From Christensenellales bacterium (lineage in GTDB: Bacteria; Bacillota; Clostridia; Christensenellales; DTU072): DNA of 64,000 bases. Within the stretch, counting starts at the first letter, position 1, and the number at the start of each line of letters is the position of its first letter. Below, one piece after another: positions 1 through 64,000 of this stretch. Under the pieces are notes generated by a model. That model saw nothing but the letters and a program-made list of their open reading frames with translations. It ran no database searches and was not told where the DNA came from. The position numbers and the translations under genes are program-made. The DNA is taken from positions 326 through 64,325 of the forward strand of contig JBMNTS010000005.1 of the NCBI GenBank assembly GCA_050945855.1, in the 5' to 3' direction.

Positions 1-946
1 AAGCGGTTTTATCGGACGCGCCGTGGTGGATTACATTTTAAGCATGGGCGCAAAGGTGATTGCGGCGGATATGCGCCCTTCAGACATAAAAAAAGACAAT
101 CTGAGCTTTTGGCAGGTGGACCTTACCGGCGATTACAAGAGCCTGCCCGAAGATATTACCGACGTTATTCACGCCGCCGGCAGGGTGAGCGACTGGGGGA
201 GTTACGAGGCTTTTTATAATATTAACGTGGCGGCGACGCAAAAGCTGCTCAGGCTGGCAAAGAGCGCGGGCGTGAGGAATTTTTTGTTTATCAGCTCCAT
301 TGACATTCACGGCTTTTTCGGGCATAACGGCACCACCGAGGACGGAGTGTATTATTCCTCCAAATGCTATTACCCTATGACAAAAAGTCTGGCGGAAAAA
401 GAGGTGCGCGCTTTTACGAGCAAGGAAATGAAAACGGTGTGTATACGCCCCTGCACCGTTTACGGTCCCGGGGATACCACCGTGCAGGGCCCCATTATGG
501 ACGCCATTCTGAAAAGGCAGATGGGATACATAGATAAAGGGAAATACCTTATTTCCCGCGTATACATTTCCGACCTTGCGGAAGGGCTGTGCCGCGCGCT
601 GGAATACGGCACGGGCGGAGAAGCGTATAACATCACTTCGGGCGAAAAGATAAACTGGGTCCAATGGGTAGAGGCCATAGCGGCAGAATTGGGCGTAAAG
701 CCGCCTAAAAGGAACGCTCCTTACCCCATAGCTTTCGCGCTTGCGGCTACGCTGGAGTGGATTTACAAGCTGTTCAAAGCAAAAAACGCTCCCATATTGA
801 CCAAAATGCGTATCCAGCACGCCGGTCACGACTTTTATTTGGTGCCGGACAAGGCCAAAGCGGAATTGGGTTTTGAGCCCAAAATGCCCTGGCAGGACGG
901 GGTAAAGCTGATGGTGGCCGAATACAAACAGCGCAAAGGACTGTAA
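1..946 (+). CDS. NAD-dependent epimerase/dehydratase family protein (extended SDR), 5' end outside window
   Basis: The frame is open from nt 2. SGFIGRAVVDYIL is the tail of a GxxGxxG Rossmann motif, so the listed M at 23 is internal. YPMTK matches the YxxxK catalytic motif. Stop at 944-946. Confidence 0.8.
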   Translation, partial: SGFIGRAVVDYILSMGAKVIAADMRPSDIKKDNLSFWQVDLTGDYKSLPEDITDVIHAAGRVSDWGSYEAFYNINVAATQKLLRLAKSAGVRNFLFISSIDIHGFFGHNGTTEDGVYYSSKCYYPMTKSLAEKEVRAFTSKEMKTVCIRPCTVYGPGDTTVQGPIMDAILKRQMGYIDKGKYLISRVYISDLAEGLCRALEYGTGGEAYNITSGEKINWVQWVEAIAAELGVKPPKRNAPYPIAFALAATLEWIYKLFKAKNAPILTKMRIQHAGHDFYLVPDKAKAELGFEPKMPWQDGVKLMVAEYKQRKGL

Positions 947-964
947 AAAGGGATTTATAATAAG

Positions 965-993
965 AAAAAAAGGGCGCCGTATTGGCGTCCTTT
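965..993. terminator. bidirectional rho-independent terminator
   Basis: GGGCGCC-gtatt-GGCGTCC stem-loop (972-990) flanked by A7 on the left and TTT on the right. Read on the minus strand it is followed by T7, closing the tRNA operon. It also lies just after the + strand stop. Confidence 0.6.
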
Positions 994-1001
994 ATAATTT
1001 C

Positions 1002-1077
1002 TGGTGGGAACAACAGGACTTGAACCTGTGGCATCTTGCTTGTAAGGCAAGCGCTCTCCCAGCTGAGCTATGCTCCC
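1002..1077 (-). tRNA. tRNA-Val (anticodon UAC)
   Basis: Reverse complement reads GGGAGCATAGCTCAGCTGGGAGAGCGCTTGCCTTACAAGCAAG...GGTTCAAGTCCTGTTGTTCCCACCA. Anticodon loop is CTTACAA. T-arm GGTTCAAGTCC. CCA is encoded. Confidence 0.9.
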
Positions 1078-1080
1078 TTT

Positions 1081-1155
1081 TGGTGACCCCAAGGAGAATC
1101 GAACTCCTGTTACCGCCGTGAAAGGGCGATGTCTTAACCGCTTGACCATGGGGCC
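1081..1155 (-). tRNA. tRNA-Glu (anticodon UUC)
   Basis: Reverse complement reads GGCCCCATGGTCAAGCGGTTAAGACATCGCCCTTTCACGGCGGTAACAGGAGTTCGATTCTCCTTGGGGTCACCA. Anticodon loop is CTTTCAC. It closely resembles Firmicute tRNA-Glu. Confidence 0.9.
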
Positions 1156-1161
1156 GGGAAT

Positions 1162-1238
1162 TGGTAGCGGCGGTCAGATTCGAACCAACGACCTGCCGGG
1201 TATGAACCGGCCGCTCTAACCAACTAAGCTACGCCGCC
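1162..1238 (-). tRNA. tRNA-Met, elongator type (anticodon CAU)
   Basis: Reverse complement reads GGCGGCGTAGCTTAGTTGGTTAGAGCGGCCGGTTCATACCCGGCAGGTC...CGCCGCTACCA. Anticodon loop is TTCATAC. The G1:C72 pair and overall sequence resemble elongator Met rather than initiator or Ile2. Confidence 0.8.
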
Positions 1239-1254
1239 ATGTAAATGTTGATTT

Positions 1255-1332
<78 letters not shown>

Positions 1333-1346
1333 ACGATTGCCTTACT

Positions 1347-1375
1347 ATCATAATATAACGATTAGGTTTTGTCAA
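1347..1375 (-). promoter_or_regulatory. sigma-70 type promoter of the tRNA operon
   Basis: Minus strand reads TTGACA - 17 nt - TATGAT. The -10 ends about 14 nt upstream of the first tRNA nucleotide. Confidence 0.6.
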
Positions 1376-1439
1376 CTAAAATGCGGACAAAACAAAAAAA
1401 TGATTCTTTTGAAATATTGACAAAAAATGTATCTTTTAA

Positions 1440-2393
1440 TCAATAAAACAGCAGTAAAGCCAGAGGAATTGTCAATATTGACAATAATGTGGAAAGCGCC
1501 ACAAGTTTGGCGGGCGTCTTTCTTTCGCCGTTGTTCATTTCCGAAAACATCATAACGTTGGTCGCAACCGGCATGGCGGAGAGCGCAATCATATTAAGGC
1601 GCGCCCCCTGTGTGTCGATTAGTATACCTAATAGCGCAATTAGAGCGAAGCCCAGCAGGGGGGAAAGCAGATTTTTTATCCCCGCCACCTTAATTACGTT
1701 GATATCGTTAAAGACTTCCTTTAAATCCATGGCCGCGAATTTCGCACCCAGTATAGTCATAGAGAGCGGCGCGGTAAGAATGGAAAACAATTCGGAGACT
1801 TTTTTGAGAGGGTAAAGGGCGGGCAGGGAGATAAAATTGAGATTCAATATAAAGAAAGGGAGCAGAAGCAAAAAAGTTACCGTAGGCGGATTGAGGAGTA
1901 TTCTTTTTATGCTTATATCCTTTTTGTTTTTGGTGAAAAGATAGCTTCCGTAAGACCACGCCATTATATTAAAGGATATCATGGAGCCGGAGGCGTACAG
2001 GATAATTTCGGAATTGTAATCGGTCAGCATCTGCAGAAAAGGCACGCACATATATCCGATATTGCCGAAAACGCAGGCAAAATTGTACGCTCCGTATTTT
2101 TCGGACTCCTTTTTGCGGTAAAAAACCGCCTTCGCAATAAGCAGCATTATCAACATGTGCAAAAAGGTGAAGCCTATCACAAGGGCAAGGTTTTTCAGTA
2201 CCTGCGCCCGGAAAGGGGTATTCAAAAAAGCGTCTATGGTGACAAAAGGCTGGCAGATGTATAACAGCATCGCCGCAAGCACCTTGGACGCGCTTTCTTC
2301 ACGCAAAACTTTCGCCTTTACCGCGATAAAGCCGGGTATCGCCAGCAGCGCAAGAATAAATACGTTTTGAAAAGCAATTTCGGGATAGTTCAA
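1440..2393 (-). CDS. AEC (auxin efflux carrier) family transporter
   Basis: 317 aa, about 10 predicted TM segments in two halves with a central loop, typical of AEC/malate-permease-like proteins. TTG start preceded by GAAGGAA at 6 nt. Confidence 0.75.
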   Translation of the reverse strand: MNYPEIAFQNVFILALLAIPGFIAVKAKVLREESASKVLAAMLLYICQPFVTIDAFLNTPFRAQVLKNLALVIGFTFLHMLIMLLIAKAVFYRKKESEKYGAYNFACVFGNIGYMCVPFLQMLTDYNSEIILYASGSMISFNIMAWSYGSYLFTKNKKDISIKRILLNPPTVTFLLLLPFFILNLNFISLPALYPLKKVSELFSILTAPLSMTILGAKFAAMDLKEVFNDINVIKVAGIKNLLSPLLGFALIALLGILIDTQGARLNMIALSAMPVATNVMMFSEMNNGERKTPAKLVALSTLLSILTIPLALLLFY

Positions 2394-2404
2394 TTCGCGT
2401 TCCT

Positions 2405-3130
2405 TCAGATAATTTTATATTTTACAATCAGCGCCTGCATTTCCTTTAAGGGCGCGCGCCCTTTTTTGTAGCCTTTCAGCGCTCTTTTTACCGCCGTCCA
2501 AAACAACTCCAGCAGTAAGGCGTCGTCCTTTTCCAGCACATACTCAAACCCTTTAAGCATGGCGGCGTAATCGCTTTTGTCCTTTTGAATAAGCGTTTTG
2601 TCTACGGCGACAATCTCAATAAGCTCGTCTATCCAGAATTTCAGCTCGGATTTCGCGCCGGAGGGAAAATGCCGGGCGCAGCTTATCCCTTCTATAAGTT
2701 TTTCCCCTTCTCCCGCGTCCTCTTGCGTCAGCATTCTGATAAAGGCGTCCCTGAAAGGCACAATCGCCTGTTCGTAAAACTTCAGGTGCGCCCCCGCTAT
2801 GTTTTTGTCCTTGTAGTACTTGGAGACAAAGTTGGTTATCCCCTTTATGCCCTCCCGGAGCTCGTGCAGCAGCCCTATTATAAGCGCCACCTTTGCCCCG
2901 TCCTCTTCGGGCATCCTGATGTAGTAGCCCTTGTCATATTCGCAGCACGCCTTTTCCAGTTCCTTATAATAATTAAAGTCCTTGGTGGCGTCTTTTACCA
3001 CGTTGATTAATATGGGATTTTCCTCTATGTAGTCAAGCAGCTCGTCAATTACGGCTTCGCTGAGTCCGTGCGCCGTATTGCCTATGCTGGTGCATATCGC
3101 GTAAAACTTGCGGATAATACGTTCTTCCAT
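2405..3130 (-). CDS. hypothetical protein (all-helical, no recognised domain)
   Basis: The ORF is open to 3166, but AGGAGAG sits 5 nt upstream of the ATG at 3128-3130 (MEERIIRKFY...), so I prefer that start. Its stop overlaps the RBS of the AEC gene. Confidence 0.55.
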   Translation of the reverse strand: MEERIIRKFYAICTSIGNTAHGLSEAVIDELLDYIEENPILINVVKDATKDFNYYKELEKACCEYDKGYYIRMPEEDGAKVALIIGLLHELREGIKGITNFVSKYYKDKNIAGAHLKFYEQAIVPFRDAFIRMLTQEDAGEGEKLIEGISCARHFPSGAKSELKFWIDELIEIVAVDKTLIQKDKSDYAAMLKGFEYVLEKDDALLLELFWTAVKRALKGYKKGRAPLKEMQALIVKYKII

Positions 3131-3271
3131 AGTATCTCTCCTAACGGCTTTGCCTTGGCTTTGCATAGATTATAACATACTTTGCGCCATTTTGCATTAG
3201 AATGGGGCAATACTTTTTGGGCAAAGATTCAGCGCAAAAAGGTTTTTTCCGAAAAAAAAGCAATTTCCTTG

Positions 3272-3300
3272 TTGCAAAAAAAAACAAAAGAGTTTATAAT
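3272..3300 (+). promoter_or_regulatory. sigma-70 type promoter of the Crp/Fnr-family gene
   Basis: TTGCAA (3272-3277) - 17 nt - TATAAT (3295-3300). Confidence 0.55.
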
Positions 3301-3305
3301 AATTT

Positions 3306-3321
3306 TGTTGCCCTTGCAACA
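3306..3321. promoter_or_regulatory. perfect 16-bp palindrome, candidate operator
   Basis: TGTTGC-cctt-GCAACA lies immediately downstream of the -10, about at the predicted transcription start. A TTGTTGCAA half-site-like copy overlaps the -35. Confidence 0.45.
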
Positions 3322-3341
3322 TTTATTATGCGGAGGAAGAA

Positions 3342-4049
3342 GTGGATATATTTTCCCTGATCAGAAAAAACGCGCTTTTTGCTGATTTTACAGAAGAAGA
3401 AATCAACGGTGTGTTCGAATGCTTAAACGGCAAAATGAGTAAGGCCGGCACGGGCACGATAATCGCGCGCTCGGGCGAGGCGATAGAAAATATTACCATC
3501 ATCCTGAAGGGCGGAGCGATAAAATTCCGGATTAAGGAAAACGGGGAAAACGAGGCGCTGGAAGAAATCAAGGAAGGAGGCTGCTACGGCGACGTGGAAG
3601 GCTTTTTGCCGGGGCCGAAATACACCTACTTTGTGGTGACCAGCAAGGACAGTCTGCTTTTGAACATCAATATCGGCAGCATAGTCACATTAAGCGACGT
3701 CAGCTACGCGCCGCACCAGAAACTTATCCGCAACTGCCTTGCCCAGCTTGCTCGCAAGGTGCTGGGGCTGGAGCGGGGCACCTCTTACCTTATGATAAAG
3801 TCCATGCGCCTAAAGCTGGCGACTCTGATATGCGACTGCTACAAAAAGCAGCAGAGTGCGGAAATCAATCTGGGAATGAACCGCAACGAAATGGCGGAAT
3901 TTCTAAACGTAAGCAGACCTTCCATGAGCAGGGAAATGTGCAGAATGCGGGACGAGGGCATGTTCGACTTCCGCAAGGAGATAATAAAAATCAAAAATCT
4001 TGCCGCATTGGAAGAAATAGTAAGAACGGGAGAAAAGCCCAAAGCGTAA
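3342..4049 (+). CDS. Crp/Fnr family transcriptional regulator
   Basis: N-terminal cNMP-binding-like beta-roll (FADFTEEEINGV...GEAIENITIILKGG). C-terminal HTH (RNEMAEFLNVSRPSMSREMCRMRDEG). GTG start preceded by GGAGGA. Confidence 0.85.
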   Translation: MDIFSLIRKNALFADFTEEEINGVFECLNGKMSKAGTGTIIARSGEAIENITIILKGGAIKFRIKENGENEALEEIKEGGCYGDVEGFLPGPKYTYFVVTSKDSLLLNINIGSIVTLSDVSYAPHQKLIRNCLAQLARKVLGLERGTSYLMIKSMRLKLATLICDCYKKQQSAEINLGMNRNEMAEFLNVSRPSMSREMCRMRDEGMFDFRKEIIKIKNLAALEEIVRTGEKPKA

Positions 4050-4074
4050 GCCGCCCAAAAGCGGCTTTTTTGTT
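4048..4074 (+). terminator. rho-independent terminator
   Basis: AAGCCGC-ccaaaa-GCGGCTT followed by TTTTTGTT. It overlaps the crp-family stop codon. Confidence 0.7.
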
Positions 4075-4197
4075 GCGCCCGAAGTGTAATGCGAAAATTA
4101 AACTGCCGCAAAAGCCTTTTCGCGATACCGTTTTGCTTTTTTCGGCAAGCAAACTTCCGAGGCGGCGGGAGCGCGCCAAAAACCTCCCCGGTCAATC

Positions 4198-4227
4198 TTG
4201 ACAGAGCGGCTATATTTATAGTATTAT
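4198..4227 (+). promoter_or_regulatory. candidate promoter of the lipase-like gene
   Basis: TTGACA (4198-4203) - 18 nt - TATTAT (4222-4227). RBS AGAGGT lies 6 nt before the ATG at 4260. Confidence 0.45.
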
Positions 4228-4259
4228 AAGGTATATCGGTTTTTATTAGAGGTAGCCAG

Positions 4260-5753
4260 ATGAAAAAAATTATAGGCATAGTATGCGTTATCGTGCTGTT
4301 AGCCGCCTGCGCCGCAACAGTTTACTTTGGATCGGGCGGGTATAGTGTAAGAGTGGCGCACGCCAACCTTTACAGTGACAAAGGGTATATTGACTATGCA
4401 AAAGAGGTTTACTTTGACGTGGAGGCTCATCCGGAACTTGCCGAGCAGGGCTTGTTCTGGGCTCAATGGAACGAAAGCGAAAACAAGGTGGACCTGCTGC
4501 ACGCGGACAGCGAGGAGGGGGCGGCTGTTATTGACCCCGATAAGCCTACCATAATCAATGTGCACGGCGTATTAATGGACGGAAACAAGGAACCCGAAAT
4601 GTTCAACCTCAATTCCAAGGTAAACAGAGCGGAAGATTTCGGGATGGAAGGCGAGGACGCGTCCATGTTGTATCTTTGGATGCAAAAGGGCTGGAACGTG
4701 GGTGTTTTCCATTACAATAAATTTGCCGCCGACCTGCCCAATATAATAGAAGGCAAGATATGGTCGGGCAAGACGAAAACGGGAGTAAGGTATAAAACAA
4801 GCGATGACCAATACTCCGACCCTTATTTTACTCCCTATACTCTGGCGGAGCATTTTGCCGCCGAATATGTAAGAGCAATGAAGCTGCTTCCCCAAACCAT
4901 GGGTGACAATGAGATAAGGATAGCAGCGCATTCCATGGGCGGACAACTGGCCACGGCGGGCATTTTCCTGCTTACCGAGCTTGCGGAGGCAAAGCAATTG
5001 CCTCATAACCAGCTGCCGGACAGATACGCCTTGCTGGACGCTTTTTTCAGCGTAAAAATGGTCTCGGGCGATTTGTTAATAAAAATAGGTATAAAAGACA
5101 CCAATTTAAGATGGTCGGGCAAGCCCTTGCCGGGCAACAGTACGGGTTATACCATGATAGAGTGCCTTAAGGTAATGAAGGCGAACGGTATCGCGCTGGA
5201 ATATTATGTTTATGAGGAAAGCTTCCTGAAATTATCCATGCTGGAACTGATAGAGGATTTGCGCGCGCTCTGCCCTTATACCGTTGTGCTGCCCGATTAC
5301 AACAACATCAACAGCGAATACACGCTGACTATGGACGGACACAACGGGGTGCGCGAATGGTATATGGTTTCCATGCTCTCCGACCCCATTAAGGATATAA
5401 CCGAAGGTAGAGACTCCGGCGAGCTTGCGCCTTCCGCCGCTATGGATACCGAGACCCTCAAAACGCTTGTCAATAAAGCGTATACGGTAGTGGAAGGAGC
5501 GCAAACGCCCACCACGGCGGATGACGCGATGGTGAGGAGATACTCTATCTATTACGAGTTAAACGAAGGTGTGAACGGCGCCAACCCTGACTACTATACC
5601 AAATTAAGCCCGGAGATTACACTCAAACCGGCCAAACGGACAGGCTATACCTTTAAGGGCTGGTACGCTACCCCCGACTTTTCCGGCGAAAGAATTGAAA
5701 CAATAAACCCCGCGGAAAAGAAAGACATAAAGCTGTACGCCAAATGGAGCTGA
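4260..5753 (+). CDS. lipase-like alpha/beta hydrolase lipoprotein with C-terminal Listeria-Bacteroides repeat
   Basis: Signal peptide with lipobox LAAC. Nucleophile elbow AHSMGG. The C-terminal about 70 aa (YYELNEGVNG...GYTFKGWY...IKLYAKWS) matches the Listeria/Bacteroides (Flg_new-type) repeat. Confidence 0.7.
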   Translation: MKKIIGIVCVIVLLAACAATVYFGSGGYSVRVAHANLYSDKGYIDYAKEVYFDVEAHPELAEQGLFWAQWNESENKVDLLHADSEEGAAVIDPDKPTIINVHGVLMDGNKEPEMFNLNSKVNRAEDFGMEGEDASMLYLWMQKGWNVGVFHYNKFAADLPNIIEGKIWSGKTKTGVRYKTSDDQYSDPYFTPYTLAEHFAAEYVRAMKLLPQTMGDNEIRIAAHSMGGQLATAGIFLLTELAEAKQLPHNQLPDRYALLDAFFSVKMVSGDLLIKIGIKDTNLRWSGKPLPGNSTGYTMIECLKVMKANGIALEYYVYEESFLKLSMLELIEDLRALCPYTVVLPDYNNINSEYTLTMDGHNGVREWYMVSMLSDPIKDITEGRDSGELAPSAAMDTETLKTLVNKAYTVVEGAQTPTTADDAMVRRYSIYYELNEGVNGANPDYYTKLSPEITLKPAKRTGYTFKGWYATPDFSGERIETINPAEKKDIKLYAKWS

Positions 5754-5792
5754 AACTCCGCAAGCCACCAACTCAAAGGAAAAAATGATTAT

Positions 5793-5824
5793 GCAAAAAG
5801 CCTTGATTTATCAAGGCTTTTTGC
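5793..5824. terminator. bidirectional terminator between convergent genes
   Basis: GCAAAAAGCCTTGA-ttta-TCAAGGCTTTTTGC. A perfect long palindrome with A-run and T-run built into the arms. Confidence 0.7.
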
Positions 5825-5882
5825 ATATAAGACCTTGACTGACCTTGCGGCATAATGCCTTTTTTATCGTATTGCGTCGGGG

Positions 5883-6659
5883 TTATGCTTGGTTATCCTG
5901 TTTTTCCTGCCACTTTTTAAAGGCGTTATAGTTGCGGATATTGTAGAGGCGCACGAGCGGCGGGCAAAGGGCGGTAAGTAGCTTGAAGAACACAAAGACA
6001 AAAGAGGTGTGAATATGGGCTTTGCCGCGCTTTAATCCTTTGACCATTTTTTTGGCTACATGCGAGGCGCTCTGTACGGGCCAGGAGATGGGGATATCGC
6101 CGGCGGCGGCAAAAAAGTCGGTGGCAGTCGCTATAGGGTAGACTACCTGTATCTTTTGGTCTTGCCCCAATTCGTAACGGTAAGCGTCAGCAAACGCCCT
6201 GAGCGCGGCTTTGGTGGCGGAATACAGCGCGTAGCCGGGCAGGGAAATAAAGCCCATCGCGCTTGCGGTTATCAGCACGCTGTAGGGGGACTCGGGATAA
6301 AGCTGTTTCATTTTTTGCGCGCCGTAAAGGGCGCTGAACACATTTAAGTCAAACGCCTTATGATATCGCTCCCAATCGGGAGTGCCCAGTTTTTGATAAA
6401 AAGCGTATCCCGCATTAGCCACAAATATATCAACGCAGCCCATTTTGCCTATCGCGTAATCAAAAACTTTGTCCACTCCTTCCGGAGAGGACACGTCCAT
6501 ATCCAATTTATAAAAATTGGGATGTTCGGTATCGTTTTTTTGCATATTGCGGGAAACGCCCACAACAATCGCGCCTTCGGCAAGCAAGCATTTAGCAAGT
6601 TCGTAACCGATACCGCAGGACGCGCCGGTTATCACAATTTTTTTACCCTTTAGATCCAT
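5883..6659 (-). CDS. SDR family oxidoreductase
   Basis: TGASCGIGYELA (TGxxxGIG), NAG motif (VANAGYA) and YSATK (YxxxK). Confidence 0.85.
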   Translation of the reverse strand: MDLKGKKIVITGASCGIGYELAKCLLAEGAIVVGVSRNMQKNDTEHPNFYKLDMDVSSPEGVDKVFDYAIGKMGCVDIFVANAGYAFYQKLGTPDWERYHKAFDLNVFSALYGAQKMKQLYPESPYSVLITASAMGFISLPGYALYSATKAALRAFADAYRYELGQDQKIQVVYPIATATDFFAAAGDIPISWPVQSASHVAKKMVKGLKRGKAHIHTSFVFVFFKLLTALCPPLVRLYNIRNYNAFKKWQEKQDNQA

Positions 6660-6716
6660 CTTTTTCTCCTATGGCCTTTTTTATAATTTTAAGCGGTAGC
6701 AGAGAGAAAGTCAATA

Positions 6717-6745
6717 TTGTTTTTTATCCGCTTTTGTGCTAAAAT
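6717..6745 (+). promoter_or_regulatory. extended -10 promoter, geometry implies leaderless mRNA
   Basis: TTGTTT - 17 nt - (TGc)TAAAAT. Only 6 nt separate the -10 from the ATG at 6752, and there is no SD. Confidence 0.45.
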
Positions 6746-6751
6746 AAATAT

Positions 6752-7357
6752 ATGTTACAAGCCAAAGCGCTATCCGCACGGAAGCAGATAAAACATATTA
6801 ATGACAAAATACAGGCAATGGAAGAGTTGTTCCGGTATATCCATCTGGCTTCGATAATAATAGTAGCCTTAGGATTCGCGATTGCTTCAATAAAGAATGA
6901 AGGCCCCAGCATACTTATGTTTATAGTGCTGTTCAGCTTTTTTCTGGGAGAGGGGATTGCCCGCATGATATGGACTGCAAAAAAGAAATATCCCATGCTT
7001 GACACTATTAACACACTGGTGAAACAAGAGTTTGGCGAAGTTTCCTCCCCCGATGCGTCAAAGGCCTGGCTTGTGCTGGAATACTGGAAGAGAGCAAAAA
7101 CCCTTTTACTGATAAAAAAAGGTCTCCCCGCGCTTTCCGCGGTAAGGGTAAGCCGTTTGCGTAAAAAGTTCTATGTGCCCTTAAATGACCTCGGTCACGG
7201 CATAAAATCAAATGAAGAAGAAATAAGAGTGATTTGCGAGAATACCTTGAAAGAAATCAAGAAAAGTGTTAATGATTTGGGAGAGGACAAAATAATTGCG
7301 CCTTTGTATCTGGACACCGTAGGGCTGCTTAGCCGCAACGTCTACTGTGAGGAATAA
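6752..7357 (+). CDS. hypothetical membrane protein, paralog 1
   Basis: Two TM helices followed by about 120 aa of soluble tail. Shares WTAKK.Y, FG.V and (S/G)HGIK motifs with the next ORF. Confidence 0.6.
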   Translation: MLQAKALSARKQIKHINDKIQAMEELFRYIHLASIIIVALGFAIASIKNEGPSILMFIVLFSFFLGEGIARMIWTAKKKYPMLDTINTLVKQEFGEVSSPDASKAWLVLEYWKRAKTLLLIKKGLPALSAVRVSRLRKKFYVPLNDLGHGIKSNEEEIRVICENTLKEIKKSVNDLGEDKIIAPLYLDTVGLLSRNVYCEE

Positions 7358-7374
7358 GGTAAAGGGCAGAATAA

Positions 7375-7971
7375 ATGGAAGAAAAATCCGGTTCGATAAC
7401 TCAAATAAAGCAAATCAAGAAAACCCTGCTAATAACCGATACAGTTTTCCGTCATAGTATGATTATAATTATTATCGCCATAGGAATATTGGCGATAGCG
7501 AAAAGCTACACCGAGTCGGCTGTCCCGATTTTTGTACTTTTTCCTCCCATAGTATTCTTTTTTGTATTTGTCTATTCTCTTTTTTGGACTGCAAAAAAAG
7601 GTTATGAATATAATTTGCTGATAAATATTTTGGTCGATATGGCATTCGGCAGGGTGACGGATGAGGACAAGGAAGAGGCAAAAAAACTGGCTGAGCAATG
7701 GAGAGCGCTTTTCCCCATTAAGTCCTTGCTGCGACCTTTGCATCCTTATCTTTGCTACCGCGCCTGCCTTTTGAAATTACGTGTGTATAACCGGGCGATA
7801 GGCTTGTCTCACGGTATAAAAACAGATTGCGGGGAACATAACATAATAAGCGATTTTGCCCGCAATACCTTTTCTATGATTACCCCTTTATTAAAAGATA
7901 AAGAAAAAGCGGGCCGGACTTTGGAACAAGTACTGACCCTGCTAATGAAAAACTCATATTCGCTGAATTAA
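7375..7971 (+). CDS. hypothetical membrane protein, paralog 2
   Basis: Same length class and topology as 6752..7357. Alignable by eye (TQIKQIKK / RKQIKHIN; WTAKKGY / WTAKKKY; LSHGIKT / LGHGIKS). Confidence 0.6.
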   Translation: MEEKSGSITQIKQIKKTLLITDTVFRHSMIIIIIAIGILAIAKSYTESAVPIFVLFPPIVFFFVFVYSLFWTAKKGYEYNLLINILVDMAFGRVTDEDKEEAKKLAEQWRALFPIKSLLRPLHPYLCYRACLLKLRVYNRAIGLSHGIKTDCGEHNIISDFARNTFSMITPLLKDKEKAGRTLEQVLTLLMKNSYSLN

Positions 7972-7988
7972 TTTGAGGTATTTTCCGG

Positions 7989-10379
7989 TTAAACGATAAT
8001 ATTGATTATCTTCCCTTTAAGATAAATAACCTTTTTAATATTTACTCCCTCCAGCAAGGAGGTTTCCGCTTTTATTTTTTCGATTACCTCATCCTGCTCG
8101 GTTTCTCTGTCTATTACTATTTTGCCCTTTAGCTTGCCCATAATCTGAATAGGTATCTCCACCCTGTCCTCAATGAGGTTGTTCTCGTCATACTCCGGCC
8201 ATGCCTGTCTTTCGATAAAGCCGCCGAAATAATTTTGGTACAGTTCGCTTGCGATATGCGGCACAATAGGATTGAGCAGCAACAGCAGGGTGCGGTACTC
8301 TTCGGGCGTGACGAAGCCTCTCTTGTAGAACACGTTGACCGCGCTCATCATTGCGGCTATGGCGGTGTTGAATTTGAGAGCGTCAAAGTCGTCGCTGACC
8401 TTTTTTATCAGCACATCCAAATTGAAATCGTCGGTTTGGGCATCCTTAATCATATCCTGAAGAGCCCAAACTCTGTTTAAGAACTTGTAGCTGCCCTTTA
8501 TGCCCTCAGGCGACCAGGGCGCGCTTTTTTCGTAATCGCCGATAAACATTATAAAGGTGCGCAGGGTGTCGGCACCGTATTCGGCGATAACGTCGTCGGG
8601 GTTTACCACGTTGCCGCGGGACTTGCTCATCTTTTCCCCGTCCGCTCCCAATATTAGCCCTTGCGCGGTGCGCTTGGCGTAAGGCTCCTCATGGCCTACC
8701 ACTCCTATGTCGTATAAAAACATATTCCAGAAGCGGCTGTAGATAAGGTGCCTTGTAACGTGCTCCATACCTCCGTTGTACCAGTCCACCTGCCCCCAAT
8801 ACTTATACGCCCCGGGGTCTACCACGTGCTTATCGTCGCGGGGGGACATATAGCGCAAAAAGTACCAGCTGCTGCCTGCCCATTGCGGCATGGTATCAGT
8901 TTCCCTTTCCGCGGGGCCTCCGCAGACGGGGCACACGGTATGCACCCATTCCTTAACTTTGGCAAGCGGGCTTTGAGCGTCCTCGCCCGGGGTAATATCC
9001 GATACTTCGGGCAGCGTCAGCGGCAAATCTTCTTCCCTCATCGGCACCTGACCGCATTTGGGACAGTTGACAATGGGGATAGGTTCCCCCCAGTATCTTT
9101 GGCGGTTAAACGCCCAATCCTTCATTTTGTAGTCCGTTTTGGGATAGCCTAAGCCTTCCTTTTGCAGATATTCTATCATGGCGGGGATAGCCTCGCCCAC
9201 TTCCATACCGTTAAGGAATCCGGAGTTGACCATTTTGCCTCCTTCCTTAGCGATATACGCCTCTTTTTGAATATCGCCGCCGGAAATGACCTCAATAATG
9301 GGCAAATCGTACGCTTTGGCGAATTCCCAGTCTCTGGTGTCGTGCGCGGGAACTGCCATAATCGCGCCCGTGCCGTAATCCATCATAACGTAATCGGCGG
9401 TAAAAACAGGTATGCGCGTTTTGGTTACGGGATTAATCGCAAATATCCCTTTTGCCGGAACGCCCGTCTTTTCCTTGGATAAAAATACCCTTTCCAGCTC
9501 TTTTTTGCCTTTTGCCTGTTTGCGGTATGCCTCAATCTCCTCTTTGTTTTCCAGGGATTGGCAAAATTCGTCCAGCAAGGGATGTTCGGGGGATATTACC
9601 ATAAAGGTGGCGCCGAAAATAGTGTCCGGACGGGTGGTGTACACCGTCAGATTGTACTCCTTATTGCCGTCGGTAACCTTAAAGATAATGTCCGCGCCTT
9701 TGCTTTTGCCTATCCAGTTTTCCTGCTCAATTTTTATTTTATCCAAAAAGTCCAGATTCTTAAGGTTATTGAGTAGCCGCTCGGCGTATTTCCTTATGCG
9801 CAAAAACCAAACGTCCTTTTCCTTTTGCACCACTTCGGAGCCGCAGCGGTCGCAAATGCCGTTCTGGCTTTCCTCATTGGCAAGCACCACCCTGCAGTCC
9901 GGACAGTAGTTTACCAGCGTGGTGGATTTATACGCCAGCCCGTTTTTGAAAAGCTGAATGAAAATCCATTGCGTCCACTTGAAATAATTGGGGTCTGTGG
10001 TGTCGATAACTCTGGAAAAATCAAAGGAATAGCCCATTTTTTTAAGTTGGGCGTCAAATATTTTGATATTGTCGTCGGTGACCGCTCTGGGATGCCGCCC
10101 CGTTTTGAGGGCATAATTTTCGGTGGGCAAGCCAAAAGCGTCGTATCCTATAGGAAACAGCACGTTATAGCCCTGCATACGCTTTTTGCGGCAAATCATT
10201 TCCATTGCGGAAAAAGCGCGTATATGCCCCACGTGCAGCCCGGAGCCCGAAGGGTACGGGAATTCAATCAGCCCGTAAAACTTCTTTTTGGAGGGGTCTT
10301 CGGTGACCTCAAAAACGTGGTTGTTATACCAATAATCCTGCCATTTTGCTTCAATCTTTTTAAAATCGTATACACCCAT
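7989..10379 (-). CDS. leuS: leucine--tRNA ligase
   Basis: 796 aa. HIGH-type motif (SGLHVGH), KMSKS present, and the Zn-finger CPDC...CDRC insertion typical of bacterial LeuS. Confidence 0.97.
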   Translation of the reverse strand: MGVYDFKKIEAKWQDYWYNNHVFEVTEDPSKKKFYGLIEFPYPSGSGLHVGHIRAFSAMEMICRKKRMQGYNVLFPIGYDAFGLPTENYALKTGRHPRAVTDDNIKIFDAQLKKMGYSFDFSRVIDTTDPNYFKWTQWIFIQLFKNGLAYKSTTLVNYCPDCRVVLANEESQNGICDRCGSEVVQKEKDVWFLRIRKYAERLLNNLKNLDFLDKIKIEQENWIGKSKGADIIFKVTDGNKEYNLTVYTTRPDTIFGATFMVISPEHPLLDEFCQSLENKEEIEAYRKQAKGKKELERVFLSKEKTGVPAKGIFAINPVTKTRIPVFTADYVMMDYGTGAIMAVPAHDTRDWEFAKAYDLPIIEVISGGDIQKEAYIAKEGGKMVNSGFLNGMEVGEAIPAMIEYLQKEGLGYPKTDYKMKDWAFNRQRYWGEPIPIVNCPKCGQVPMREEDLPLTLPEVSDITPGEDAQSPLAKVKEWVHTVCPVCGGPAERETDTMPQWAGSSWYFLRYMSPRDDKHVVDPGAYKYWGQVDWYNGGMEHVTRHLIYSRFWNMFLYDIGVVGHEEPYAKRTAQGLILGADGEKMSKSRGNVVNPDDVIAEYGADTLRTFIMFIGDYEKSAPWSPEGIKGSYKFLNRVWALQDMIKDAQTDDFNLDVLIKKVSDDFDALKFNTAIAAMMSAVNVFYKRGFVTPEEYRTLLLLLNPIVPHIASELYQNYFGGFIERQAWPEYDENNLIEDRVEIPIQIMGKLKGKIVIDRETEQDEVIEKIKAETSLLEGVNIKKVIYLKGKIINIIV

Positions 10380-10415
10380 TATTTTGTCCTTCTTACCCGT
10401 TTTCCGTATTTCTTA

Positions 10416-10444
10416 ACTATAGCAAATATGCCCGCAAAAGTCAA
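10416..10444 (-). promoter_or_regulatory. leuS promoter
   Basis: Minus strand reads TTGACT - 17 nt - TATAGT. It leaves a leader of only about 30 nt before the ATG (RBS GAAGGA). Confidence 0.55.
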
Positions 10445-10543
10445 ACACCTTTCAATTATTGGTAAATCGGGGCAAAAATAAGCGTACCGGCTGAATATAC
10501 GCGCTTATAGGCGGCATACGCGCATAATTAATCGACGTAATTA

Positions 10544-10572
10544 TTGCTTTTACGCCTTATTTTTGATATAAT
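10544..10572 (+). promoter_or_regulatory. promoter of the 10582 operon, near-leaderless geometry
   Basis: TTGCTT - 17 nt - TATAAT. Only 9 nt (tttatcagt, no SD) lie between the -10 and the ATG at 10582. Confidence 0.5.
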
Positions 10573-10581
10573 TTTATCAGT

Positions 10582-11997
10582 ATGAAAAAGCCGGCTTTTT
10601 ATAATAGCGCGTTGGGCAAAATCATTGTCTGGGCGCTGGTTATCTTACTTTTGTTATCGTCTGTAATCCTTATAGGCATATATTACTTCTACCCTTTTCC
10701 CGAAAATAACGAAGAGCCCATTCCCGATCCCGGAGAGGGACCGCTGGTATACGGGCAAGAGGTTTTGCAAGGCTTTCACAACAGCCTTCAGGTGTTTTTG
10801 CAAAACGCGCTTTTCCTCAACCGCGCCAACGCGGAACAGCTGGTAAGGTTTTTCCTTACCGCGTTTTCCCGGGCGCGCGTCCCCGGCGAAAAGGTGCTTG
10901 CCTTCGGTCAGTATCTTGCCGTGCATTGGAAGGAGGCGGATACTTATCTGGAAAGGGTAATAGGCTACCTGGAGGAGGACGGCTCCGGAATCAAGGTCAG
11001 GGAAGGGGTGGATATTTATACTTTTTATGGTGAAATCGCGATAATTTCCGTCGCCCTTATAAATATGCTGGACGCCTGCGGCTTTAGCAGAGGTGAAATC
11101 GGGGCTACCCTTTTCGAGTTTTTGTATCAAATCCCCGACGCGGAATATCACGCCGCCCTGCTCAGCCTTTCCAAACAAGGCTTTATTACCCTTTATGATA
11201 GCATATACGCTGTGCTTGCCGTAGCCAATGCGGATTTTTCCGCGGGCTATACCCCCGAGGGCTTGCGCAGAATGCGCAGCGGGATGTATCAGATAGGCGG
11301 CAATTATATTAATTTGTATAACGACCCGGGCAGCGAAACCATAGAAGGGGTGTTCGGCGTTCGCTTTTTGGTTTTGCCCGAGGATGTAGGCGAAATCGAA
11401 GAGGAGCAGCTTGCCGCCTACAATGACGCGATAGCCTCACTCGACGGGCTTATCGGCTTTTCCCTGCTCTTTTTCAGCGAGTTTTGCGTGCGCGCGACGG
11501 ACGAACTTTACGAAAACGCCGCCGAATACGCGCAAAACAAAGAAGAGGACCGCCTTATCATATCCGCCCTTCAAGCGGCAAGGAGCGCGCGCTCCGCGCT
11601 GGACTCCTGCTATGCCAACAGCAAAAATACCGTCATTAAGAATGATGCTCAACTGGTTTCCGCTTACGCGCTTATGTATGAAAAATTCGGCAGCCTTACA
11701 GGCGCAGGCGGGGGGGATTACTCCTCCGATTTGCAAGAATATTTGGATATCCTTTTCAGCCTTGCGGGAGATGAGTATAAAGATATAGACACCTTAGCCA
11801 AAGCGGGCAACCTCGACGAGGATACAAAAGGCGCACTCTTGGGCAAAATCGAGCAGCTTTCGGAAATCGACGAGGAGACCAAAGCGTTCCCCGCTAAGGT
11901 GGCGGGAGTGCTGATATTCAACATCGCTTTCAAGGTATTGGACGTGAAGGGATTTTTGGAAGAGCTGGCGCAAAACGCGGCAGGGGGTATGGTATAA
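10582..11997 (+). CDS. hypothetical membrane-anchored protein
   Basis: N-terminal TM helix (IIVWALVILLLLSSVILIGIYYF), then about 430 aa of helical acidic domain with no motif I recognise. The stop overlaps the next ATG (TAATG). Confidence 0.6.
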   Translation: MKKPAFYNSALGKIIVWALVILLLLSSVILIGIYYFYPFPENNEEPIPDPGEGPLVYGQEVLQGFHNSLQVFLQNALFLNRANAEQLVRFFLTAFSRARVPGEKVLAFGQYLAVHWKEADTYLERVIGYLEEDGSGIKVREGVDIYTFYGEIAIISVALINMLDACGFSRGEIGATLFEFLYQIPDAEYHAALLSLSKQGFITLYDSIYAVLAVANADFSAGYTPEGLRRMRSGMYQIGGNYINLYNDPGSETIEGVFGVRFLVLPEDVGEIEEEQLAAYNDAIASLDGLIGFSLLFFSEFCVRATDELYENAAEYAQNKEEDRLIISALQAARSARSALDSCYANSKNTVIKNDAQLVSAYALMYEKFGSLTGAGGGDYSSDLQEYLDILFSLAGDEYKDIDTLAKAGNLDEDTKGALLGKIEQLSEIDEETKAFPAKVAGVLIFNIAFKVLDVKGFLEELAQNAAGGMV

Positions 11998-12683
11998 TGC
12001 TGAAGGTAATAAACGTTTATAAGACTTTTGAAAATGGCGGCTCTTTTGACGCCGGCAAAGACACCCGCCGCATGGTGCTCAAAGGCGTTAGTTTGGATAT
12101 CCAAAAGGGCGATTTTGTGTCTATAATGGGCGCCTCCGGCAGCGGGAAAAGCACGCTGCTCACCATTATGGGCGGCATCGACAGACCCACTGCGGGCGAA
12201 GTGTATTTTCAGGACAGATGCATAAGCAATCTCCCCGAATCCCAGCTTGCCGTACTGCGGCGTACAAAAATCGGTTTTGTGTTTCAGTTCTTTAATCTTG
12301 CCCCATACCTGAGCGTGGAGGAAAATATTTTACTGCCCATAATTCTGGACGGCAAAAAGGTCAGGGATTATGCGGGAAAAGCGGCGGAGCTTATGAAGTA
12401 TCTTGGGATAGCGGAGTATAAAAATTCCCTGCCCGGCAAGCTCTCGGGCGGAGAGCAGCAAAGGGTGGCTATCGCCAAAGGGCTTATCAGCGACCCCGAC
12501 GTAATCCTGCTTGACGAGCCTACCGGCAATCTGGACAGCGTAAGCGCGGAGGATATTATGCGCCTGCTGGTCAAAATCAATAATGAGCGGGGCACCACCA
12601 TAGTGCAGGTCACGCACAGCGAGCATAACGCCCTCTACGCTTCCAAAATCTATCATATCAAAGACGGTCAGATTATAGCCTAA
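11997..12683 (+). CDS. ABC transporter ATP-binding protein (MacB/LolD/FtsE-like)
   Basis: Walker [10 protein letters not shown], signature [12 protein letters not shown], Walker B ILLDEPT, H-loop VTHS. Confidence 0.9.
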
Positions 12684-15226
12684 TGAATATTATTTTAAAG
12701 CACACCTTAATAAGCATGCGCAAAAACAGGGCGCAAATCGCTTTGATTATCGCAACGGTTACCGTGGTTGTGAGTATGCTTTTCGCAAGTTTTTCCATGT
12801 TTGACATATTCTTCAATATCAACGCGGCGGAGTTTACCCGCCTTGCTGCGGACGCGGATATGATAGTGGGCGCCCATTACGACGGCGAATTTTATTCCTC
12901 TAACGAACTAAATGATTTGCTATCTCCTTACGCGGACAAGATAGAATATAAAAAGCATTTTATTAAAATGAGAGGGGTATTGCGGACCGAAAAGGATAAT
13001 ATCGGAGTGCTGATTGAGGCTACCGACCTTGCGGAATACCTTAAAAATACCACTCTTTACGGAAAGTATCGGGAAGGGGGGCTTGCCTATCCCTCCATAG
13101 TTATTAATCAGCGGTTTGCGGGCGAAAACAACCTTGGTTTGGGCGACACCGTGGAGCTTTTTTTGGGCACAGCGGAAGGCTACAAAAAATTCAGCGTATA
13201 CGCCATAAGTCAGAACACCGGCATATTTGCCTCCGGCGCCGCCATTAACGTGCTGATAGACCTTAATGACGCGGAAGGGCAGGGGCTGATTAACGTCACG
13301 CTGCTGAAGTTTAAGGATAAGGCGGTTTATGTCCAAGTGGAAGAACTGCTTAACGAACGCATGCCGAACATAAGCGTGGGCGAAGCCCTGAACACCACGC
13401 GCAACAGACAAATCGCGCTTAACAACACCCTGCTTTTCGGGGTGGCTTTACTGTTTATAGCGGGTATGATGTCGCTTATTCTGGTCACCAGTTACATGAT
13501 AATTGTAAAATCCCGCCTTAACGAAATGATAATATTCAAGACCGCGGGCGCGACTCCGCTGCAGACTACGCTTATTATGCTGTCCGAAGCCCTGATGTAC
13601 GCGGTGGCCGGCTCCCTTTGCGGCCTTATCGTGGGCAGAGGGGGTATGGCGCTTGCGGAATCCGCGCTGCTCAAAAACTTTTCCGCCGCAATTACTTACG
13701 AGTGGTGGAAATGGCTGCTTGCTTTTGCGGGCGGCATAATCTGCGCTCTTGCTTCCGCCCTTGTGCCGATTATCAGGCTTTCCCGCAAATCCATACGCGA
13801 GGCGACCTCGGGCACGGTAAAGGAAGTCAGGAATATAAAGCCGGTATATTTGATAATTTTGCTTGCGGTAATGGGCATAGTAATCTACGCTATGCGCAGC
13901 CTGTCCACATTCTACGTGCTTGTCTTATGCGCGCCGCTTATTGCGCTTATCGCGCTGTTTATCTTTGCCGGCTCTCCAAACGTACATCTTTGGGTATCCA
14001 AAATAGCTGAAAAAATATTCCAAAAAGGCGTATTCAGACTTTCATCGGTAACGACAAGGCGAAACGGAGCGGTGCATAACGTGTCCGTTCTGCTCTCCAC
14101 GGTAATCGCTTTCAGCTTTATGGTGGTGGCGGTAATAGATTTTGTAAACGTGATGCTTACGCCAAGCAACGCAAGGTACGTATCCGATTTTGTAGTGGAG
14201 TACCAAAGCGGCGACAAGCTGCCCTCAAGAGCGGATTTGCTAAGGCTGGAGAGCGGGCTTGCGGGAGTGGAAGGGATAGAAGGGGCGTATCTTGTGGCTT
14301 CAAGCGGTATTGAGTTAAAGGACGAAAGCGGGAAATACGCGGACGACGACAGATGGTTGCAGCTTGTGGGGCTTTCCGATCTCTCCAGGCTGGATTATAT
14401 TTTTGCCGACCCCGGCAACATTGTATACAAGCTGCCCCCTTCCGGCGCGGAGCATCCCGCAATATGCAATATAGACCTTATCAAGCGGTTTGGTCTTAAA
14501 GCGGGGGACGAGCTGCGCTTCCTTATCCGCAACGAGGAGGGAGAAGTAATAAGGGAGTACGGGCAATCCGTCACCATAGTGGGCATTGATTACACCGCAA
14601 CCGAATATGACAAGTATGTTTATACCGATTTGGGCGCGCTGTACGACAATGAGGAAAGCCTTGCGATAGGCGTACGCTATTTTGTCAACGCCGGGCAAGG
14701 CGAGGAGGCCTTTTCGCGTTTGCGCGGCTTTCTGGAGCAGGACGGGGAGTTTGGGGGACGCGCTTTTGTTTTCGGTTATGAGCGGTGGCTGTACTCTTCC
14801 GCCCTGGGGCTGGGCAATGTGAAAGGGCTGCTTGCCATGCTGCAGATTGCCATTTGCCTGGTGGCGTTTTTAGGGATAGTCAACGTCAGTATAGTTACCG
14901 CTTACGACAGGGAGCAGGAATACAATATATATAAATTCAGCGGTATGAGCGAGAAAGGTTACCTATTGCACGCCCTGGGCGAAAGTGTTATAATAGGCAT
15001 GTCCGGCGCCGCTATAGGCGCGGTTATTTGCGTATGCGTGTATCAGATGATGCCCGCGCTTGCCATCGCCGCGGAAAAATATATGGTTTTTGCCGCGATA
15101 AACGTTAAACTTGCGGTTGTGCTTTCCGCCTGTTTTGTCCTCTTCGGGCTGTTGTGGTATTCCATTGCCTGCAGGGGCAGGCGGAGATTTAATCTTATGA
15201 GGAGCCAAAACGAAAGACTGATATAG
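12683..15226 (+). CDS. ABC transporter permease with two FtsX-type domains
   Basis: 847 aa. Two 4-TM FtsX-like blocks, each preceded by a large extracytoplasmic domain. The start overlaps the upstream stop (TAATG). Confidence 0.8.
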   Translation: MNIILKHTLISMRKNRAQIALIIATVTVVVSMLFASFSMFDIFFNINAAEFTRLAADADMIVGAHYDGEFYSSNELNDLLSPYADKIEYKKHFIKMRGVLRTEKDNIGVLIEATDLAEYLKNTTLYGKYREGGLAYPSIVINQRFAGENNLGLGDTVELFLGTAEGYKKFSVYAISQNTGIFASGAAINVLIDLNDAEGQGLINVTLLKFKDKAVYVQVEELLNERMPNISVGEALNTTRNRQIALNNTLLFGVALLFIAGMMSLILVTSYMIIVKSRLNEMIIFKTAGATPLQTTLIMLSEALMYAVAGSLCGLIVGRGGMALAESALLKNFSAAITYEWWKWLLAFAGGIICALASALVPIIRLSRKSIREATSGTVKEVRNIKPVYLIILLAVMGIVIYAMRSLSTFYVLVLCAPLIALIALFIFAGSPNVHLWVSKIAEKIFQKGVFRLSSVTTRRNGAVHNVSVLLSTVIAFSFMVVAVIDFVNVMLTPSNARYVSDFVVEYQSGDKLPSRADLLRLESGLAGVEGIEGAYLVASSGIELKDESGKYADDDRWLQLVGLSDLSRLDYIFADPGNIVYKLPPSGAEHPAICNIDLIKRFGLKAGDELRFLIRNEEGEVIREYGQSVTIVGIDYTATEYDKYVYTDLGALYDNEESLAIGVRYFVNAGQGEEAFSRLRGFLEQDGEFGGRAFVFGYERWLYSSALGLGNVKGLLAMLQIAICLVAFLGIVNVSIVTAYDREQEYNIYKFSGMSEKGYLLHALGESVIIGMSGAAIGAVICVCVYQMMPALAIAAEKYMVFAAINVKLAVVLSACFVLFGLLWYSIACRGRRRFNLMRSQNERLI

Positions 15227-15234
15227 GAGTCATT

Positions 15235-18204
15235 ATGAAATACAGGATAAACAAAGAGAACTACAAAACTTTTTCCGTTTTTGAAGAAAACAGAATGTCC
15301 CCGCGTACATATTTTATTCCCTTTTCTCAAAAAAGCGAACTTGCGATTACCTCTCCGCAAAGCGAGAGGTATTATTCGGACAAGGTTACCCTGCTTTCGG
15401 GGGAATGGGATTTTATCTATTACGATAAGGTAAGCGGGATTGCGGACGAATTTGACTCCGATGAGGTAGGCTGGCAGAGCGTAAGCGTGCCTTCGGTATG
15501 GCAAAGGACGGGTTTTGAGTCTCCCGTATATCTTAACCATTCTTATCCCTTCCCCTCCAAGCCTCCGCGCTTCCCATACGATTGCCCGGCAGGGATATAC
15601 AGAAAACGCTTTAGCGTGCAGGGCTATTCCCGCCATATCCTCACCTTTTTGGGCGCTGCGGGCGGACTGGAAGTTTACGTCAACGGGAAACGGGTAGGTT
15701 ACGGCGAAGGCAGCCACAATACGCAGGAATTTGACATAACCCCCTTTGTTCAAAGCGGGGAAAACGAGCTTGTGGCGGTGCTGTTCAAGTGGAGTAACGG
15801 CACTTATTTGGAATGTCAGGATATGTTCAGGGAAAACGGCATTTTCCGCGACGTATATATTACGTCTTTGGCGGAGTATGATTTTTGGGATATAAAGCTC
15901 ACTCCCAAAAAGAGCGGCTTCGGGTGGGAACTGCAAATAGCCGCCATGCTGAACAATAAGGACGACGATTTTCAGGCAACGGCCTATCTGTATGACAATG
16001 ACCGATTGGTGGCGCAAGCCGAATTAAGGGACAATTACGCCGAGCTAACCGACCTGGAAGTGCAGGAGTGGTCCGCGGAAATACCTTACCTTTACGAATT
16101 GTATCTGGAGATTGTGCACAACGGTGAAACGCTTAGCGTAGTTCGCAGCTTTGTAGGCTTCAAAGAGGTAAGCATAGACGGGGCAGTCTTTAAAATCAAC
16201 GGCAGGGCGGTAAAGCTGTTGGGCGTAAACCGTCACGACACGCATCCGCAAAAGGGATATGCGATTAGCGTGGAGGATATAGAGCGGGATATTTTGCTTC
16301 TTAAGCAATTCAACTGCAATGCCGTTCGCACTTCGCACTATCCCCCCGACCCCGTGTATCTGCAGCTTTGCGACATTTACGGGCTGTACGTGATAGACGA
16401 GGCGGATATAGAGTGTCACGGCGCCATTAGAAAGGGGCGCAGAGGCAGGATAAGCAACCGCCCGGAATGGGAAGGGCATTTTTTGGACAGAGTAAAGCGC
16501 ATGGTAATCCGCGATTACAACCGCGCTTGCGTCGTTATGTGGTCATTAGGTAACGAGTCGGGCGGCAGGCGCAATCAGGACACCTGCGCGCGCTGGATAA
16601 AAAAGGTCAGCCCTCTGCCCGTGCATTACGAAAACGTTTACGGCCCCGTAAGGTTTGGCTACGACGTCACAAGCAGAATGTACACTCATCCCGAAACCCT
16701 GGAGAAAATAGGGCAGGGCAAGGCGAACATTTTTTACGGTAAAGGCAAAAAGCCCTTTTTCCTTTGCGAATACGCTCACGCCATGGGAGTGGGTCCGGGC
16801 AGCTTAAAAGAGTATACGGACGCTTTCTTAAAGTATGACAACTTAATGGGCGGCTGCGTGTGGGAGATGATAGACCACGCGGTGGAGGGCTACAGCGATA
16901 AATACCGTTACACCTACGGAGGCGACCACGGCGAAGCGGCGCATGACGGCAATTTTTGCGTGGACGGCTTGTTTTTCCCGGACAGGACGCCGCATACGGG
17001 AGCGTACGCAATGCTGGAGGCTTACCGCCCTATAAGAGCGCAAATGCTTGCTCCCGACGTCTTTACTTTCAAAAACATACGCAGCTTCAAGAGCGCTGAG
17101 GATATCAGGATAAACTGGCTGCTGCTGAAAAACGGGGAAGAGGCGGACGGAAGTTCCTTTATAGCTGATATCGCCCCCGGCGACACCATAGTAAAAAATA
17201 TCACTTACAAGGATATGGATAAGGATGCGGAATACGTGCTGCGCTTCACTTATACGAATCTTGAAAAAACCTTGACGCTGGGCAACGACGAGTTTATTGT
17301 TCAGGCGGCTGACTTGCGACACATTCCCGGGGAAGGCGAGTGCAAAAGGAGTATTGAGGACGGCAAGTGCATTATAGAATGCGAAAATTCAAGCATAGTT
17401 TTTGACAAAAAGGAAGGCAGACTTGCCGGCATTAAGGTAGCGGGACAGGAAGTGCTGGCGAACGCTGTTGCCCCCAATATTGCGCGCGCGGATCTGGACA
17501 ACGATGGCAAAATCAAAAAACGCTGGAAAAAACAGGGGCTGTACGAAAGAAAGCTCAAGGTCAGAAAAGTGACCGAGACCCTTGAGGCCGGCCGCGCGGT
17601 CTATCAGGTAAGCGCCGCTTACGGCGGAAAGACTAAGTTCAGGCTAAACACCGTATACGAGCTTTTTGCGGACGGCAGCATCAAAATCACCAATTCCATA
17701 AAGAGTATGTTCAAAAAAATCAATCTGCCCCGCTTCGGCAATATGCTGAGACTGAACAGAAGCTATGAAAACATCGAGTATTACGGCAGAGGGGAAAAGG
17801 AAAACCTGCCCGACTTTAAGCTGCAGGCGCAACTGGGCAGATACTCTGCCAAAATCGCCGACTTTGCGCAAAACTACATAAAACCGCAGGAATCCGGCAT
17901 TCATACGGATATGCGCCTGGTAAGCCTTACCAACAAAAAGGGAGAGGGAATAGCCATAAAAGCGTGCTGCGCGCCCTTTATATTTAACGCAAGCCTATAT
18001 GACACCGACAGTATTATAAGCGCCGCCCACCCCGAGGACTTGCGCCCCGCTGACGCCGCTCTTATCTATATAGACGGCTTTATGCGCGGCACAGGCAGCA
18101 ACTCCTGCGGCCCAAAACCCATGGAAATGTATACGGTCAAAGCGGGCAGAGCGCCACTGACCTATTCTTATATTATCTGTCCTATAACAAAAAGCGATAA
18201 ATAA
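15235..18204 (+). CDS. lacZ: beta-galactosidase, glycoside hydrolase family 2 (LacZ architecture)
   Basis: 989 aa. NRHDTHP, acid/base WSLGNESG and nucleophile region FLCEYAHAMG. The C-terminal about 270 aa resembles the LacZ small-chain/domain 5. RBS AGGAG 8 nt after the permease stop. Confidence 0.88.
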   Translation: MKYRINKENYKTFSVFEENRMSPRTYFIPFSQKSELAITSPQSERYYSDKVTLLSGEWDFIYYDKVSGIADEFDSDEVGWQSVSVPSVWQRTGFESPVYLNHSYPFPSKPPRFPYDCPAGIYRKRFSVQGYSRHILTFLGAAGGLEVYVNGKRVGYGEGSHNTQEFDITPFVQSGENELVAVLFKWSNGTYLECQDMFRENGIFRDVYITSLAEYDFWDIKLTPKKSGFGWELQIAAMLNNKDDDFQATAYLYDNDRLVAQAELRDNYAELTDLEVQEWSAEIPYLYELYLEIVHNGETLSVVRSFVGFKEVSIDGAVFKINGRAVKLLGVNRHDTHPQKGYAISVEDIERDILLLKQFNCNAVRTSHYPPDPVYLQLCDIYGLYVIDEADIECHGAIRKGRRGRISNRPEWEGHFLDRVKRMVIRDYNRACVVMWSLGNESGGRRNQDTCARWIKKVSPLPVHYENVYGPVRFGYDVTSRMYTHPETLEKIGQGKANIFYGKGKKPFFLCEYAHAMGVGPGSLKEYTDAFLKYDNLMGGCVWEMIDHAVEGYSDKYRYTYGGDHGEAAHDGNFCVDGLFFPDRTPHTGAYAMLEAYRPIRAQMLAPDVFTFKNIRSFKSAEDIRINWLLLKNGEEADGSSFIADIAPGDTIVKNITYKDMDKDAEYVLRFTYTNLEKTLTLGNDEFIVQAADLRHIPGEGECKRSIEDGKCIIECENSSIVFDKKEGRLAGIKVAGQEVLANAVAPNIARADLDNDGKIKKRWKKQGLYERKLKVRKVTETLEAGRAVYQVSAAYGGKTKFRLNTVYELFADGSIKITNSIKSMFKKINLPRFGNMLRLNRSYENIEYYGRGEKENLPDFKLQAQLGRYSAKIADFAQNYIKPQESGIHTDMRLVSLTNKKGEGIAIKACCAPFIFNASLYDTDSIISAAHPEDLRPADAALIYIDGFMRGTGSNSCGPKPMEMYTVKAGRAPLTYSYIICPITKSDK

Positions 18205-18214
18205 TATATCACGG

Positions 18215-18381
18215 CAATTAATAAGAAAAAAGCCTTGAGAACACTATAAATCTACCTTAACACGCCGCAGGCGTATTGCATTTCGGCATAAGCCGAAATT
18301 GCATATTGCCGGTATAGGCAATATTTCATATTGGCGCAAGCCAATATTTAATTGCGCCGCAAGGCGCCTTGCGGACGCGCA
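18215..18381 (+). repeat. dispersed intergenic element: about 45-nt head plus array of 6 short hairpins with conserved ATTGCAT-type spacers
   Basis: Hairpins are ACGCC-gca-GGCGT, TTCGGC-ataa-GCCGAA, ATTGCC-ggtata-GGCAAT, ATTGGC-gcaa-GCCAAT, GCGCC-gcaa-GGCGC and TGCG-gacg-CGCA. Spacers are ATTGCAT, ATTGCAT, ATTTCAT and ATTTAAT. 18257-18304 matches the reverse complement of 51777-51824 at 46 of 48 positions (manual alignment). Confidence 0.75.
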
Positions 18382-18382
18382 T

Positions 18383-21300
18383 CTATACAAGCATTTTCCC
18401 TATGGATGCCAACTCTTCCTGAGCTTCTTTGGGCAGCAGTACGGGCTGAATGCCCAGTTTATGACATTCCAGAATTTTGTGGGCGGTGATTTCCAATACT
18501 TCGGTAGTATCCGCCGCTCTCCTTACGCTGTTTCCGCAGACTACCAGACCGTGATTTTGCATTAGTGCCGCCGCGCCTTCCGCGCCTAAGGCATCGGCCA
18601 CCATATCGCCCAATTCGGGGGAGCCGGGGATAACAAAGTCCACTACGGGGACTTCGCCGATAAAGGCGGCGTCCGTGGAGACCGGCTTAAAGCTGAGATT
18701 GGTAAGCGCCATAAGGGTGGCCGCGGGGGCGTGGGAGTGAATCACCGCCATAATCTCCGGCCGTTTTTTGTAAATGGCAAGATGCACCATTTTTTCGCTG
18801 CTGGCGGAAAGGCTACTCTCGCCTACCACGTTGCCGTCAAGGTCTATGCGCACCATCATATCCGCCTTAAGGTCACCCTTGAATATGGAACTGGGCGTAA
18901 TCCATACGTGGTTGGGGTTGTCCTCACAGCGCGCGCTTACGTTGCCGCCTATGCCGGTAATAAGCCCTTTGGCGTAAAGCTCGTTGGTGACCTGCAATAT
19001 CTCGTCGCGCACGTCGCCCACTTTGGCAGCTTCAGGTTGGGCGTAAATGATTTTCTGTTCAACTGTTTCCCGCTTTTCCTCGGTTTTTTTCCCGAACAGC
19101 CTTGCAAAGAAACCTTGTTTCTTAGCCTGCCTTTCAACAACGGGCCGCGCCTCTTCCTTTTTGACTGTGTCCGCTTGCGGAGCAATTATCGGAGCCTGTG
19201 AAAGCGCGGAAACATCAGTGATACCCGTGCTTGCCATAGCTTTTCCGTAAGAGGTCATCATCAGCTTAAGCAAGGACTGCATGCTCATTGCCTTGCGCAC
19301 ATTGCCGGTAAAGCTCATTTTTCCCGTCATGGCCGCTTTCGCTCCGTTAACGGTGCCTTTCATCATTCCGTCAAATATCTCAATCGGCATATTCAGGCAC
19401 ACGTCGGCGGCGCCTCCGGTAAACTCGCCCAAGCCGCAAATAACCTCGCCGCCCTTGAAGTACATATAACAGCTTTGCCCGTTGTCCTTAAAGGTGATTT
19501 GGAAACTTATATCCTTACTCGCCGTCTTTTGCCCTACTTCCTCATCGGCGGAAAGCTCCTTTAAAAATGCCTCGATAAGCTGCATATATCCGCCCGCACC
19601 CGCCGGCGTTGCCGCGGTATCGGGTGCCTTTTGGGGCGCCGTTTCCGGCTTTTGAGATACCTTTACTTCTTGTTTCGCCGAAGCGGCGTCCAAATCGCTT
19701 ACCCCGGTCTGCTTGGCTTTAAGGCCGGCAAGCGCCTGTATATCCACCTTCCTTTCGCCCGTAAAGGAAAAGTCTTTAAGCGCCTTGCGGTTGATTACGT
19801 CCGAACTTAACTCTCCTTTGAGCAGCCTCTCGATATTTTCCGCGATTATCAGCCCCTGATGTATGCTTACCTGTTTGGTATTGCCGCCTATATGCGGAGT
19901 GCATAAAACGTTTTCCATTTGCACCAGCGGGTCATTATACGCCGGAGGCTCCACGTCAAATACGTCCAGTGCCGCTCCCGCCAGTTTTCCGCTTTTGAGA
20001 GCGTCCAACAGCGCGGCGCTGTCTACCAGCGCGGCGCGCGCGGTGTTGACGAAATACGCTCCGTCCTTCATTTTCGCGAACGCCTCCGCGTTAATCATCC
20101 CTTTGGTCTGCCCGGTTACCGGAGCATGCAGGCTTATTATATCGCTTTCACTAAGCAACTCGTCCAGTTCTGCCTTACGCGCGCCCATCAGAGCCGCCGC
20201 GCCGAAAGTAAGGTAAGGGTCGTACACCAGCACCTGCGCGCCGAAAGCAAGCAGCCTTTTCGCCACCTTTTTGCCTATCGCCCCGCCGCCTATAAGACCT
20301 ACCTTTTTGCGCCATAGTTCCATGCCCTGATAACGGAAATACGCCGCTCCCATTCTGCCCATATCCCCGGCCTGACCCCCTTCCTCTTTAAGGAAAGCCG
20401 CCGCCTGGGGAATCATGCGCGCGAGGTTGAGCATAAAAGCCAGCGCCAAATCCGCCACCGCCTCCGAATTTCTGCCCGGTGTGTACACTACCGCTATGCC
20501 CGCCGCGCTGCACGCGTCCACGTCGATATTGGTGGGATTGCCTCTGCATACGCCTATCATTCTGAGGTTGGGCAGCGCCTTTACTATGTCCGCGTCCACA
20601 ATATCCACTTCGGTAATAAAAATATCGTAATTTTTGAGGGTGGATATCATTTCCTCCCCTTCCAGCATGTCTCCGTCCCGGTAATTTTTCGCGGTGACTT
20701 CCCCGTAAGCGCGCAAAAGGTCGATAGCCTCCGCGGATAAATCCGCGTCCGAATAAATGCGCAGCTTAGCCTTTTGGGTGCCGCTCTTTTTTTCGCCCTC
20801 CGCCGACTTTAACTCGCTTATCAGCGCGCCTAACGGCATATTTGTTTCAAAGGAAGAGGCGTACGCCTCCCGCCACTCTTCGTAAATGCGGCGGTAGGTC
20901 TCCTCCTTGCCCGCGAACTTATCCTTTACGCCGACCATTTCGGCCGCTGCTTCCTTTAGCCCTTTGTATATCCCCGCGCCCGCCGCCGCGCATATAGCCG
21001 CGCCCAGTACGGACGCCTCCGGAAGCGCGGTCCTTATTATCTCCTTTTCCGTAACCTGAGAGATAATATAAGGAAAGATATCGTCTTTGCTCGCGCCGCC
21101 GCCTATGGCGATTTTTTCAGGCTCCGCCCCCGCGACCTCGGCAAGCTGGTCTATATTTGCCTTGACCCCGAAGGCAAGCCCTTCCACAACCCCGCGGGAA
21201 ATATTAGACCGGTCAAATTCGTTAGGAATATGATTGGTGGTGGAAAAGTATATCTGGTCAATGGGCAGGGCAAGCACGGAAACGTTGAAAACCGAAGCCC

Positions 21301-22318
21301 CCACCGTAGAGAGAAGCCCGCCCGCGCCGCAGGGAGCGGCGGCGGCGTTTTCCATAAGCGCGCCCACAGGATTGGGCAAGCCCTGATAAAGCAGCCCCGC
21401 TATCCATTCAAGCGCCATGCCCGAGCCGCCCGCGTTACTCTCCAATACATAAACGCCGGGGACGGGTCCCACGCCTGACCATAGCCTTTGCTTAGGGTCG
21501 ATTATCGGTTTTTCGGTAATCAATTGTATGGGCATGGTAGTGCCCGCCACGATTCCGCATTCCCCCGGGTTGACGATATTCATACCCAACAGCGCGCTTT
21601 GCGTATCTCCCGCGCCGTAGACCGCCCGCGCGCCCTCCTTAATATTGAGTTCCTTGCATAAATCGGGGAAAACCGTCCCCGCCTCGCTTGCGCAATCCAC
21701 AAGCGGTGGCAAAAACGCCTTGTTAAGCTCCAGTTTTTCGATAAGCTCATCCGACCAGGCCGAATTTTTAAGGTCGAACAATAAGGTTTCCCCCGCCTGT
21801 GTTCTTTCCACTCCGATTTTTCCGCAAAGACGGTAGATTATGTAATCGGAAAGGGTGAATACGGTGGCGATTTTGTCATACAAATCCCTTTGCGTATCCT
21901 TTAGCCACAGCAGCTTGCACGCCGTAAGGTTGGGCATGGGCTTATGCCCGCAGATGCTATAGATAAGGTCGGCGCAAGTGTCGTTTAAGCGCATTGTCGC
22001 ATCTACCGCGCGCGCGTCCCTGTTGGGGGAAGCAAACAGCGCCTCCCCGTCCTTATCCAGCGCAACCAGGGTATGCCTCATGGAAGATACGCCTATTGCG
22101 GCAATCTCGCTTACCCCCGCGCGCCTGACGCACTCCGCTATGCTTTCCCTGACCGCCTGCCAAATCAGGCCGGTATCCATACCGAAGCCGTAATCGCCTA
22201 TGGCGGATATGCCCCCTTTTACGTCGCGCCTGACCAGAGTAACCAACTCCTTACCGCAAAAAAGGGCGCACCTTATGGAGCCGCCCCCGATATCAATGCC
22301 TATTACGTTTTTTTTCAT
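18383..22318 (-). CDS. four-domain fusion protein: FGGY carbohydrate kinase / D-2-hydroxyacid dehydrogenase / SCP2 / class II aldolase-adducin
   Basis: A single 1311-aa ORF with RBS AGAGGT. aa 1-495 FGGY (IGIDIGGGSIR, GAGDTQSALLG, IAIGGGASKD). aa 517-845 2-HADH (GLIGGGAIGKKVAKRLLAFGAQVLVYDP, NTARAALVD, DVFDVEPP, TPHIGGNT). aa 908-1025 SCP2-like. aa 1098-1311 class II aldolase (GGNVSAR, HSHAP, QNHGLVV). Confidence 0.85.
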   Translation of the reverse strand: MKKNVIGIDIGGGSIRCALFCGKELVTLVRRDVKGGISAIGDYGFGMDTGLIWQAVRESIAECVRRAGVSEIAAIGVSSMRHTLVALDKDGEALFASPNRDARAVDATMRLNDTCADLIYSICGHKPMPNLTACKLLWLKDTQRDLYDKIATVFTLSDYIIYRLCGKIGVERTQAGETLLFDLKNSAWSDELIEKLELNKAFLPPLVDCASEAGTVFPDLCKELNIKEGARAVYGAGDTQSALLGMNIVNPGECGIVAGTTMPIQLITEKPIIDPKQRLWSGVGPVPGVYVLESNAGGSGMALEWIAGLLYQGLPNPVGALMENAAAAPCGAGGLLSTVGASVFNVSVLALPIDQIYFSTTNHIPNEFDRSNISRGVVEGLAFGVKANIDQLAEVAGAEPEKIAIGGGASKDDIFPYIISQVTEKEIIRTALPEASVLGAAICAAAGAGIYKGLKEAAAEMVGVKDKFAGKEETYRRIYEEWREAYASSFETNMPLGALISELKSAEGEKKSGTQKAKLRIYSDADLSAEAIDLLRAYGEVTAKNYRDGDMLEGEEMISTLKNYDIFITEVDIVDADIVKALPNLRMIGVCRGNPTNIDVDACSAAGIAVVYTPGRNSEAVADLALAFMLNLARMIPQAAAFLKEEGGQAGDMGRMGAAYFRYQGMELWRKKVGLIGGGAIGKKVAKRLLAFGAQVLVYDPYLTFGAAALMGARKAELDELLSESDIISLHAPVTGQTKGMINAEAFAKMKDGAYFVNTARAALVDSAALLDALKSGKLAGAALDVFDVEPPAYNDPLVQMENVLCTPHIGGNTKQVSIHQGLIIAENIERLLKGELSSDVINRKALKDFSFTGERKVDIQALAGLKAKQTGVSDLDAASAKQEVKVSQKPETAPQKAPDTAATPAGAGGYMQLIEAFLKELSADEEVGQKTASKDISFQITFKDNGQSCYMYFKGGEVICGLGEFTGGAADVCLNMPIEIFDGMMKGTVNGAKAAMTGKMSFTGNVRKAMSMQSLLKLMMTSYGKAMASTGITDVSALSQAPIIAPQADTVKKEEARPVVERQAKKQGFFARLFGKKTEEKRETVEQKIIYAQPEAAKVGDVRDEILQVTNELYAKGLITGIGGNVSARCEDNPNHVWITPSSIFKGDLKADMMVRIDLDGNVVGESSLSASSEKMVHLAIYKKRPEIMAVIHSHAPAATLMALTNLSFKPVSTDAAFIGEVPVVDFVIPGSPELGDMVADALGAEGAAALMQNHGLVVCGNSVRRAADTTEVLEITAHKILECHKLGIQPVLLPKEAQEELASIGKMLV

Positions 22319-22512
22319 GCTTTCTACCTCTAAAAATTATATGTACAGAATATAGAAAATAATATAATTGACCGAGCACAAATCTATAAATCGACAATAA
22401 TCATTGTAAATCAATAACATAATAAAGTCAATACGGACAAAATGCAAAGCCTTCACCAATTGCTTTAAACAAAATTACATACAAAATTTTAAACATTACG
22501 TTTTAAACCTAT

Positions 22513-22540
22513 TGAATTATTTTGATAGAAATGATATAAT
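22513..22540 (+). promoter_or_regulatory. promoter of the SDR/TetR/SDR operon
   Basis: TTGAAT - 16 nt - TATAAT, 27 nt upstream of the ATG. RBS AAGGAGAGG. Confidence 0.5.
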
Positions 22541-22567
22541 TGTGCAAACAACTTTAAGGAGAGGTGT

Positions 22568-24181
22568 ATGCAACCGATAAAAGTATTTATTACCGGGGCT
22601 TCGGGCTCCATGGGCAGCGAAGTGTTAAAAGCTGTTATGAACAATGAAAAGTTCAACGGCATCGTGCTGCTCAGAAAAAAGAAGGCTAACGAAAAGCTGT
22701 GCGCGAAACTCAAAGCCAGATATCAAGACAGAATAGAAGTGGTTTTCGGCGATTTGTCCAATTTCAAAGATTGCGTGGACACGGTGGCAAAGGCGGATTA
22801 CATTATTCATTGCGCCGCCATTATCCCGCCCGCTTCCGACCACAACCCCGAGCTTGCGGAAAAAGCGAATTACATCGGCACAAAAAATCTGGTGGCGGCA
22901 ATAGAGCAGGATAAAAACAAGGATAAAAAGAAGTTCGTTAATATCGGTTCCATCGCCGAATACGGCAACCGCCATTTCCCCGCGCATTGGGGCAGGGTGG
23001 GCGACCCGCTGGTATCCTCCGTTTACGATTACTACGCCGTGACCAAAATAAGAGGGGAGCGCTCCGTGGTGGAATCGGATATAAAGTACTGGGTGTCCCT
23101 AAGACAGAGCGGTATTCTTTACGATAACGTGCTGTTTAACAATATGAACGACGGCCTGATGTTCCACACCAACTGGAACACCTTTATAGAGTGGGCTACC
23201 GCGCGCGACAGCGGGCGTATGATACACAACCTCATAGAGCTTGACTCTACAGGCAAGCTGCCGGAAAAATTCTGGCAAAGAGTGTATAACATCGGCAACG
23301 GCGACGGCGCGCGCGTTACCGGCTATCAGACGCTGGACAGGGGCTTTAAACTTATGGGCAGCAGCGCCGAGAAAATCTTTTCTCCGCATTGGCTTGCTAC
23401 CCGCAATTTCCACTGCTTCTGGTATCTGGACTCCGACGAACTCAACAATTACCTCAATTTCAGGACGGAAAGCTTTGAGGACTTTTTCTCTAAGCTCGGC
23501 AAAAAGCTGTGGTATTTTAAGCTGGGTAAGCCCTTCCCCGGTCTTATCAGAAAATTTGCCATAGAAAGGCTGTTTAACGATACCAACGCGCCCATGTACT
23601 GGGTGAACAACAATATCACGGGCAGAGTAAACGCCTTTTTCGGCTCACGCGAGAAATTTGACAGCATACCCCGCAACTGGGACAATTTCAAGCCCATTCC
23701 CGGTGAGGAATTAAAGGATTTGTCCACGGCGGAAATACTTGACCTCAGAGGAAAAACCGAACTCAGCAAAGAGGATATCGCCTTTATTTCGGACAACGAG
23801 TATAAGGGCAAAAACCGCGCTGTTATTCTCTCCCACGGTTACGACGAATCCAAACCGGACAGCGAACTGACCATAGAGGATATGCGCGGCGCCGCCCAAT
23901 TCAGAGGGGGCAAGTGCTTGTCGCCGTCCATGAAGAAGGGCGATTTGCGCACAAAACTGAAGTGGGCGTGTCATGACGGGCATGAGTTTGAGGCGTCCCC
24001 TTATACGGTAATCAAAGCGGGATTCTGGTGCCCGGTGTGCTGCCAGCCCGTACCCTGGAATTTTGACGCGCTGTCAAAGAAGATACCTTTCTTCGCGCAG
24101 GCCTGGTATAATTCGCACAGTCCGGAAGAAAACGAGTTTTATCCGGCGGACTGCTATAAGGATATATTGAAAAATGAGTAA
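22568..24181 (+). CDS. NAD-dependent epimerase/dehydratase-like SDR with C-terminal zinc-ribbon domain
   Basis: VFITGASGSMGSEV Rossmann motif and YAVTK (YxxxK). The C-terminal LKWACHDGHEFEASPYTVIKAGFWCPVCC resembles the W.C..GHeW......CP.C zinc-ribbon (DUF4379-like) motif. Confidence 0.7.
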   Translation: MQPIKVFITGASGSMGSEVLKAVMNNEKFNGIVLLRKKKANEKLCAKLKARYQDRIEVVFGDLSNFKDCVDTVAKADYIIHCAAIIPPASDHNPELAEKANYIGTKNLVAAIEQDKNKDKKKFVNIGSIAEYGNRHFPAHWGRVGDPLVSSVYDYYAVTKIRGERSVVESDIKYWVSLRQSGILYDNVLFNNMNDGLMFHTNWNTFIEWATARDSGRMIHNLIELDSTGKLPEKFWQRVYNIGNGDGARVTGYQTLDRGFKLMGSSAEKIFSPHWLATRNFHCFWYLDSDELNNYLNFRTESFEDFFSKLGKKLWYFKLGKPFPGLIRKFAIERLFNDTNAPMYWVNNNITGRVNAFFGSREKFDSIPRNWDNFKPIPGEELKDLSTAEILDLRGKTELSKEDIAFISDNEYKGKNRAVILSHGYDESKPDSELTIEDMRGAAQFRGGKCLSPSMKKGDLRTKLKWACHDGHEFEASPYTVIKAGFWCPVCCQPVPWNFDALSKKIPFFAQAWYNSHSPEENEFYPADCYKDILKNE

Positions 24182-24752
24182 AAGATACGGCGGAAAAAGA
24201 GAGCAGATACTGGATGCCGCACTGCGCCTTGTCGCCCGCTACAACGATTTTAACATCACGGTGCGGCAGATAGCCGCGGAGGCCAAAGTCAACGTGGCGG
24301 CCATCAATTACTATTTCAAGAGCAAGAAAGAAATGATGGCGCAAATGGAAAAGTTGTTTATGGACAATCTCCATGACGCCTTTACTCCCGTTTGCGAAAA
24401 GACGCTTTCCCCCGATGAGAGGCTAAAGGAATGGGTGAAGAAGTCATTGGGCTACGCGCGGCGTTATCCCGGCATTTTGGTATTCCTTAAAGATAAGTTC
24501 AGCAACCCGAAAGACAATGAATTTGAAAACGCCATGCGGCGCGCATTAAGCGAAAAGTTCACGCTTCTGAGGGAGCTTATCTTAGACAGCGTGCGCCCCG
24601 AAAGGCAGGAGGAGGAGTTGCTTATTATGACGCTGGGAGCGGTGATGCTCCTCCCCCTTATCGCGGATATGCCGGGCATGGGACTGCCCAAAGACCTGGA
24701 CGAGCATATACAATACGTGATTACGATAATAGAAAAATTTAAAAGCAGATAA
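24174..24752 (+). CDS. TetR/AcrR family transcriptional regulator
   Basis: N-terminal HTH (ILDAALRLVARYNDFNITVRQIAAEAKVNVAAINYYFKSKKEM). 8-nt overlap with the upstream gene. Confidence 0.85.
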   Translation: MSKRYGGKREQILDAALRLVARYNDFNITVRQIAAEAKVNVAAINYYFKSKKEMMAQMEKLFMDNLHDAFTPVCEKTLSPDERLKEWVKKSLGYARRYPGILVFLKDKFSNPKDNEFENAMRRALSEKFTLLRELILDSVRPERQEEELLIMTLGAVMLLPLIADMPGMGLPKDLDEHIQYVITIIEKFKSR

Positions 24753-24773
24753 AATATTAAGGAGAAAAAACGA

Positions 24774-25868
24774 ATGGAAGTAAAAAAAGTGTTTATAGTC
24801 GGCGGAACGGGATTCTTAGGCTATTACTCCGCTCTGGAATTTCTGAAAAAGGGCATAGCGGTAAGCTCCGCTTCTATTCCCGACGTAAAATTGGGGGATT
24901 GGTTTCCCAAGCAGATTGACATTGTAAGCGACAACTTAAACGTGTTTTCCGCAAGCGCGGAAGAGCTTACGGAGGTTTTCGCGGGGCATGACGCCATTGT
25001 TTACGCGGTAGGCCCGGATGACAGGTACACGCCGCCCGCTCCCGCTTTCGAGTTCTTTTTTGACAAGCTGGTTACACAGTGCGTAAAGGTGGTAAAGGCG
25101 GCAAGAGCGGCGGGAGTAAAGAGGGCGGTTATATTAAACTCTTATTTTGCATATTTTGACAGGCAGCCGCAATATAACGGACAGCTTTCCAACAATCACG
25201 CTTATATCAAGTCAAGGGTAAGACAGGCGGAGGAGACCATTAAGGCGGGCAAGGAAGGCGTTATGGACGTTATGATTCTGGAATTGCCTTATATATTCGG
25301 CAGTATGCCGGGCAGAATGCCTTTATGGAAAGAGGTGTTTTTAGACAGATTCGACACAATGCCCGCCGTATTCTTCCCCAAGGGGGGTACGGTTATGGTG
25401 CACGTGAGAGGAGTGGCTCACGCCGTGGTGGGCGCGACATTAAACGGCAAACACGGCGAAAGGTATCCTATCGGACTGTACAATATGAAGTATAAGGACA
25501 TGATAAGGATAATGTACGATGCCATAGACAATAAGAAAAAAATCATCAATTCTCCCACCTGGATTGCGTATCTGGCAGGCTTGTTCTTAAAGATGAAGGA
25601 CAAGAGGGAAGGAAAGGAAGGCGGGCTTGATTACGCCAAACTTATGACGGATATTCAATCGCGCGATTTGTTCTATTCGCAGGAAGTCATTGACAAGACC
25701 AAAGAGGATTTAGGCTATGACGAGCTGGGCTTTGAGGACTTCGACGTAAAGGAAGGCATTCAAAGCACCATGCAGGCTTGCTATCCGGAAAAATTCCCCT
25801 CTTCCGACCCCGCCAATCAGGTAAAAGAGGATCTGGAGATAATTAATAAAGTTTGGAAAAACAAATAG
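24774..25868 (+). CDS. NAD(P)-binding (epimerase/NmrA-like) oxidoreductase
   Basis: VFIVGGTGFLGYYSALEFLKKG Rossmann motif. RBS AAGGAG. Confidence 0.7.
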   Translation: MEVKKVFIVGGTGFLGYYSALEFLKKGIAVSSASIPDVKLGDWFPKQIDIVSDNLNVFSASAEELTEVFAGHDAIVYAVGPDDRYTPPAPAFEFFFDKLVTQCVKVVKAARAAGVKRAVILNSYFAYFDRQPQYNGQLSNNHAYIKSRVRQAEETIKAGKEGVMDVMILELPYIFGSMPGRMPLWKEVFLDRFDTMPAVFFPKGGTVMVHVRGVAHAVVGATLNGKHGERYPIGLYNMKYKDMIRIMYDAIDNKKKIINSPTWIAYLAGLFLKMKDKREGKEGGLDYAKLMTDIQSRDLFYSQEVIDKTKEDLGYDELGFEDFDVKEGIQSTMQACYPEKFPSSDPANQVKEDLEIINKVWKNK

Positions 25869-25891
25869 TTAAAAAGACACATAATACAGAG

Positions 25892-25928
25892 CGGCCGCCC
25901 CGAGCATTCTTTGGGCGGCCGTTTTATT
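25892..25928 (+). terminator. rho-independent terminator
   Basis: CGGCCGCCC-12 nt loop-GGGCGGCCG followed by TTTTATTGT. Confidence 0.7.
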
Positions 25929-25955
25929 GTTATGCTTTTTCCGGCCTGTAAGTTA

Positions 25956-25984
25956 TTTACTTTTGAGTGTAAATATTGTACAAT
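25956..25984 (+). promoter_or_regulatory. candidate promoter of the transporter-iol operon
   Basis: TTTACT - 17 nt - TACAAT, about 27 nt upstream of the transporter start. Confidence 0.4.
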
Positions 25985-26010
25985 GTGCTTAATTGTGAGG
26001 TGACAAAAAA

Positions 26011-27402
26011 TTGATGGAAAAGAGATATTTAACCAAAAGGGAAAAATGGTCTTTCAGCCTTGCCGGATTGGGTCAGAATATGGCTTACGGCATAATGAGC
26101 AGCTTCCTGCTTACCTTTTATACGGACATTATGTTTTCGGACGCGCTCTGGGTGATTACCGTGATTATGATTATCGCGCGGGTGTGGGACGCGGTGAACG
26201 ACCTTATTATGGGCTCTATCGTAGACCGTACGCGCACCCGGCTGGGTAAGTGCAGACCGTATCTTCTGGCCGCGCCCCTGCCCATAGCGGTATTTACCGT
26301 ATTGATATTTATTAAGCCGGAACTGCCGCTGGCGGCCAGGGTGGCATACGCTATGTTTACTTATATTATGTGGGGTATGCTCTATACGATAGCTGACGTG
26401 CCTTTCTGGGCGCTTCCCTCCACCATGACTCCCAACGCCGCGGAAAGGGCGGACTTTTTAAGCTTTGCCCGCATAGTCAACGGCATTGGGGCGGCGCTGC
26501 CCATATTGGTTATGGAATTGTTCAAAGGGGACAGCGGCTACACCAAGCAAAGCTACCTGTATTCTGCGATAATTATGGCAGCGGCGGGCTGCAGCCTGTA
26601 TCTGCTCGCCTTTTTCAATTGCAGGGAAAGGATAAGACCGCCGGAGAAAAAGGAAACGCTTATTGACAATATCAAACTTATCCGGCTTAACAAGCCGCTT
26701 AAACTGGTGATTTGCTTAGGCGTGCTTTGCTTCGGGCGGTATATCGTAAATATGTTTTTGATTTACGCCTCCAGGGATATCTTTATCGGCGCGCCGCAGG
26801 GCTTTTCCATGATATTGCTAAGCCTTGTAATCGGCCTGGGCACCTTCCCCGGCATGGCGGTTATGCCCGCTTTGTTTAAGAAATTCAATTATAAGCAGAT
26901 AGCGATAGGCGCGGGTACCGCTTCTTTTGTTTTTCAGCTGGCGCTGTTTATAGCGGGCGTGGCGTCGGGATATAATTATTATGTCGCGCTGCCCTTCTTG
27001 TTTTTCTGCGGCATACCTTTCGGCGTTTACAATACCCTTACTTTCGCGATAATCGGGGACAGCGTGGATTACATGGAATGGAAAACGGGAAAGAGGATAG
27101 AGGGTATAGGCTTTGCCTGTCAGACCTTTATCAACAAAATGGGCGCGGCTATCTCTACCGGCTTGATACCGCTGTTGCTTATTCTGGTGGGATACCTTGC
27201 TCCCGAAAAGCGGGATGCGGACTACGCCATACCCCGTCTGGGACTGCTTATTGTCTTTTCTTTAGTGCCCGCGGTAAGCATGCTTTTGTCCACAATACCC
27301 ATGTATTTTTACGACTATGTGGGCAAGACCAAGGAAAGGGCGTTGGAAGAGCTGGCGGCGACGCGCAGACGTGAAGGCAGAATAATAGAAGGAGAGATTT
27401 AG
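26011..27402 (+). CDS. GPH (glycoside-pentoside-hexuronide):cation symporter family MFS transporter
   Basis: 12-TM profile. N-terminal FSLAGLGQNM...FYTD and the RVWDAVNDLIMGSIVDRTRTRLGKCRPY motif typical of MelB/YicJ-type transporters. The start may be TTG 26011 or ATG 26014. Confidence 0.85.
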   Translation: MMEKRYLTKREKWSFSLAGLGQNMAYGIMSSFLLTFYTDIMFSDALWVITVIMIIARVWDAVNDLIMGSIVDRTRTRLGKCRPYLLAAPLPIAVFTVLIFIKPELPLAARVAYAMFTYIMWGMLYTIADVPFWALPSTMTPNAAERADFLSFARIVNGIGAALPILVMELFKGDSGYTKQSYLYSAIIMAAAGCSLYLLAFFNCRERIRPPEKKETLIDNIKLIRLNKPLKLVICLGVLCFGRYIVNMFLIYASRDIFIGAPQGFSMILLSLVIGLGTFPGMAVMPALFKKFNYKQIAIGAGTASFVFQLALFIAGVASGYNYYVALPFLFFCGIPFGVYNTLTFAIIGDSVDYMEWKTGKRIEGIGFACQTFINKMGAAISTGLIPLLLILVGYLAPEKRDADYAIPRLGLLIVFSLVPAVSMLLSTIPMYFYDYVGKTKERALEELAATRRREGRIIEGEI

Positions 27403-27407
27403 TGCAA

Positions 27408-28424
27408 ATGAAGTATATAGAATTTGATTCCAAAAGACCTCTGGACGTGGTGCCGATAGGCAGAATCGCGATTGATTTCAACCCCATAGATTATTTCAAA
27501 ACGCTGGCGGAAAGCGACAGCTTTAAAAAATATCTGGGCGGCTCCCCCGCCAATATCGCGGTGGGACTGGCGCGGCTCAATAAAAAAGTGGGCTTTATCG
27601 GCGCGGTGAGCGACGACCGCTTCGGCGATTACGTGACCGGCTTTTTTGAAAACGAGGGTATTGACACTTCGCAGATTGTGCGCGCCAAAGGCGGCGAAAA
27701 GCTGGGGCTTACCTTTACCGAAATACTCTCCCCCCACGAGAGCAGCATATTGATGTACCGGGACGGTATCGCGGATCTGACCATCGCTCCCGAAAACGTT
27801 AGCGAGGAATATATAAAGAACGCTAAAATGCTTTTGATATCGGGCACCGCCCTGTCCAAAAGCCCGTCAAGGGAAGCCTGTCTTACCGCTCTGCAATACG
27901 CTCAAAACCATAACACCGTAGTGCTGTTTGATATAGACTACCGTCCGTACAGCTGGCAAAGCGATTACGAAATCGCGCTGTATTATTCGCTGGTAGCGGA
28001 AAAGAGCGACATCATTATGGGCAGCAGAGAAGAATATAACCTGATGGAAGCCTTGATAGAAAAAGGCAGAACGGACACCCGGACAGCCGCGTATTGGCTA
28101 TCCAAAAAGGCGAAAATCGTAATTATCAAGCACGGCAAAAAAGGCTCCACCGCCTACACGGGCGACAACAAGAGCTACAGCATCAAGCCTTTTCCCGTTA
28201 CCGCGCTCAAGTCCTTCGGCGGCGGCGACGGCTACGGCTCCGCTTTTATTTACGCCCTGCTTGAGGGAGAGGATATAGAGCAAGCCTTGGAGTTGGGCTC
28301 CGCCAGCGCGTCCATGCTGGTAGCCGCTCACGGCTGCTCACTGTTTATGCCCACTCTTGAACAAATCCGCGCCTTTATCAAAGAGAGCAAAGAAAAATAC
28401 GGCGAAATGGTAGCTAAGGAGTAG
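27408..28424 (+). CDS. iolC: 5-dehydro-2-deoxygluconokinase (PfkB family)
   Basis: FDVVPIGRIAIDFNP...KYLGGSPANIAVGLARL closely parallels the B. subtilis IolC N-terminus. Sits in an iol operon context. The ORF track starts at GTG 27402, but I prefer ATG 27408. Confidence 0.8.
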   Translation: MKYIEFDSKRPLDVVPIGRIAIDFNPIDYFKTLAESDSFKKYLGGSPANIAVGLARLNKKVGFIGAVSDDRFGDYVTGFFENEGIDTSQIVRAKGGEKLGLTFTEILSPHESSILMYRDGIADLTIAPENVSEEYIKNAKMLLISGTALSKSPSREACLTALQYAQNHNTVVLFDIDYRPYSWQSDYEIALYYSLVAEKSDIIMGSREEYNLMEALIEKGRTDTRTAAYWLSKKAKIVIIKHGKKGSTAYTGDNKSYSIKPFPVTALKSFGGGDGYGSAFIYALLEGEDIEQALELGSASASMLVAAHGCSLFMPTLEQIRAFIKESKEKYGEMVAKE

Positions 28425-28428
28425 AAAG

Positions 28429-29190
28429 ATGTTTGATTATCCCGAATATGTGAACAACAAAAAGGTGCTGTCGGAAACAGGCGGCAAAAACGCCGCCATG
28501 ATGATGGATATTACCCTGTATTTAATGGAGGCGGGGGAAAAGAAAACATTTTTTGACAAAGATAAGGAAACGGCGGTATTGCTGCTCAGCGGACGGCTTA
28601 AAGTATCCTGGCAGGATAAAAGCGCCGTCCTTTACCGCAAAAGCGTGTTTGAGCAGGAGGCAAGCTGTCTGCATTTCCCTTGCGGAGTAAGCGCGGAGGT
28701 CGAGGCTGTGGAGCCTTGCGAAATTCTGGCGCAAAGCACGCTCAACGATAAGGTATTTGCGCCCGTTTTGTATAAGCCGGAGGATATTATCCTTGCCACA
28801 TCCTGCGAGGGCAGATGGGAGAATACCGCGGTAAGAAAGGTTAAGACGGTTTTTGATTATTCCGTGGCGCCCTATTCCAATATGGTGTTGGGCGAGGTGG
28901 TCGCGCCCCAAGGGCGTTGGTGGAGTTATATCCCGCACAGCCACCCTCAGCCCGAAGTGTATTATTACAAATTTGAAAGAAAAGAGGGCTTCGGCGCTTG
29001 CTTTATCGGGGAGACGGCGTATACAATAAAGGACGGCTCCTGCGGCGCGTTCGAGGGCGGACTCAATCACCCTCAGGTCACCGCGCCCGGCTACCCTATG
29101 TACTGCTGCTGGATGATAAGACACCTGCCAAATAATCCCTGGACGGACAGGATTGACGATACGAGATATACCTGGTTGCTGAATCAATAA
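28429..29190 (+). CDS. iolB: 5-deoxy-glucuronate isomerase (KduI/IolB cupin)
   Basis: 253 aa. GRWWSYIPHSHPQPEVYYY matches the IolB/KduI core (sSyPpHkH). Positioned between iolC and iolD. Confidence 0.8.
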   Translation: MFDYPEYVNNKKVLSETGGKNAAMMMDITLYLMEAGEKKTFFDKDKETAVLLLSGRLKVSWQDKSAVLYRKSVFEQEASCLHFPCGVSAEVEAVEPCEILAQSTLNDKVFAPVLYKPEDIILATSCEGRWENTAVRKVKTVFDYSVAPYSNMVLGEVVAPQGRWWSYIPHSHPQPEVYYYKFERKEGFGACFIGETAYTIKDGSCGAFEGGLNHPQVTAPGYPMYCCWMIRHLPNNPWTDRIDDTRYTWLLNQ

Positions 29191-29208
29191 TCTTTTTAGG
29201 AGGACAAA

Positions 29209-31101
29209 ATGAATACGGTTAAACTTACCGCGGCGGAGGCCGTAGTACGCTTTTTGGATAACCAGTTTATAGAATACGACGGCGAATTGATTAAATTCGT
29301 GGAAGGCTTTTTTACCTTGTTCGGGCACGGCTGCGTGCTGGGGCTGGGACACGCGCTTGCGCAAAAAAATCACGTGCTTAAAGTGTTTCAGGGCAAAAAC
29401 GAGCAGGGTATGGCGCACGCGGCGATGTCCTTTGCCAAACAGCACAACAGGAAAAAGATTATTGCCTGCACCTCTTCCATAGGACCGGGCGCGGCCAATA
29501 TGATTACCGCGGCGGCGACGGCAACGGTAAACAATATTCCGCTGCTGCTTTTCCCCGGCGACACTTTTGCCTCCAGGCAGCCCGACCCCGTGTTGCAGCA
29601 ATTGGAGCAGCCGCACGATTTGACCCTGACCACCAATGACGCATACCGTCCGGTAGTCAGATATTTTGACAGGATAACCCGTCCGGAAACGGTTATGAGC
29701 GCGCTTATCAACGCGATGCGCGCTCTTACGGACACCGCGCATGCCGGAGCGGTGTGCATAGCCTTTCCGCAGGACGTACAAAGCGAGGCGTACGATTACC
29801 CCGAGGAGTTTTTTGCCCCCCGAGTGCATAAAACAGGCCGTCCGCAAGCGGTAAAGGAAGAAATTGAGGAAGCGGCAAGCCTAATCAGATCCGCCAAAAA
29901 GCCTCTTATTATCTGCGGCGGCGGCGCGCGGTATTCGGAAGCGGGCAAGGCGCTTATGGATTTAAGCGAGCAGTGCAATATCCCCATTGCGGAAACGCAG
30001 GCGGGCAAAAGCACCCTCCCCGCCTCTTTTCCGCTTAATCTGGGCGGCATAGGCGTGACGGGCAACCTTGCCGCCAACACCGTAGCCAAAGACGCGGACG
30101 TTATAATAGGCGTGGGCACACGCTTTTCGGACTTTACCACCGCAAGCAAGTTCTTGTACGCCCAGGCCAAAGTCATTTCCGTAAGCGCGGCGGCGTACCA
30201 CGGCTACAAGCTGGACGCGCTAAAGGTGACGGGCGACGCCCGCGCGGTGCTGTTGCAGTTGACGGAAAGCCTTAAAGGCTACAAGAGCGGCTACACAGGC
30301 GAGATAGCCGCCGCGAAAGCGGAGTGGGAGCGGGAATATGAGCGGCTTGCCTCTCTGACCTGTAACGACCCGCCCGAAGTCAGCGAAAGGACAGAGGATT
30401 GCTTGGAAAAGTTCAGCCTTGCCACGCAAAGCAAACTCTGCCAGACCACGGCGCTTGCGTGCGTGCGCAAGCATATTCCGGCGGACGCTATTGCGGTAGG
30501 CGCATCGGGCAGTCTGCCCGGCTGCATGCAAAGGATGTGGACTACGGACGTGCCCTACACCTATAATATGGAATACGGATTTTCCTGTATGGGCTATGAG
30601 ATAGCGGGCGCGCTGGGCTCCAAATTGGCGGACGGCGCAAAAGAGGTTTACGCTTTCGCGGGAGACGGCAGTTTTCTTATGCTGCATTCGGAAATGGTTA
30701 CCGCCCGCCAACTGGGCATAAAAATCAATATTCTGCTGTTCGACAACGGCGGATTCGGCTGTATTAACAATCTTCAGATGTCACAGGGCATCGAAAGTCT
30801 GGCTACCGAGTTCAGGGATGTCAACAACGATTTTATGTATATTGATTACGCCGCCGTAGCGCGGGGATACGGTTACACCGCGTATACGGTAAGGGATATC
30901 GAAGGCTTGCAGGCCGCGCTGGAAGCCGCCCGCAAAGAGGACAACGGGGTGCTGATAGACATCAAGGTGCTGCCCAAGACCATGACGAGGGGTTACGAGA
31001 GCTGGTGGAACGTGGGCTGCTGCGAGCTTCCCAAGACCGAGGAGCAGGAAAAAGCGTTACAGGACAGAAAAAATCATTTAATAAAAGCAAGAAGGTATTA
31101 G
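29209..31101 (+). CDS. iolD: 3D-(3,5/4)-trihydroxycyclohexane-1,2-dione acylhydrolase (TPP-dependent)
   Basis: 630 aa. N-terminus KLTAAEAVVRFLDNQFIEYDGE is as in IolD. TPP-binding GDGSFLM...NGG motif. Confidence 0.9.
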   Translation: MNTVKLTAAEAVVRFLDNQFIEYDGELIKFVEGFFTLFGHGCVLGLGHALAQKNHVLKVFQGKNEQGMAHAAMSFAKQHNRKKIIACTSSIGPGAANMITAAATATVNNIPLLLFPGDTFASRQPDPVLQQLEQPHDLTLTTNDAYRPVVRYFDRITRPETVMSALINAMRALTDTAHAGAVCIAFPQDVQSEAYDYPEEFFAPRVHKTGRPQAVKEEIEEAASLIRSAKKPLIICGGGARYSEAGKALMDLSEQCNIPIAETQAGKSTLPASFPLNLGGIGVTGNLAANTVAKDADVIIGVGTRFSDFTTASKFLYAQAKVISVSAAAYHGYKLDALKVTGDARAVLLQLTESLKGYKSGYTGEIAAAKAEWEREYERLASLTCNDPPEVSERTEDCLEKFSLATQSKLCQTTALACVRKHIPADAIAVGASGSLPGCMQRMWTTDVPYTYNMEYGFSCMGYEIAGALGSKLADGAKEVYAFAGDGSFLMLHSEMVTARQLGIKINILLFDNGGFGCINNLQMSQGIESLATEFRDVNNDFMYIDYAAVARGYGYTAYTVRDIEGLQAALEAARKEDNGVLIDIKVLPKTMTRGYESWWNVGCCELPKTEEQEKALQDRKNHLIKARRY

Positions 31102-31103
31102 GT

Positions 31104-31997
31104 ATGACAAAAATCAGATTAGGTATTGCGCCCATAGGCTGGACTAATGACGATATGCCCGATTTGGGCGCGGAAATTTCTTTTGAAAGATGTATCGGCG
31201 AAATGGCGTCGGCGGGTTACGAGGGCACAGAGATAGGCAACAAATATCCCAAAGACCCCGCTTTGCTTAAAACGGAATTGGCGAAAAAAGGGTTGGTAAT
31301 AGCCAACTGCTGGCACAGCACTTTTATTTTAACCCGTCCTTTTTCCGAAGTGGAGGAGGATTTCAGGCAAACCTGCCAAAAGCTGAAGGTGCTGGGCGCG
31401 CGCGTGGTGGGCGTAAGCGAGCAAAGCTACAGCATTCAGGGTACGGACAAAGGCGTTTTTGAGGAAAAATACGTAATGAACGCCGCCGAATGGGACAAGC
31501 TTGCGCAAGGGCTTAACGCGCTGGGCGGCATAGCAAAAGAGTACGGAATATCGCTTACCTTCCATCATCACATGGGCACTGTGGTGCAGTCGGAAGAGGA
31601 AATAGACACCCTTATGGCGGCAACGGATAAGGAGCGGGTATCCCTGCTTTACGATTCCGGTCACGCCGCTTACGCGGGCGCGGATTACGTAAGGGTAATC
31701 AATAAGCATATAGACAGGATAAAACATATTCACCTGAAGGATATAAGGAAAGAGGTTATAGACGAGGTAAAAGCCAAAAAACTCTCTTTCCTGCAGGGGG
31801 TAAGGATGGGCACCTTTACCGTGCCCGGCGATGGCGCGCTGGATTTCGCGCCCATATTCGCCCTTGTAAAGCAGTCGGGATACAGCGGCTGGCTGCTGGT
31901 GGAGGCGGAGCAGGACCCCGCGATAGCCCCGCCGCTGGAATACGCGAAAAAAGCAAAAGCATATATGGATAATTTAATAAAGAGGTATGATTTATGA
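31104..31997 (+). CDS. iolE: inosose (2-keto-myo-inositol) dehydratase
   Basis: MTKIRLGIAPIGWTNDDMPDLG... matches the IolE N-terminus. The track ORF start at 31005 lies inside iolD, and the ATG at 31104 follows the iolD stop by 2 nt. Confidence 0.85.
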   Translation: MTKIRLGIAPIGWTNDDMPDLGAEISFERCIGEMASAGYEGTEIGNKYPKDPALLKTELAKKGLVIANCWHSTFILTRPFSEVEEDFRQTCQKLKVLGARVVGVSEQSYSIQGTDKGVFEEKYVMNAAEWDKLAQGLNALGGIAKEYGISLTFHHHMGTVVQSEEEIDTLMAATDKERVSLLYDSGHAAYAGADYVRVINKHIDRIKHIHLKDIRKEVIDEVKAKKLSFLQGVRMGTFTVPGDGALDFAPIFALVKQSGYSGWLLVEAEQDPAIAPPLEYAKKAKAYMDNLIKRYDL

Positions 31998-33019
31998 TTA
32001 ATGTAGCTATCATAGGCGCGGGCAGAATAGGCAAGGTGCATGCGGAAAGCATTTACACCAGAGTAAAGGGCGCGAAAGTTGTCGCTATCGCCGACCCATT
32101 CTTGACCGAGGAAACCGTCTCCTGGGCAAAAGGGCTGGGCATTGAGCGCTGCGAAAAGGATTACAGGCCGCTGCTTGCGGACAAGAGCATTGAGGCGGTG
32201 CTGATTTGCTCTTCCACGGATACGCATTCCGCGATATCCATAGAGGCGGCAAAGGCGGGCAAGCATATCTTCTGCGAAAAGCCCATTGACCACGACGTGG
32301 AAAAAATCAAACAGGTGCAGGCGGCCGTGGAAAGCGCGGGCGTAAAGTATCAGGTAGGCTTCAACCGCAGGTTCGACCATAATTTTATGGCGGCAAGGCA
32401 GGCTGTGGAAAGCGGCAGCATCGGCGAGCTTAATTTATTAAAAATCGCCTCCCGCGACCCCGCTCCCCCGCCCGTATCCTATATCAAGGTCAGCGGCGGA
32501 CTGTTTTTGGATATGGCTATACATGACTTTGATATGGTGCGCTATATTTCCGGCTCCGAGGTGGAGGAGGTCTTTGCTTACGGCGCCGTTCTGGTGGACG
32601 GGGAAATCGGCAATGCGGGAGACATAGACACCGCGATTATTTCCATGAGGCTGGAAAACGGTGCGCTGGCCGTTATCGACAACTGCAGACGCTCCGCTTA
32701 CGGATATGACCAGAGACTGGAAGCGTTCGGCAGTCTGGGGCAGGCTTCGGTAGGCAACGACACCGCCGCCAATCTGGAAATAGCTTCGGAAAAAGGTATG
32801 ATTTCCCAAAAACCGCTTTATTTCTTTTTGGAAAGGTACATGGACGCTTATGCCAGAGAAATAAAAATGTTTGTGGATTCGCTGACAAACGACACCCCCA
32901 CGCCCGCGGGCTTAAAGGACGGACTTATGGCGGTGGTAGTGGGGCTTGCCGCCAAGGAATCCTTGGACAGGCACGCTCCCGTCAAGGTGAAAGAAATATT
33001 GCGTAAATATAATTTATAA
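31994..33019 (+). CDS. iolG: myo-inositol 2-dehydrogenase (Gfo/Idh/MocA family)
   Basis: INVAIIGAGRIGKVHAE Rossmann motif and the EKP motif (CEKPI). ATGA overlap with iolE. Confidence 0.75.
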   Translation: MINVAIIGAGRIGKVHAESIYTRVKGAKVVAIADPFLTEETVSWAKGLGIERCEKDYRPLLADKSIEAVLICSSTDTHSAISIEAAKAGKHIFCEKPIDHDVEKIKQVQAAVESAGVKYQVGFNRRFDHNFMAARQAVESGSIGELNLLKIASRDPAPPPVSYIKVSGGLFLDMAIHDFDMVRYISGSEVEEVFAYGAVLVDGEIGNAGDIDTAIISMRLENGALAVIDNCRRSAYGYDQRLEAFGSLGQASVGNDTAANLEIASEKGMISQKPLYFFLERYMDAYAREIKMFVDSLTNDTPTPAGLKDGLMAVVVGLAAKESLDRHAPVKVKEILRKYNL

Positions 33020-33020
33020 T

Positions 33021-33455
33021 ATGGTTGTTCTTTCCTATGCGGAAAAGCTTGCGCCCGTCCACGCTAAGACGCATATCAGGCTGCCCTTTATCATAGAGGG
33101 GGAGCATAAAAGGTTGCGCATAAACTATTCCTATACTCCCAAAGCACTGGAGGATAACGGTAAGGCGCTTGCGCTTATCGCCGAGGGTCTGGAGAAGTGC
33201 GGAGAGAGCGTTGACAACGCGAAAGACTACCTGCCCGTGGTCAATCTTATTACATTGTCTTTGGATTCACCGGCGGGCTACATAGGCGCGGCGCACAGGC
33301 ATATTAACACGCAGCGGCATATTATCGGCGCGGAGTATTCAGACAGAGGCTTTATTAAGACGGAGATTATTCCGGGTGAGTGGAGTATTACCCTTTCCTG
33401 CCATTACATAGCGAGCGAAGAAGTATCTGTGGCAATAGAGGTGGAATGTGAATAA
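33021..33455 (+). CDS. hypothetical protein (144 aa)
   Basis: Starts 1 nt after the iolG stop and overlaps the next gene by 8 nt. No SD and no recognisable motif. Coding status is inferred from the tight coupling. Confidence 0.5.
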   Translation: MVVLSYAEKLAPVHAKTHIRLPFIIEGEHKRLRINYSYTPKALEDNGKALALIAEGLEKCGESVDNAKDYLPVVNLITLSLDSPAGYIGAAHRHINTQRHIIGAEYSDRGFIKTEIIPGEWSITLSCHYIASEEVSVAIEVECE

Positions 33456-34395
33456 GTATTTCCCCTACGAATTGCATTGCCACACTACCGCTTCGGACGG
33501 CTCCATGAGCGCGGAAAAGCTTATATCCGCCGCGAAGGAAAGGGGATTTACGGGGATTGCCGTAACCGACCACAATACTTATTCCGCTCTGGATGAGGCG
33601 GAAGCGATAGCAAATAAAGCCGGGTTTGTGCTACTGAAAGGCATAGAATGGACTACCTTTTGGGGGCATTTGACCGTTTTCGGCGGCGAAGCGTTTGATT
33701 GGCGCGCGTTAACTTCGCACAATATCGACGAGGCGCTTGGCAGGGCAAAAAGGCAGGGCGCGCTTATAAATATCGCTCATCCTTTCCGTTTGGGCGAGCC
33801 CGTATGTTCGGGGTGCAGGCTGGAGTATCCCATTAACGATTACGAAAATATCGCGGGCTATGAGATTATGAGCGGACCTTATCCTTACATGCAAATATAC
33901 AACCGCAACGCTATAGCGGCGTATGATAATTTGCTTAAAAAGGGCTACCGCCTTGCCGCTCTTTACGGATACGACTGGCATTCGCGGGACAGCGAGGTTT
34001 GTTACGCCGCCACATACCTGCCCGCGCAAAATCCGGCGGACGCGCTTGCGGCAATAAAGGCGCAGGACACTTTTGTGTCTGTCGGGCTTAATCTAAGCCT
34101 TATGATTGACGGAACACAGACCCCTTTCGGCTCCACAATAATGGGCGGAGAGCATATTGTCAAAATAACAGTATGGGCGGACAATCCCGCGCTCAGGGAT
34201 AAGTTCGGGCTTGTTCCCAAAGAGATTAGCCTAAAGGGCAACGCAAGGGAATATACCGTCTGCGCGGATTGCGGGATAATTAAGGCGGAGATGGAAGAGG
34301 GTTATTTCAGAGTGGAAGTGCGGGGAGATATAGCGGATTGCGCGGACGCGCTGATGCTTTCCTCAAGCCCCGTTTATGTTAAAGGAGGCAGATAA
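33448..34395 (+). CDS. PHP-domain metal-dependent phosphoesterase (CehA/McbA-like)
   Basis: ELHCHTTASDGSMSAEKLISAAKERGFTGIAVTDHNT is the classical PHP N-terminal motif set. GTG start. Confidence 0.75.
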   Translation: MNKYFPYELHCHTTASDGSMSAEKLISAAKERGFTGIAVTDHNTYSALDEAEAIANKAGFVLLKGIEWTTFWGHLTVFGGEAFDWRALTSHNIDEALGRAKRQGALINIAHPFRLGEPVCSGCRLEYPINDYENIAGYEIMSGPYPYMQIYNRNAIAAYDNLLKKGYRLAALYGYDWHSRDSEVCYAATYLPAQNPADALAAIKAQDTFVSVGLNLSLMIDGTQTPFGSTIMGGEHIVKITVWADNPALRDKFGLVPKEISLKGNAREYTVCADCGIIKAEMEEGYFRVEVRGDIADCADALMLSSSPVYVKGGR

Positions 34396-35031
34396 ATGCT
34401 TATTACCGCTCATGGCGGCGCGCTTAATACGGGACGCAACACGCCGAAATTCTTCCAGACGATAAAAGGCTACGAGGTGGACGTCATAGAGGTGGATATA
34501 TACCGGGCAGCGGGAACTCTTTATATTTCCCACATGCCTAAGCTGTTTTACAAAAGAGCGCTTACGCTGGCTTATGTATTTGATTATCTCAAGGATACTA
34601 ACTTTAAGGTCAATTGCGACGTCAAAATGAACGCTCTTGTCGCCCCCGTGACCGAACTTGCGCAAAAGCATAACGTCGCAGACAGGCTGATTTTTACGGG
34701 CGCGGTAAGCCGCAAGGACATAGCGGCCGCCACCGCCGGCGACATTTACCTTAACGCTGCTTTTTTTCTGCCCATGAGGATAAATACGGAGAATCTGGAG
34801 AGGGTAAAGCAAATTATTGACCGGTTGAACAGCGGACATGTCAAAGGGCTTAACCTCAATTACAAAAAAATTGACGACGCCTTTCTGGATAAGGCAAAAG
34901 AACTTGGCATCCCCTTATCCTTATATACAGTGGATGAGGAGGCAAGGCTTGCCGGGTTGTTAAAGAGGGAAGAGCTTGCCAATATTACCACCAATATTGT
35001 GGACGCGGCGATAAAATCTCGGGAAAAATAA
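34396..35031 (+). CDS. glycerophosphodiester phosphodiesterase (GDPD)-like protein
   Basis: ITAHGGA and EVDIYRAAGTLYISH resemble the GDPD HRG / E.D....G....HD motifs. RBS AAAGGAGG. Confidence 0.65.
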   Translation: MLITAHGGALNTGRNTPKFFQTIKGYEVDVIEVDIYRAAGTLYISHMPKLFYKRALTLAYVFDYLKDTNFKVNCDVKMNALVAPVTELAQKHNVADRLIFTGAVSRKDIAAATAGDIYLNAAFFLPMRINTENLERVKQIIDRLNSGHVKGLNLNYKKIDDAFLDKAKELGIPLSLYTVDEEARLAGLLKREELANITTNIVDAAIKSREK

Positions 35032-35104
35032 AGTCGGCGCGTATTTCTTCACGAAAATCAATGTAAAAAAATTTAATTTTGCGCCTAGAGTGCCTTTTAT
35101 TTGC

Positions 35105-35134
35105 TTGTGTATCGGCAATAAAGTGATGTATAAT
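35105..35134 (+). promoter_or_regulatory. candidate gdh promoter
   Basis: TTGTGT - 18 nt - TATAAT, about 70 nt upstream of the ATG at 35204. Confidence 0.4.
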
Positions 35135-35203
35135 TTAACAGTTGATTACCGTTTTTACAGTTTAAAGCATAGATATTTATACAAAGAGGTATATAATAAT
35201 TTT

Positions 35204-36451
35204 ATGAGCAAGTACAACCCGTTTGAGCAATTTCAGGCAAATTTGGATATGGCGGCCGAGGCGTTGGATTACAGCAGAAAGGATTATGAAACTTTCCGTT
35301 ATCCAGAGCGTGAGTTAACCGTTTATGTTCCGGTGGAGATGGATGACGGCTCCATAAAGGTTTTTAAAGGATACAGGGTGCAGCATTCCACGGTCAGAGG
35401 GCCGGGAAAGGGCGGCATAAGATTTCATCAGGACACGGACCTGGAAGAAGTCAAGGCGCTGGCGGGTTGGATGAGCTTAAAATGCGCGGTTGCCAACATA
35501 CCTTACGGCGGCGCGAAAGGGGGAATATGCGTTGACCCCTTCAAATTGTCCAAAGGAGAGCTGGAGCGGCTTACCCGCAGATATACTTCCATGATAGCGC
35601 CCATAATAGGGCCGCATAACGATATCCCCGCCCCCGACGTCAACACCAATGACCAGATAATGGCGTGGATGATGGATACCTATTCCATGCTTGCGGGATG
35701 CACCACGCCCGGCGTGGTTACGGGCAAGCCTTTGGCGATAGGCGGCTCATTGGGCAGAAAGGAAGCTACGGGCAGAGGGGTAATGTTCATTACCAAAGCG
35801 GTAGCGGAAAAATTGGGTATTAAGATGCAAGGCCTTCGCGTTATAGTGCAGGGCTTCGGAAACGTCGGCTCCACAACGGCGGCGTTTCTTGCAGAGCAAG
35901 GCGCAAAAATCGTGGGCATAAGCGATATTAGCACCGCTATTTACAATGAGGACGGCATTGACATACCCGAAGTGCTGCGCCAGAAAGGGAACGGATTGCT
36001 AGACAAAGTAACCGTGCCCGGGGAGAGAATACCCCTTAATAAAATACTTACGGCGGACTGCGACGTACTTATCCCCGCCGCGCTGGAAAACCAGATAGTG
36101 GAAAGCAACGCGCGCGACATTAAAGCTAAGATTATCGTGGAAGCCGCAAACGGTCCCACATCAGTGGAAGCGGACAAGATTTTGGCGGAAAGAGGCATTA
36201 TCGTTATACCCGATATCCTCGCCAACGCGGGCGGCGTGGTGGTAAGCTATTTTGAATGGGTGCAAAACCTGCAATCCTTAATGTGGGAAGAAGCGGAAGT
36301 AAACCAAAGAATGAAAAAGCTGCTCATTACCGCGTTGTATAAAATCATTGGCATTGTGGAGGGCAAAGGCGTATCCTACCGCAAGGCGGCGTATATGATA
36401 GCCTTGGAGGCGCTTTGCTCCAGCATGAAAGTAAGAGGTATTTTTCCTTAA
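35204..36451 (+). CDS. gdhA: glutamate dehydrogenase (Glu/Leu/Phe/Val dehydrogenase family)
   Basis: GYRVQHSTVRGPGKGGIRFH catalytic-lysine motif and NAD(P) site QGFGNVG. The track start at 35090 adds 38 non-homologous residues. The ATG at 35204 gives the usual roughly 415-aa protein. Confidence 0.9.
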   Translation: MSKYNPFEQFQANLDMAAEALDYSRKDYETFRYPERELTVYVPVEMDDGSIKVFKGYRVQHSTVRGPGKGGIRFHQDTDLEEVKALAGWMSLKCAVANIPYGGAKGGICVDPFKLSKGELERLTRRYTSMIAPIIGPHNDIPAPDVNTNDQIMAWMMDTYSMLAGCTTPGVVTGKPLAIGGSLGRKEATGRGVMFITKAVAEKLGIKMQGLRVIVQGFGNVGSTTAAFLAEQGAKIVGISDISTAIYNEDGIDIPEVLRQKGNGLLDKVTVPGERIPLNKILTADCDVLIPAALENQIVESNARDIKAKIIVEAANGPTSVEADKILAERGIIVIPDILANAGGVVVSYFEWVQNLQSLMWEEAEVNQRMKKLLITALYKIIGIVEGKGVSYRKAAYMIALEALCSSMKVRGIFP

Positions 36452-36474
36452 TCAGGTGAAAAATATATCAATCG

Positions 36475-36514
36475 AAAGGGCGCCTTCTTATTGAGTAATA
36501 GGGGGGCGTTTTTT
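36475..36514 (+). terminator. rho-independent terminator of gdh
   Basis: 12-bp stem CGCCTTCTTATT-gagt-AATAGGGGGGCG (including G:U pairs) followed by TTTTTT. Confidence 0.7.
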
Positions 36515-36517
36515 CGT

Positions 36518-36602
36518 GTGTCCTGCGGACACATGATGTACTCACCGGCGGGAGCATGATGTACAAGGCTACGCCTTGCATGATGTGTAAAGACTGCGTC
36601 TT
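36518..36602 (+). repeat. hairpin array with conserved (C)ATGATGT(A/G) spacers
   Basis: GTGTCC-tgc-GGACAC / ATGATGTA / CTCaCC-ggc-GGGAG / CATGATGTA / CAAGGC-tac-GCCTTG / CATGATGTG / AAGAC-tgc-GTCTT. Period 23-24 bp. Confidence 0.7.
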
Positions 36603-36643
36603 GACATTATAAGTGACGTGTAACAGCTCCCTTTTAGCTTTTA

Positions 36644-37678
36644 TCATCGCGGAGCGGCTACGACCTCGTTTATTCTGTCCCTGTAAAAATCATCCGGTTT
36701 CTGTTTAACCACATAGCAATGTGTGCCGGCGGCATCCTCCTCAAATTCGTTTCTGCCGTTGGAAAACACCACTACCCTGCCCGCTACTTTTGAAAAGCCC
36801 GCCTCTTCGGGAGAGCCGATAACCGCTAAATAAGCTGTCATAGGGTCCCATGAACTTCTGCCCCCTATTGCGAATTGAGCACGCAAACAGCGATAGAGCA
36901 AATCGTCGGCACCCAGCTCGCGGCGGATGGTGCCCCCTGTTTTCACGTCCTTTCCGCATTCAAAACCCAAAAACACGATAGGTGTAACCCAACGCTCGCA
37001 TATAGTAATTGCTGATTGAACGGACAAGGGCTTGTGTCGGATATTGTATTCCCGCCCTTGGGGGAATTCTCCCGCCATAGCCCACAGCGTACCCACCCGC
37101 TCACGCACCAGTTCGCTGCCGGTGAGCGGCGAATACTCATCGGGAGGGCTGTCCAACAACCGCGCCAGACTATTCATAAATCCCACGGAAATTATGTCGG
37201 CTTTCACTCCTTCGGGCAAGCCGGCCAAGGTCTTGCGGTAAAATAATACGCTGTCCGTGTATTCGGAGGAAGTCCGGTAAATACTGCCTCCGCCGTGCCG
37301 GATAGCGGCACCGTGATAGGCGGAGGTGATTGCGTACCGTGTCGCCCGGCAGTCTACGGCAATGGGCAGACGAATGCCCTCGTTTGCGACAAAACTGTCC
37401 AAAGCCGGGCCGGACGTTTTGATGGGCGCGTTAATATTTACGCCCAACAGCGTTATCTCTCCCGCCAAATGCTTGCGTACCAGATACCTGACCGCCACCG
37501 CGTCGTCCACGTCCGCAAGCCAGTCCGTATCCAGAATAAAACAGCGATTTGTCCCGGAGACAACAATCTCCTCCGGCTGTTGGTTGACGATAGTCACTTT
37601 GGCGCAACCGGTAAGCAAGCACGCCAAGCAGATTATCTGCGTCAACAACAGCGCAATTTTAAATGAATTTTTTCTCAT
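36644..37678 (-). CDS. lipoprotein with nucleoside hydrolase (IUNH)-like domain
   Basis: Preferred start is the ATG at 37678 (RBS GGGAGGG, 5 nt). Signal peptide with lipobox LTGC. FILDTDWLADVDDAVAV resembles the DxDxxxDD nucleoside-hydrolase signature. Confidence 0.55.
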   Translation of the reverse strand: MRKNSFKIALLLTQIICLACLLTGCAKVTIVNQQPEEIVVSGTNRCFILDTDWLADVDDAVAVRYLVRKHLAGEITLLGVNINAPIKTSGPALDSFVANEGIRLPIAVDCRATRYAITSAYHGAAIRHGGGSIYRTSSEYTDSVLFYRKTLAGLPEGVKADIISVGFMNSLARLLDSPPDEYSPLTGSELVRERVGTLWAMAGEFPQGREYNIRHKPLSVQSAITICERWVTPIVFLGFECGKDVKTGGTIRRELGADDLLYRCLRAQFAIGGRSSWDPMTAYLAVIGSPEEAGFSKVAGRVVVFSNGRNEFEEDAAGTHCYVVKQKPDDFYRDRINEVVAAPR

Positions 37679-37826
37679 AGCGACCCTCCCGAATACCAAT
37701 CAACAGCTTGGTCAGGCTTTACTTTCTTATTCTATCATATTTCCGGTATTTCAAAGCCGTTTGACTGATTTTTTATCTCTTGCGGCGATTAGACCGTGAA
37801 TCTGACAGACAAATGGCGCATTGGCG

Positions 37827-37853
37827 CAAAAAAAGCCGCGTCGGAGCGGCTTT
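37827..37853 (-). terminator. rho-independent terminator
   Basis: Minus strand reads AAAGCCGC-tccgac-GCGGCTTTTTTTGC, directly after the 37887 gene. Confidence 0.7.
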
Positions 37854-37886
37854 GAAAAATACAATAGGATTATTGCGTTTTTTTAA

Positions 37887-39362
37887 TTATATTTCGTCAA
37901 AGAATTTGCCTTTGGTTTCCAGTTTCAGTTTGTAGTATTTGTAGTTGGGGTTGGCTACCTTGATTTTTTCCTTATACTTATTGGATTTTCCGTAGACAAA
38001 GCGGTAATTGTCCAGGCGCAGGCGGTAACGCTTGATGCCGTAGTCGCCGCGCGTGCGGATAACCATATCGTTGTAGGCGATAAAGAGCAGGATAACCATG
38101 GGCAGCAGGTGATACGCCTTAAAGTAGTTGGTGCTGAGAGCGGCGTACGCTCCCGCGGCCATCAGCGCGAAAGCGGACATTTTGCTGAACACGGAAAAGC
38201 TGGAGCCTATCAATATATATTTGTATACGGTAAAGCCCGCGAACAGCACAAGACCCACAATGCCCAGATTGTTCAGTACCTGCAATATACTGCTGTTGTA
38301 CCAGAGGATATTGACCCCGCCGCCCGAAAAAGGCGAATTAAACCCAAACCCGTTGCCGAGCAGCTTTTCGCCGTTAATAAATTCGGTAAGCGCGATTTCC
38401 CAATTAATCAATACATCGCCCAGCCCCGGTTTTAAGGCATTGGTCAATACCGGAGTTACCAAGGGGAAGGCAAGAAGTAGCGCGATAACTATAACGCCGA
38501 TTGCCGCAAGCTGCGCGATTATGCGCTTAGGCTTTCTTGCTCTTACCAGTCCGTAACTCAGCATAATCACGGTAAAGACAATCATTACCAGCAGGGCAAG
38601 CGATTCTCCCGTGGCAAGAATGGTGATCAGATTGAGGGCGTAAAGTATGGAGTAGGCCAGCGGCCGTCTTGCGCGCATGGCAAGATACAGGCTGAAAGGC
38701 GCCAGCACAATCAGCGCCATCGCCACCGCGGAGGCGTCGCCCCAGCCCAGGTTAAAGCCGCCCGCTACCAGATTGTCAAAGAAATCTCCGCCGCCGAGGA
38801 TAAGCGAAAGCCAGAATTGCGCCATAACCACAATGCTTGCGCCCACAAGGCTTTGGGTAAAAAACAGTTTCCAGTTGGTTTTAATCAGATTGCATAAGAG
38901 GATGTAGAGAGAAGTCATCCCCAAGATAATCTGCAGACCCACAAACCAGCCCCGCGAAAAGAGCTGTTTATTGATTAATCCGCCCGCGAGCAGGGCAAGC
39001 CCCAAAAGCAAAAACGCTATCAGACCTCTGTTAAAATGCATAACCAGTTTTTGCTTTTCGTAGTAAATCAGACAGCAAATCAGGTAAACGCCGATTAATA
39101 CGGAGAGCATTATGGTCATTTCCCTGGTGTTTAATAGGCTGCTCTCGGCAAAGATAAATGGGGCGCAAAGCACAATGGGTACCATCCCCGTCATTTCTTT
39201 TTCCAAAAGTACGATTACCAGCATGGCTGCGCAGTACGCAGCTATGGCAATATAAGGAATTTTTGCCACCCAGGCGCCCAGGGTAGCCAGCATAATCAGC
39301 AGTATGTACCCCTTGGACCTGAAGAAGGCGGATGTCTTTTTCCTTGCACTTATTGCGACCAT
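37887..39362 (-). CDS. polytopic membrane protein, O-antigen ligase/polymerase (Wzy_C)-like
   Basis: 491 aa, at least 10 TM helices, a central loop region followed by more TMs and a basic C-terminal tail. The assignment rests on topology and general resemblance only. Confidence 0.45.
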   Translation of the reverse strand: MVAISARKKTSAFFRSKGYILLIMLATLGAWVAKIPYIAIAAYCAAMLVIVLLEKEMTGMVPIVLCAPFIFAESSLLNTREMTIMLSVLIGVYLICCLIYYEKQKLVMHFNRGLIAFLLLGLALLAGGLINKQLFSRGWFVGLQIILGMTSLYILLCNLIKTNWKLFFTQSLVGASIVVMAQFWLSLILGGGDFFDNLVAGGFNLGWGDASAVAMALIVLAPFSLYLAMRARRPLAYSILYALNLITILATGESLALLVMIVFTVIMLSYGLVRARKPKRIIAQLAAIGVIVIALLLAFPLVTPVLTNALKPGLGDVLINWEIALTEFINGEKLLGNGFGFNSPFSGGGVNILWYNSSILQVLNNLGIVGLVLFAGFTVYKYILIGSSFSVFSKMSAFALMAAGAYAALSTNYFKAYHLLPMVILLFIAYNDMVIRTRGDYGIKRYRLRLDNYRFVYGKSNKYKEKIKVANPNYKYYKLKLETKGKFFDEI

Positions 39363-39381
39363 ATCAATCTCTCCTTAATTC

Positions 39382-40287
39382 TCATAGCCTATTATTCTTT
39401 AACACTTCGACCAACTCAAAAATACGCGCCAAATCGTCCTGACTGTAATAGTCTATGTATATCCGGCCTTTGCTTTTATTGCCGGTCACGCTTACTTTTG
39501 TGGCAAAGATCCTCTTCATATCGTTAAGCAAGCCTTTGAATTGGGCCTCCAACTCCTGCTTTTCTTCTTCGCTTAACGCTTTCTTTTGCAGCTCCGGATT
39601 AAGGTATACCCTTACCATGCGCTCCGCCTGCCTTACGCTCAGTCCGTTGTTTATTATTTTCGCGGCGAACTGCAACTGCTTTTCCTCATCCTGAACGCTG
39701 ATAAGACAACGCGCGTGCCCCGCGGAAAGACTGCCTTTGCGCACCAGTTCCTTTACCTCTTCGCATAAGGAAAGCAGCCTTAAGGAATTGGTAACGCTGG
39801 GACGGGCTTTGCCCACTTTGTCCGCGAGCTCCGCCTGGGTGAGGCCGTATAAGTCGATAAGCTCTTTGAGCGCCTCCGCTTCCTCAATCGCGTTAAGGTC
39901 CTCTCTTTGCAGGTTTTCTATAAGGCTTACTTCCTTTGCCTGCCTTTCGTCCAGCGCCTTTACAATAACGGGAATTTTGTCAAGACCCGCAAGTTTTGCC
40001 GCCCTTACCCGTCTTTCCCCGGCGACTACTATGTAACTATCTCCTCTCTTTTGTACGATTATCGGTTGAAGCAAACCGTATTCCCGTATTGATTGAGCCA
40101 GTTCTTCCAATTCCTCTTTGCCGAAATACTTGCGCGGCTGATTGGGATTAAAGATTATTTTGGCAAGCTCCGCCTCATAAATCTTTTCTCCTTCCTCGCT
40201 GCTTATTAACGTAAGTTCTGACAATGAGGCGTCCTCTATGTTGCTGAGCAGCGTAGAGAGACCTTTGCCAATTCGTTTTTTGGACAT
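39382..40287 (-). CDS. parB: ParB/Spo0J/Noc family partition protein
   Basis: NPNQPRKYF, LAQSIREYGLLQPIIV and VAGERRVRAAKLAG ParB-box motifs, plus the HTH GLTQAELADKVGKARPSVTNSLRLL. Confidence 0.85.
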   Translation of the reverse strand: MSKKRIGKGLSTLLSNIEDASLSELTLISSEEGEKIYEAELAKIIFNPNQPRKYFGKEELEELAQSIREYGLLQPIIVQKRGDSYIVVAGERRVRAAKLAGLDKIPVIVKALDERQAKEVSLIENLQREDLNAIEEAEALKELIDLYGLTQAELADKVGKARPSVTNSLRLLSLCEEVKELVRKGSLSAGHARCLISVQDEEKQLQFAAKIINNGLSVRQAERMVRVYLNPELQKKALSEEEKQELEAQFKGLLNDMKRIFATKVSVTGNKSKGRIYIDYYSQDDLARIFELVEVLKNNRL

Positions 40288-40312
40288 AATCGGGCTCCTT
40301 TGCTTGTGTATC

Positions 40313-41002
40313 TTATAAGGGTTTAGCCTTGGCTTTTCCCGCGCTTCTGGGGTACTTGGGATTGGTTTTCCCCAGCTTTTTTATTATCACTAAACTCCTT
40401 AAGTAAGTGTTATCCAGTAAAAACTGATGTGTGTGTTCGATAACGCAGTTCAGTTCGGCAAGCGCGTTGCCGCTTGCGGCGATTTCCGCCGCCGCGTCGC
40501 TCTTGTACGCTATCAGCCTGCCGCCCGTCTTAAGGTAGGGGACGACATACTCTATCAGCACGGGCAGGCTTGCCACCGCCCTTGCCAGACCTACGTCAAA
40601 GCTCTCCCTTAAATGTCCTATGTCCTCCGCCCGCCTGTGGAGCGCGCAAACATTGGAAAGGGCAAGCTCCCCTATTGCCTTAAGAGTGAAATTGACCCTC
40701 TTTGCCAGCGAATCTATTAAGGTGAGCCTGCAATCAGGTCTTGCTATGGCAATGACCAGTCCGGGCAGTCCCGCCCCGCTGCCTACATCCACCACGCTTG
40801 CGCCCGAGGGTATAAAGCTGTGCGCGCTCAGGCTGTCCGCGAGATGTTTAATAAGCACGTCATAAGGCTCGCTCACCGCGGTAAGGTTGTACTTTTTGTT
40901 TTCTTCCAGCAGTATGGCGGAGAATTTCAACAGGGAATCGGCCGCGCTTTCGCTTAAATCCAATCCCAATTCTCCCGCTTTTTGCATCAATATTTCACGC
41001 AT
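40313..41002 (-). CDS. rsmG: 16S rRNA (guanine527-N7)-methyltransferase
   Basis: KYNLTAV...IKHLADSL...VVDVGSGAGLPGLVIAI is typical of RsmG/GidB. Lies immediately upstream of parB, as in Firmicutes. Confidence 0.9.
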   Translation of the reverse strand: MREILMQKAGELGLDLSESAADSLLKFSAILLEENKKYNLTAVSEPYDVLIKHLADSLSAHSFIPSGASVVDVGSGAGLPGLVIAIARPDCRLTLIDSLAKRVNFTLKAIGELALSNVCALHRRAEDIGHLRESFDVGLARAVASLPVLIEYVVPYLKTGGRLIAYKSDAAAEIAASGNALAELNCVIEHTHQFLLDNTYLRSLVIIKKLGKTNPKYPRSAGKAKAKPL

Positions 41003-41136
41003 AACCTACCGTCGATGCGACTGCATAAACCAGTGCATAATATATAATATCATTAATCATGTATTTTTTCAATAGCAAAAAAAGCAAATAAAAAGAAATT
41101 TTTCCAAAAGAAAGAGGAAAAATTTGACCTTTAAGC

Positions 41137-41967
41137 CTACTTCAAAAGCTTTGTAAACACAAAACGGTATAAAAAGTCCTGCACTCTTTCGGGCATGGCG
41201 CTCAATAAAAAGAGGGCTTTGGAGAGGTTGACCTTGTAGGCAAGGCGCGGCTTTTTGGCAAGTAACGCCTTGTAAACCGTGCGCGCCAGAACCTCCGGGG
41301 CCTTTGCGTGTTTTAATTCGTTTTGCATAAGCGGACGCATTCTGGCGATTACCTCTTTATGCAATGAGGTCCTTTCCAGCATTTTATTATAGCTTTCCTC
41401 GGCGGCGGCGTGCATCTGGGTCTTAAACGAGCCTGGATTGATTTTTATTACTTTTATCCCTAAAAACAGCATTTCCCGCCTGAGGGAATCCGAATACGCC
41501 TCCACGGCATATTTGGATGCGCCGTAAAAACCGTTGAAAGGCTGAGGGCTGAACAGCCCTATTTCCGAGCTGATGTTGATTATGCGCCCTTTGGAGGCGT
41601 GGATGAGCGGGAAAAAGTATTTGTTGACGGTGTACATTCCCAGCAGGTTTACTTTCAGCAACCTTTCCATGGTGTTCTCGCTCTCCTCCACCAGCGAACC
41701 CATCGCCATCATACCCGCAAAATTGATTACGGCGTCCAGTCCGCCCCGCGCCTCAATCATTTCCGCCGCACTCTTCACGCTTGCCCCGTCCAGAATGTCC
41801 GTTTTAACAGGGATTATGTTGGCGTGATTAATGCCGGAAAGCAGTTTTTCGTTGATATCCAAGGCGTATACGGTCATACCCTTGTCCGCCAGATAATATG
41901 CTGTGGCAGCGCCCAGTCCGCCGGCGCCTCCGGTTATGGCTACTCTCAGTCCTTTGCCTGCTTGCAT
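41137..41967 (-). CDS. SDR family oxidoreductase
   Basis: ITGGAGGLGAATA glycine motif and YGASK (YxxxK). Confidence 0.85.
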   Translation of the reverse strand: MQAGKGLRVAITGGAGGLGAATAYYLADKGMTVYALDINEKLLSGINHANIIPVKTDILDGASVKSAAEMIEARGGLDAVINFAGMMAMGSLVEESENTMERLLKVNLLGMYTVNKYFFPLIHASKGRIINISSEIGLFSPQPFNGFYGASKYAVEAYSDSLRREMLFLGIKVIKINPGSFKTQMHAAAEESYNKMLERTSLHKEVIARMRPLMQNELKHAKAPEVLARTVYKALLAKKPRLAYKVNLSKALFLLSAMPERVQDFLYRFVFTKLLK

Positions 41968-41978
41968 TTAAGCCTCCG

Positions 41979-42767
41979 TCATAAATTATAAAATTCCCGC
42001 GCGTTTTCGCGCAATATTTTTTCTTCCTTTTCCTGCCCCAGCCCTAAGGAGAGCAGGATATCCCTTTCCTTGTCCGCCCCGCTCATGGGATAATCCGAGC
42101 CGAACATTACTTTATCCGCCCCGAAAAATTCGATAAGCCGCGCCCCCCTTTCCCTGTCCATAAAGCACAGCGCGGAGCAGGAGTCAAAGCGGCAGTCAAC
42201 CTCCGCGTAGCAAGCCACCTCGTCCCATTTGGTATAGCCGCCCAGATGCGCCGCGACGGCCTTCAGCTTAGGATACCTCTTCAACACCTTAACCAGCCTT
42301 TTGGGGTGCGAAAAGTCCTTGTTCGGGTCACCCACATGAAACAATACGGGCAATACGCCGGCAACTGCCGAATAGATGTTTTCCGCCTTTGGACTGTCGA
42401 TATCAAAGCGCTGGAAATCCGAATGCAGCTTGACGCCCTTAAGACCGTTTGCCAGCGCGAACTCGATTTCGCGGTCTATCTCTTTTGGGGTAAGGTCGGG
42501 ATGCAGGCTGATAAGCCCCGCGAAAGCGGGATTGCGGCAGCTTTCGCAAATAAAGGTGTTGATGGAGCGCACTTGATGCACTTTTGTGGCGACGCTGCTG
42601 ACTATGGTTTTTTCAACGCCGTGCTTTGCGCACATATCCAGCAAAACCCCCGCGCTCCCGTCATAGAGCATAGGTATGGAATAAAAGTCACCTATGTTTT
42701 GGGAGGCGGCCGAAGCTATTTTATCCGGGAAAATGTGCGCGTGGGCGTCTATTATTTTATAACGCAT
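41979..42767 (-). CDS. amidohydrolase-2 type metal-dependent TIM-barrel hydrolase
   Basis: IIDAHAHIFP (HxH) at the N-terminus and a C-terminal FGSDYP motif. Confidence 0.75.
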   Translation of the reverse strand: MRYKIIDAHAHIFPDKIASAASQNIGDFYSIPMLYDGSAGVLLDMCAKHGVEKTIVSSVATKVHQVRSINTFICESCRNPAFAGLISLHPDLTPKEIDREIEFALANGLKGVKLHSDFQRFDIDSPKAENIYSAVAGVLPVLFHVGDPNKDFSHPKRLVKVLKRYPKLKAVAAHLGGYTKWDEVACYAEVDCRFDSCSALCFMDRERGARLIEFFGADKVMFGSDYPMSGADKERDILLSLGLGQEKEEKILRENAREFYNL

Positions 42768-42844
42768 GAATTTTCCTTATCATCTTTGATATAAACATTG
42801 TAACACATTTACATTAATAAGCAAAATAAATTGCGCGTTTAGTC

Positions 42845-42873
42845 TTGAAAGTAATGAGGTTATCGGGTATAAT
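42845..42873 (+). promoter_or_regulatory. promoter of the hemolysin-III/lipid kinase genes
   Basis: TTGAAA - 17 nt - TATAAT. Confidence 0.6.
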
Positions 42874-42891
42874 GGTTAGGATATTTTTGCA

Positions 42892-43572
42892 GTGGAGAAC
42901 GCTATGCAGGACGAAAAACCCGGGATGCATCTTTATAAGCCCAAAGAGGAGCTGTTAAACACGATAAGCCACGCTTTTGCCACCTTTCTTTCTTTAATCG
43001 GATTGATTTTTATCCTATTGAAATTGCAGGGCAAAGACAGCGTAACCATTTTTGCCATGATGATTTTTTCTTTGGGGCTAATCGGCGTTTATTCCGCTTC
43101 CACCCTTTATCACGGCACAAAAAATTTACTGCGCAAACGGATATGGCAAAAGGTGGACCACGCCATGGTAGCCATAATTTTATTGGCCGCCGCCGCACCC
43201 CTGCTGCTTATTATCGCGAGCGGAACGGTGGCTTCGGTTATGCTTAGCCTTGTGTTTGCCTCTACCGCGGTAAACGTCGCGCTCAACCTTATCAGCGTGC
43301 AAAAATACAAAAAGCACTCTCTGGGGCTGTTGGGGCTTACGGTAATCTTTGTTATAACGGGGCTTATTGTCAATGGCAGGCCTTACCCCAAAGAGTTTTA
43401 TTCCCTGCTTTGCGCGGGCTTTGCGGTGATTTTCGCGGGAGGCGGGTTTTATCTCAAAAAATCTGTGGATTATACCCATTTTATATGGCATATCAGCAAC
43501 ATTATAGCTACCGGATTTTTATATTTTGCATTTTATTTCTTTGTTATTATAAAGTGCGAAAAAATTTACTAA
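42892..43572 (+). CDS. hemolysin III / PAQR family membrane protein
   Basis: 7-TM profile with NTISH, STLYH, VDHAMV and a C-terminal HFIWH motif. The start is either GTG 42892 or ATG 42904. Confidence 0.8.
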   Translation: MENAMQDEKPGMHLYKPKEELLNTISHAFATFLSLIGLIFILLKLQGKDSVTIFAMMIFSLGLIGVYSASTLYHGTKNLLRKRIWQKVDHAMVAIILLAAAAPLLLIIASGTVASVMLSLVFASTAVNVALNLISVQKYKKHSLGLLGLTVIFVITGLIVNGRPYPKEFYSLLCAGFAVIFAGGGFYLKKSVDYTHFIWHISNIIATGFLYFAFYFFVIIKCEKIY

Positions 43573-43593
43573 AGGAAAGGACGACGAAATAAA

Positions 43594-44505
43594 ATGAACT
43601 GTTTGATTATCAACAACCCCTATAGCGGAAAATGCAAGTCCGAACAGGAACTGGCCTACATCAAGGAAAGGCTGCTGGAGAAATATAGCGCGGTAGACAT
43701 CATCAGCACCGCCCGGCATAAGGAAGCCATAGAGATAAGCGCGGATAATGCCGAAAAATATCATACCTATGTAGTGGTGGGCGGGGACGGCACTTTCAGC
43801 GAGGTGATCCAAGGGATAGCGGGCAGGGAAATCCGGCCCGTTGTAGGTTATGTGCCCACGGGCACCACCAATGATTTTGCCAAATGCTGCAATATCCCTG
43901 TGGATATAAAAGACGCGGTGGACGTGATACTGGCAGGGCGGGAAGCGGAGCGGAGCGCGCTGTTTGTAAACGGCGAAGTGGCGGTATACGTGGTTGCCGC
44001 GGGTATGCTTACCAGTTCCAGCTACACAGCCAAACAGTCCGTCAAAAGGAAAGTAGGACGCATCGCCTATTACTTTGAAGCTTTTTTCAGAGATAAATGC
44101 AGGTGGGGCACGTATCTGCGGATAATCACGGACAAGGTGCATGATGCGCGGTTCAATATCGTGGTTTGCATCCACGGGCTGTATCTGGGCGGGCTGCACA
44201 TTAATTCCGCTTACGAGCAAAACGCGGACAAGTTCGGTCTGGCAATGATTAAAAAGGGCAAAGGACCCATAGCCTTTATCCGGGCGCTGTGGCATACCGG
44301 CAAAGCGATAATCAAAAAAATGGATAAGGTAAAGCAAAACAAATATATAGTTGTCGAATGGGTGGATAAGGTAAAAATCGAGGACCTAAACAATTGCACG
44401 GTATGGAATAAAGACGGCGAAAAGGGCCCGGTGGGCAGCATAGAAATCGAAATCAAGCCCAATCAGTACAGGGCTATCGTGGGCGAAAGCTCGCCAAAAA
44501 AATAA
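43594..44505 (+). CDS. diacylglycerol kinase catalytic-domain lipid kinase (YegS/DagK-like)
   Basis: LIINNPYSGK and VVGGDGTFSEV motifs. Confidence 0.85.
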   Translation: MNCLIINNPYSGKCKSEQELAYIKERLLEKYSAVDIISTARHKEAIEISADNAEKYHTYVVVGGDGTFSEVIQGIAGREIRPVVGYVPTGTTNDFAKCCNIPVDIKDAVDVILAGREAERSALFVNGEVAVYVVAAGMLTSSSYTAKQSVKRKVGRIAYYFEAFFRDKCRWGTYLRIITDKVHDARFNIVVCIHGLYLGGLHINSAYEQNADKFGLAMIKKGKGPIAFIRALWHTGKAIIKKMDKVKQNKYIVVEWVDKVKIEDLNNCTVWNKDGEKGPVGSIEIEIKPNQYRAIVGESSPKK

Positions 44506-44563
44506 GACCAGGGATACCAAAACATTTTAATCGGTCACCCAAAAAGGAGAAAACAAAACAATA

Positions 44564-45994
44564 ATGCAAGATTATAATAAAAAGTATCTGACGCGTACCA
44601 ACGTGTTTTCCTTTGCCGCAGGCGGCTTCGGACAAAATATGATAATAGGAATAGTCAATTCCTTTATCCTGTTTTTTTATACGGACATTCTTCTTATACC
44701 CACCGCCGCGGTAACCGTGCTGATGGCTTCCGCCAGGATTTTTGACGCGCTTAACGACCCGATTATGGGCATAATCGTAGACAAGACGCGCTCACGCTGG
44801 GGCAAACTCAGGCCGTATATTTTCGCAACGGTACTGCCTTTGGCGATAATCACCACCTTGCTGTTTTACGCCCCCGATTTGTCCGAAAAAGGCAAAATCG
44901 TTTACGCTTACATAACTTACTTTAGTTTCGGCATTATTTATACTATTTGCGACGTGCCTTTCTGGGGGCTTGCCTCCGCGATGACGCCCAATCCGGAAGA
45001 GCGTATACGCTTTATTTCTTTTTCCAGACTCTTTCACTCGGTGGGCGGCGCGCTGCCTATTCTGCTGGTGCCGATGTTTGTAAGTCTTGCGGGCGGCAGC
45101 AACCGGAAGGGATATTTTTCCGCGGGCTTGTTTGTGGGTATAGTGGGAGCGGCGCTGTTCTCTCTTGCTTTTTTCGGCACCAATGAAAGATGTGTTCAAT
45201 CGGAAAAAGCGCCCACGCTTAAGGATAACATAAAATTCTTTTTAATCAACCGCCCCCTTCAGCTGGTTGTGGGAGCCAACATTCTGGGCGCGGGCAGGGC
45301 TATCGCAATGGTGGCGAGTATGTATATCGCCGTATACCTTTTAGGCAACCCCTCCCTTAATATCATTGTTTTGGGCTCCTTTGGCGTTACGGGCTATTTA
45401 GGCATGCTGATTACTCCTCTGCTTGCCAAAAAAATCAACTACCGTCAAATGTATATTATGTGTACCATAATCGGCGTAACGGCAAATGCGCTGATGTTTG
45501 TTTGGGGGCAAAGCATGGCGGCTATTCTGGTTTGTATGGTAATAGCGGGCTTCCCTTACGGCGTGGCATCCAATATCAATTACGCCATGATTGCGGACAG
45601 CGTGGATTACGTGGAATGGAAAACGGGCAAACGCACGGAGGGCGTGTCAGCATCCTTCCAGACGCTTATGAACAAGCTTATGTCCGCCCTGCAGGTGGCG
45701 GGCACCGCTTACGCGCTCAAAACAGTCGGTTTTAAGCAGCCGGTTATGATTGACGGCGAACCGGTGACGCAGGTGCAGACGCAAGGCACGCTTAACGGCA
45801 TTTTCTTTGTAATTTCCATTATCCCCATGGTCAGTTGGATAATCGGACTGGCGCCTATGCTCTTCTACACCTTTATAGGCGAAAAGCGGCAGATTGCCCA
45901 CAGGGCGATAATTGATATGCGCAACCAAATCGGCGCGAAAGCCGAAGGGCAAGGCGTAGGGTGTGAAGATATAGAGTTTTTTGAGGAATACTAA
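44564..45994 (+). CDS. GPH:cation symporter family MFS transporter (second copy)
   Basis: Same motif set as 26011..27402 (FSFAAGGFGQNM...FYTD; RIFDALNDPIMGIIVDKTRSRWGKLRPY). Confidence 0.85.
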   Translation: MQDYNKKYLTRTNVFSFAAGGFGQNMIIGIVNSFILFFYTDILLIPTAAVTVLMASARIFDALNDPIMGIIVDKTRSRWGKLRPYIFATVLPLAIITTLLFYAPDLSEKGKIVYAYITYFSFGIIYTICDVPFWGLASAMTPNPEERIRFISFSRLFHSVGGALPILLVPMFVSLAGGSNRKGYFSAGLFVGIVGAALFSLAFFGTNERCVQSEKAPTLKDNIKFFLINRPLQLVVGANILGAGRAIAMVASMYIAVYLLGNPSLNIIVLGSFGVTGYLGMLITPLLAKKINYRQMYIMCTIIGVTANALMFVWGQSMAAILVCMVIAGFPYGVASNINYAMIADSVDYVEWKTGKRTEGVSASFQTLMNKLMSALQVAGTAYALKTVGFKQPVMIDGEPVTQVQTQGTLNGIFFVISIIPMVSWIIGLAPMLFYTFIGEKRQIAHRAIIDMRNQIGAKAEGQGVGCEDIEFFEEY

Positions 45995-46078
45995 TTGCGT
46001 CCGCAAGGCGCGCCCTGCGAACGCAAATGATACGTTCCCTTCGGGAACATGATACACGCCCTTACGGGCGCATGATAC
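45995..46078 (+). repeat. hairpin array with conserved ATGATAC spacers
   Basis: A long hairpin TTGCGT...ACGCAA encloses GGCGCGCC. Then ATGATAC / GTTCCC-ttc-GGGAAC / ATGATAC / CGCCC-ttac-GGGCG / cATGATAC. Period 22-23 bp. It begins 1 nt after the stop of the 44564 gene. Confidence 0.7.
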
Positions 46079-46132
46079 AAGCTACCCTCTTATTTGTGCT
46101 TGCTTTCCGGACGGCTTTTTGCAGAGAATGGG

Positions 46133-47446
46133 TTAAAACGCGTTGTGACACGCCTCGACAAAGCCTTCGGACACGCTTGGGTGAGGCCAGCAAAAAGAGA
46201 TTAAGTCGGCATGCTTTACTCCCATAGCGATAAGCGACCCTATCCCCCCTATTATCTCACCCGCGTTGTGCGCCACGATTTCCGCGCCCAACAGCTTTTT
46301 GGAGTCTTTGTCGAAAATTGCGGAATAATACCCCGTGCTTTTTGCTTCAATCAGCGATTTGCCGTTGGCGGCGGCGCTTGCCCTGCCTATAACGGTCTGA
46401 TACCCTTGCGCTTCCGCTTCCCTCTCATTTAAGCCCACAGAGGCTATTTCCGTATCGAGGTATACTACCTGCGGAACGGGCGGGGCAATAAACATATCCC
46501 TTTTCCCGCATATCATATCCACTGCCGCGGCCGCCTGATAAGAGGCGTAATGGGCAAGCTGTATATTTCCGTATACCGCGTCTCCCGCGGCGTAAATTCC
46601 CTGCGCTGTGGTTTTTAAGTTTTCCGCGATTATGCCGCCCCTCTCCGTGCGCACTCCCGCTTTCTCCTGCCCTTTCGGGATAACGGGCACTCTTCCGCAA
46701 GCCGCGATAACCGCATCGAATTCCGCAAAAGTTTCGCCCAGATAACAGCGGATTTTGTTATCCGCCCTTTCAATTCTGTCAATTTTGGCGTTTGTGAATA
46801 TTTTTATATTTTCTCTGCGCATAAGCAAGCCGGCGTATTTTGCCACTTCCTCGCTGAAAGTAGTCAAAAGCCGTGGCAGCGCCTCGTAAAGGGTGACCTT
46901 CGCGCCTAAATTCGCGAACAAGCCCGCAAACTCCGTCCCGATTACCCCGCCGCCTACTATCGCCACGCTTTGGGGCAGGGCGAACCCTCCCGCCAGCACC
47001 TCTCTTGAGGTGAGCGCCAGTTCTATCCCGGGTATGGGAGGCAGGGCCGCTTTTGCGCCCGTGGCTATAAGAAAGTTTCTGGCCTCGTAAATTCCCTCTC
47101 CTACTTGTACGCAGGTAGGGGATAAAAACTCCGCCTCTCCCTTAACGCACTCTATGCCGCTGTTTTTAATAAGCGCTTCCAGACCGCCTTTGAGCCTTGC
47201 TACCACCGCGCTTTTGCTTTTGAAAATATCCTCCGGCGCAAGAGTATAGCCGGGCGCACTCCTCAGCCGCTTGACCTTTTTGGCTTCCGCAAGCAACGCT
47301 TTTGTGGGTATGCACCCTTCGTTAAGGCAGGCTCCGCCCATCTCCCCCTTTTCTGTTAAGGCAACGGAAAGCCCAAGCTTCCTTGCCTTCAGGGCGGCGG
47401 TATAGCCCGCCGGTCCTCCGCCTATCACAATCAAATCATATATCAT
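46133..47446 (-). CDS. lpdA: dihydrolipoyl dehydrogenase family flavoprotein
   Basis: GGGPAGY FAD motif, redox-active GGACLNEGCIPTK, second Rossmann GGGVIGTEFA and C-terminal HPSVSE. Confidence 0.8.
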   Translation of the reverse strand: MIYDLIVIGGGPAGYTAALKARKLGLSVALTEKGEMGGACLNEGCIPTKALLAEAKKVKRLRSAPGYTLAPEDIFKSKSAVVARLKGGLEALIKNSGIECVKGEAEFLSPTCVQVGEGIYEARNFLIATGAKAALPPIPGIELALTSREVLAGGFALPQSVAIVGGGVIGTEFAGLFANLGAKVTLYEALPRLLTTFSEEVAKYAGLLMRRENIKIFTNAKIDRIERADNKIRCYLGETFAEFDAVIAACGRVPVIPKGQEKAGVRTERGGIIAENLKTTAQGIYAAGDAVYGNIQLAHYASYQAAAAVDMICGKRDMFIAPPVPQVVYLDTEIASVGLNEREAEAQGYQTVIGRASAAANGKSLIEAKSTGYYSAIFDKDSKKLLGAEIVAHNAGEIIGGIGSLIAMGVKHADLISFCWPHPSVSEGFVEACHNAF

Positions 47447-48390
47447 TTTTGCGCCTCTCTTATCAGCTCCTCGATTTTATCAAGTACTTCATTCTCTCTT
47501 TGCGGCAGACCTTTTCCGGACAGGGACAGCCCCCCGGCAAGCCTCTCTTTGGCAAGGGCTATTATATCCGCCTCAAGAAAATCCGAGTATATTTCAATCG
47601 CGTTGTTTTCGTCTATGGTTACCGCTATTTCACCTTCCGGGAACCTAAACGCGGCTTGTCTGTTAAAATTATATTTTTTCCCCATTATGTAATCGGCATC
47701 CTCTATTTTGCTTTTTATGGCGGTTAATCTGCCGAAATCCACTTCGGGCGCAAGAAATTCGGTTTGGTCGTGGCAGGCTAAAAACGCCTGTTTTATGCTT
47801 TCCTTTACCTGCCACGCGCTCAACCCCGGCATAAGCGCGCTAAGGTTTATCACCCTTGAGGACACGCTGTCCACTCCTTTGGAGGCAAGCTTAAGCGCGC
47901 TTGCGTTAAGGTAGCGGGCAAGCCTTGCCATATTCACTCCTATCATAATGGTGCCGTGGTGCACGCTTGCGCCACCCGCCCTATAAAAGGCGTTGCCGCT
48001 GAACTTTTTGCCTTGCGTAAGGATGTCGTTTCTGCCGCTTTTTTCCGCGGATATGCCAAGCGCGCGCAAAGCGTTTATTATGATGCCGTAATTGCGCTCC
48101 GGGTCATAATCCCGCTTGTCGTAAATAAAGGAAAAGTTTAAATTCTTGTCGTCGTGGAATACCGCCCCGCCCCCCGAAGGGCGGCGGGCAAGCGCGATAT
48201 TGTCCTTGCGCATGGCGGCAAGGTCGCATTCCTTATATGGGTTTTGGTGTCTGCCTATTACTACGGTATCCGAATTTTGCCACAAAAACAAAATAGCGGA
48301 GCGCATGGGTATACTCTCCGCCATTGCCTGCTCCATTGCAAGATTGTAATAAACGTCGCGCGCCTTACTCTCCGCAATTAAGCAATTCAT
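47443..48390 (-). CDS. lplA: lipoate--protein ligase
   Basis: LFLWQNSDTVVIGRHQNPYKEC and RRPSGGGAVFHD motifs. ATGA overlap with lpd. Confidence 0.85.
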   Translation of the reverse strand: MNCLIAESKARDVYYNLAMEQAMAESIPMRSAILFLWQNSDTVVIGRHQNPYKECDLAAMRKDNIALARRPSGGGAVFHDDKNLNFSFIYDKRDYDPERNYGIIINALRALGISAEKSGRNDILTQGKKFSGNAFYRAGGASVHHGTIMIGVNMARLARYLNASALKLASKGVDSVSSRVINLSALMPGLSAWQVKESIKQAFLACHDQTEFLAPEVDFGRLTAIKSKIEDADYIMGKKYNFNRQAAFRFPEGEIAVTIDENNAIEIYSDFLEADIIALAKERLAGGLSLSGKGLPQRENEVLDKIEELIREAQK

Positions 48391-48391
48391 A

Positions 48392-49093
48392 CTATATTAC
48401 AAAGAATACACTGGCAATACAAATCTGAGCGGCGTAATAAAGCAGGTGATTTACGATTATAAGCAGCTTGTCGTCCGGCTTGCCTCCGAAGTATTGGGTG
48501 GACAGCACAAGGTCGGACAGCAGGAACAGCACAAAACCTATGGCAAGTATCTTCAGCTCGGGCATATTGAAGGCAAGATAAGTGCTGAACAACGCCATAA
48601 ACACCAGCAGCAGCGTATACACCAGGGCGTGAACAAAGAATTTTCCGAATTTTACGTTTAAGAATTTGCTGGAAAACAGGATACCCGCGCTGATGGGCAG
48701 GGTAACCGCCGCGCAGATAATAATAGGTTTGGTAAGCGCGAAGGAAGGGTCTAAAAATCCTGCCAGCAAGAATACCCCGATAAAGTAAATGATATGGCTG
48801 ATACCGAAGGAAATCATACCCGCGTTAAGGTAGATATCGCCGGATTCCTTATATATTACCTTGAGGTCAAGCACGATATCCCCAATAAGCCCGAACAGCA
48901 GTCCAAGCATGATAAATATACCGAAGCTGTTATATGCGCCCATTTGGGCAAGTCCCGCGAAGCCTAAGCACATAAAGCCTATGCTTGCCACGGTTTTTGC
49001 GAGCAGTCCGGGAATGCCTCCCTTGATGACGCGTATAAACAAAAACATTATCACTGCCGCGCAAGCGGCTGTCAGCATTAAAGTATAATCCAT
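48392..49093 (-). CDS. YhhN/lysoplasmalogenase-like membrane protein
   Basis: 233 aa, about 8 TM helices, with GLIGDIVLD and LLSDLVLS motifs like YhhN family members. Confidence 0.5.
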   Translation of the reverse strand: MDYTLMLTAACAAVIMFLFIRVIKGGIPGLLAKTVASIGFMCLGFAGLAQMGAYNSFGIFIMLGLLFGLIGDIVLDLKVIYKESGDIYLNAGMISFGISHIIYFIGVFLLAGFLDPSFALTKPIIICAAVTLPISAGILFSSKFLNVKFGKFFVHALVYTLLLVFMALFSTYLAFNMPELKILAIGFVLFLLSDLVLSTQYFGGKPDDKLLIIVNHLLYYAAQICIASVFFVI

Positions 49094-49106
49094 AACTATC
49101 TCCTTT

Positions 49107-50048
49107 TTAAATTTGCATTTTTTGTTCCGCTTTTTTGATAAATTCTTGTATGCCCGCGGTAAACTTTTCCGGATAAAGGGTGTAGCTTATCGCGTGCGGG
49201 CTGTGTTCAAACTCGATGTAGTCCGCGTCCGGATTGACGGCAAGCAGGTCGTAGGCATTGTTGACGCCAATCAAATTGTCCGCTTTGGAGTGCATGATAA
49301 GGGTGGGAATTTTTATCTGCTTCATAGGCTCTCTTGCGTCAATTTCCCCGATTTTCACTCCGTAAAGCAGACGGGATATTATCTTGTACGGCGTCATGGC
49401 GGAAAGGATAAGGGGCAAAAACTTTCGTTGTTTGGGACTGATTTTTTTGTCCAGCACTTCCTTGAAGATGCCCGATATGGAAGTATACGCGCAATAGGAA
49501 ATCAAAAACTTTATCCTTTTGTCCAGACTTGCCGTGTATATCGCTATCGTGCCGCCCATAGACTCCCCGTATATGCCGAAAACCGCGTTTTTATCCTGAC
49601 TTTGCAGGTAATCTATCCACGCTATGGTATCATGCTTTTCGTAGTAGCTGAAGGATATGCACCTGCCTCCGCTTTCGGTGGAGTAGCGGTGGTTTACCAC
49701 CAGCACGTTATAGCCTGCCTGCCTGAAAATATCCACGTACTTGAATTGCCCTATGCCTTTGGAAGTCCAGCCGTGGCAGTCTATGACCCATTTGCTGCTT
49801 TCCTGCTGCGTGCGGAAGATAAATCCGTAAAGGTCGTACCCGAAAGGGCTTTTGATTTTTACCTTTTGGTAAGGCATATCCAGATAAGCCCACTTGTAGC
49901 CTTTGCGCGCTATCTGGTCCAGCATAAAATCCCAGTTGCTTTCCTTCTTTGGGATTAAGGTCAGCCTTAAAAACTTATAGCAGAGCACGCCGTAAAGCGC
50001 GGCAACGCAAACGCCGATTATCCCTAAGGCTATGTAAAGATAAATCAT
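49107..50048 (-). CDS. membrane-anchored alpha/beta hydrolase
   Basis: N-terminal TM helix, nucleophile elbow GESMGG, and C-terminal HSKADN...HA consistent with a Ser-Asp-His triad. Confidence 0.75.
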   Translation of the reverse strand: MIYLYIALGIIGVCVAALYGVLCYKFLRLTLIPKKESNWDFMLDQIARKGYKWAYLDMPYQKVKIKSPFGYDLYGFIFRTQQESSKWVIDCHGWTSKGIGQFKYVDIFRQAGYNVLVVNHRYSTESGGRCISFSYYEKHDTIAWIDYLQSQDKNAVFGIYGESMGGTIAIYTASLDKRIKFLISYCAYTSISGIFKEVLDKKISPKQRKFLPLILSAMTPYKIISRLLYGVKIGEIDAREPMKQIKIPTLIMHSKADNLIGVNNAYDLLAVNPDADYIEFEHSPHAISYTLYPEKFTAGIQEFIKKAEQKMQI

Positions 50049-50063
50049 CGCATCTCCTTATTT

Positions 50064-50600
50064 TTAATATTTATTGTAACTCACCAGTTCTTCGGTTGAC
50101 TTTTTTTTGCGCGCCTTATACTCCGCGCCGCCTTCGCCTACCGCGATAAGCAGGCGTATTTCCTTATTCTTTGGCAAATCCAGCAGCTTTGCCAGCTTAT
50201 TTCTGCCAAACCAGCCTATAATGCAGGTATCCAGCCCCGCGTCCGTCGCCGCAAGGCAGAAAGTCTGGACGGCGATACCTATATCGTAAGCGTCGTAATG
50301 GAAATGCGCCTGTGTGGCAAGCGCCTTTTTAAGTCCCGCTTTTTCCCCCGCTATGGCGATAAAGCAGGGCACGTTGCGGGTATAGCGGTTGATGGGTACG
50401 CCGGGGGTCTGAGTCGCTTCCGCTATTTGCTTGACCAGGTTTTCCTCGTCGCACACAATAAATTTATAAGGTTGCCCGTTGCGCGCGGAAGGGCTGTGGC
50501 GCACAAGTTCAAGGCAGTAGGCAAGTTTTTCCCTGTCCACCTTTTCGTCCTTATACGCTCTCGCGCTGAATCTTTTCCTTACCGCGTCTTCCAAATTCAT
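50064..50600 (-). CDS. nitroreductase family protein
   Basis: RFSARAYKDEKV...RHSPSARNGQPYKFIV is the classical nitroreductase N-terminus. Confidence 0.85.
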   Translation of the reverse strand: MNLEDAVRKRFSARAYKDEKVDREKLAYCLELVRHSPSARNGQPYKFIVCDEENLVKQIAEATQTPGVPINRYTRNVPCFIAIAGEKAGLKKALATQAHFHYDAYDIGIAVQTFCLAATDAGLDTCIIGWFGRNKLAKLLDLPKNKEIRLLIAVGEGGAEYKARKKKSTEELVSYNKY

Positions 50601-50622
50601 TTTTTTGGGCCTCTTACACTAA

Positions 50623-50650
50623 ATTATACAATATTTTCCTGTTTTGTCAA
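50623..50650 (-). promoter_or_regulatory. promoter of the nitroreductase-to-lpd operon
   Basis: Minus strand reads TTGACA - 16 nt - TATAAT, then AAGAGG 9 nt before the ATG. Confidence 0.6.
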
Positions 50651-50758
50651 TGCGCGAGGCATAAAATAAGGGGGCACGGCGTCATAATAATAAGGGCGGG
50701 GATTCCCTGCTTTTGGGCAAAATTAAAGGTGTTCGGTCTTTTCAAACCTTGCAGATTA

Positions 50759-50767
50759 TGGTATAAT
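50759..50767 (+). promoter_or_regulatory. extended -10 element upstream of eda-like gene
   Basis: TGgTATAAT lies 28 nt upstream of the ATG. The -35 is weak (TTTTCA). Confidence 0.4.
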
Positions 50768-50795
50768 GTATATGACAACTTTATAGAGGAAGAAA

Positions 50796-51749
50796 ATGGA
50801 CATTTACAAACAAATCGAGCTTGCGGGCATCATCCCTTTGATTAAACTGGAAAGACTGGAAAAAGCGCTGCCGCTTATGGGCGCTTTGACGGCGGGAAGC
50901 ATCAATTTATGCGAAATCGCTTTCCGAACGCAGATAGCCAAGGAAGCGATAGCGCTGATTGCGCAAAAAAGCGCGAATATGGTAGTAGGCGCAAGCACCG
51001 TGCTGTCCACAATGCAGGTGGATGACGCCATAGAGGCGGGAGCGCGGTTTATAGTCACCGCCGGATTTAACGAAAAGGTGGTGGATTACTGCCTGAAAAG
51101 AAAGGTGCCGGTTATCCCCGGCGTATCCTCCCCTTCGGATATAGAAAAAGCGTACGAAAGAGAAATTTATGTGGTCAAATTTTTCCCCGCTGTGCCTTTG
51201 GGCGGCGTGGAAATGCTAAAGGCGCTGGCGCAGCCTTATCCCTTTATGCGTTTTTTGCCCACAGGCGGCATCAATCAGGACAATCTCAACGAATTTTTGG
51301 CTTTCAACAGGGTTATTGCCTGCGGCGGCAGCTATATGGTAAACGAGGAACTGATTAAAGAGGACAGATACGAGGAAATAACCAAAAACGCGCGCAACGC
51401 GGTCAATTCCATGCTCAACCTCAGACTGGACCATATCGTATTATCCGCAAAATCGCAGGAAAGGCAAGACCTTGCCACCGAAATCGCCACCCTTTTGGGC
51501 GCGCCCTTTGTGTATGAGGAAGGGGAAAAAATAGGGGATATGATAGCGGTATCCTCACGGATTGCCTACGGAAAGCACGGGGCTATTTTCTTTTCCACCC
51601 CTCATCTGGAGCGCGCGATATTTTATCTGGAAAAGCGGGGCTTTGAGTTTTGCCGCGCTACCACGATAAAGGATAACGGCAAACTCAACGCCTTATATCT
51701 GAAAGCTAATTTTGCCGGCTTTGCAATCGGCTTGGTGAAAGCGCCGTAA
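50796..51749 (+). CDS. eda: KDPG/KHG aldolase (Eda) with C-terminal VOC/glyoxalase-like extension
   Basis: aa 1-215 carry the Eda pattern (GIIPLIK..., EIAFRT, VVKFFPA Schiff-base lysine context, PTGGI). aa 216-317 (LDHIVLS...HGAIFFSTPHLERAIFYLEKRGFEF...) look like one VOC beta-alpha-beta-beta-beta module. Confidence 0.7.
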   Translation: MDIYKQIELAGIIPLIKLERLEKALPLMGALTAGSINLCEIAFRTQIAKEAIALIAQKSANMVVGASTVLSTMQVDDAIEAGARFIVTAGFNEKVVDYCLKRKVPVIPGVSSPSDIEKAYEREIYVVKFFPAVPLGGVEMLKALAQPYPFMRFLPTGGINQDNLNEFLAFNRVIACGGSYMVNEELIKEDRYEEITKNARNAVNSMLNLRLDHIVLSAKSQERQDLATEIATLLGAPFVYEEGEKIGDMIAVSSRIAYGKHGAIFFSTPHLERAIFYLEKRGFEFCRATTIKDNGKLNALYLKANFAGFAIGLVKAP

Positions 51750-51761
51750 GACGCTCCAAGG

Positions 51762-51868
51762 GCGCCTTACGGCGCAATGCAATATCGGCTTATGCCCAAA
51801 TGCAATACGCCTGCGGCGTGTTAAGGCGGATTGATAGTAAGTTTCTTGAGTTTTTTCTTTATTAATTG
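51762..51868 (-). repeat. inverted copy of the 18215-18381 element (shorter hairpin tail)
   Basis: + strand reads GCGCC-ttac-GGCGC / AATGCAAT / degenerate tCGGC-ttat-GCCca / AATGCAAT / ACGCC-tgc-GGCGT, then GTTAAGG...TTTTTTCTTTATTAATTG. This is the reverse complement of the head of the 18.2-kb copy. Confidence 0.75.
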
Positions 51869-51892
51869 GGCGCCCGCAATCGGCGAAGCGGA

Positions 51893-51921
51893 TTGACAAT
51901 AGCTGGGCGCGGTTATATAAT
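51893..51921 (+). promoter_or_regulatory. consensus promoter of the PRT-DUF2156-GNAT-kinase operon
   Basis: TTGACA - 17 nt - TATAAT. RBS TAAGGAG before the ATG at 51976. Confidence 0.65.
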
Positions 51922-51975
51922 GTGAAAAGTATTAATTTTAATTGCGGCAAGAGCAGCCGCGCTAAGGAGTAACGG

Positions 51976-52512
51976 ATGGCAGAGTTTTATACCGTCAACA
52001 TTAAAGGCAGGGATGTGGATTTGCCCGTGATAAGAATATCCAACGACATCAAAATTGCGTTTTTCAACTTGCACGGCGCGCAGGATTTGACCGAGTTTTG
52101 CGCAAAAGAGATGGCAAAACTGGTGGAGGGCGCCGAAGTTGTGATAACCGCGGAAAGCAAAGGACTTCAGCTTGCCCATTGCGTGGCGCGCAACCTCGGA
52201 CACGAGTATTACGCAGTAGCGAGAAAATCTCAAAAACTGTATATGCAGGACTTTATCAGTTGTACGGTAAAATCCATAACCACCAAAGCGGTGCAGACCT
52301 TTTATCTTTCCCGCCACGACGCCGATTTAATGAAAGGCAAAAAAGTGGCAATAATTGACGACGTTATCTCCACGGGCGGCTCCCTGGACGGACTGGAGGT
52401 GCTTGTAAAGCAGTCCGGCGGCACCGTTTACAAAAAGGCGTTCGTGCTTGCGGAAGGCGACGCTTCCCTAAGAAGGGACGTGGAGTATCTTGCCCAAATA
52501 CCTTTACTGTAA
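51976..52512 (+). CDS. type I phosphoribosyltransferase (purine PRT / PurR C-domain-like)
   Basis: PRPP-binding loop VAIIDDVISTGGSL. Confidence 0.75.
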   Translation: MAEFYTVNIKGRDVDLPVIRISNDIKIAFFNLHGAQDLTEFCAKEMAKLVEGAEVVITAESKGLQLAHCVARNLGHEYYAVARKSQKLYMQDFISCTVKSITTKAVQTFYLSRHDADLMKGKKVAIIDDVISTGGSLDGLEVLVKQSGGTVYKKAFVLAEGDASLRRDVEYLAQIPLL

Positions 52513-52541
52513 AGTTTTACCGATTTACATAGGAAGAATTA

Positions 52542-53438
52542 ATGTTGCGGTTTAGAGAAATTTGTTTAGCCGACAAAGAAAAAATCTATGAATTTTACGC
52601 CCTAAGCGGCTCCTTGGGCACCAATTACAGCATAACCACGCTATGCGGCTGGCAAGGGTGTAACCAAATGCAGATTTGCGTAAGCGCCGATTTCCTTGTC
52701 CTTAAAATCAACAAGCCCGGAGACGTCCGCTTTTTGTCTCCGCTGGCTAAGGATATGACCGCTTATTGTGCCGCCGTTGACGGGATTGTCGAATATATGG
52801 GCAAGGACAGTGTGAAAATCATGGTGGTGTCCACAGAGCAGGCGGAGTTGCTTATCCAAAAGGGCTTCGAGTGCGAGAACGTCAGAGCGTACGCGGAATA
52901 CCTTTACAAAAGCGAGGAACTAATCAGCCTTAAAGGCAAAAAATATAACAGCAAACGGAATTTTATCAACAATTTTCCCGCGCCTTTCTCCTTCAGGGAA
53001 TACCGCAAGGAGGATTACGAGGGAGTAATGGAATTGTTTTTGGAGTGGCAGGAGCAAAAGAGCGCGCATAACGGCGTGGACGAGTTGGACAAGCAGATTA
53101 TGAGCAGCGAATGGGAAAGGCAGGTGGCGCAGGCGGTGCTTGCGGATACCCAAAAATACAACGTTTTCGCGGATATTCTGGAAGTGGAAGGAAAAATCGC
53201 GGGCTTCTGCCTGGGCGAAAGACTGCCCACCAACGTGGGCGCCATTTATTTTCAAAAGGCGGATATTTCATACCGGGGCATTTATCCGCTGCTTGACAAT
53301 TTGTTTATCAAAAAGCATTTTTCCGACCTGCCTTTTGTTAACAAGCAAGAGGACATGGGTCTGGAAGGTTTGAGAAAATCCAAAATGAGTTATCATCCTT
53401 ATATGTTGGTGGAGAGATGGAAAGCGGTGAAAAATTAG
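52542..53438 (+). CDS. DUF2156-like protein (MprF C-terminal / aminoacyl-transferase GNAT fold)
   Basis: Size about 300 aa. The KGKKYNSKRNFINNF motif and tandem-GNAT-like layout are typical of DUF2156. Assigned from memory of family features. Confidence 0.5.
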   Translation: MLRFREICLADKEKIYEFYALSGSLGTNYSITTLCGWQGCNQMQICVSADFLVLKINKPGDVRFLSPLAKDMTAYCAAVDGIVEYMGKDSVKIMVVSTEQAELLIQKGFECENVRAYAEYLYKSEELISLKGKKYNSKRNFINNFPAPFSFREYRKEDYEGVMELFLEWQEQKSAHNGVDELDKQIMSSEWERQVAQAVLADTQKYNVFADILEVEGKIAGFCLGERLPTNVGAIYFQKADISYRGIYPLLDNLFIKKHFSDLPFVNKQEDMGLEGLRKSKMSYHPYMLVERWKAVKN

Positions 53439-54334
53439 AAGTGCTTAAAGCCTTATACAAAGAATGTTTTGACGACAGCGAGCAGATACGCGATTATTTG
53501 TTTTCCACAAAATTGGGTATCCAAAACGCCATAACTTGTACGCTAAAAGGGCGGCTTACGGGCGCGCTGTATCTGGTTGACAAACCCCTCGTATATCTGG
53601 GGCGCAAGATAAAATATCCCTATATCGTGGCATTGGGCGTAAGCAAGACGCAAAGGGGACACGGTATCGCTTCCGCCTTGGTCAAAAGGGCGGCGGCAAA
53701 GGTTTACAAATCGGGGCTGCCTTTTATCGGGCTGTATCCCGCCGTAAGGGGTTTTTACGAAAAGCTGCAGTTTGCCACGGTCACCGAGGAGAGCGCGCTT
53801 TGCACGGAGGGACTGGATTTCAGAAGGACTGCGGACATACCCCTTTTGCTTTCGCTGTATAACGAGGCGGTAAGCAATTTGGATTTCTGTTTGGAGCGTA
53901 CGGAGCAAAGTTTTGCCGCCCGCCTTGAGGAGATTGCCGCGGACAGCGGAAAGGCGCGCCTTATTTACAATCAGGATAAGCCGGTAGGTTACGCGCTGGG
54001 CGGCGGAGAGGAATACGTGATTGAGGGCAATCTCAATTACGACCGCAGAGGTACGGCTGTGGCGGGGCAGATGGCAAGGATAGCCAATCTGGAGGCGGCT
54101 TTTGCCCTGACCGATATTTCCATACCCTTTGCCTTTAAGGTAAACGACGGGATAATCGAGCAAAACAATAAAATAATCGAGGTGGAAAACGGGAAGGTGT
54201 CCTATTGCGCTTACGCGGCAAAAGAAATAGGGATAGATAAACTGACTTCGCTGTTTTTCGGCACCGAAAAGGAAATGTCCGTATTCTCACCCTATTTTAA
54301 GAAAGTCAAAGGGCAGCTGGCGGAAAAATATTAA
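53417..54334 (+). CDS. GNAT family N-acetyltransferase with C-terminal extension (Eis-like layout)
   Basis: Motif A VALGVSKTQRGHGIASALVKRA (Q/RxxGxG/A). About 150 aa of extra C-terminal domain. Overlaps the upstream gene by 22 nt. Confidence 0.6.
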   Translation: MESGEKLEVLKALYKECFDDSEQIRDYLFSTKLGIQNAITCTLKGRLTGALYLVDKPLVYLGRKIKYPYIVALGVSKTQRGHGIASALVKRAAAKVYKSGLPFIGLYPAVRGFYEKLQFATVTEESALCTEGLDFRRTADIPLLLSLYNEAVSNLDFCLERTEQSFAARLEEIAADSGKARLIYNQDKPVGYALGGGEEYVIEGNLNYDRRGTAVAGQMARIANLEAAFALTDISIPFAFKVNDGIIEQNNKIIEVENGKVSYCAYAAKEIGIDKLTSLFFGTEKEMSVFSPYFKKVKGQLAEKY

Positions 54335-55455
54335 TGGAAAAATTACTGAAGATAATCGCAAAATTCGCTGTAACCGGGCAGCCTGCGAGTATTGCGCCTT
54401 ACGGCAACGGGCATATCAATACTACATATAAGGCAACCTGTAAAAAGGACGGCAAAGAATACTGTTATATTCTGCAAAGGATTAACAACAAGGTTTTCCC
54501 CGACGTGCAGGGTCTGATGCGCAATATCGCGGGGATTTGCGCCCACGTAAAAGAAAAAATCGCAAAGGGCGGATACCCGGGAGAGCGCGCGCTTACCATT
54601 GTCCCCACCAACAGGGGCGAAGATTTTCTTTATGACGAAAGCGGCTACTTCCGCGTTTATGATTTTATTTCGGAGGGCATAAGCATTGAGAGCGCTCAAA
54701 GTTTAACGGATTTGGAAGTGGGCGGCAAGGGTATAGGGCGTTTTCAAAGACTGCTTGCGGATTATGACGCCGCCTCTCTTTCCGAGACCATTCCCTATTT
54801 CCATTTTACGCCCAAAAGGTACGCGGATTTGCAGCGGGCGGCAGAAGAGGACGCGGCGGGGAGAGCAAAATATTGCGCCGAGGAGTTGGATTTTTACTTG
54901 TCCCGCTCTCACTTTGCCCGTCTTTTCACGGACGCTTTGGCAGCGGGGCGGATACCTTTAAGAGTCTGCCACAACGACGGCAAGCTTAACAACGTGCTGA
55001 TAGACACCGCGGGCAACAGGTATGTCGCGGTAATAGATTTGGATACCGTTATGCCGGGCGCGGGCGCCTATGACTTGGGCGACAGCGTGCGCTTCGGCGC
55101 CAGCACGGGCGCGGAGGATGAGGCGGATTTGTCCAAGGTGCGCTTTTCCCTGTCCGCGTTCAGGGCTATTTTGCGCGGATATCTCAGCGAAGCCGCGTAC
55201 ATGCTTACCCCGGAAGAAAGGGAGTTGCTGCCCTACGCCGGGCTGATTATGACTTACGAGTGCGGTATGCGTTTTCTTGCCGATTACCTTAACGGGGACA
55301 CCTACTTTGCGGTGCGCAAAGAGGGGCATAATTTGCTCAGGGCAAGAACGCAAATGAAACTTGTTGCGGATATGGAAGAGCTGATGCCCGAAATTAAAAA
55401 CGCCGTAAACGAGGAAATAAAAAACTATAACAAATTACACAGCGAAAAGCATTGA
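54334..55455 (+). CDS. APH-fold kinase, N-acetylhexosamine 1-kinase (NahK)/AmgK-like
   Basis: YGNGHINTTYK...YILQRINNKVF N-lobe and catalytic loop CHNDGKLNNVLID, then IDLDTV (DxD). This resembles anomeric sugar kinases of the APH superfamily. Confidence 0.6.
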   Translation: MEKLLKIIAKFAVTGQPASIAPYGNGHINTTYKATCKKDGKEYCYILQRINNKVFPDVQGLMRNIAGICAHVKEKIAKGGYPGERALTIVPTNRGEDFLYDESGYFRVYDFISEGISIESAQSLTDLEVGGKGIGRFQRLLADYDAASLSETIPYFHFTPKRYADLQRAAEEDAAGRAKYCAEELDFYLSRSHFARLFTDALAAGRIPLRVCHNDGKLNNVLIDTAGNRYVAVIDLDTVMPGAGAYDLGDSVRFGASTGAEDEADLSKVRFSLSAFRAILRGYLSEAAYMLTPEERELLPYAGLIMTYECGMRFLADYLNGDTYFAVRKEGHNLLRARTQMKLVADMEELMPEIKNAVNEEIKNYNKLHSEKH

Positions 55456-56525
55456 ACGGTATGGGCAGGATGCGTGCCCTCCGATGTCTTAAAATGGAGC
55501 GCGAGCCGCTCTTTTTTTATGCCCAAAACTTGAGCAAGGCGCGCTTTCATCTGCTCAGCGTAAGGGGCAAGGCGGGGTTTGTCCGCGATAATCAGCACGA
55601 CAAGATTGTTTATTTTATAATTCAAGCCGCTGATTTTTTTGTTGATTTTGCCAAGCAGCTCCATGCTGTCCGCGCCCTGATACGCCGCGTCGCTGTCCGG
55701 GAAAAAGTGTCCGATATCGGGCAGCCCCGCTGCGGAAAGCAGGGAATCAATAACGGCGTGCGCCGCCACGTCTCCGTCAGAATGGGCTTCCAGACCGTGA
55801 GTATAAGGCACCCTAACGCCGCAAATCACTAACGGCAGACCTTGCTTGAGTTTATGCAGATCCCACCCTAAGCCTATCCTTGTGTTGGATTGAAGCAAGT
55901 CGGAAAGGGTGGTAACCTTGCTGTTGGCTTCCTCCCCATCCACCACACAGGGCGCGCTTACCGTCTCCAGATACAATTCGCTTTCGTCGGTGTAGTCCTG
56001 TCTGCGTGCTTTTTCAAAAGCGCCTTTTATTGCCCGGGTAAGGTAGCCTTGCGGCGTTTGCACCCTCCACAGCTTTGCCCTGTTCGGCGCGCCGGTGATT
56101 TTCCCTTCCCGGATTTCTCTTATCGAGTCAACCGGGGGAAGCGCGGGCACGGCGCTGCCCTCCGCCAAAGTCTTTTCGTATACTCTTTGGATCAACTCCG
56201 CACTGACAAAAGGGCGCGCGCCGTCGTGAATGAGCACGAGAGGAGAAGTTGCCCTCTCCAGCGCCGCCTTTACCGAGAGGTGCCTGGTTGCCCCGCCCTC
56301 AACGATTTCTATGGGTTTAAGCGGAAAATCCGCAAAAATATTCTTTATGCGCTCTATATTGTCCGCGCTTGCCGCGATAATGATTTTTTCCACAAAATCC
56401 AAAACGGCGAACGCGCCCGCCGCTCTTTCCGCTACCGTGTCCTCCGTCAGCGAAAATAGCATCTTGTCCGCGCCCGCTCTGCTGCCCGAGCCCGCCGCAA
56501 GCACGATAACGTCGCAATTACTCAT
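55425..56525 (-). CDS. ispDF: bifunctional MEP cytidylyltransferase / MEcPP synthase
   Basis: N-terminal IspD (VIVLAAGSGSRAG). C-terminal IspF (GLGWDLHKL...GLEAHSDGDVAAHAVIDSLL...DIGHFFPDSD). The 3' end overlaps the convergent kinase gene by 31 nt. Confidence 0.88.
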   Translation of the reverse strand: MSNCDVIVLAAGSGSRAGADKMLFSLTEDTVAERAAGAFAVLDFVEKIIIAASADNIERIKNIFADFPLKPIEIVEGGATRHLSVKAALERATSPLVLIHDGARPFVSAELIQRVYEKTLAEGSAVPALPPVDSIREIREGKITGAPNRAKLWRVQTPQGYLTRAIKGAFEKARRQDYTDESELYLETVSAPCVVDGEEANSKVTTLSDLLQSNTRIGLGWDLHKLKQGLPLVICGVRVPYTHGLEAHSDGDVAAHAVIDSLLSAAGLPDIGHFFPDSDAAYQGADSMELLGKINKKISGLNYKINNLVVLIIADKPRLAPYAEQMKARLAQVLGIKKERLALHFKTSEGTHPAHTVQCFSLCNLL

Positions 56526-56775
56526 TATCCTCTCCGATAATTTCGTACAGGGCGTCCGCCCCCTCTTTGGATACGTTGCCTTCGGGCACCCTTAATATGC
56601 GCGCCTTAAGCTTTTTGTCCCCGAAGGATACAATGATTTCGTCTCCCGCCTTAACCTGCTTGCCGCTCTTTGCCTCTTTTCCGTTGAGCAGCACTCTGCC
56701 CACGCCGCAAGCGCTGTCTGCCACGCTTCTTCTTTTTATTATCCTGCTTACTTTAAGAAATTTATCCAGTCTCAT
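56518..56775 (-). CDS. S4-domain RNA-binding protein
   Basis: MRLDKFLKVSRIIKRRSVA...VLLNGKEAK is the S4 alpha-L motif. 85 aa. Confidence 0.8.
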   Translation of the reverse strand: MRLDKFLKVSRIIKRRSVADSACGVGRVLLNGKEAKSGKQVKAGDEIIVSFGDKKLKARILRVPEGNVSKEGADALYEIIGEDNE

Positions 56776-56784
56776 AATTACCCC

Positions 56785-57279
56785 TTATATTATTGACACA
56801 ATTACGGGAAAATCCTCAACCTCAAGCCGCCAGACCGCTTCCGCGCCCAGCTCCGGATATAAAAATATCTCCGCTTTTTTCACCTTTCGCATATAAAAGG
56901 CGCCCGCTCCGCCCACCGCGTCAAAATGCGCTCCGCCTGCCTCCGCGATGGCTTTTGCGGCGTCCTGTCCCCTGTTGCCTTTGCCTATGGAATATTTTAC
57001 TCCCGCCCCGGCAAAACCGGCGGCGTAAGTATCCATGCGGCAGCTTGTGGTAGGCCCTATGCTGCCTATTACCCCCTTGCCTTTGGGGCAAGGCCCTGCG
57101 TGGTATATCACTTCGCCCGCAAGCGGCATCTCCCCCGTGTCGCGGTAATGCTCAAGCAGTTTTTTGTGCGCGGCGTCCCGCGCGGTGTAGATTACTCCGC
57201 TGAGATATACTATATCGCCTTTGCGTAAGTCCGCCGTTTTTTGAGGGTCAAGCGGCGTGGAAAGATATACTGTTTTTAT
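56785..57279 (-). CDS. class I (Fe-S) fumarate/tartrate hydro-lyase beta subunit, non-canonical start
   Basis: The track lists only 114 aa from an internal ATG (57129). The frame stays open upstream and encodes the conserved N-terminus (...LRKGDIVYLSGVIYTARDAAHKKL). No ATG/GTG/TTG is available. An ATA at 57277-57279 sits 8 nt after AAGGAG. Confidence 0.65.
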   Translation of the reverse strand: MKTVYLSTPLDPQKTADLRKGDIVYLSGVIYTARDAAHKKLLEHYRDTGEMPLAGEVIYHAGPCPKGKGVIGSIGPTTSCRMDTYAAGFAGAGVKYSIGKGNRGQDAAKAIAEAGGAHFDAVGGAGAFYMRKVKKAEIFLYPELGAEAVWRLEVEDFPVIVSII

Positions 57280-57291
57280 TGTGGTTGCTCC

Positions 57292-58125
57292 TTAAAGGTT
57301 GATTATTTTATGGCGCGCGGCGTGGCACTGAACGGTGACCGCAACGGGCAGCCCGGCGATGTGGGTGGGATATTTTTCTATGCACACTTTTAGCGCGCTC
57401 ACTCCGCCGTATCCCCCGGCTCCGATATTCAGCTTGTTGATTTCGTCGCAGATAGTTTTTTCCAGTCTGTCAAGTCCGGGGTCCTCATTGCGGCTGTTAA
57501 GGCTTCTGAACAACGCTTTTTTGCTTAGCAGCGCCGCCTTCTCCATAGTGCCGCCTATACCCACGCCCACTATTACGGGAGGGCAGGGATTTGCGCCCGC
57601 TTCCTTAACGCACGCCGTCACGCTCTCTATTATGCCTTGCTCGCCGCGCGAGGGAGAGAGCATAAAAAGGCGGGACATATTTTCCGAGCCGAAGCCCTTT
57701 GCCATTATTTTCAGGGTCAGCCCGTCCCCCTCTTTTATTTCGTAATGGATGACTGCGGGGGTGTTGTCAAGGGTGTTTTTGCGGGTCAAGGGGTCCAGCA
57801 CGCCGGCGCGGAAATTGCCTTGCGCGTACGCCTCCCTTACCCCGAGGTTTACGGCGTCTTCAATACTTCCGCCGCAAAGGCGCGCGTCCTGCCCTATTTC
57901 GCAAAACACCAACGCCATGCCCGTGTCCTGACAAAAGGGCGCGCCCGATTCTCTTGCTATGCAAAAGTTTTGGCACATTATGCCCAATTCAAAGGCGGCA
58001 AGGGGAGGGGCGGTCTTTGCCGCATCTTTCAAGGCGTCCTCAATCTCCTTGTCCGCGTTGACACAGATTTCCAAAAAACCCGATTTTACCGCGTTTTTTA
58101 TTAAATTTACATCTATTGTTCTCAC
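57292..58125 (-). CDS. class I (Fe-S) fumarate/tartrate hydro-lyase alpha subunit
   Basis: 277 aa, CQDTGM motif and further Cys ligands. GTG start with RBS GGAGA. Confidence 0.85.
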   Translation of the reverse strand: MRTIDVNLIKNAVKSGFLEICVNADKEIEDALKDAAKTAPPLAAFELGIMCQNFCIARESGAPFCQDTGMALVFCEIGQDARLCGGSIEDAVNLGVREAYAQGNFRAGVLDPLTRKNTLDNTPAVIHYEIKEGDGLTLKIMAKGFGSENMSRLFMLSPSRGEQGIIESVTACVKEAGANPCPPVIVGVGIGGTMEKAALLSKKALFRSLNSRNEDPGLDRLEKTICDEINKLNIGAGGYGGVSALKVCIEKYPTHIAGLPVAVTVQCHAARHKIINL

Positions 58126-58142
58126 CTGCGTTCTCCGTTTTG

Positions 58143-58171
58143 ATTTTACAATAGGAAATATTATTTGTCAA
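58143..58171 (-). promoter_or_regulatory. promoter of the fumarate hydratase-S4-ispDF operon
   Basis: Minus strand reads TTGACA - 17 nt - TAAAAT. Confidence 0.55.
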
Positions 58172-58193
58172 TCGCAATCGGTTATGGTACAAT
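58165..58193 (+). promoter_or_regulatory. promoter of the MBL/CPBP genes
   Basis: TTGTCA - 17 nt - (TGg)TACAAT. Its -35 overlaps the -35 of the divergent promoter. Confidence 0.55.
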
Positions 58194-58229
58194 GTAGAGG
58201 TATTTCATTGACAAAAGGACAAAATACTT

Positions 58230-59018
58230 ATGATGAAAATCTGCGCCCTCGCCAGCGGTTCCAAAGGCAACTGCGTGCTGGTGGAGGGCGAGAGTACCAA
58301 ACTGCTTATAGACGTGGGCCTGACCGCAAGAAAACTGGAGTCCGGCCTTATGGAGTACAACGCCAGAGTATCCGACATCGCGGGGTGTCTTATCACTCAC
58401 GAACACATCGACCACGTGAAAGGCGCCAAGCGGATAAGCGAAAAATACAACCTGCCCCTGTACGCACATCCGAGCTGCGCCCGTCTGCTTCATAGCTATT
58501 GGGACGTGAGGGCGGAGTATCTGGCGCATTTCGATATGGCGGGTTTTGCCGTGGGCGAATTTTTTGTGGAGCCTTTCGGCCTCAGCCACGACAGCGTTTA
58601 CGCCGTGGGGTACCGCATCAGCGACGGGAAAAGCGTGTTTGTTTACGCCACCGACTGCGGCTACTGCTCCGAGCGGTTTCTGGAGATGGCGCGGGAAGCG
58701 GATACCGTGCTGATAGAAAGCAACCACGACATAGAAATGCTTAAAACGGGGAGGTATCCGGCGTACCTCAAGCGCAGAATCATGAGCAATTACGGACACC
58801 TTTCCAATCTGGCGTGCGCCTGCGCCGTGGAAAAGCTGGCGGCTGCGGGGCGACCCAAAAACTTTATCCTTGCCCATATCAGCGAGGAAAACAATATTTA
58901 CGAGCTTGCCATGTCTTTTACAAAGCAGAGGCTGAGAGAGGCGGGGATAGAGGGGGTAAGCCTGTTTGTCGCCCGCCAGAATGAGGCTACCGGCTTTATA
59001 AGGTGCAGAAATGACTGA
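58230..59018 (+). CDS. MBL-fold metallo-hydrolase (YycJ-like)
   Basis: LASGSKGNC...LIDVG...ITHEHIDH (HxHxDH) motif. Confidence 0.8.
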   Translation: MMKICALASGSKGNCVLVEGESTKLLIDVGLTARKLESGLMEYNARVSDIAGCLITHEHIDHVKGAKRISEKYNLPLYAHPSCARLLHSYWDVRAEYLAHFDMAGFAVGEFFVEPFGLSHDSVYAVGYRISDGKSVFVYATDCGYCSERFLEMAREADTVLIESNHDIEMLKTGRYPAYLKRRIMSNYGHLSNLACACAVEKLAAAGRPKNFILAHISEENNIYELAMSFTKQRLREAGIEGVSLFVARQNEATGFIRCRND

Positions 59019-60018
59019 AATAAAAAAATACAAGGTGACGGACGGGATAATTATATACTTTGCTTCCCTGCTTGCCGCTTCCCTGCTGTCCCTTGTGATA
59101 AAATCCGAAAAAAACGAGCAATTTAATATTTACGCCGGTTACTTTATCATGCAGGCGTGCTTTTTCGCCGCCGTCCTTATTTTTTCTCGCTTGAAAAAGA
59201 CAGACTTGTTTTACAATATCCCGATAAGGAGCAAAATATCCGGTTATGAAATAATTACCGCGGTAATCCTCTCCTTCTGCCTGTTTGCTTTTACGCTGCT
59301 GCCCGTGTTGGCATACGCCCGCCTGGGTCAGGCATCGGGGATGAAAGCGGTTGTCAGCCTGCCCGCCCTTGACAGTCCGGGCGCTGCAATCCTCTCCCTC
59401 GCGATATTGTGCGCTATGCCCGCCGTTTGCGAGGAGCTGCTTGTCAGAGGAGTGTTTTTGCAGGGTATGCAAAGCTACGGGGGCGTTAAGGCGCTGCTTT
59501 TTTCTTCCGCGGTATTCGCGCTGATGCACCTCAACCTTATGCAGCTGATACATCAGTTTACGGTCGGGCTGGCATTGGGGTATATAGTGCTAAGAACGCA
59601 AAAGCCGGTTTTAGCCATGGTAATACACTTTGTCAACAACGTTATAGCCTTGTTTCTGCCCCTTGCCCTTCCCTTTGAACTGACCCTTTCGGGCGCATCG
59701 CTTGTCTATTTTATCCCCATGATGCTCGCGGGGGCGTTTTTGGGCTTGTGCGCGGTAAGGGTGCTGGTAAAATCGTCTTTTTTGCCGGAAGGCAAGGGGA
59801 TAAAGGCGTACTTAATTCTTTGGAAGCAGTCCGCGCAAAGAGCGGCAAAGGGCTTGCGCTCATTGTTTAAGCCCCTGGGCGCGGAAAACTTAAAAGGCGA
59901 TTTTGTAGCCTCTTTGCCCAAAGAAAGCTCCTCTCCTCTCGTAAAGGCGGAGAGGGCAATCGTGTGGGCTTTTTTGATTTTTTTGGCCTTAATGGGGGCG
60001 GTGAATACTTTCGCGTAA
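59011..60018 (+). CDS. CPBP family intramembrane glutamic endopeptidase (CAAX protease/Abi)
   Basis: Multi-TM protein with EELLVRG, FALMH and HFVNN motifs. 8-nt overlap with the MBL gene. Confidence 0.8.
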   Translation: MTEIKKYKVTDGIIIYFASLLAASLLSLVIKSEKNEQFNIYAGYFIMQACFFAAVLIFSRLKKTDLFYNIPIRSKISGYEIITAVILSFCLFAFTLLPVLAYARLGQASGMKAVVSLPALDSPGAAILSLAILCAMPAVCEELLVRGVFLQGMQSYGGVKALLFSSAVFALMHLNLMQLIHQFTVGLALGYIVLRTQKPVLAMVIHFVNNVIALFLPLALPFELTLSGASLVYFIPMMLAGAFLGLCAVRVLVKSSFLPEGKGIKAYLILWKQSAQRAAKGLRSLFKPLGAENLKGDFVASLPKESSSPLVKAERAIVWAFLIFLALMGAVNTFA

Positions 60019-60158
60019 GCAAAAAAGGCACCGCGGCTCTGCTTGGCAATAAAATAAAAGTAAAATAACCAAAAATGGCTTTAATTGATATTAGATTTAT
60101 GTTATTATATTTAAGCATAATCAAGTATTATGTGTAGTTATCCCTTGTGAGGTATTCA

Positions 60159-63100
60159 ATGAAAAACTATAAACTGATTTCGGATAGAAAGATTCTGCCC
60201 ACGATAGTCGCTGCCCTTGCGCTCTTATTAGCATTTATATGTGCTTTGCAGCCCGTAGGCACGGCTTATGCCGACCTTTACGAGGATATTCACGTCAATG
60301 CTTCTCCGGGCAATCCTGATGAACTGGCGTTCAGTATAAATACCGCGGGCTATACTCCGGGCACCGTTGTGGGAGAGGAGCCCAGCATTACGCTCACTCT
60401 TACCGGTTCCGCGAGAAGGCCGCAGGATACCGAGTTCTATTTTATAGAGCAGGAGCAAATGGGCGCGCCCGGCGTTAACGAGCAATGGATACTGCTGACC
60501 AAGGATATGATAGGAGATGAAATGGCGGTTTATACCCCCACCATGGGCGCCAATTCCTATTTCAAAAAATACGTTTATTTCAAAGCCGTTATCAAAAAGC
60601 AGGACCCCGAAAATCCCCAGCTTTATTACGAATATCTTAAAGAAGAGGTGCCCGTTGAGATTATAGTCGACAAGAGCACCGAACTTAATTACGCCATTAC
60701 GGGCGTGGAGGCGTATTCCAAAGGCGCGGGCGGCGTTTTTGTGCCTTACGATTTTTCCGTCAACGCTCCCTTTGTGTCTACCGAATTGCGCTTTGTGCTG
60801 CAGACGGCAAGCTCCGAGCCTACCGCGATTACATATCAGTATTATTATGAAGGCTGCGGCGTTCCCTCCATTGACAACGAATGGGTTTCCATGGAAGGCA
60901 AGAGCATTACCTTCACCGCGGACAACGCCGGACAAATCAACGGCCCCATCTTTTTCAGGGCAAGGCATCGCGACCAGGGCATAGACCTCAGGTATAACGC
61001 GCAGCCTGTGTTCGCGCGTCTGGACACGGTAAGTCCCTCCTTTACGGTGCTGGCGACCAAGGCGGTTTCGGGCGGAGCATACTCCGTAGGCACCTGGAGC
61101 GATCAGGACGTGGAATATACGATAATCCCCGCAAGCCAGAACGTAAGCGATGTCAACTATTTCTACAGGCTGAGCACGGGAGATTTTATTGAGATTGTCC
61201 CCTCTACCTCCAACGGAAACAGGTTGTACAAAATCACCGTTTCGCAGACTACCGGCACGCTGAAATTTGAAGCGCGCACGTCCGCCGGCATGATTAACAA
61301 CAACAATGACACCAACTACAACACCCTGATAGATAAAAACAGGCCTCAGGTCAATATTATCGCCAAAGATAAGGACAATACCGATATCGCCTCCGTGGGC
61401 ACTCCTCCGGGGGAAGGCTACAGGGTAGGCTACGCTTCGGGCAAGATAGAGTTTACCATACGCAATATGGACGAGTTTGGCGCGCCCATTCCCAATACTT
61501 CCAAAGTTACCTACCTTTACAGCGTGGACGGCGGCGCCTTCAATCCCATACCTCAATCGGGCGGGCAGTACAAGCTTACCATTGAGGCGGGCAGCACCAA
61601 TATCTATAACAGGCAGATTGCCTTTAAGCTGACTTCGGACGCGGGCTTATCGGACACCAAAACCTTTACGGTAAATATTCTCAATGCCAATTTCACCGTG
61701 GAAATGGCCCCCTTATCCTATAACACGCATAACGGCTGGGCAAGCGAGAACATCCTTATAGATTTCTATATCGCGGACGGCGATTACAAATTCTACAATG
61801 AAATTTCCGGCGAAATCGCCGCCAAGCAGGAATTGACCGGCGTTACCAAGGGTCAGATAAGACCTTCGGACGGCAAAAGGCATTTTGAAGTGGTGTTCGA
61901 CAGACCGGTGAATAACGCCGCGATTATTTTCTCCGTGGAAAATATGGCGGGCGACGTTTGTGTCCTCCCCGCCACCGCTCCCATCAATCTGGACAACGTA
62001 TTGCCCGAAGCCACCATCAACGGAGTGGTCTTGGGCAGTCAGCAGCCCATAAGGGATAACGAGTGGTCCAACGGCAAGGTCGTGCTTACCGTTTACCCGC
62101 ACTCCAATCTTTCCGGCATAAGCGTTCAGTATGTGCATACCAACGGCATCCCCGAAAACATGACGGCAAATACGGACGGCAATTATACGGTTACCATTCA
62201 AAAGACCACGACTTGCGTGTTCCGCCTTATCAGCGGCAGCGGTTTGCAAAGGGATTTATCCTTCCAGGTAAATATTGACTTAAGCGATATTGACATTGAC
62301 ATTCAGGACTATGACCTGATTGCCTCCAGAGTGCATTCTCAGGATGTGCCCCTCACCTTTATAACTTCGCATACCGGGGACTTTACAGTATGGTATAAGG
62401 AACTGGGCGTCAACAATGACTTTATTCAGACGCAAAGCCGCACCTTTACCGTACCCGTAAGCAACGAGATCGCGCAGGGCACCAAACAGTTCGTGTTCTT
62501 CCTCGAGGCGAAAGCGATAGACAAAAACGGCAACAGAAAACGCTCGGAACAGCTTTCCATCGCTATCCAATATAATAGGACTCCCAGCGTAATAGAGGTA
62601 ACGAGGAGCAACGACCACGGCAGCGTTATCGAACAGGATTGGCTGAGAGGCAATATCATATTTGATATTACCAATCTGTTCGGGCATACCTATCAGGTTT
62701 CGCTTAACGGCGGAGCGTGGCAGGATATCGACGTTGTGCCGGATAACGATATCGTCAAGTTCTTCTTCTCGGGCATAGCCAACGGCGTGCTGGCTTACGA
62801 TATGAACGACGGCGGCAACTTTAACGGCACCGTTTCGATAAGGGCGATTAACAACGCGGGCTATCCCAGCAACGCCATCGCCATAAATAATATTAAGGTT
62901 GACAACAGCCGTCCCGACGTAATCAACGCGATAAGCATAGAAAAAGGAGAAAGGGACGCCGCCAACAGAAAGATTTACAGCGCGGCGGATATAGTTCTCA
63001 GAAACACCAACGGGCTTACGGCGTTTTCCGCTTACGCTCCTATTACCTATTATTATCAGATAAAGCAGTCCTCGGATATTCCTCCGCAGGCTCCCACCGA

Positions 63101-64000
63101 AGGCAATATGGGCTCTTGGATAAAACTTGAATCCCCGGTCACCTTTGACCAGAACGTATCCCTGTGGCTTTACGCGAGGAACATTCTGCAAGCGGATTCC
63201 ATGCAAATCAATTACTACGACTTTATCATAGATAATGGCAGCATTACTTTCAATGTTTCCTTCCCCACCGAGGCAGGTTCCACCAAGGATGCGAATATAT
63301 TCGAGTACACCTGGGGCACCTCCGCCGCCAACGTCTATTTCTTCAGTTCTTCGGTAACGGACGTATATTACTATTACACCATTTCGCAGGCGGCGCAAGT
63401 ACCCGAAGCGTCCTGGATGCTTATCAATCCGGGCGGCAATCCCGCGGGCAACTTTACTTTCTCTTATACTCAGGATATCAACGCTACTTTCCGTTTCAGG
63501 ATAAGGAACCGCGCGGGCACCGAGATAATTTCGGACAACAAAGCGGTAATAAGGATAGACAACGTAGAGCCTACCTTTACTGTGGAATATACCTCGGGCG
63601 GAAGCGCGTATACTCCCGGCACCTGGGCAAAGGAAGCCATTTCCATCAAGATTACCCCCACCGCGGTCAACCCCGGCGGCGTAAAATACGAGTATTATTT
63701 TGACGGCGTTTGGACGGAAACCCCCAGTCTTAACCTTACCTCGGATATGATTGAGAACTTTGATCCCAACCATAACGGCAACGGACAGGGCTTGTTCAGG
63801 ATAAGCGCGACCAGCAAGGTCAACAACAAAATGATAACCAGCGACCAGATAGCCATCAAGGTGGATAAGGAGAGCCCCAGATTTGACCTTTACGGCGTGA
63901 TAGGCAACAATGTGCAGATTACCTCGGGACAATGGTCAAACGAGGAGAACGTGCGTATAGATATCGTCAAGCAAAACAACAATATCTCCGACGTCACCTA
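60159..64000 (+). CDS. very large secreted surface protein with repeated Ig-like modules, 3' end outside window (absent from ORF track)
   Basis: ATG at 60159 with GAGGT 5 nt upstream. I read the frame codon by codon to nt 63998 with no stop (1280 codons). Signal peptide ...LQPVGTAYA/DL. Six (I/L/V)D..xP module boundaries at 61020, 61329, 61989, 62898, 63555 and 63861, each followed by a G.W motif. Confidence 0.8.
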   Translation, partial: MKNYKLISDRKILPTIVAALALLLAFICALQPVGTAYADLYEDIHVNASPGNPDELAFSINTAGYTPGTVVGEEPSITLTLTGSARRPQDTEFYFIEQEQMGAPGVNEQWILLTKDMIGDEMAVYTPTMGANSYFKKYVYFKAVIKKQDPENPQLYYEYLKEEVPVEIIVDKSTELNYAITGVEAYSKGAGGVFVPYDFSVNAPFVSTELRFVLQTASSEPTAITYQYYYEGCGVPSIDNEWVSMEGKSITFTADNAGQINGPIFFRARHRDQGIDLRYNAQPVFARLDTVSPSFTVLATKAVSGGAYSVGTWSDQDVEYTIIPASQNVSDVNYFYRLSTGDFIEIVPSTSNGNRLYKITVSQTTGTLKFEARTSAGMINNNNDTNYNTLIDKNRPQVNIIAKDKDNTDIASVGTPPGEGYRVGYASGKIEFTIRNMDEFGAPIPNTSKVTYLYSVDGGAFNPIPQSGGQYKLTIEAGSTNIYNRQIAFKLTSDAGLSDTKTFTVNILNANFTVEMAPLSYNTHNGWASENILIDFYIADGDYKFYNEISGEIAAKQELTGVTKGQIRPSDGKRHFEVVFDRPVNNAAIIFSVENMAGDVCVLPATAPINLDNVLPEATINGVVLGSQQPIRDNEWSNGKVVLTVYPHSNLSGISVQYVHTNGIPENMTANTDGNYTVTIQKTTTCVFRLISGSGLQRDLSFQVNIDLSDIDIDIQDYDLIASRVHSQDVPLTFITSHTGDFTVWYKELGVNNDFIQTQSRTFTVPVSNEIAQGTKQFVFFLEAKAIDKNGNRKRSEQLSIAIQYNRTPSVIEVTRSNDHGSVIEQDWLRGNIIFDITNLFGHTYQVSLNGGAWQDIDVVPDNDIVKFFFSGIANGVLAYDMNDGGNFNGTVSIRAINNAGYPSNAIAINNIKVDNSRPDVINAISIEKGERDAANRKIYSAADIVLRNTNGLTAFSAYAPITYYYQIKQSSDIPPQAPTEGNMGSWIKLESPVTFDQNVSLWLYARNILQADSMQINYYDFIIDNGSITFNVSFPTEAGSTKDANIFEYTWGTSAANVYFFSSSVTDVYYYYTISQAAQVPEASWMLINPGGNPAGNFTFSYTQDINATFRFRIRNRAGTEIISDNKAVIRIDNVEPTFTVEYTSGGSAYTPGTWAKEAISIKITPTAVNPGGVKYEYYFDGVWTETPSLNLTSDMIENFDPNHNGNGQGLFRISATSKVNNKMITSDQIAIKVDKESPRFDLYGVIGNNVQITSGQWSNEENVRIDIVKQNNNISDVT

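Follow-up and report, generated by a model that had tools for sequence, protein, structure and literature searches.

A dispersed array of variable hairpins and conserved linkers, related to the Gut-1 RNA, at gene 3' ends in a Christensenellales genome

Introduction

What kind of element fills the 178-nt gap (18205-18382) between the converging genes for a GH2 beta-galactosidase and a large fusion protein in the genome of an uncultured Christensenellales bacterium, and does it belong to a family that has already been described? The gap is part of the window, by which we mean the whole 64-kb stretch of DNA that was analysed. The original prediction, made from the sequence of the window, had placed in it an array of hairpins whose stems change from unit to unit and whose spacers are conserved, and had regarded this array as copy 1 of an element with dispersed copies. 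The nearest concepts named were REP/BIME-like elements and a structured 3'-UTR or terminator module, no described family being known to have such a layout. Here we describe the array, its relatives within the window and in other DNA, and its position relative to genes, and weigh the explanations that may account for it.

Layout of the array

The coordinates (18215-18381) and the sequence given in the original prediction are correct. Read on the plus strand, the array, here called copy 1 of array A, and the two genes that flank it are laid out as follows:

15235-18204, plus strand: GH2 beta-galactosidase gene (the lacZ of the original prediction)
18215-18261, plus-strand reading: head, 47 nt
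18262-74, plus-strand reading: hairpin 1, ACGCC-GCA-GGCGT
18275-81, plus-strand reading: linker ATTGCAT
18282-97, plus-strand reading: hairpin 2, TTCGGC-ATAA-GCCGAA
18298-304, plus-strand reading: linker ATTGCAT
18305-22, plus-strand reading: hairpin 3, ATTGCC-GGTATA-GGCAAT
18323-29, plus-strand reading: linker ATTTCAT
18330-45, plus-strand reading: hairpin 4, ATTGGC-GCAA-GCCAAT
18346-52, plus-strand reading: linker ATTTAAT
within 18353-81, plus-strand reading: hairpins 5 and 6, GCGCC-GCAA-GGCGC and TGCG-GACG-CGCA
18383-22318, minus strand: fusion gene of 1311 aa with FGGY-kinase, 2-hydroxyacid-dehydrogenase, SCP2 and class-II-aldolase domains

Outside the species, the closest proteins homologous to the fusion protein reach only approximately 60% identity. 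There are five or six different GC-rich hairpins in 18262-18381, and hairpins 5 and 6 are merged into one 10-bp bulged hairpin by the minimum-energy fold. The linkers start at 18275, 18298, 18323 and 18346, which gives a period of 23-25 nt, and units 1-3 differ from each other by single base-pair flips. Competition of adjacent hairpins for the TGCA core of the spacers had been proposed, but the minimum-energy fold does not show it: there, hairpins 2 and 3 extend over different linker bases and both extensions coexist.

The informative strand, however, appears to be the minus one. Copy 1 is oriented with the fusion gene: rather than following lacZ, it starts 2 nt past the fusion-gene stop codon TAG (18385-18383), and the part that had been regarded as the head is the 3' tail. 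On this strand the array reads:

18353-18381, minus strand: 5' module, a GC-rich 10-bp bulged hairpin, GCGuCCGCAAG-GCGC-CUUGCGGCGC
18275-18352, minus strand: core of three hairpin units and four linkers, as listed in the next seven lines
18352-46, minus strand: linker AUUAAAU
18345-30, minus strand: unit AUUGGC-UUGC-GCCAAU
18329-23, minus strand: linker AUGAAAU
18322-05, minus strand: unit AUUGCC-UAUACC-GGCAAU
18304-298, minus strand: linker AUGCAAU
18297-82, minus strand: unit UUCGGC-UUAU-GCCGAA
18281-75, minus strand: linker AUGCAAU
18255-18274, minus strand: terminal hairpin ACGCC-UGC-GGCGU followed by GUUAAGG, identical in copy 2
18215-18254, minus strand: U-rich 3' tail, UAGAUUUAUAGUGUUCUCAAGGC-UUUUUUCUUAUUAAUUG, common to copy 2

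Statistical reality of the hairpin array

The region of copy 1 folds with a z of -4.5 on either strand; the minus-strand array proper reaches -5.3, and none of 200 shuffles was as stable. In the 64 kb, a scan for chains of perfect hairpins returned a single chain with five members, and shuffles of the window (n=20) gave chains of three at most. In a further 1.1 Mb from unrelated loci, chains of at least four different hairpins were found only in the array element and one relative. Over 22 units, the arms pair at 4.5 of 5 positions within a unit and at 1.75 of 5 between units, the former value being reached in 0 of 10000 permutations, and 20 of the 22 hairpin arms are distinct. The claim of the original prediction that the stems vary while pairing is kept is borne out by these numbers, and the array of different hairpins with conserved spacers is real. 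Tandem Repeats Finder did not detect the array of copy 1 as a repeat, which agrees with the units having only the linker in common. Loop-linker pseudoknots and k-turn or C-box-like pairing of the UGAU linkers were sought by eye, and the complementarity was inconsistent from array to array.

Other arrays in the window

Altogether there are four arrays in the 64 kb, all of them in 3' gaps of genes, and no additional array was found in the 7.6 kb past the left edge of the window. Besides copy 1 these are:

51741-51868, plus strand: copy 2 of array A, fold z -3.5
45995-46078, plus strand: array B with the linker AUGAUAC, fold z -3.0
36518-36613, plus strand: array 4, weaker, with the linker AUGAUGU, fold z only -1.2

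Copy 2 confirms that the element is dispersed, as had been predicted. It is 88% identical to copy 1 across 69 nt and lies on the opposite strand, the conserved head being present in both. Its 5' hairpin encloses the TAA stop (51747-49) of a KDPG-aldolase-like gene and is followed by AUGCAAU, a decayed unit, AUGCAAU, ACGCC-UGC-GGCGU, GUUAAGG and the U-rich tail; relative to copy 1, two entire units are missing, and the breakpoints fall at linkers. The next gene has a perfect TTGACA-17-TATAAT promoter (51893-51921) 25 nt past the end of copy 2, and a terminator would therefore be expected at the position of the array.

The 5' module of array B directly abuts the TAA stop (45992-45994) of an MFS gene and is followed by AUGAUAC, GUUCCC-UUC-GGGAAC, AUGAUAC, ACGCCC-UUAC-GGGCGC and AUGAUAC. 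Array 4 has four units, one of them decayed, with AUGAUGU three times (at 36533, 36556 and 36580), and it ends with AUUAUAAG. Three of the four occurrences of ATGATGT in the window are within this array, spaced by 23-24 nt. It is located directly 3' of the canonical terminator (36475-36514) of a glutamate dehydrogenase gene.

In general, the unit of these arrays is a short hairpin of free sequence together with a constrained, RUGAnAU-like single-stranded linker of 7 nt, for which the dialects AUGCAAU/AUGAAAU, AUGAUAC and AUGAUGU can be delineated. The plan of an array is a GC-rich 5' hairpin, 2-5 units, a terminal hairpin and RUUARGG.

Strain variation and modularity

The gap that contains copy 1 is 494 nt long instead of 178 nt, i.e., 316 nt longer, in the strain locus L012 (JGI contig Ga0610559_000016). 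It is occupied there, in this order, by array A, a B-type array (ATGATAC three times and ATGATGC), ATTAAGG, a strong GC hairpin with a U-tract and a second, identical array A. The allele is thus a mosaic of the form A-B-terminator-A, in which oppositely oriented arrays are placed in divergent order (reverse, then forward), and modules of array B are common to it and the window. One B hairpin, ACGCC-TTAC-GGCGC in L012 and ACGCCC-TTAC-GGGCGC in array B of the window, displays a compensatory insertion of a C:G pair. The composite is bounded by CCTTAAC...ATTAAGG, a possible terminal inverted repeat of 6-7 bp; no target-site duplication is evident at this locus.

The ENA strain L016 carries the short form of the gap with small changes, all of which are in the 5' module. 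Across 10-16 strains, array B, array 4 and copy 2 do not vary, and a patch of approximately 17 substitutions is located just past the tail of copy 2, outside the array. Gain and loss in the arrays involve entire units and modules, with the linkers as the boundaries.

With regard to assembly, several short-read contigs terminate inside the element. The arrays disrupt short-read assemblies and draw spurious calls of small open reading frames.

Relation to the Gut-1 RNA and linker conservation

The layout is not, as had been supposed, without a described counterpart, since variable hairpins separated by conserved linkers are what defines the Gut-1 RNA (Rfam RF01706). Gut-1 RNA was detected in metagenomes of the human gut but not in any sequenced organism, and was reported among likely non-coding RNAs with the grade 'certainly RNA' given on covariation (Weinberg et al., 2010, Genome Biol 11:R31, PMC2864571). 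A literature search on Gut-1/RF01706 found no further work later than 2010. The Rfam entry has three variable hairpins and conserved RUGAnAU linkers, with the consensus CARYnAAAU - hairpin - GUGAAAU - hairpin - RUGAnAU - hairpin - RUGAAAU.

When Rfam was searched at permissive thresholds, the sole significant match of the array was Gut-1, at 18270-18354 on the minus strand, covering model positions 1-77 (full length) with 38.7 bits; E was 5e-4 for the whole window against all families and 4e-6 locally. The score is below the curated gathering cut-off of Gut-1, which is 50 bits. Gut-1 was also the best Rfam match of array B (19.0 bits) and of copy 2 (19.4), in the orientation predicted beforehand, and the longer B array of L012 reached 26.7 bits. 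As controls, two canonical Gut-1 elements scored 64.6 and 59.1 bits, the reverse half of one of them 45.6 and an array of another species, L102 (see below), 33.7. As a canonical reverse half obtains only 45.6 bits, the value of 38.7 falls within the range of diverged relatives, and the array of the window is consequently regarded as a diverged relative, not as a member by the Rfam criterion.

Copy 1 on its minus strand has the three variable hairpins, the RUGAnAU-type linkers and the 5' flank of the Gut-1 model. The flank CAAUUAAAU fits CARYnAAAU and the linker AUGAAAU fits as well, AUGCAAU (found twice) being off at one position. The terminal hairpin is also there: ACGCC-UGC-GGCGU with GUUAAGG in copies 1 and 2 corresponds to UGCC-UGC-GGCA with GUUU in the Gut-1 seeds, GCC-UGC-GGC and GUU being common to copy 1 and the seed sequences. 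Further likenesses are that there are at least three variable hairpins with conserved single-stranded linkers, that the elements are found at gene 3' ends or after terminators, that they are multi-copy and dispersed with a variable number of units, and that they occur in DNA of gut Clostridia type. There are also differences. Where Gut-1 has the linkers GUGAUAU/GUGAAAU, the window has AUGCAAU/AUGAAAU/AUUAAAU (also AUGAUAC and AUGAUGU), and the opposed arrays of the composite diverge in L012 but converge in canonical Gut-1. The window copy has neither the long-range closing stem UUAUAUUCGCC/GGCGAAUAUAA nor the trailing reverse array, features outside the Rfam model for which no equivalent was found in 18205-18382. 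Finally, the window copy has a Christensenellales MAG as its host and starts right at a stop codon.

Canonical Gut-1, too, is a dispersed repeat. When metagenomes were scanned with a 21-mer of its terminal hairpin, at least 120 loci matched, and among the matches listed there are 73 distinct sequence contexts with at least 12 different flanks and several contigs with two copies. The canonical element consists of a GC hairpin, a forward array with GTGATAT linkers inside the long-range stem TTATATTCGCC/GGCGAATATAA, the terminal hairpin and a reverse array with ATATCAC linkers. Copies located behind the same tRNA gene (L160/L178 vs L140/L152) differ by two units. Composites were found in both orientations relative to flanking open reading frames, although these are naive calls on GC-rich contigs and noisy. 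A comparison of G.U with A.C in the 73 canonical copies gave 13 vs 62 cells, dominated by few inherited changes, and does not favour the Rfam strand.

An array with entirely different hairpins was found in a Clostridia MAG of a different species (L102). It has four hairpins unrelated to those of the window, ATGATAC linkers and an ATTAGGG end:

L102, first half: ATTATAC TCGGCC-TTT-GGCCGA ATGATAC TCACTTGC-CTT-GCAAGTGA ATGATAC
L102, second half, which follows directly: TTGCT-CCTTTGA-AGCAA ATGATAC TCGTGC-TAC-GCACGA ATTAGGG

A generic genome scan for ATGATAC-N-ATGATAC-N-ATGATAC returned mostly plain tandem repeats, L102 being the only true array among the matches listed. The exact 22-mer of the core ACACGCCGCAGGCGTATTGCAT had no match in the genome or metagenome contig collections, from both of which the species is absent, and viral contigs had no match for a 20-mer of the copy 1 core or for the canonical Gut-1 core. 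Judged from these sequences, the conserved part of the arrays is the linker, which different lineages keep while the hairpins are replaced completely. The relation of the array to the Gut-1 class, structural as well as detectable by the model, is well supported. Compared with Gut-1, what is new is that the linkers come in dialects, that the host belongs to the Christensenellales, that the array starts right at a stop codon and that it is polymorphic by whole units.

Position relative to genes, terminators and promoters

The arrays sit at gene 3' ends. In all three well-formed arrays of the window the 5' module (GCG(C)GTCCGCAAGGCGC or GACGCTCCAAGGGCGCC) is placed 0-2 nt past a co-oriented stop codon, the stops being TAG 18385-18383, TAA 45992-45994 and TAA 51747-51749. 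In L102 the stop of the upstream open reading frame is a TGA within the first linker. The chance of such placement was put at approximately 6e-6, a rough hand estimate based on how copy 2, array B and L102 are oriented and how long their gaps are; copy 1 is uninformative in this respect because the array fills the whole gap.

No canonical terminator (a hairpin with a U-tract) was found in the gaps 18205-18382 (d), 45995-46132 (g) and 51750-51975 (h), which hold copy 1, array B and copy 2. Clear canonical terminators are present in other 3' gaps (947-1004, 5754-5882, 25869-26010, 36475-36514, 37700-37886). The U-tract in the tail of copy 1 is like those of canonical terminators in the window (947-1004, 5754-5882). 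The A-type tail tract UUUUUUCUUAUU on the minus strand, however, lies 32 nt past the last hairpin, and it does not have the form of a canonical terminator, as no hairpin directly precedes the U-tract. A simple terminator scan flagged hairpins 1 and 3 of copy 1 on the plus strand, which is due only to the T-rich linkers. No promoter-like site was predicted in the 18205-18382 gap, so that an independent promoter of the array is unsupported. GC skew, from which the orientation relative to the replication origin was sought, follows only the gene strand in the window.

Comparison with known systems

REP/BIME elements of enterobacteria are extragenic sequences at gene 3' ends and between converging genes, built as mosaics of palindromic units and conserved inter-unit motifs. 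Their copy number varies between strains, and they stabilise the upstream mRNA and aid termination. The arrays of the window are likewise extragenic, dispersed and at gene 3' ends, all four being in 3' gaps. REP units, however, share one genome-wide consensus palindrome of about 35 nt with a GTAG-type tetranucleotide and alternate in orientation, whereas the hairpins of the window all differ within an array, the units are in direct orientation and there is no GTAG. The suggestion that a RAYT/IS200-type transposase might serve the element received no support, as no RAYT (Y1 HUH transposase) is found among the genes of the 64-kb window or those called in the 7.6-kb left flank (approximately 72 kb). 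More generally, no binding or mobilising factor for the arrays was identified in these approximately 72 kb of genome.

The BOX elements of Streptococcus pneumoniae have a modular build of a head, a variable number of internal modules and a tail, and are structured, intergenic and dispersed. The window arrays are similar in all these respects and also reside in a Gram-positive genome, but boxB modules are 45-nt near-identical repeats without the scheme of short linkers and free hairpins. Small RNAs of the CsrB/RsmZ type are encoded by single-copy genes with their own promoter and carry a GGA motif mostly in loops. They have in common with the window arrays that a short conserved motif is shown many times on a scaffold of variable hairpins; in the window, however, the motif is in linkers rather than in loops and the arrays are multi-copy. 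CRISPR arrays also show a periodic alternation of conserved and variable segments, but their logic is inverted. The criteria applied were identical repeats of 24-48 nt, unique spacers of 26-72 nt and cas genes, and the window arrays, with conserved parts of 7 nt, palindromic variable parts of 13-20 nt and no cas-like domains among the genes neighbouring the array, are not a member.

Explanations of the array

The reading that we prefer, and hold to be probable by a modest measure, is that of a BIME-like dispersed extragenic repeat of the Gut-1 structural class, located in transcript 3' ends and having the linkers as its recognised element. The interpretation offered in the original prediction, a dispersed and structured 3' module with REP/BIME as a reasonable nearest concept, is supported in part, the idea that its layout was undescribed being wrong. 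We infer both the transcription of the arrays and its strand. Under the preferred reading the mRNA of the upstream gene would carry the array as its 3' end, where a stable stack of hairpins may form a barrier against 3' exonucleases and may insulate or terminate where a canonical terminator is absent. The linker would be the part that a sequence-specific factor recognises in order to bind, process or copy the array. The element would then be a Clostridial analogue of REP/BIME, spreading selfishly and co-opted at gene ends. The location of array 4 and of canonical Gut-1 past terminators argues against a role which needs read-through from the upstream gene. Considering this together with the strand test and the mixed orientations, we place high confidence in the identity of the element and low to moderate confidence in the mechanism.

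Of the other explanations, the one that deserves most attention, albeit on the unlikely side, is that of a purely selfish DNA repeat, REP/RAYT- or MITE-like, in which the hairpins would serve recognition as single-stranded DNA, the linker would be what an HUH-type or other transposase cleaves or targets, and any effect at the RNA level would be incidental. Multiple near-identical copies, the mosaic structure and strain-level insertions and deletions are what such a repeat would leave behind, and canonical Gut-1 composites, being made of a forward and a reverse array and found in both orientations relative to genes, agree with it, as do the elements located past terminators and past tRNA genes and the possible terminal inverted repeat around the L012 composite. 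Yet neither a transposase nor a Y1 (tyrosine HUH) gene is present among the genes surveyed above, no target-site duplication was seen, the hairpins within an array are all different, unlike those of REPs, and 5' modules flush with co-oriented stops in three window arrays, as well as the end of the open reading frame in L102, are not expected for random insertion.

Repeated single-stranded motifs between variable hairpins are also the architecture of protein-sequestering RNAs. The array might accordingly be a stand-alone small RNA gene, which is the type that Rfam assigns to Gut-1, with its own promoter and terminator and acting in trans, e.g., as a CsrB/RsmZ-like sponge for a RUGAnAU-binding protein. 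The conservation of the linkers across species and the covariation-based grade that Weinberg et al. gave to Gut-1 speak for this, but arrays that start 0-2 nt past a stop codon without a predicted promoter-like site, and four copies within 64 kb that differ in their units, fit a repeat family better than an sRNA gene, and we consider the proposal improbable. A small RNA derived from the 3'-UTR is possible. Least probable is a local stack of ordinary terminator hairpins between converging genes, in which the spacers would be remnants of tandem duplication with no meaning at the family level. The site indeed lies between converging genes, two hairpins with T-rich spacers are flagged as terminator-like on the plus strand, and the single base-pair flips among units 1-3 are as after duplication. 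Against this, the same modules are found at other loci, the same linker is combined with unrelated hairpins in another species (L102), there is a significant full-length match to the independently defined Gut-1 family, and the array escapes Tandem Repeats Finder. This explanation is already largely refuted by the copies found at other places in the window and in further genomes.

Implications for Gut-1-type motifs

A broader proposal, which we put forward as speculation with little expectation that it will hold in full, is that Gut-1, the window element and the L102 element are representatives of a broad and unrecognised class of linker-defined hairpin arrays in gut Clostridia. The RUGAWRY linker of 7 nt would be the functional core, displayed between arbitrary hairpins so that the arrays form multivalent platforms for an RNA- or ssDNA-binding factor, growing and shrinking unit by unit at the linkers and diverging into lineage dialects. 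If this is true, the class would constitute a new kind of repeat system and not a variant of REP/BIME.

Since 2009-2010 Gut-1 has stood as an orphan motif, recorded solely from fragments of human-gut metagenomes and filed as an sRNA. In the Christensenellales genome described here, its relatives form a dense family of four arrays in 64 kb, modular, variable between strains and starting at stop codons in three cases out of four. This raises the questions of what reads the linker and whether the arrays set the 3' ends of mRNAs, and it recasts Gut-1-type motifs as dispersed extragenic repeats in which the linker is the conserved part.

Gene context of the arrays

The following features of the window are considered here.

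1005-1332, minus strand: cluster of four tRNA genes
5790-5825, between converging genes: perfect bidirectional terminator, AAAAAGCCTTGATTTATCAAGGCTTTTT
18383-22318, minus strand: fusion gene for one polypeptide of 1311 aa with FGGY sugar kinase, D-2-hydroxyacid dehydrogenase, SCP2 and class II aldolase/epimerase domains
26011-27402 and 44564-45994: a pair of MFS_2 transporter paralogs
36518-36613, plus strand: fourth hairpin array, with the linker ATGATGT three times (at 36533, 36556 and 36580)
39382-41002, minus strand: ParB gene (39382-40287) adjoining the RsmG/GidB gene (40313-41002)

The fusion gene is the neighbor of the hairpin array A (18215-18381, minus strand). Many MAGs of Clostridia, Anaerolineae and other groups encode homologs with its architecture, which are 37-62% identical to it, and some of the homologs carry an additional PF14864 domain. 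The MFS_2 paralogs share 72-81% identity in short stretches, and array B (45995-46078) is located directly downstream of one of the two. A ParB gene beside RsmG/GidB is usually located near the replication origin. GC skew displayed no clear switch across the window and tracks the gene strand.

Related arrays and strain differences

The fourth array is located directly 3' of the canonical terminator (36475-36514) of a glutamate dehydrogenase gene. One of its units is decayed, its folding energy relative to shuffled sequences gives a z of only -1.2, and in other strains the gene callers placed a spurious ORF of 50-59 aa on top of it. Another array was found in an uncultured Clostridia bacterium of a different species (Lapin-023__bin71).

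CANQUB010000017.1, 2898-3005: four unrelated hairpins with the linker ATGATAC and the end ATTAGGG

The TGA within the first linker of this array is the stop codon of the upstream ORF (2007-2930). A T-box leader is also present at this locus (6778-6948, minus strand).

Copy 2, the second array A (51741-51868), is itself identical in all strains. Just past its tail, the window strain differs from nine other strains by approximately 17 substitutions in what looks like a recombination patch (51869-51921). The patch falls within the spacer of a promoter with a perfect TTGACA-17-TATAAT sequence, that of a phosphoribosyltransferase gene.

The canonical Gut-1 element (Rfam RF01706) is, among the matches listed from human-gut metagenome contigs, part of a larger dispersed element of more than 204 nt, a composite that combines a long-range stem with two arrays, one forward (GTGATAT) and one reverse (ATATCAC). 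In the same matches its sequence is conserved for approximately 40 nt past the last linker, the number of hairpin units differs by two between copies located 3' of the same tRNA gene, and one copy (L146) has an inversion of the inner portion of its 5' hairpin.

Long allele and a possible origin of the A-type tail

In another strain the locus corresponding to 18205-18382 has a long allele.

JGI contig Ga0610559_000016, 13937-14430: long allele, 316 nt longer than that of the window

Its order is array A, a B-type array (ATGATAC), ATTAAGG, a strong terminator-like hairpin (GGCCGCCC-TAA-GGGCGGCC) followed by a U-tract, and again array A as a perfect copy. A deletion between the two direct A copies could have produced the window allele; alternatively, the long allele could have arisen by duplication.

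A bidirectional terminator (947-1004) is also found next after the tRNA cluster, and its U-tract TTTTTTTCTTATTAT is very similar to the U-rich 3' end of array A (the A-type tail). Because the 3' half of the terminator at 5790-5825, TCAAGGCTTTTT, matches the array A tail CTCAAGGCTTTTTT, sequence comparison suggests that the A-type tail is derived from half of such a bidirectional terminator.

Follow-up and report, generated by a model that had tools for sequence, protein, structure and literature searches.

A widely conserved yet uncharacterised bacterial protein joining an FGGY kinase, a 2-hydroxyacid dehydrogenase, an SCP2 domain and a class II aldolase

Does a single bacterial polypeptide really carry a sugar kinase, a dehydrogenase, a lipid-binding type of domain and an aldolase, and if so, what might it do with them? 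The question is raised by one gene in a 64,000-nucleotide stretch of Christensenellales DNA (the window), whose features are collected in Table 1. A preliminary description of the window had read the gene as a true four-module fusion with intact catalytic motifs, made from one ORF with one ribosome-binding site. The reading frame is indeed a single uninterrupted ORF on the minus strand, with a Shine-Dalgarno GAGG at 22330-22327, 8 nt ahead of the ATG. A Pfam search, which the description had proposed, supports all four modules: FGGY_N/C, 2-Hacid_dh, SCP2 and Aldolase_II each score over the gathering cut-off. None of the modules reaches an NCBIfam equivalog cut-off. The motifs that the description had named are invariant in 20 diverse homologues (38-63% identity).

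Such a protein could also result from a chimeric contig, or from sequencing errors that let a reading frame run through separate genes. The window does derive from a metagenome assembly, and nothing specific favours this explanation. The identical protein (P0001) is present on a 156-kb JGI metagenome contig, and a 1296-aa homologue (P0014) is 62% identical across 100% of the query with no frameshift. A search for the same architecture returned full-length matches, 35-62% identical, in the genomes of at least 80 GTDB species spread over many phyla. Same-length homologues align end to end without frame breaks, conserved residues are found in each module, and the module order recurs in dozens of independent assemblies and in isolate genomes (Bellilinea caldifistulae, Halioglobus japonicus and Mycobacterium persicum). 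An artefact, which the preliminary description had also argued against, is effectively refuted by these homologues and has next to no probability. The four-module arrangement is not rare, and split forms are known as well: kinase plus dehydrogenase, SCP2 plus aldolase, and stand-alone aldolase. A literature search found no paper describing the kinase-dehydrogenase-SCP2-aldolase architecture, and the database names of homologues are generic or carried over from single domains, in agreement with the earlier view that the architecture is uncharacterised. The gene is thus real and widely conserved, yet uncharacterised; the original observation is confirmed, while its interpretation is supported in part.

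Table 1. Coordinates of the four-module gene, its parts and its divergent neighbours in the window
Feature	Position	Strand	Remarks
CDS of four-module protein	18383..22318	-	1311 aa, ATG start, stop codon 18383-18385; ORF list
FGGY-family kinase module, LsrK-like	20978..22306	-	Pfam, NCBIfam, PDB match
D-2-hydroxyacid dehydrogenase module, PGDH/glyoxylate-reductase-like	19790..20743	-	aa 526-843
Linker 1, low complexity	19544..19771	-	about aa 850-925; poorly conserved in alignment
SCP2 (sterol-carrier-protein-2 fold) module	19226..19603	-	aa about 906-1031; Pfam, AF2
Linker 2, disordered	19028..19225	-	aa 1032-1097; pLDDT<50, AF2
MinD-like amphipathic motif KKQGFFARLFGKK	19085..19123	-	aa 1066-1078; putative membrane targeting
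Class II aldolase module, FucA/DrdA-type	18386..19012	-	aa 1103-1311; Pfam, Foldseek
AT-rich divergent intergenic region, 249 bp	22319..22567	.	promoter-like sites on either strand; fusion-gene GAGG RBS 22327-22330
Divergent unit: 537-aa extended-SDR-like, TetR regulator, 364-aa extended-SDR-like	22568..25868	+	Pfam

The nearest solved relatives of the modules are LsrK, PGDH and DrdA/FucA. In the kinase module, FGGY_N lies at aa 5-245 (125.8 bits) and FGGY_C at aa 256-447 (56 bits). The top PDB match is LsrK (5ya0, 157 bits), and the top NCBIfam match is the AI-2 kinase, at 210.6 bits below its cut-off of 528. The module is nearer LsrK and XylB than GlpK (122 bits, NCBIfam), and it shares the LsrK-like motifs SMR-, N-DARA and GGGD-Q. 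Residues D9, G11, R81, R103, D238 (GDTQ) and G407-G408 are invariant in the 20 homologues.

The closest relatives of the dehydrogenase module are phosphoglycerate dehydrogenases. The 2-Hacid_dh match fills the module, its NAD domain spanning aa 626-811 (195.6 bits); the top PDB match is the M. tuberculosis PGDH (187 bits), and the NCBIfam scores are 260.8 bits for PGDH (under the cut-off of 454), 202 for glyoxylate reductase and 160 for GhrB. The nucleotide-binding G677-x-G679-xx-G682 and D700 are invariant in the 20 homologues, as are R761/E790/H809. Two extra arginines in the substrate loops, R592 (CRGN) and R616 (PGRN), are invariant in the family, which would suit an anionic and perhaps phosphorylated substrate. 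The phosphate-binding Arg of PGDH, in 'VRS', aligns with 'TEV' in the fusion family, and any phosphate site must therefore differ. To our knowledge, the characterised D-2-hydroxyacid dehydrogenases use 2-hydroxy/2-keto acids (or formate, phosphite), not polyol phosphates.

The aldolase module matches Aldolase_II at aa 1106-1280 (158.2 bits), and its top Foldseek match is DrdA (6btg/6btd, TM 0.91, rmsd 1.4-1.5 A), with FucA next; the FucA models of NCBIfam stay near 93 bits, well under their cut-offs of 250-264. GGNxS (1124-1128), S1173-S1174-E1175, H1194-S-H1196 and N1255-H1256-G1257 are invariant in the 20 homologues. The module keeps SSE and ITPS as in FucA; AraD has SSD and KPS instead. Its Glu is invariant, and YgbL/OtnC have no Glu at the aligned position. 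By sequence and model, the module is FucA/DrdA-like and not epimerase- or decarboxylase-like.

Considering that LsrK and DrdA, the 5-deoxyribulose-1-P aldolase, are exactly the nearest characterised relatives, one might suppose that the protein salvages or detoxifies a small 5-deoxy- or diketo-pentose, such as DPD (the AI-2 precursor and LsrK substrate) or 5-deoxyribose-type by-products. Phosphorylation, NADH-dependent reduction with isomerisation to a 5-deoxy-pentulose-1-phosphate and DrdA-like cleavage to DHAP and acetaldehyde would then substitute for LsrG/LsrF or DrdK/DrdI. The shared LsrK-like motifs fit this proposal, as does a SorC/DeoR/LsrR-type regulator immediately upstream in three Bellilinea-type loci; moreover, the fusion gene is often alone amid housekeeping-like genes, and stand-alone aldolase relatives adjoin kinases of the APH family, which includes MtnK and DrdK. 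AI-2 processing (LsrK, LsrG, LsrF) would share DHAP as an end product, and the DHAP shunt for 5-deoxyribose and MTR (DrdK/MtnK, DrdI/MtnA, DrdA/Ald2) both DHAP and aldehyde, DrdA being the top match in sequence as well as structure. We nonetheless consider this proposal unlikely. The LsrK score is far under the equivalog cut-off, LsrG and LsrF are missing, and the annotated contexts contain neither an lsr transporter nor luxS, mtnA/drdI or nucleosidase genes. Any chemistry beyond phosphorylation would diverge from AI-2 processing. DrdA is just 30% identical, the fusion kinase is FGGY and not APH, and the fusion has no isomerase but an added dehydrogenase and SCP2. Reduction of a diketone by a 2-hydroxyacid dehydrogenase has no known precedent, and the proposal accounts for neither SCP2 nor the putative membrane motif nor the lipid-type operons described below.

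The SCP2 domain is found at aa 934-1018 (41.7 bits against a Pfam cut-off of 21.3), with faint Alkyl_sulf_C similarity over the same stretch and a weak PDB sequence match to a fatty-acid-binding SCP2 protein (4jgx). It occurs in every four-module homologue listed, is doubled in forms of ~1480 aa, and always directly precedes the aldolase; it could be structural. In an AlphaFold model spanning aa 886-1311 only, SCP2 has pLDDT>90, and aa 886-904 and about 1045-1095 are disordered (pLDDT<50), in support of flexible linkers.

Linker 2 has no conservation beyond the window's clade. Its amphipathic segment KKQGFFARLFGKK, at the position already noted, had been suggested to be a membrane- or compartment-targeting helix. 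The segment (QGFFARLFGK in the window, QGFLGRLFGK in P0006) closely matches the membrane-targeting sequence of E. coli MinD, KGFLKRLFGG (PMC5471200). Both are short, basic and amphipathic, but that of MinD is C-terminal and the putative motif here is internal, in a region modelled as disordered. Under its strict definition the motif is found just once in 436,963 background residues, against 11/63 family proteins, where its position is constant; members of the set that belong to the Clostridia clade keep it at this site. A looser version occurs in Bellilinea-type Anaerolineae, but within linker 1; the motif belongs to certain clades and is not family-wide. Membrane targeting is thus plausible, and the protein is probably membrane-tethered in the window's clade; a compartment is unlikely, since BMC shell genes are absent from the window and from all 94 related loci.

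The neighbourhoods of the fusion gene vary by clade, and the commonest neighbour family occurs in just 13/83 loci, with none universal. MFS_2, beta-glucuronidase (GUS) and UxaC are neighbours in Clostridia and Chloroflexi, and P450, acyl-CoA ligase and ACADs in Proteobacteria, Myxococcota and Binatia. Tight operons join the fusion to P450, acyl-CoA ligases, ACAD pairs, an SCPx-type thiolase with DUF35 and a Rieske oxygenase; the top NCBIfam match of the acyl-CoA ligase is steroid-24-oyl-CoA synthetase (623 bits). A GUS that shares the fusion's operon bears its own SCP2 domain. Aldehyde-oxidising enzymes recur beside the gene: an aldehyde dehydrogenase overlaps its start in two loci (L015, L047) and lies immediately upstream in another (L017), an Aldedh-like gene follows it in M. 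persicum, and four loci have AFOR genes (L006, L011, L019, L036). Around the fusion in the window's own clade lie genes of sugar type (MFS_2, GUS, UxaC, KduI, GH88, PL22), and lipid-catabolic genes are lacking there. Stand-alone aldolases, 56-66% identical, sit in clusters of APH-kinase, MFS and aldolase genes, and kinase-dehydrogenase proteins occur as a separate unit, with no accompanying aldolase in the loci examined.

How could the four modules work together? The explanation we prefer, tentatively and at less than even probability, is a self-contained three-step catabolic enzyme whose steps follow the order of the domains and which would act on the polyol end of an SCP2-held amphiphile, releasing DHAP and an aldehyde. 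The LsrK-like kinase would phosphorylate a terminal primary hydroxyl. The PGDH-like NAD dehydrogenase would then turn the secondary hydroxyl beside the CH2-O-phosphate into a ketone, an oxidation equivalent to that of 3-phosphoglycerate by PGDH, giving a ketose-1-phosphate-type end. Finally, the Zn-dependent FucA/DrdA-type aldolase would cut the C3-C4 bond, and neighbouring enzymes would oxidise or reduce the released aldehyde. SCP2 would grip the hydrophobic tail of substrate or product, and the MinD-like motif of linker 2 would hold the enzyme at the membrane. The substrate is probably a sugar-like or lipid-linked polyol that loses a three-carbon unit.

The aldehyde-oxidising neighbours count for DHAP-plus-aldehyde release, the stand-alone aldolases beside a non-homologous APH kinase suggest that kinase plus aldolase is a recurring core logic, and the kinase-dehydrogenase proteins fit adjacent steps in a pathway. 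The presence of SCP2 in all four-module proteins examined, together with P450/acyl-CoA ligase/ACAD operons in several phyla, suggests a substrate with a hydrophobic part; SCP2 in the SCP2-aldolase proteins, the MinD-like motif at two different positions in two clades, and the GUS with its own SCP2 point the same way. For the soluble ketose, deoxy-sugar or acid sugar first suggested as a channelled substrate, which is possible, the evidence is mixed. Against the preferred explanation, the kinase, 2-hydroxyacid dehydrogenase and class II aldolase families normally handle small soluble metabolites, the dehydrogenases having acid substrates; there is no universal neighbour, and the kinase-dehydrogenase proteins lack an aldolase. 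The sugar-type neighbours and missing lipid-catabolic genes in the window's clade also count against it.

Known systems offer partial precedents. The L-fucose/D-arabinose route (FucK, FucA, FucO/AldA) likewise pairs an FGGY kinase with a Zn aldolase that has the fold of the fusion's module, sharing GGNxS, SSE, HxH and H at the phosphate and catalytic sites, and runs from ketose to ketose-1-P to DHAP and aldehyde, followed by aldehyde redox; its proteins, however, are separate and without SCP2, its redox enzyme belongs to a different family, and the fusion kinase is nearer LsrK than FucK. In erythritol catabolism the FGGY kinase EryA precedes EryB, which oxidises a hydroxyl beside the phosphorylated carbon as proposed here, but EryB is a GlpD-type flavoenzyme, with neither aldolase step nor fusion. 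RhaEW-type rhamnulose-1-phosphate aldolase/lactaldehyde dehydrogenases fuse a class II aldolase to a same-pathway dehydrogenase, though an SDR, with neither kinase nor SCP2. SCP2 is appended to catalytic domains in peroxisomal MFE-2, SCPx thiolase and the alkyl sulfatase C-terminal domain, where it is thought to present hydrophobic substrates, but these are acyl-CoAs or alkyl sulfates; our literature search found no description of SCP2 fused to sugar-type kinase and aldolase modules.

The sugar-type neighbours raise the main rival possibility, which we rate as somewhat less probable than the preferred explanation: a soluble sugar-acid route tied to glucuronide/uronate use, alternative to the Ashwell pathway. 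The kinase would phosphorylate D-fructuronate or D-tagaturonate made by UxaC, or a related small keto-sugar acid, the aldolase would give DHAP (or dihydroxyacetone) and tartronate semialdehyde, and the hydroxypyruvate/glyoxylate-reductase-like dehydrogenase would yield D-glycerate, analogous to FucK/FucA/FucO and IolC/IolJ/IolA. The net route would be redox-neutral, as is the Ashwell route, and the glyoxylate reductase and GhrB scores fit it. Among relatives on long contigs the closest is L008 (62% identity), where UxaC and the fusion start codon overlap by 4 bp; further along this operon come KduI, a KduD-like SDR, GH88 and MFS_2, and KdgK and KDPG aldolase are divergent from it. GUS-SCP2, UxaC and UxaE lie downstream of the fusion in a Chloroflexi locus (L015), another locus has the order MarR, MFS_2, GUS, fusion, SDR (L091), a PL22 oligogalacturonate lyase occurs in L094, and KdgK and Eda adjoin the fusion in L070 and L073. 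Yet UxaC is present in just 2 of about 90 loci, and no uronate genes adjoin the fusion in the window. D-Fructuronate and D-tagaturonate are 3S, but the FucA/RhaD-fold aldolases known so far take ketose-1-phosphates of 3R configuration. A dehydrogenase acting after the aldolase fits the stand-alone kinase-dehydrogenase proteins poorly, the universal SCP2, membrane motif and P450/CoA ligase/ACAD operons are left unexplained, and the literature search found no such pathway.

Could the enzyme run in the synthetic direction? DHAP-dependent aldolases are reversible, and the first two modules might convert glycerol or a small polyol to DHAP, which the aldolase would join to a hydrophobic aldehyde presented by the directly preceding SCP2, giving a phosphorylated keto-polyol lipid or signalling-molecule precursor. 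Here too the reaction order equals the domain order, and the kinase-dehydrogenase proteins could form a complete glycerol-to-DHAP route. This is very improbable, however: the kinase resembles GlpK less than it does LsrK and XylB, glycerol-3-phosphate oxidation is not known in the 2-hydroxyacid dehydrogenase family, and the surrounding genes point to catabolism (transporters, glycosidases, aldehyde dehydrogenases, beta-oxidation genes with acyl-CoA ligases), with no biosynthetic cluster features seen.

Within the window, the two genes flanking the fusion gene are on the plus strand, the upstream one divergent from it and the downstream one convergent with it, a geometry that makes it a single-gene unit, as previously thought. 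The divergent intergenic region, AT-rich and promoter-bearing in the earlier account, contains sites that are promoter-like by consensus match only, among them TTGACT-17-TACAAT at 22431-22403 on the minus strand. The divergent unit may be co-regulated with the fusion gene, a tentative association. Its two SDR-like proteins score only 50 and 44 bits against an HMM of HpnA-type SDRs that adjoin the fusion elsewhere, and NCBIfam gives the 364-aa protein a single match, HpnA, whose 53.6 bits fall well short of the cut-off. The neighbouring GH2 enzyme in the window is not a pathway partner; it is a beta-galactosidase of LacZ type, encoded on the other strand. Downstream of the fusion gene, the hairpin array seen earlier is real, with five stem-loops at 18205-18382 (-69 kcal/mol, z = -4.2).

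The four-module protein (hereafter the fusion: FGGY kinase, D-2-hydroxyacid dehydrogenase or DH, SCP2 and class II aldolase) is encoded by one unbroken reading frame, as the preliminary description had stated; its coordinates are collected below with those of the other features. That description had also called the gene monocistronic, placed between an AT-rich divergent promoter region and a hairpin array, and all of this was recovered. Both neighbouring genes lie on the plus strand, so the gene forms a single-gene unit by geometry. The upstream intergenic region is AT-rich and 249 bp long; each strand has promoter-like sites there, and a GAGG stands 8 nt ahead of the ATG. The 178-nt gap at the 3' end folds into five hairpins in series (-69 kcal/mol, z = -4.2), whose GC stems fill the space up to the convergent GH2 gene. 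Only two of the five match a simple terminator pattern, and the run could represent stacked bidirectional terminators or a REP-like element. The raised G+C content of the gene (0.52-0.56 across positions 18001-22000, against mostly 0.47-0.53 in 2-kb bins elsewhere in the window) may reflect amino-acid composition or horizontal acquisition.

Coordinates of the fusion, its modules and other features in the window and in related loci
Feature	Position	Strand	Remarks
Fusion CDS, 1311 aa	18383..22318	-	single unbroken ORF
FGGY_N	aa 5-245		Pfam 125.8 bits
FGGY_C	aa 256-447		Pfam 56 bits
2-Hacid_dh including NAD domain	aa 526-843		Pfam 195.6 and 64.6 bits
SCP2	aa 934-1018		Pfam 41.7 bits; cut-off 21.3
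Linker-2 motif	aa 1066-1078; nt 19085-19123		between SCP2 and aldolase
Aldolase_II	aa 1106-1280		Pfam 158.2 bits
Hairpin run	18205-18382		five hairpins
GH2 beta-galactosidase, LacZ-type	15235-18204	+	converges on fusion 3' end
SDR-like gene	22568-24181	+	diverges from fusion 5' end
MacB-like exporter unit	10582-15226		471-aa ORF, ABC ATPase, 847-aa FtsX-type permease
Inositol-type cluster	26011-33019
ParB	39382-40287		in region 36644-41002
RsmG/GidB	40313-41002		in region 36644-41002
GUS-type GH2 with C-terminal SCP2	L015:15876-18026; L047:14876-17026		Chloroflexi loci
APH kinase, MFS_1, 212-aa aldolase cluster	L098:6581-8639; L099:722-3757; L101:3250-6416
SCP2-SCP2-aldolase protein	L103:about 6900-8627

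On sequence evidence, the fusion is a conserved four-module enzyme drawn from well-known families; its lipid-binding domain is unusual, and in the window's clade it has a predicted MinD-like anchor. In a search across 5.8 billion proteins, the matches included about 65 cluster representatives with the four modules in identical order (36-62% identity) and some 23 kinase+DH proteins, each about 890 aa long. When GTDB was scanned with one genome per species, the four-module order recurred at 80 or more loci, each in a different species genome and nearly all full length. The carriers include Christensenellales and other Bacillota, Anaerolineae (among them the cultured Bellilinea caldifistulae), Thermoflexales, Myxococcota, Halioglobus/Haliea (with H. 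japonicus), Mycobacterium persicum, Spirochaetales, Binatia and Thermoleophilia. The SCP2 module proved too divergent a query for counting the family in the exhaustive library (150 matches, about 25 of them at least 1000 aa long). The earlier argument against an assembly artefact is borne out by this conserved family with its catalytic residues kept, and a protein identical to the fusion was found on a 156-kb JGI metagenome contig; an artefactual joining of genes is hardly credible. The arrangement had also been called uncharacterised, and a literature search found no paper on the four-module architecture.

The modules also occur in other combinations. SCP2 is present in every four-module member examined, always directly before the aldolase, and relatives of about 1480 aa have two SCP2 modules. 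The aldolase module is found alone in proteins of 212-219 aa (56-66% identity), in SCP2-aldolase proteins of about 372 aa, in an SCP2-SCP2-aldolase protein with no kinase or dehydrogenase gene nearby, and fused to GntR or DeoR HTH domains. The HTH fusions (P0145, P0146 and P0152, about 300 aa) belong to the same aldolase clade and may be ligand-sensing regulators. The kinase+DH proteins stand alone, one of them adjoining pyruvate kinase, and a separate SCP2-aldolase gene was sought beside them in three contexts and not found.

How closely do the modules resemble known enzymes? Each scores above its Pfam gathering cut-offs, and the catalytic motifs earlier described as intact are kept across an alignment of 20 members. 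The kinase has the two actin-like ATPase domains of the FGGY carbohydrate kinases, with the DxGxxxxR phosphate-1 motif, the GxGD catalytic Asp and the GG adenosine motif; D9, G11, D238 and G407-G408 are invariant. The DH module has the GxGxxG motif plus acidic residue and the Arg-Glu-His triad of the D-isomer-specific 2-hydroxyacid dehydrogenases, and its invariant G677/G679/G682, D700, R761, E790 and H809 align with D-3-phosphoglycerate dehydrogenase (PGDH); two substrate-loop arginines, R592 and R616, are invariant within the family. The SCP2 assignment draws on the Pfam score, a confident AlphaFold model and residues of a G-K-L-x-F-x-G-type C-terminal motif (G999, F1003 and G1005 invariant). 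In the aldolase, the GGNxS, ITPS, SSE, HxH and NHG motifs are kept, with H1194, H1196, H1256, E1175, G1124-N1126-S1128 and T1141-P1142 invariant; three His ligands, the SSE Glu and a GGNxS / TPS(T)G phosphate pocket mark it as class II, FucA/DrdA-type. AlphaFold, in a model of aa 886-1311, gives SCP2 and aldolase a pLDDT >90 and leaves linker 2 (aa 1032-1097), motif included, disordered.

The fusion thus belongs to four Pfam families and to no curated equivalog, since none of its modules reaches an NCBIfam equivalog cut-off. XylB scores 186 against 380 bits and FucA about 93 against 250-264. Autoinducer-2 kinase LsrK was rejected at 210.6 against 528 bits (NF008187), and no lsr genes lie in the annotated contexts. 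PGDH was rejected at 260.8 against 454 bits (TIGR01327); its VRSAT segment, whose Arg binds the substrate phosphate, aligns with ITEVD in the fusion. For L-ribulose-5-phosphate 4-epimerase (AraD/SgbE/UlaF; 112.3 against 251 bits, NF005123) the AraD structures align with TM 0.81-0.82. Where FucA has Glu, AraD has Asp (SSD), and the K-P-S-G phosphate motif of AraD contains a Lys; the fusion has SSE and ITPSS. The 3-oxo-tetronate 4-phosphate decarboxylase OtnC/YgbL fails at 107.3 against 250 bits, and YgbL (6vop) has a gap and an Ala opposite the invariant SSE. Public names on the homologues (AI-2 kinase, L-ribulose-5-phosphate 4-epimerase, NAD(P)-dependent oxidoreductase) are single-domain or best-hit transfers, unsupported by the curated cut-offs and probably misleading. 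Among solved structures, sequence comparison places LsrK (157 bits), M. tuberculosis PGDH (187 bits) and the DrdA/FucA aldolases (79 bits) nearest, and the SCP2 module weakly matches a solved fatty-acid-binding SCP2 protein. By Foldseek, the aldolase is closest to B. thuringiensis DrdA, a 5-deoxyribulose-1-phosphate aldolase (TM 0.91, rmsd 1.4-1.5 A), with FucA next (the two spanning TM 0.88-0.91) and AraD and YgbL/OtnC poorer. The standing of LsrK and DrdA as nearest relatives would suit salvage of DPD or 5-deoxypentoses, a reading that we consider rather unlikely.

We tentatively propose instead what may be called the amphiphile model, in which DHAP is cut from the polyol end of a substrate with a hydrophobic part; it draws on sequence, structure prediction and gene context, and may well need to be replaced. 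The kinase and DH would make a ketose-1-phosphate-type intermediate, which the aldolase would cleave to DHAP and an aldehyde. This chemistry is suggested by the three catalytic modules with intact sites joined to an SCP2 fold; by the FucA/DrdA features of the aldolase (the SSE Glu, a Thr-Pro-Ser phosphate loop and three His ligands), which has neither the Asp nor the Lys of AraD and keeps the Glu missing from OtnC; by the recurrence of the kinase-plus-aldolase pairing with a non-homologous kinase; and by the aldehyde-oxidising enzymes that are frequent immediate neighbours. Considering the PGDH kinship, the extra substrate-loop arginines, the independent kinase+DH unit and a domain order that equals the reaction order, the DH would oxidise the hydroxyl adjoining the newly phosphorylated carbon, which is the reading of this step that fits more of the observations than any other. 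A reading in which the enzyme works in the anabolic direction is very unlikely.

Stand-alone aldolases lie in clusters with an APH-family kinase and an MFS transporter. In three such clusters, with an MFS_1 transporter, the 212-aa aldolases are 56-66% identical to the window's module. These clusters resemble the MtnK/DrdK-type DHAP shunt, but no recognisable isomerase gene was seen in them.

The preliminary description had guessed at a membrane- or compartment-targeting helix in linker 2. The motif there, KKQGFFARLFGKK, closely resembles the membrane-targeting sequence of E. coli MinD, KGFLKRLFGG (PMC5471200). The pattern G-[FLIM]2-x-[KR]-[LIM]-[FLIM]-G occurs once in a background of 436,963 residues of neighbouring proteins. 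Of 63 family proteins, 11 have it; each of these belongs to the Clostridia clade, and the position in linker 2 does not vary. A looser motif, GGLLGGLKRLLGKE, stands in linker 1 (between DH and SCP2) of Bellilinea-type Anaerolineae, and most proteobacterial, myxococcal and actinobacterial members have no amphipathic motif. The compartment half of the guess did not hold: tblastn with PduA, EutM and EutN-like queries found no microcompartment shell genes in the window or 94 related loci, and an encapsulation peptide was rejected. Given the likeness to MinD and these missing shell genes, a membrane anchor is the better reading of the motif in the window's clade, as predicted from sequence.

Neighbourhoods were clustered from about 1,100 ORFs around the fusion at 87 loci. 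There is no universal conserved neighbour, the commonest family occurring in 13 of 83 loci, and the themes follow clades. The core that recurs in the Clostridia, to which the window belongs, consists of (MarR), an MFS_2 transporter, (GH2), the fusion and an adh_short SDR. In L091 the GH2 directly upstream of the fusion is a beta-glucuronidase of gut type (747 bits to 6mvg), and a PL22 lyase lies in the neighbourhood in L094. Of the relatives on long contigs, L008 is the closest; there UxaC and the fusion start overlap by 4 bp, KduI, a KduD-like SDR, GH88 and MFS_2 come after, and KdgK, KDPG aldolase and AraC are divergent.

The Chloroflexi show several arrangements. One reads GntR, AFOR, a class III aminotransferase (best match PigE), an M28 peptidase, an HpnA-type SDR, fusion; another reads BKACE, an SDR, an HpnA-type SDR, KdgK, Eda and then the fusion. 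An aldehyde dehydrogenase gene overlaps the fusion start in two loci (L015 and L047) and is its immediate upstream neighbour in L017, and three loci have a SorC/DeoR/LsrR-type regulator upstream. Downstream of the fusion in L015 come a beta-glucuronidase (GUS) with its own C-terminal SCP2, then UxaC and UxaE. Such a GUS, found in one operon with the fusion, UxaC and UxaE in L015 and L047, aligns along its whole length with GUS structures from E. coli and other sources (442-467 bits). A lipid-carrier domain is not known to us from any described glucuronidase, and its presence suggests that the substrates are lipophilic glucuronides. A special kinship of its SCP2 with that of the fusion was rejected, the two being merely distant relatives.

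Could the substrate instead be soluble? The main rival to the amphiphile model has a uronate-derived keto-sugar acid cleaved to DHAP and tartronate semialdehyde, with glycerate formed from the latter by reduction. In its favour are the contexts with UxaC, GUS, KdgK and Eda, and the resemblance of the DH to hydroxypyruvate reductases. The rival conflicts with the 3R stereochemistry known for the FucA/DrdA-type fold and leaves SCP2 and the lipid-type operons unexplained, and a literature search found no keto-uronate kinase/aldolase route. We regard it as possible, though doubtful.

The lipid-type operons come from other clades. In Myxococcota/Binatia the order is acyl-CoA ligase, TetR, P450, fusion and then a Rieske oxygenase or second CoA ligase, with overlapping stops and starts and with ACAD pairs alongside. 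In Halioglobus/Haliea a KshA-type Rieske gene is divergent, and a VOC/glyoxalase-like gene comes after the fusion, as does a CoA ligase that matches steroid-24-oyl-CoA synthetase best (623 bits against a cut-off of 750); further genes of these islands encode ACADs, an SCPx-type thiolase with DUF35, an amidohydrolase_2, PQQ alcohol dehydrogenases, a carotenoid-oxygenase-like protein and a TonB receptor. In M. persicum the fusion precedes an Aldedh-like and then an HpnA-like SDR gene, with a WS/DGAT gene nearby. The tight operons with P450, CoA ligase and ACADs, the universal SCP2 before the aldolase, the SCP2 on the co-operonic glucuronidase and the membrane motif placed independently in two clades together argue for a substrate or product with a hydrophobic part. 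In the glucuronide contexts, under the amphiphile model, a lipid polyol would be released by the SCP2-bearing glucuronidase, leaving the uronate to UxaC and UxaE.

Perhaps the substrates are lipid polyols with a ribose-derived side chain, for whose breakdown the family would be the missing enzyme. This more specific proposal is unlikely as matters stand. The main candidates could be extended hopanoids of the bacteriohopanetetrol type, which are in effect 5-hopanyl-5-deoxy-D-ribitol, or phytosphingosine-type bases after C2 transamination. The terminal CH2OH would be phosphorylated, the next carbon oxidised and the D-erythro ketose-1-phosphate cleaved in DrdA-like fashion to DHAP and a shortened lipid aldehyde; from bacteriohopanetetrol this would be the C32 aldehyde, from which the C32 hopanoic acid prominent in sediments derives. 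The proposal would explain the SCP2 domain, the membrane motif, DrdA as closest structure, the PigE/HpnO-like class III aminotransferase, the aldehyde-oxidising neighbours and, in the proteobacterial islands, the CasG-like ligase (that matching steroid-24-oyl-CoA synthetase), the ACAD pairs and the SCPx-type thiolase; the SCP2-bearing beta-glucuronidase would act on lipid glucuronides. It would also explain the HpnA-type SDR beside the gene, which in L006 exceeds the TIGR03466 cut-off (419.6 against 367.65 bits). That link is strong only in Anaerolineae, however; scores are weak for M. persicum (126 bits) and the window (53.6 bits), and KdgK and Eda accompany the SDR in L070 and L073, so that its substrates may be sugar acids and not hopanoids. 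Literature searches found no established function for HpnA and no paper on hopanoid catabolic genes. An analogy with 25-hydroxysteroid kinase and phosphosteroid lyase was dropped, as the source paper has no FGGY or aldolase-type enzyme.

In function the fusion recalls FucK/FucA/FucO, the DrdK/DrdI/DrdA DHAP shunt and EryA/EryB, and in structure the SCP2-fused lipid enzymes such as MFE-2 and SCPx. If the amphiphile model is true, one polypeptide would carry a whole pathway of phosphorylation, oxidation and aldol cleavage, aided by a lipid-binding domain and, in the window's clade, by a MinD-like membrane anchor; this would be an unusual recruitment of sugar-type central-metabolism enzymes to an amphiphilic substrate at the membrane. 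With at least 80 species genomes, among them those of Clostridia from gut and digester, Anaerolineae, Myxococcota, marine Halioglobus and a Mycobacterium, the family has a wide distribution, and the identity of the substrate could reveal a new glucuronide/uronate branch or a degradation route for polyol-lipids (extended hopanoids). The fusion is also a natural template for engineered substrate-channelling fusions, and the cultured carriers Bellilinea caldifistulae, Halioglobus japonicus and Mycobacterium persicum make the question testable.

Within the window, the divergent unit has two extended-SDR-like proteins and TetR, followed by an MFS_2 transporter and iolC/B/D/E/G-type genes; no link of any of these to the fusion is secure. 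The first SDR-like gene, divergent from the fusion and followed by the TetR gene, encodes 537 aa. Its product has an extended-SDR (Epimerase) domain at the N-terminus, is extended C-terminally by about 250 aa that include a Cys-rich segment (...WACHDGHEF...FWCPVCC...), and has no NCBIfam match. The window's GH2 was rejected as a glucuronidase partner, being LacZ-type and convergent. The inositol-type cluster (MFS_2, PfkB/IolC-like, KduI/IolB, TPP enzyme/IolD, AP_endonuc_2/IolE and GFO_IDH_MocA/IolG) was rejected as a partner, since the expected IolJ substrate is 3S and another operon lies between; among the ORFs after it there is no IolJ-type aldolase or IolA-type aldehyde dehydrogenase. Further along, ParB and RsmG/GidB adjoin ORFs of 351 and 491 aa with no Pfam match, an arrangement which suggests that the window lies near the chromosomal replication origin. 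On the other side of the fusion, the 471-aa ORF of the MacB-like exporter unit has no Pfam match; a similar MacB-type set adjoins the fusion in the Anaerolineae locus L006, which is probably a coincidence.

Follow-up and report, generated by a model that had tools for sequence, protein, structure and literature searches.

Downstream of gdh in an uncultured Christensenellaceae-type Clostridium, four different mini-hairpins alternate with a nearly constant short word, directly 3′ of the gene's terminator. Does this array serve gdh, is it an RNA gene in its own right, or is it one copy of a repeat dispersed through the genome? We analyzed it within a 64,000-nucleotide stretch of DNA (the window) from this organism (source genome G000) and compared it with related genomes, among them G031 (metagenome-assembled genome CAYSNP01), a sister species of the same genus.

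A four-hairpin array behind the gdh terminator

The array spans positions 36518-36613 on the plus strand, between gdh and a convergent accessory gene, and comprises the following features:

35204..36451, plus strand: gdh (Glu/Leu/Phe/Val dehydrogenase family), 415 aa; context, outside the repeat
36478..36514, plus strand: gdh intrinsic terminator, with a G-U-rich stem, loop GAGT and a T6 tract (RNA fold)
36515..36532, plus strand: array 5′ edge CGT together with hairpin 1 (sequence, folding)
36518-36532, plus strand: hairpin 1, GTGTCC-TGC-GGACAC (sequence, folding)
36532..36540, plus strand: linker 1, CATGATGTA, written (C)ATGATGTA after hairpin 1 (word search)
36541..36554, plus strand: hairpin 2, CTC(A)CC-GGC-GGGAG, imperfect, with one bulged A (sequence, folding)
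36555..36563, plus strand: linker 2, CATGATGTA (word search)
36564..36578, plus strand: hairpin 3, CAAGGC-TAC-GCCTTG (sequence, folding)
36579..36587, plus strand: linker 3, CATGATGTG (word search)
36588..36604, plus strand: hairpin 4, (TA)AAGAC-TGC-GTCTT(GA) (sequence, folding)
36605..36613, plus strand: terminal degenerate linker, CATTATAAG, and array end (sequence)
36644..37699, minus strand: convergent accessory gene P0002; context

The gdh product matches Pfam PF00208 (9.5e-76) and PF02812 (1.4e-57), shares 84% identity with its G031 counterpart, and is called as the exact same 415-aa protein in two other assemblies. P0002 has no Pfam match, and its N-terminus appears lipoprotein-like on our own reading of its sequence. 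Elsewhere in the window, a cluster of four tRNA genes lies on the minus strand at 1005-1332.

The layout agrees with a preliminary description of this DNA, which had reported four hairpins with a near-invariant spacer and a 23- to 24-nt period behind a bona fide gdh terminator. The terminator, overlooked by a simple terminator scan, folds as RNA into a stem of 12-20 bp followed by the T6 tract, and it is kept in G031, where the array is absent. The CGT at the 5′ edge is comparable to the ACGTA or AAGTA found at the starts of other arrays. The core of hairpin 4 measures 5 bp and its extension contains one A.G mismatch, and the CATTATA(T/A) that follows this hairpin also closes arrays with CATKATGTA linkers (here termed B-type) elsewhere; the tail beyond 36613 showed no significant similarity to the array tails of G031. 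On neither strand does a T run follow any of the four hairpins, as it would in an intrinsic terminator.

The hairpin-linker array at 36518-36613 is real. The word CATGATGTR occurs three times in the window, all inside the array, against 0.43 expected, and the linker pair ATGATGT-N10-20-CATGATGT occurs three times over the entire 1.47-Mb assembly (mean in 40 Markov-3 genomes, 0.0), which bears out the enrichment over shuffled sequence on which the preliminary description had staked the pattern. A degenerate form of the linker pair was found five times genome-wide compared to 0.025 in the same 40 simulations. Furthermore, the array is base-for-base identical in the two independent public assemblies that encode the same gdh product, neither of which shows strain polymorphism. 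Folded alone as DNA, it reached z scores of -2.7 (plus strand) and -2.1 (minus strand), and together with the gdh terminator, folded as RNA, -4.5. Hairpin chains counted regardless of linker were not enriched (11 versus 7.6 in Markov-3 genomes), so that structure alone does not define the family; the non-random signal is the fixed word combined with a hairpin. Since BLAST of the array against its own genome yielded only the self-match, its relatives are visible only through this combination.

The simulated genomes and the identical array in other assemblies exclude a chance pattern or an assembly artefact. Public gene calls do include a 59-aa ORF that runs across the gdh terminator and the array (36468-36647, minus strand). 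It is almost certainly spurious, because the linker read on the reverse strand has no stop codon in any frame, and the 23- and 24-nt periods yield no repeated peptide. The probability that the array is chance, artefact or coding sequence is therefore next to nil.

The regular alternation of conserved and variable segments recalls CRISPR arrays, in which repeats of 23-50 nt alternate with non-palindromic spacers of similar length in the company of cas genes. Here, in contrast, the conserved part measures 9 nt, the variable part is self-complementary and 13-18 nt long, and the period is 23-24 nt. A CRISPR array was rejected on this geometry, and the only CRISPR-repeat model match (14.9 bits against a gathering score of 35) lies outside the array.

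The CATKATGTA-linker sub-family and its Watson-Crick stems

In this analysis, we defined a CATKATGTA-linker sub-family by pairs of CATKATGTR words with a Watson-Crick hairpin filling each gap. The array behind gdh carries at least two such words 11-20 nt apart whose gaps are end-anchored Watson-Crick hairpins, and it is thus a solo, one-armed member. The pattern ATKATGTA-N11-20-CATKATGTA was found in 18 of 401 genomes of the order Christensenellales, with 53 matches in G031 and 17 in G215, which belongs to a different GTDB family, whereas the same pattern read backward gave eight matches in total. Relatives occur in G031, G022, G215, G192 and others. These counts support the suggestion that spacer words define sub-families. 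Within G000, the word flanks hairpins at C16:2505-2650 (six hairpins), C39:9428, C14:21317, C3:69950 and C10:7657. At the last two loci, the arrays run on into ATGCAAT-linker units like those at 18262-18381 of the window, and the two types are likewise fused in G031; the idea that the window's two arrays share one architecture with different spacer words is therefore correct.

The stems had been called unrelated to each other, which holds within the array but not beyond it, where each stem has a paralogue elsewhere in the genome. Hairpin 1 is matched by GTGCCC-TTT-GGGCAC at C39:9434, with a compensatory T-A to C-G change; hairpin 2 by a perfect CTCCC-loop-GGGAG at C10:7665 and C3:69950; hairpin 3 by CAAAGGC-TAAA-GCCTTTG at C16:2596; and hairpin 4 by TCAAGAC-TAAA-GTCTTGA at C16:2568, which is likewise followed by CATTATA. 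In addition, stems throughout the family share a CC/GG apex.

Among 72 distinct inter-linker segments, the majority are perfect hairpins anchored at both linkers (6/6 segments of 13 nt, 17/21 of 14 nt, 7/11 of 15 nt and 9/16 of 18 nt). The stems covary: in 16 ungapped B-type units, 96.3% of the cells are paired, with no one-sided changes and 20 double-sided changes, compared to 6.1 in shuffles, none of which reached 20 in 500 trials. These pair counts refer to the ungapped subset; MAFFT could not align stems of different length in register. Stems of the Gut-1 type, introduced below, comprise 554 Watson-Crick pairs, no G.T and two C.A (103 distinct stems). Taken together, the two types show no G-U among about 630 stem pairs, whereas the adjacent gdh terminator has several. 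This contrast speaks for a constraint acting on both strands or on the DNA itself, and less for one acting on a single RNA.

On the linker-sense strand, the loops read T-N(-N)-C, most commonly TTC, TAC, TTAC and TGC, and on the opposite strand they read GNA or GNNA. Such loops are those of very stable DNA mini-hairpins. A strand test based on G-U versus A-C mismatches found no G.T and two C.A in the clean set, too few to name a strand. The few C.A cases and the GNA/GNRA-like loops hint at the opposite strand, while the gene-end polarity described below points the other way.

In G031, about seven hairpin cassettes recur in varying order and number, and this shuffling points to the gain and loss of units through identical linkers. 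According to this scheme, a unit of about 23 nt would consist of a fixed single-stranded word and a perfect mini-palindrome of 5-7 bp drawn from a genome-wide cassette repertoire; units would come and go by recombination between identical linkers, and stems would drift from one Watson-Crick pair to another.

Extragenic palindromic mosaics with conserved linkers and alternating orientation at the 3′ ends of genes are also seen in REP/BIME elements (REPINs) of Enterobacteria and Pseudomonas. Like these, the array is extragenic, palindromic, dispersed and mosaic, which could suggest mobilization by a RAYT (Y1 HUH) transposase. REP stems, however, are conserved and linked to RAYT, whereas here the linker is conserved, the stems vary and no 5′ GTAG word is present. 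The RAYT/Y1 profile PF01797 had no match in the six genomes searched (G000, G031, the array-rich G012, G032, G070 and G079), and the candidate partner in this family is instead a 115-aa four-helix-bundle protein. A RAYT-driven origin is thus scarcely credible.

Other linker mosaics were observed along the way. In intergenic mosaics of G215 (L159-L164, on C6), CATGATGTA units occur together with ATTCCGMA octamers in tandem and hairpin arrays with ATATCGAG linkers, in blocks that reappear at many loci. Pattern scans of viral and metagenome DNA found hairpin arrays at 0/7 viral loci and 6/87 loci overall, the others being ordinary tandem repeats.

Gut-1 elements and the PF05635 gene

The closest described relative of these arrays is Gut-1 (Rfam RF01706), catalogued as a probable non-coding RNA by Weinberg et al. 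in 2010 (PMC2864571). The Gut-1 model did not match positions 36440-36660 even at E <= 10, so that the array is not Gut-1 by the Rfam gathering score (50 bits), and Rfam as a whole gave only sub-threshold noise on it at permissive thresholds. With 38.7 bits (E = 1.8e-6), the sister array at 18270-18354 falls short of the gathering score, and G000 carries two Gut-1 copies above it, of which C16:285-357 reaches 53.5 bits. When the array was examined for the Gut-1 heptamer, it presented four hairpins and a fixed linker with the word AUGAUGU inside its 9-mer, one substitution away from the AUGAUAU of Gut-1-scoring G031 arrays. In both, short hairpins with variable stems and T-N(-N)-C loops are strung on a fixed linker of the purine-TGA type, and both come from the same hosts, uncultured gut-type Clostridia. 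They differ in that the linker is 9 nt (CATKATGTA) here and 7 nt (RUGAAAU) in Gut-1, and in that the published motif covers one arm, filed as a small RNA, whereas the family seen here is a dispersed two-armed repeat. Since G022 has CATGATGTA arrays without any Gut-1 match, the sub-families are separable, and B-type and Gut-1-type units are nonetheless physically fused in single arrays of G000 and G031.

Gut-1 matches occur in 32 of the 81 family genomes, above threshold in 20, and the element behaves as a high-copy repeat within this GTDB family: single genomes carry as many as 38 copies or more, and many copies lie at contig ends. Such dispersal is unlike a single small RNA gene. The class that Weinberg et al. 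gave to Gut-1 (PMC2864571) would make the array an independent small RNA gene, and the array does fold better than shuffled sequence. However, the T6 tract of gdh abuts it, no promoter-like site lies upstream, and no terminator follows, which makes such a gene very improbable.

A complete Gut-1 element starts with a forward arm (RTGAWAT linkers), continues with a center in which GTTGTGG or GTTAAGG is joined by a repeated copy of the first stem arm, and ends with an arm carrying the reverse-complement linker. G031 regularly combines forward arms of the B type with reversed arms of the Gut-1 type, and in the other GTDB family it is B-type arms, one reversed and one forward, that oppose each other. 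The array behind gdh has one arm only, as CATGATGTR is absent from the minus strand of the window. A two-armed Gut-1 copy above the Rfam threshold is present in G000 at C16:285-380 and C16:515-856, with a near-identical copy at C26:1258-1353; it stands behind a terminator-like hairpin close to the beginning of the contig, and the gene after it is of the DUF6054 family (8e-46) instead of PF05635.

The ORF 163 nt behind a complete Gut-1 element belongs to PF05635 (3e-24). An initial panel of 16 genomes showed PF05635 in 9/11 with arrays and in 0/5 without (p = 0.005). Across the 81 family genomes, where the table tallies Gut-1 matches and not B-type arrays, 18 have both, 14 have Gut-1 only (including G028, with 23 Gut-1 matches), 5 have PF05635 only and 44 have neither; the resulting Fisher p of 1e-5 carries no phylogeny correction and is inflated by shared ancestry. 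All 14 PF05635 loci inspected have a hairpin array or a linker tract directly upstream. The array is two-armed at seven of them (L182, L183, L184, L185, L190, L193 and L194) and cut by a contig end at two (L181 and L192), and the remaining five (L180, L186, L187, L189 and L191) have inverted heptamer tracts without hairpins. One of the 14 is B-type, and the apparent link between B-type arrays and PF05635 comes from this one locus, the truncated L192.

Each of the three PF05635 paralogues of G215 stands behind a word of its own (RTGAATT, TCGATAT or CATGATGTA). In a small tree of the proteins, the four linked to heptamer tracts cluster although they come from four genera (support 86/97), and the B-type-linked protein groups with ATGAAAT-linked ones (80/84), so that paralogues group by array type and not by genome. 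The four heptamer-tract proteins forming this clade are those of L186 (G070), L187 (G032), L189 (G030) and L191 (G012), where the gene follows a tRNA gene and a terminator and the upstream tract reads CTTCACT... and then ...AGTGAAG, resembling linkers without hairpins. At L180 (G022 C7:44598-44915), the PF05635 gene contains an in-frame TAG and is flanked by runs of the heptamers GTTTGTG/GTTTGGA upstream and by their reverse complement downstream.

To our knowledge, PF05635, a 115-aa four-helix-bundle protein, has no catalytic motif. Its structural relative Avd binds nucleic acid and reverse transcriptase in diversity-generating retroelements (DGRs). The family has been described as resembling Avd (PMC10053308) and also includes the proteins of 23S rRNA intervening sequences. 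It is this gene family that follows complete arrays, although the arrays inspected had neither a reverse transcriptase nor a template repeat nor an rRNA context next to them. The studied copy differs further in having no PF05635 gene nearby, its neighbors being gdh and P0002. The only PF05635 match in G000 is a truncated fragment (C66:3926-4123, 26.8 bits against a cut-off of 33.8) that covers profile positions 36-105 and has an in-frame stop upstream; the genome being 93% complete, an intact gene could sit in the missing part or in a collapsed repeat.

From these data, one may ask whether the array is a live binding platform, with its single-stranded linker words serving as sites for a PF05635 or other nucleic-acid-binding protein at the locus. 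The position of PF05635 behind such arrays at all 14 loci inspected, the grouping of paralogues by word, CATGATGTA among them, and the properties of Avd would all fit such a role. Nevertheless, binding itself is putative, G000 offers only the truncated fragment, and the array has a single arm and two damaged stems, all of which makes a working platform at gdh quite unlikely.

On a wider scale, hairpin-linker arrays (Gut-1 and its linker variants) and PF05635 proteins may form an unrecognized two-component system, a tentative idea that we hold to be possible but on balance doubtful. Each paralogue would read its own 7- to 9-nt word, presented in single-stranded DNA or RNA between hairpins that are free in sequence but strictly Watson-Crick, and would either spread the arrays or use them as a scaffold. 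Spread would lead to sites behind terminators and stop codons, and solo arrays would be its footprints. If true, this system would explain both the orphan Gut-1 motif and the orphan 23S-IVS protein family, two families that in either case gain a testable partner.

Gene-end polarity and the status of the copy behind gdh

The arrays of this family have a preferred place and orientation. At seven G000 loci and five loci in G022, G031, G192 and G379, linker-sense arrays start -16 to +18 nt from the stop codon of the co-oriented gene, and this placement was never seen in reverse orientation (12/12, p = 2e-4). Several of these arrays have the stop codon within their first linker or loop. Two arrays, one at G000 C3:69950 and the other following an rplL-like gene of G031, are located between the stop codon and the intrinsic terminator. 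Often they begin right after the T tract of a terminator, as does the array studied here; this was the case for at least six Gut-1 loci in four genomes, mostly behind tRNA genes. The convergent setting noted in the preliminary description thus applies to gdh and P0002 but is no rule, since family-wide the gene upstream of an array, whose stop codon or terminator the array follows, is co-oriented with it.

A simple possible cause of this polarity lies in the linker itself, which carries TGA in the sense orientation; in its reverse form (TACATCATG, ATTTCAT), all three frames are open, as the spurious minus-strand ORF over the studied array illustrates. Each reverse insertion at a gene end would then append a long tail of junk, and such insertions would be purged.

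The same polarity could reflect selection for a cis-acting, REP-like RNA element of the 3′ untranslated region (UTR), transcribed with the upstream gene and tuning its expression, with hairpins that block 3′-to-5′ exonucleases or stall terminating ribosomes where they abut the stop codon. REP elements, whose generic effects on mRNA stability and termination are known, act in this manner in E. coli (PMC12306157), and the two arrays lodged between stop codon and terminator fit such a role. Such a role is plausible for the sister arrays that abut stop codons. The case is weak at gdh because a full terminator intervenes: little sense transcription is expected beyond it, and the convergent gene would read the array antisense. 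Moreover, the lack of G-U pairs is unusual for a structure selected only as RNA, and the polarity has the simpler cause given above. Altogether, we consider a selected 3′-UTR function of the copy behind gdh rather unlikely.

Comparison with G031 indicates where the array stands. There, a different convergent gene follows the gdh terminator, and P0002 is missing; its homologues are only 37-42% identical and occur in 3/81 family genomes. The array therefore sits where a conserved gene end meets a lineage-specific block, and since the downstream gene differs as well, this comparison yields no clean insertion boundary. The terminator is older than the array, which, as judged from these sequences, is neither specific to gdh nor a conserved feature of it.

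We favor the explanation that the array is a solo, one-armed, non-autonomous copy of a hairpin-linker repeat dispersed in the Christensenellales, and probably a passive relic. Complete members of the repeat are two-armed elements positioned after a terminator or tRNA gene and directly before a small PF05635 (Avd-like) gene, and the studied copy would be a forward arm left at the gdh terminator, at the junction where the accessory gene block joined. As G000 seems to have lost its partner PF05635 gene and two of the four stems are already imperfect, the array would act, if at all, only as hairpins; any local effect would come from four stable hairpins between convergent units, as a barrier to 3′ exonucleases or to read-through. 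Most likely, it is not a gdh-specific regulator and does little at its own locus. Against the relic reading, the array is identical in three assemblies, so that decay is not visibly ongoing, and the rate of imperfect stems in G000 is not clearly above that found elsewhere.

So far, elements of this kind have been recorded only under the orphan Gut-1 motif (PMC2864571), with REP/BIME elements as an analogy, and our literature search found no description of such arrays in Christensenellales. The CATKATGTA sub-family across two GTDB families, the Watson-Crick-only stems, the absence of RAYT, the gene-end polarity with its possible cause and the independent check of the PF05635 link are new here. 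While the array carries little weight for gdh, the family matters more, as the Gut-1 "RNA" of 2010 is one of the linker variants of a modular repeat that is widespread and high-copy in gut Clostridia. In metagenome-assembled genomes of the clade, this repeat also explains why contigs often break and small ORFs are spuriously called.

Two further arrays were also observed in G000. A third array of the window, with ATGATAC linkers and a TRF period of 23, lies at 45995-46078 (C5:46320-46404), 0 nt after the stop codon of a gene encoding 476 aa, and a small array with ATGATAT linkers (ACGCC-TGC-GGCG and ACACGC-TAAA-GCGTG) is found at C19:2842-2880.
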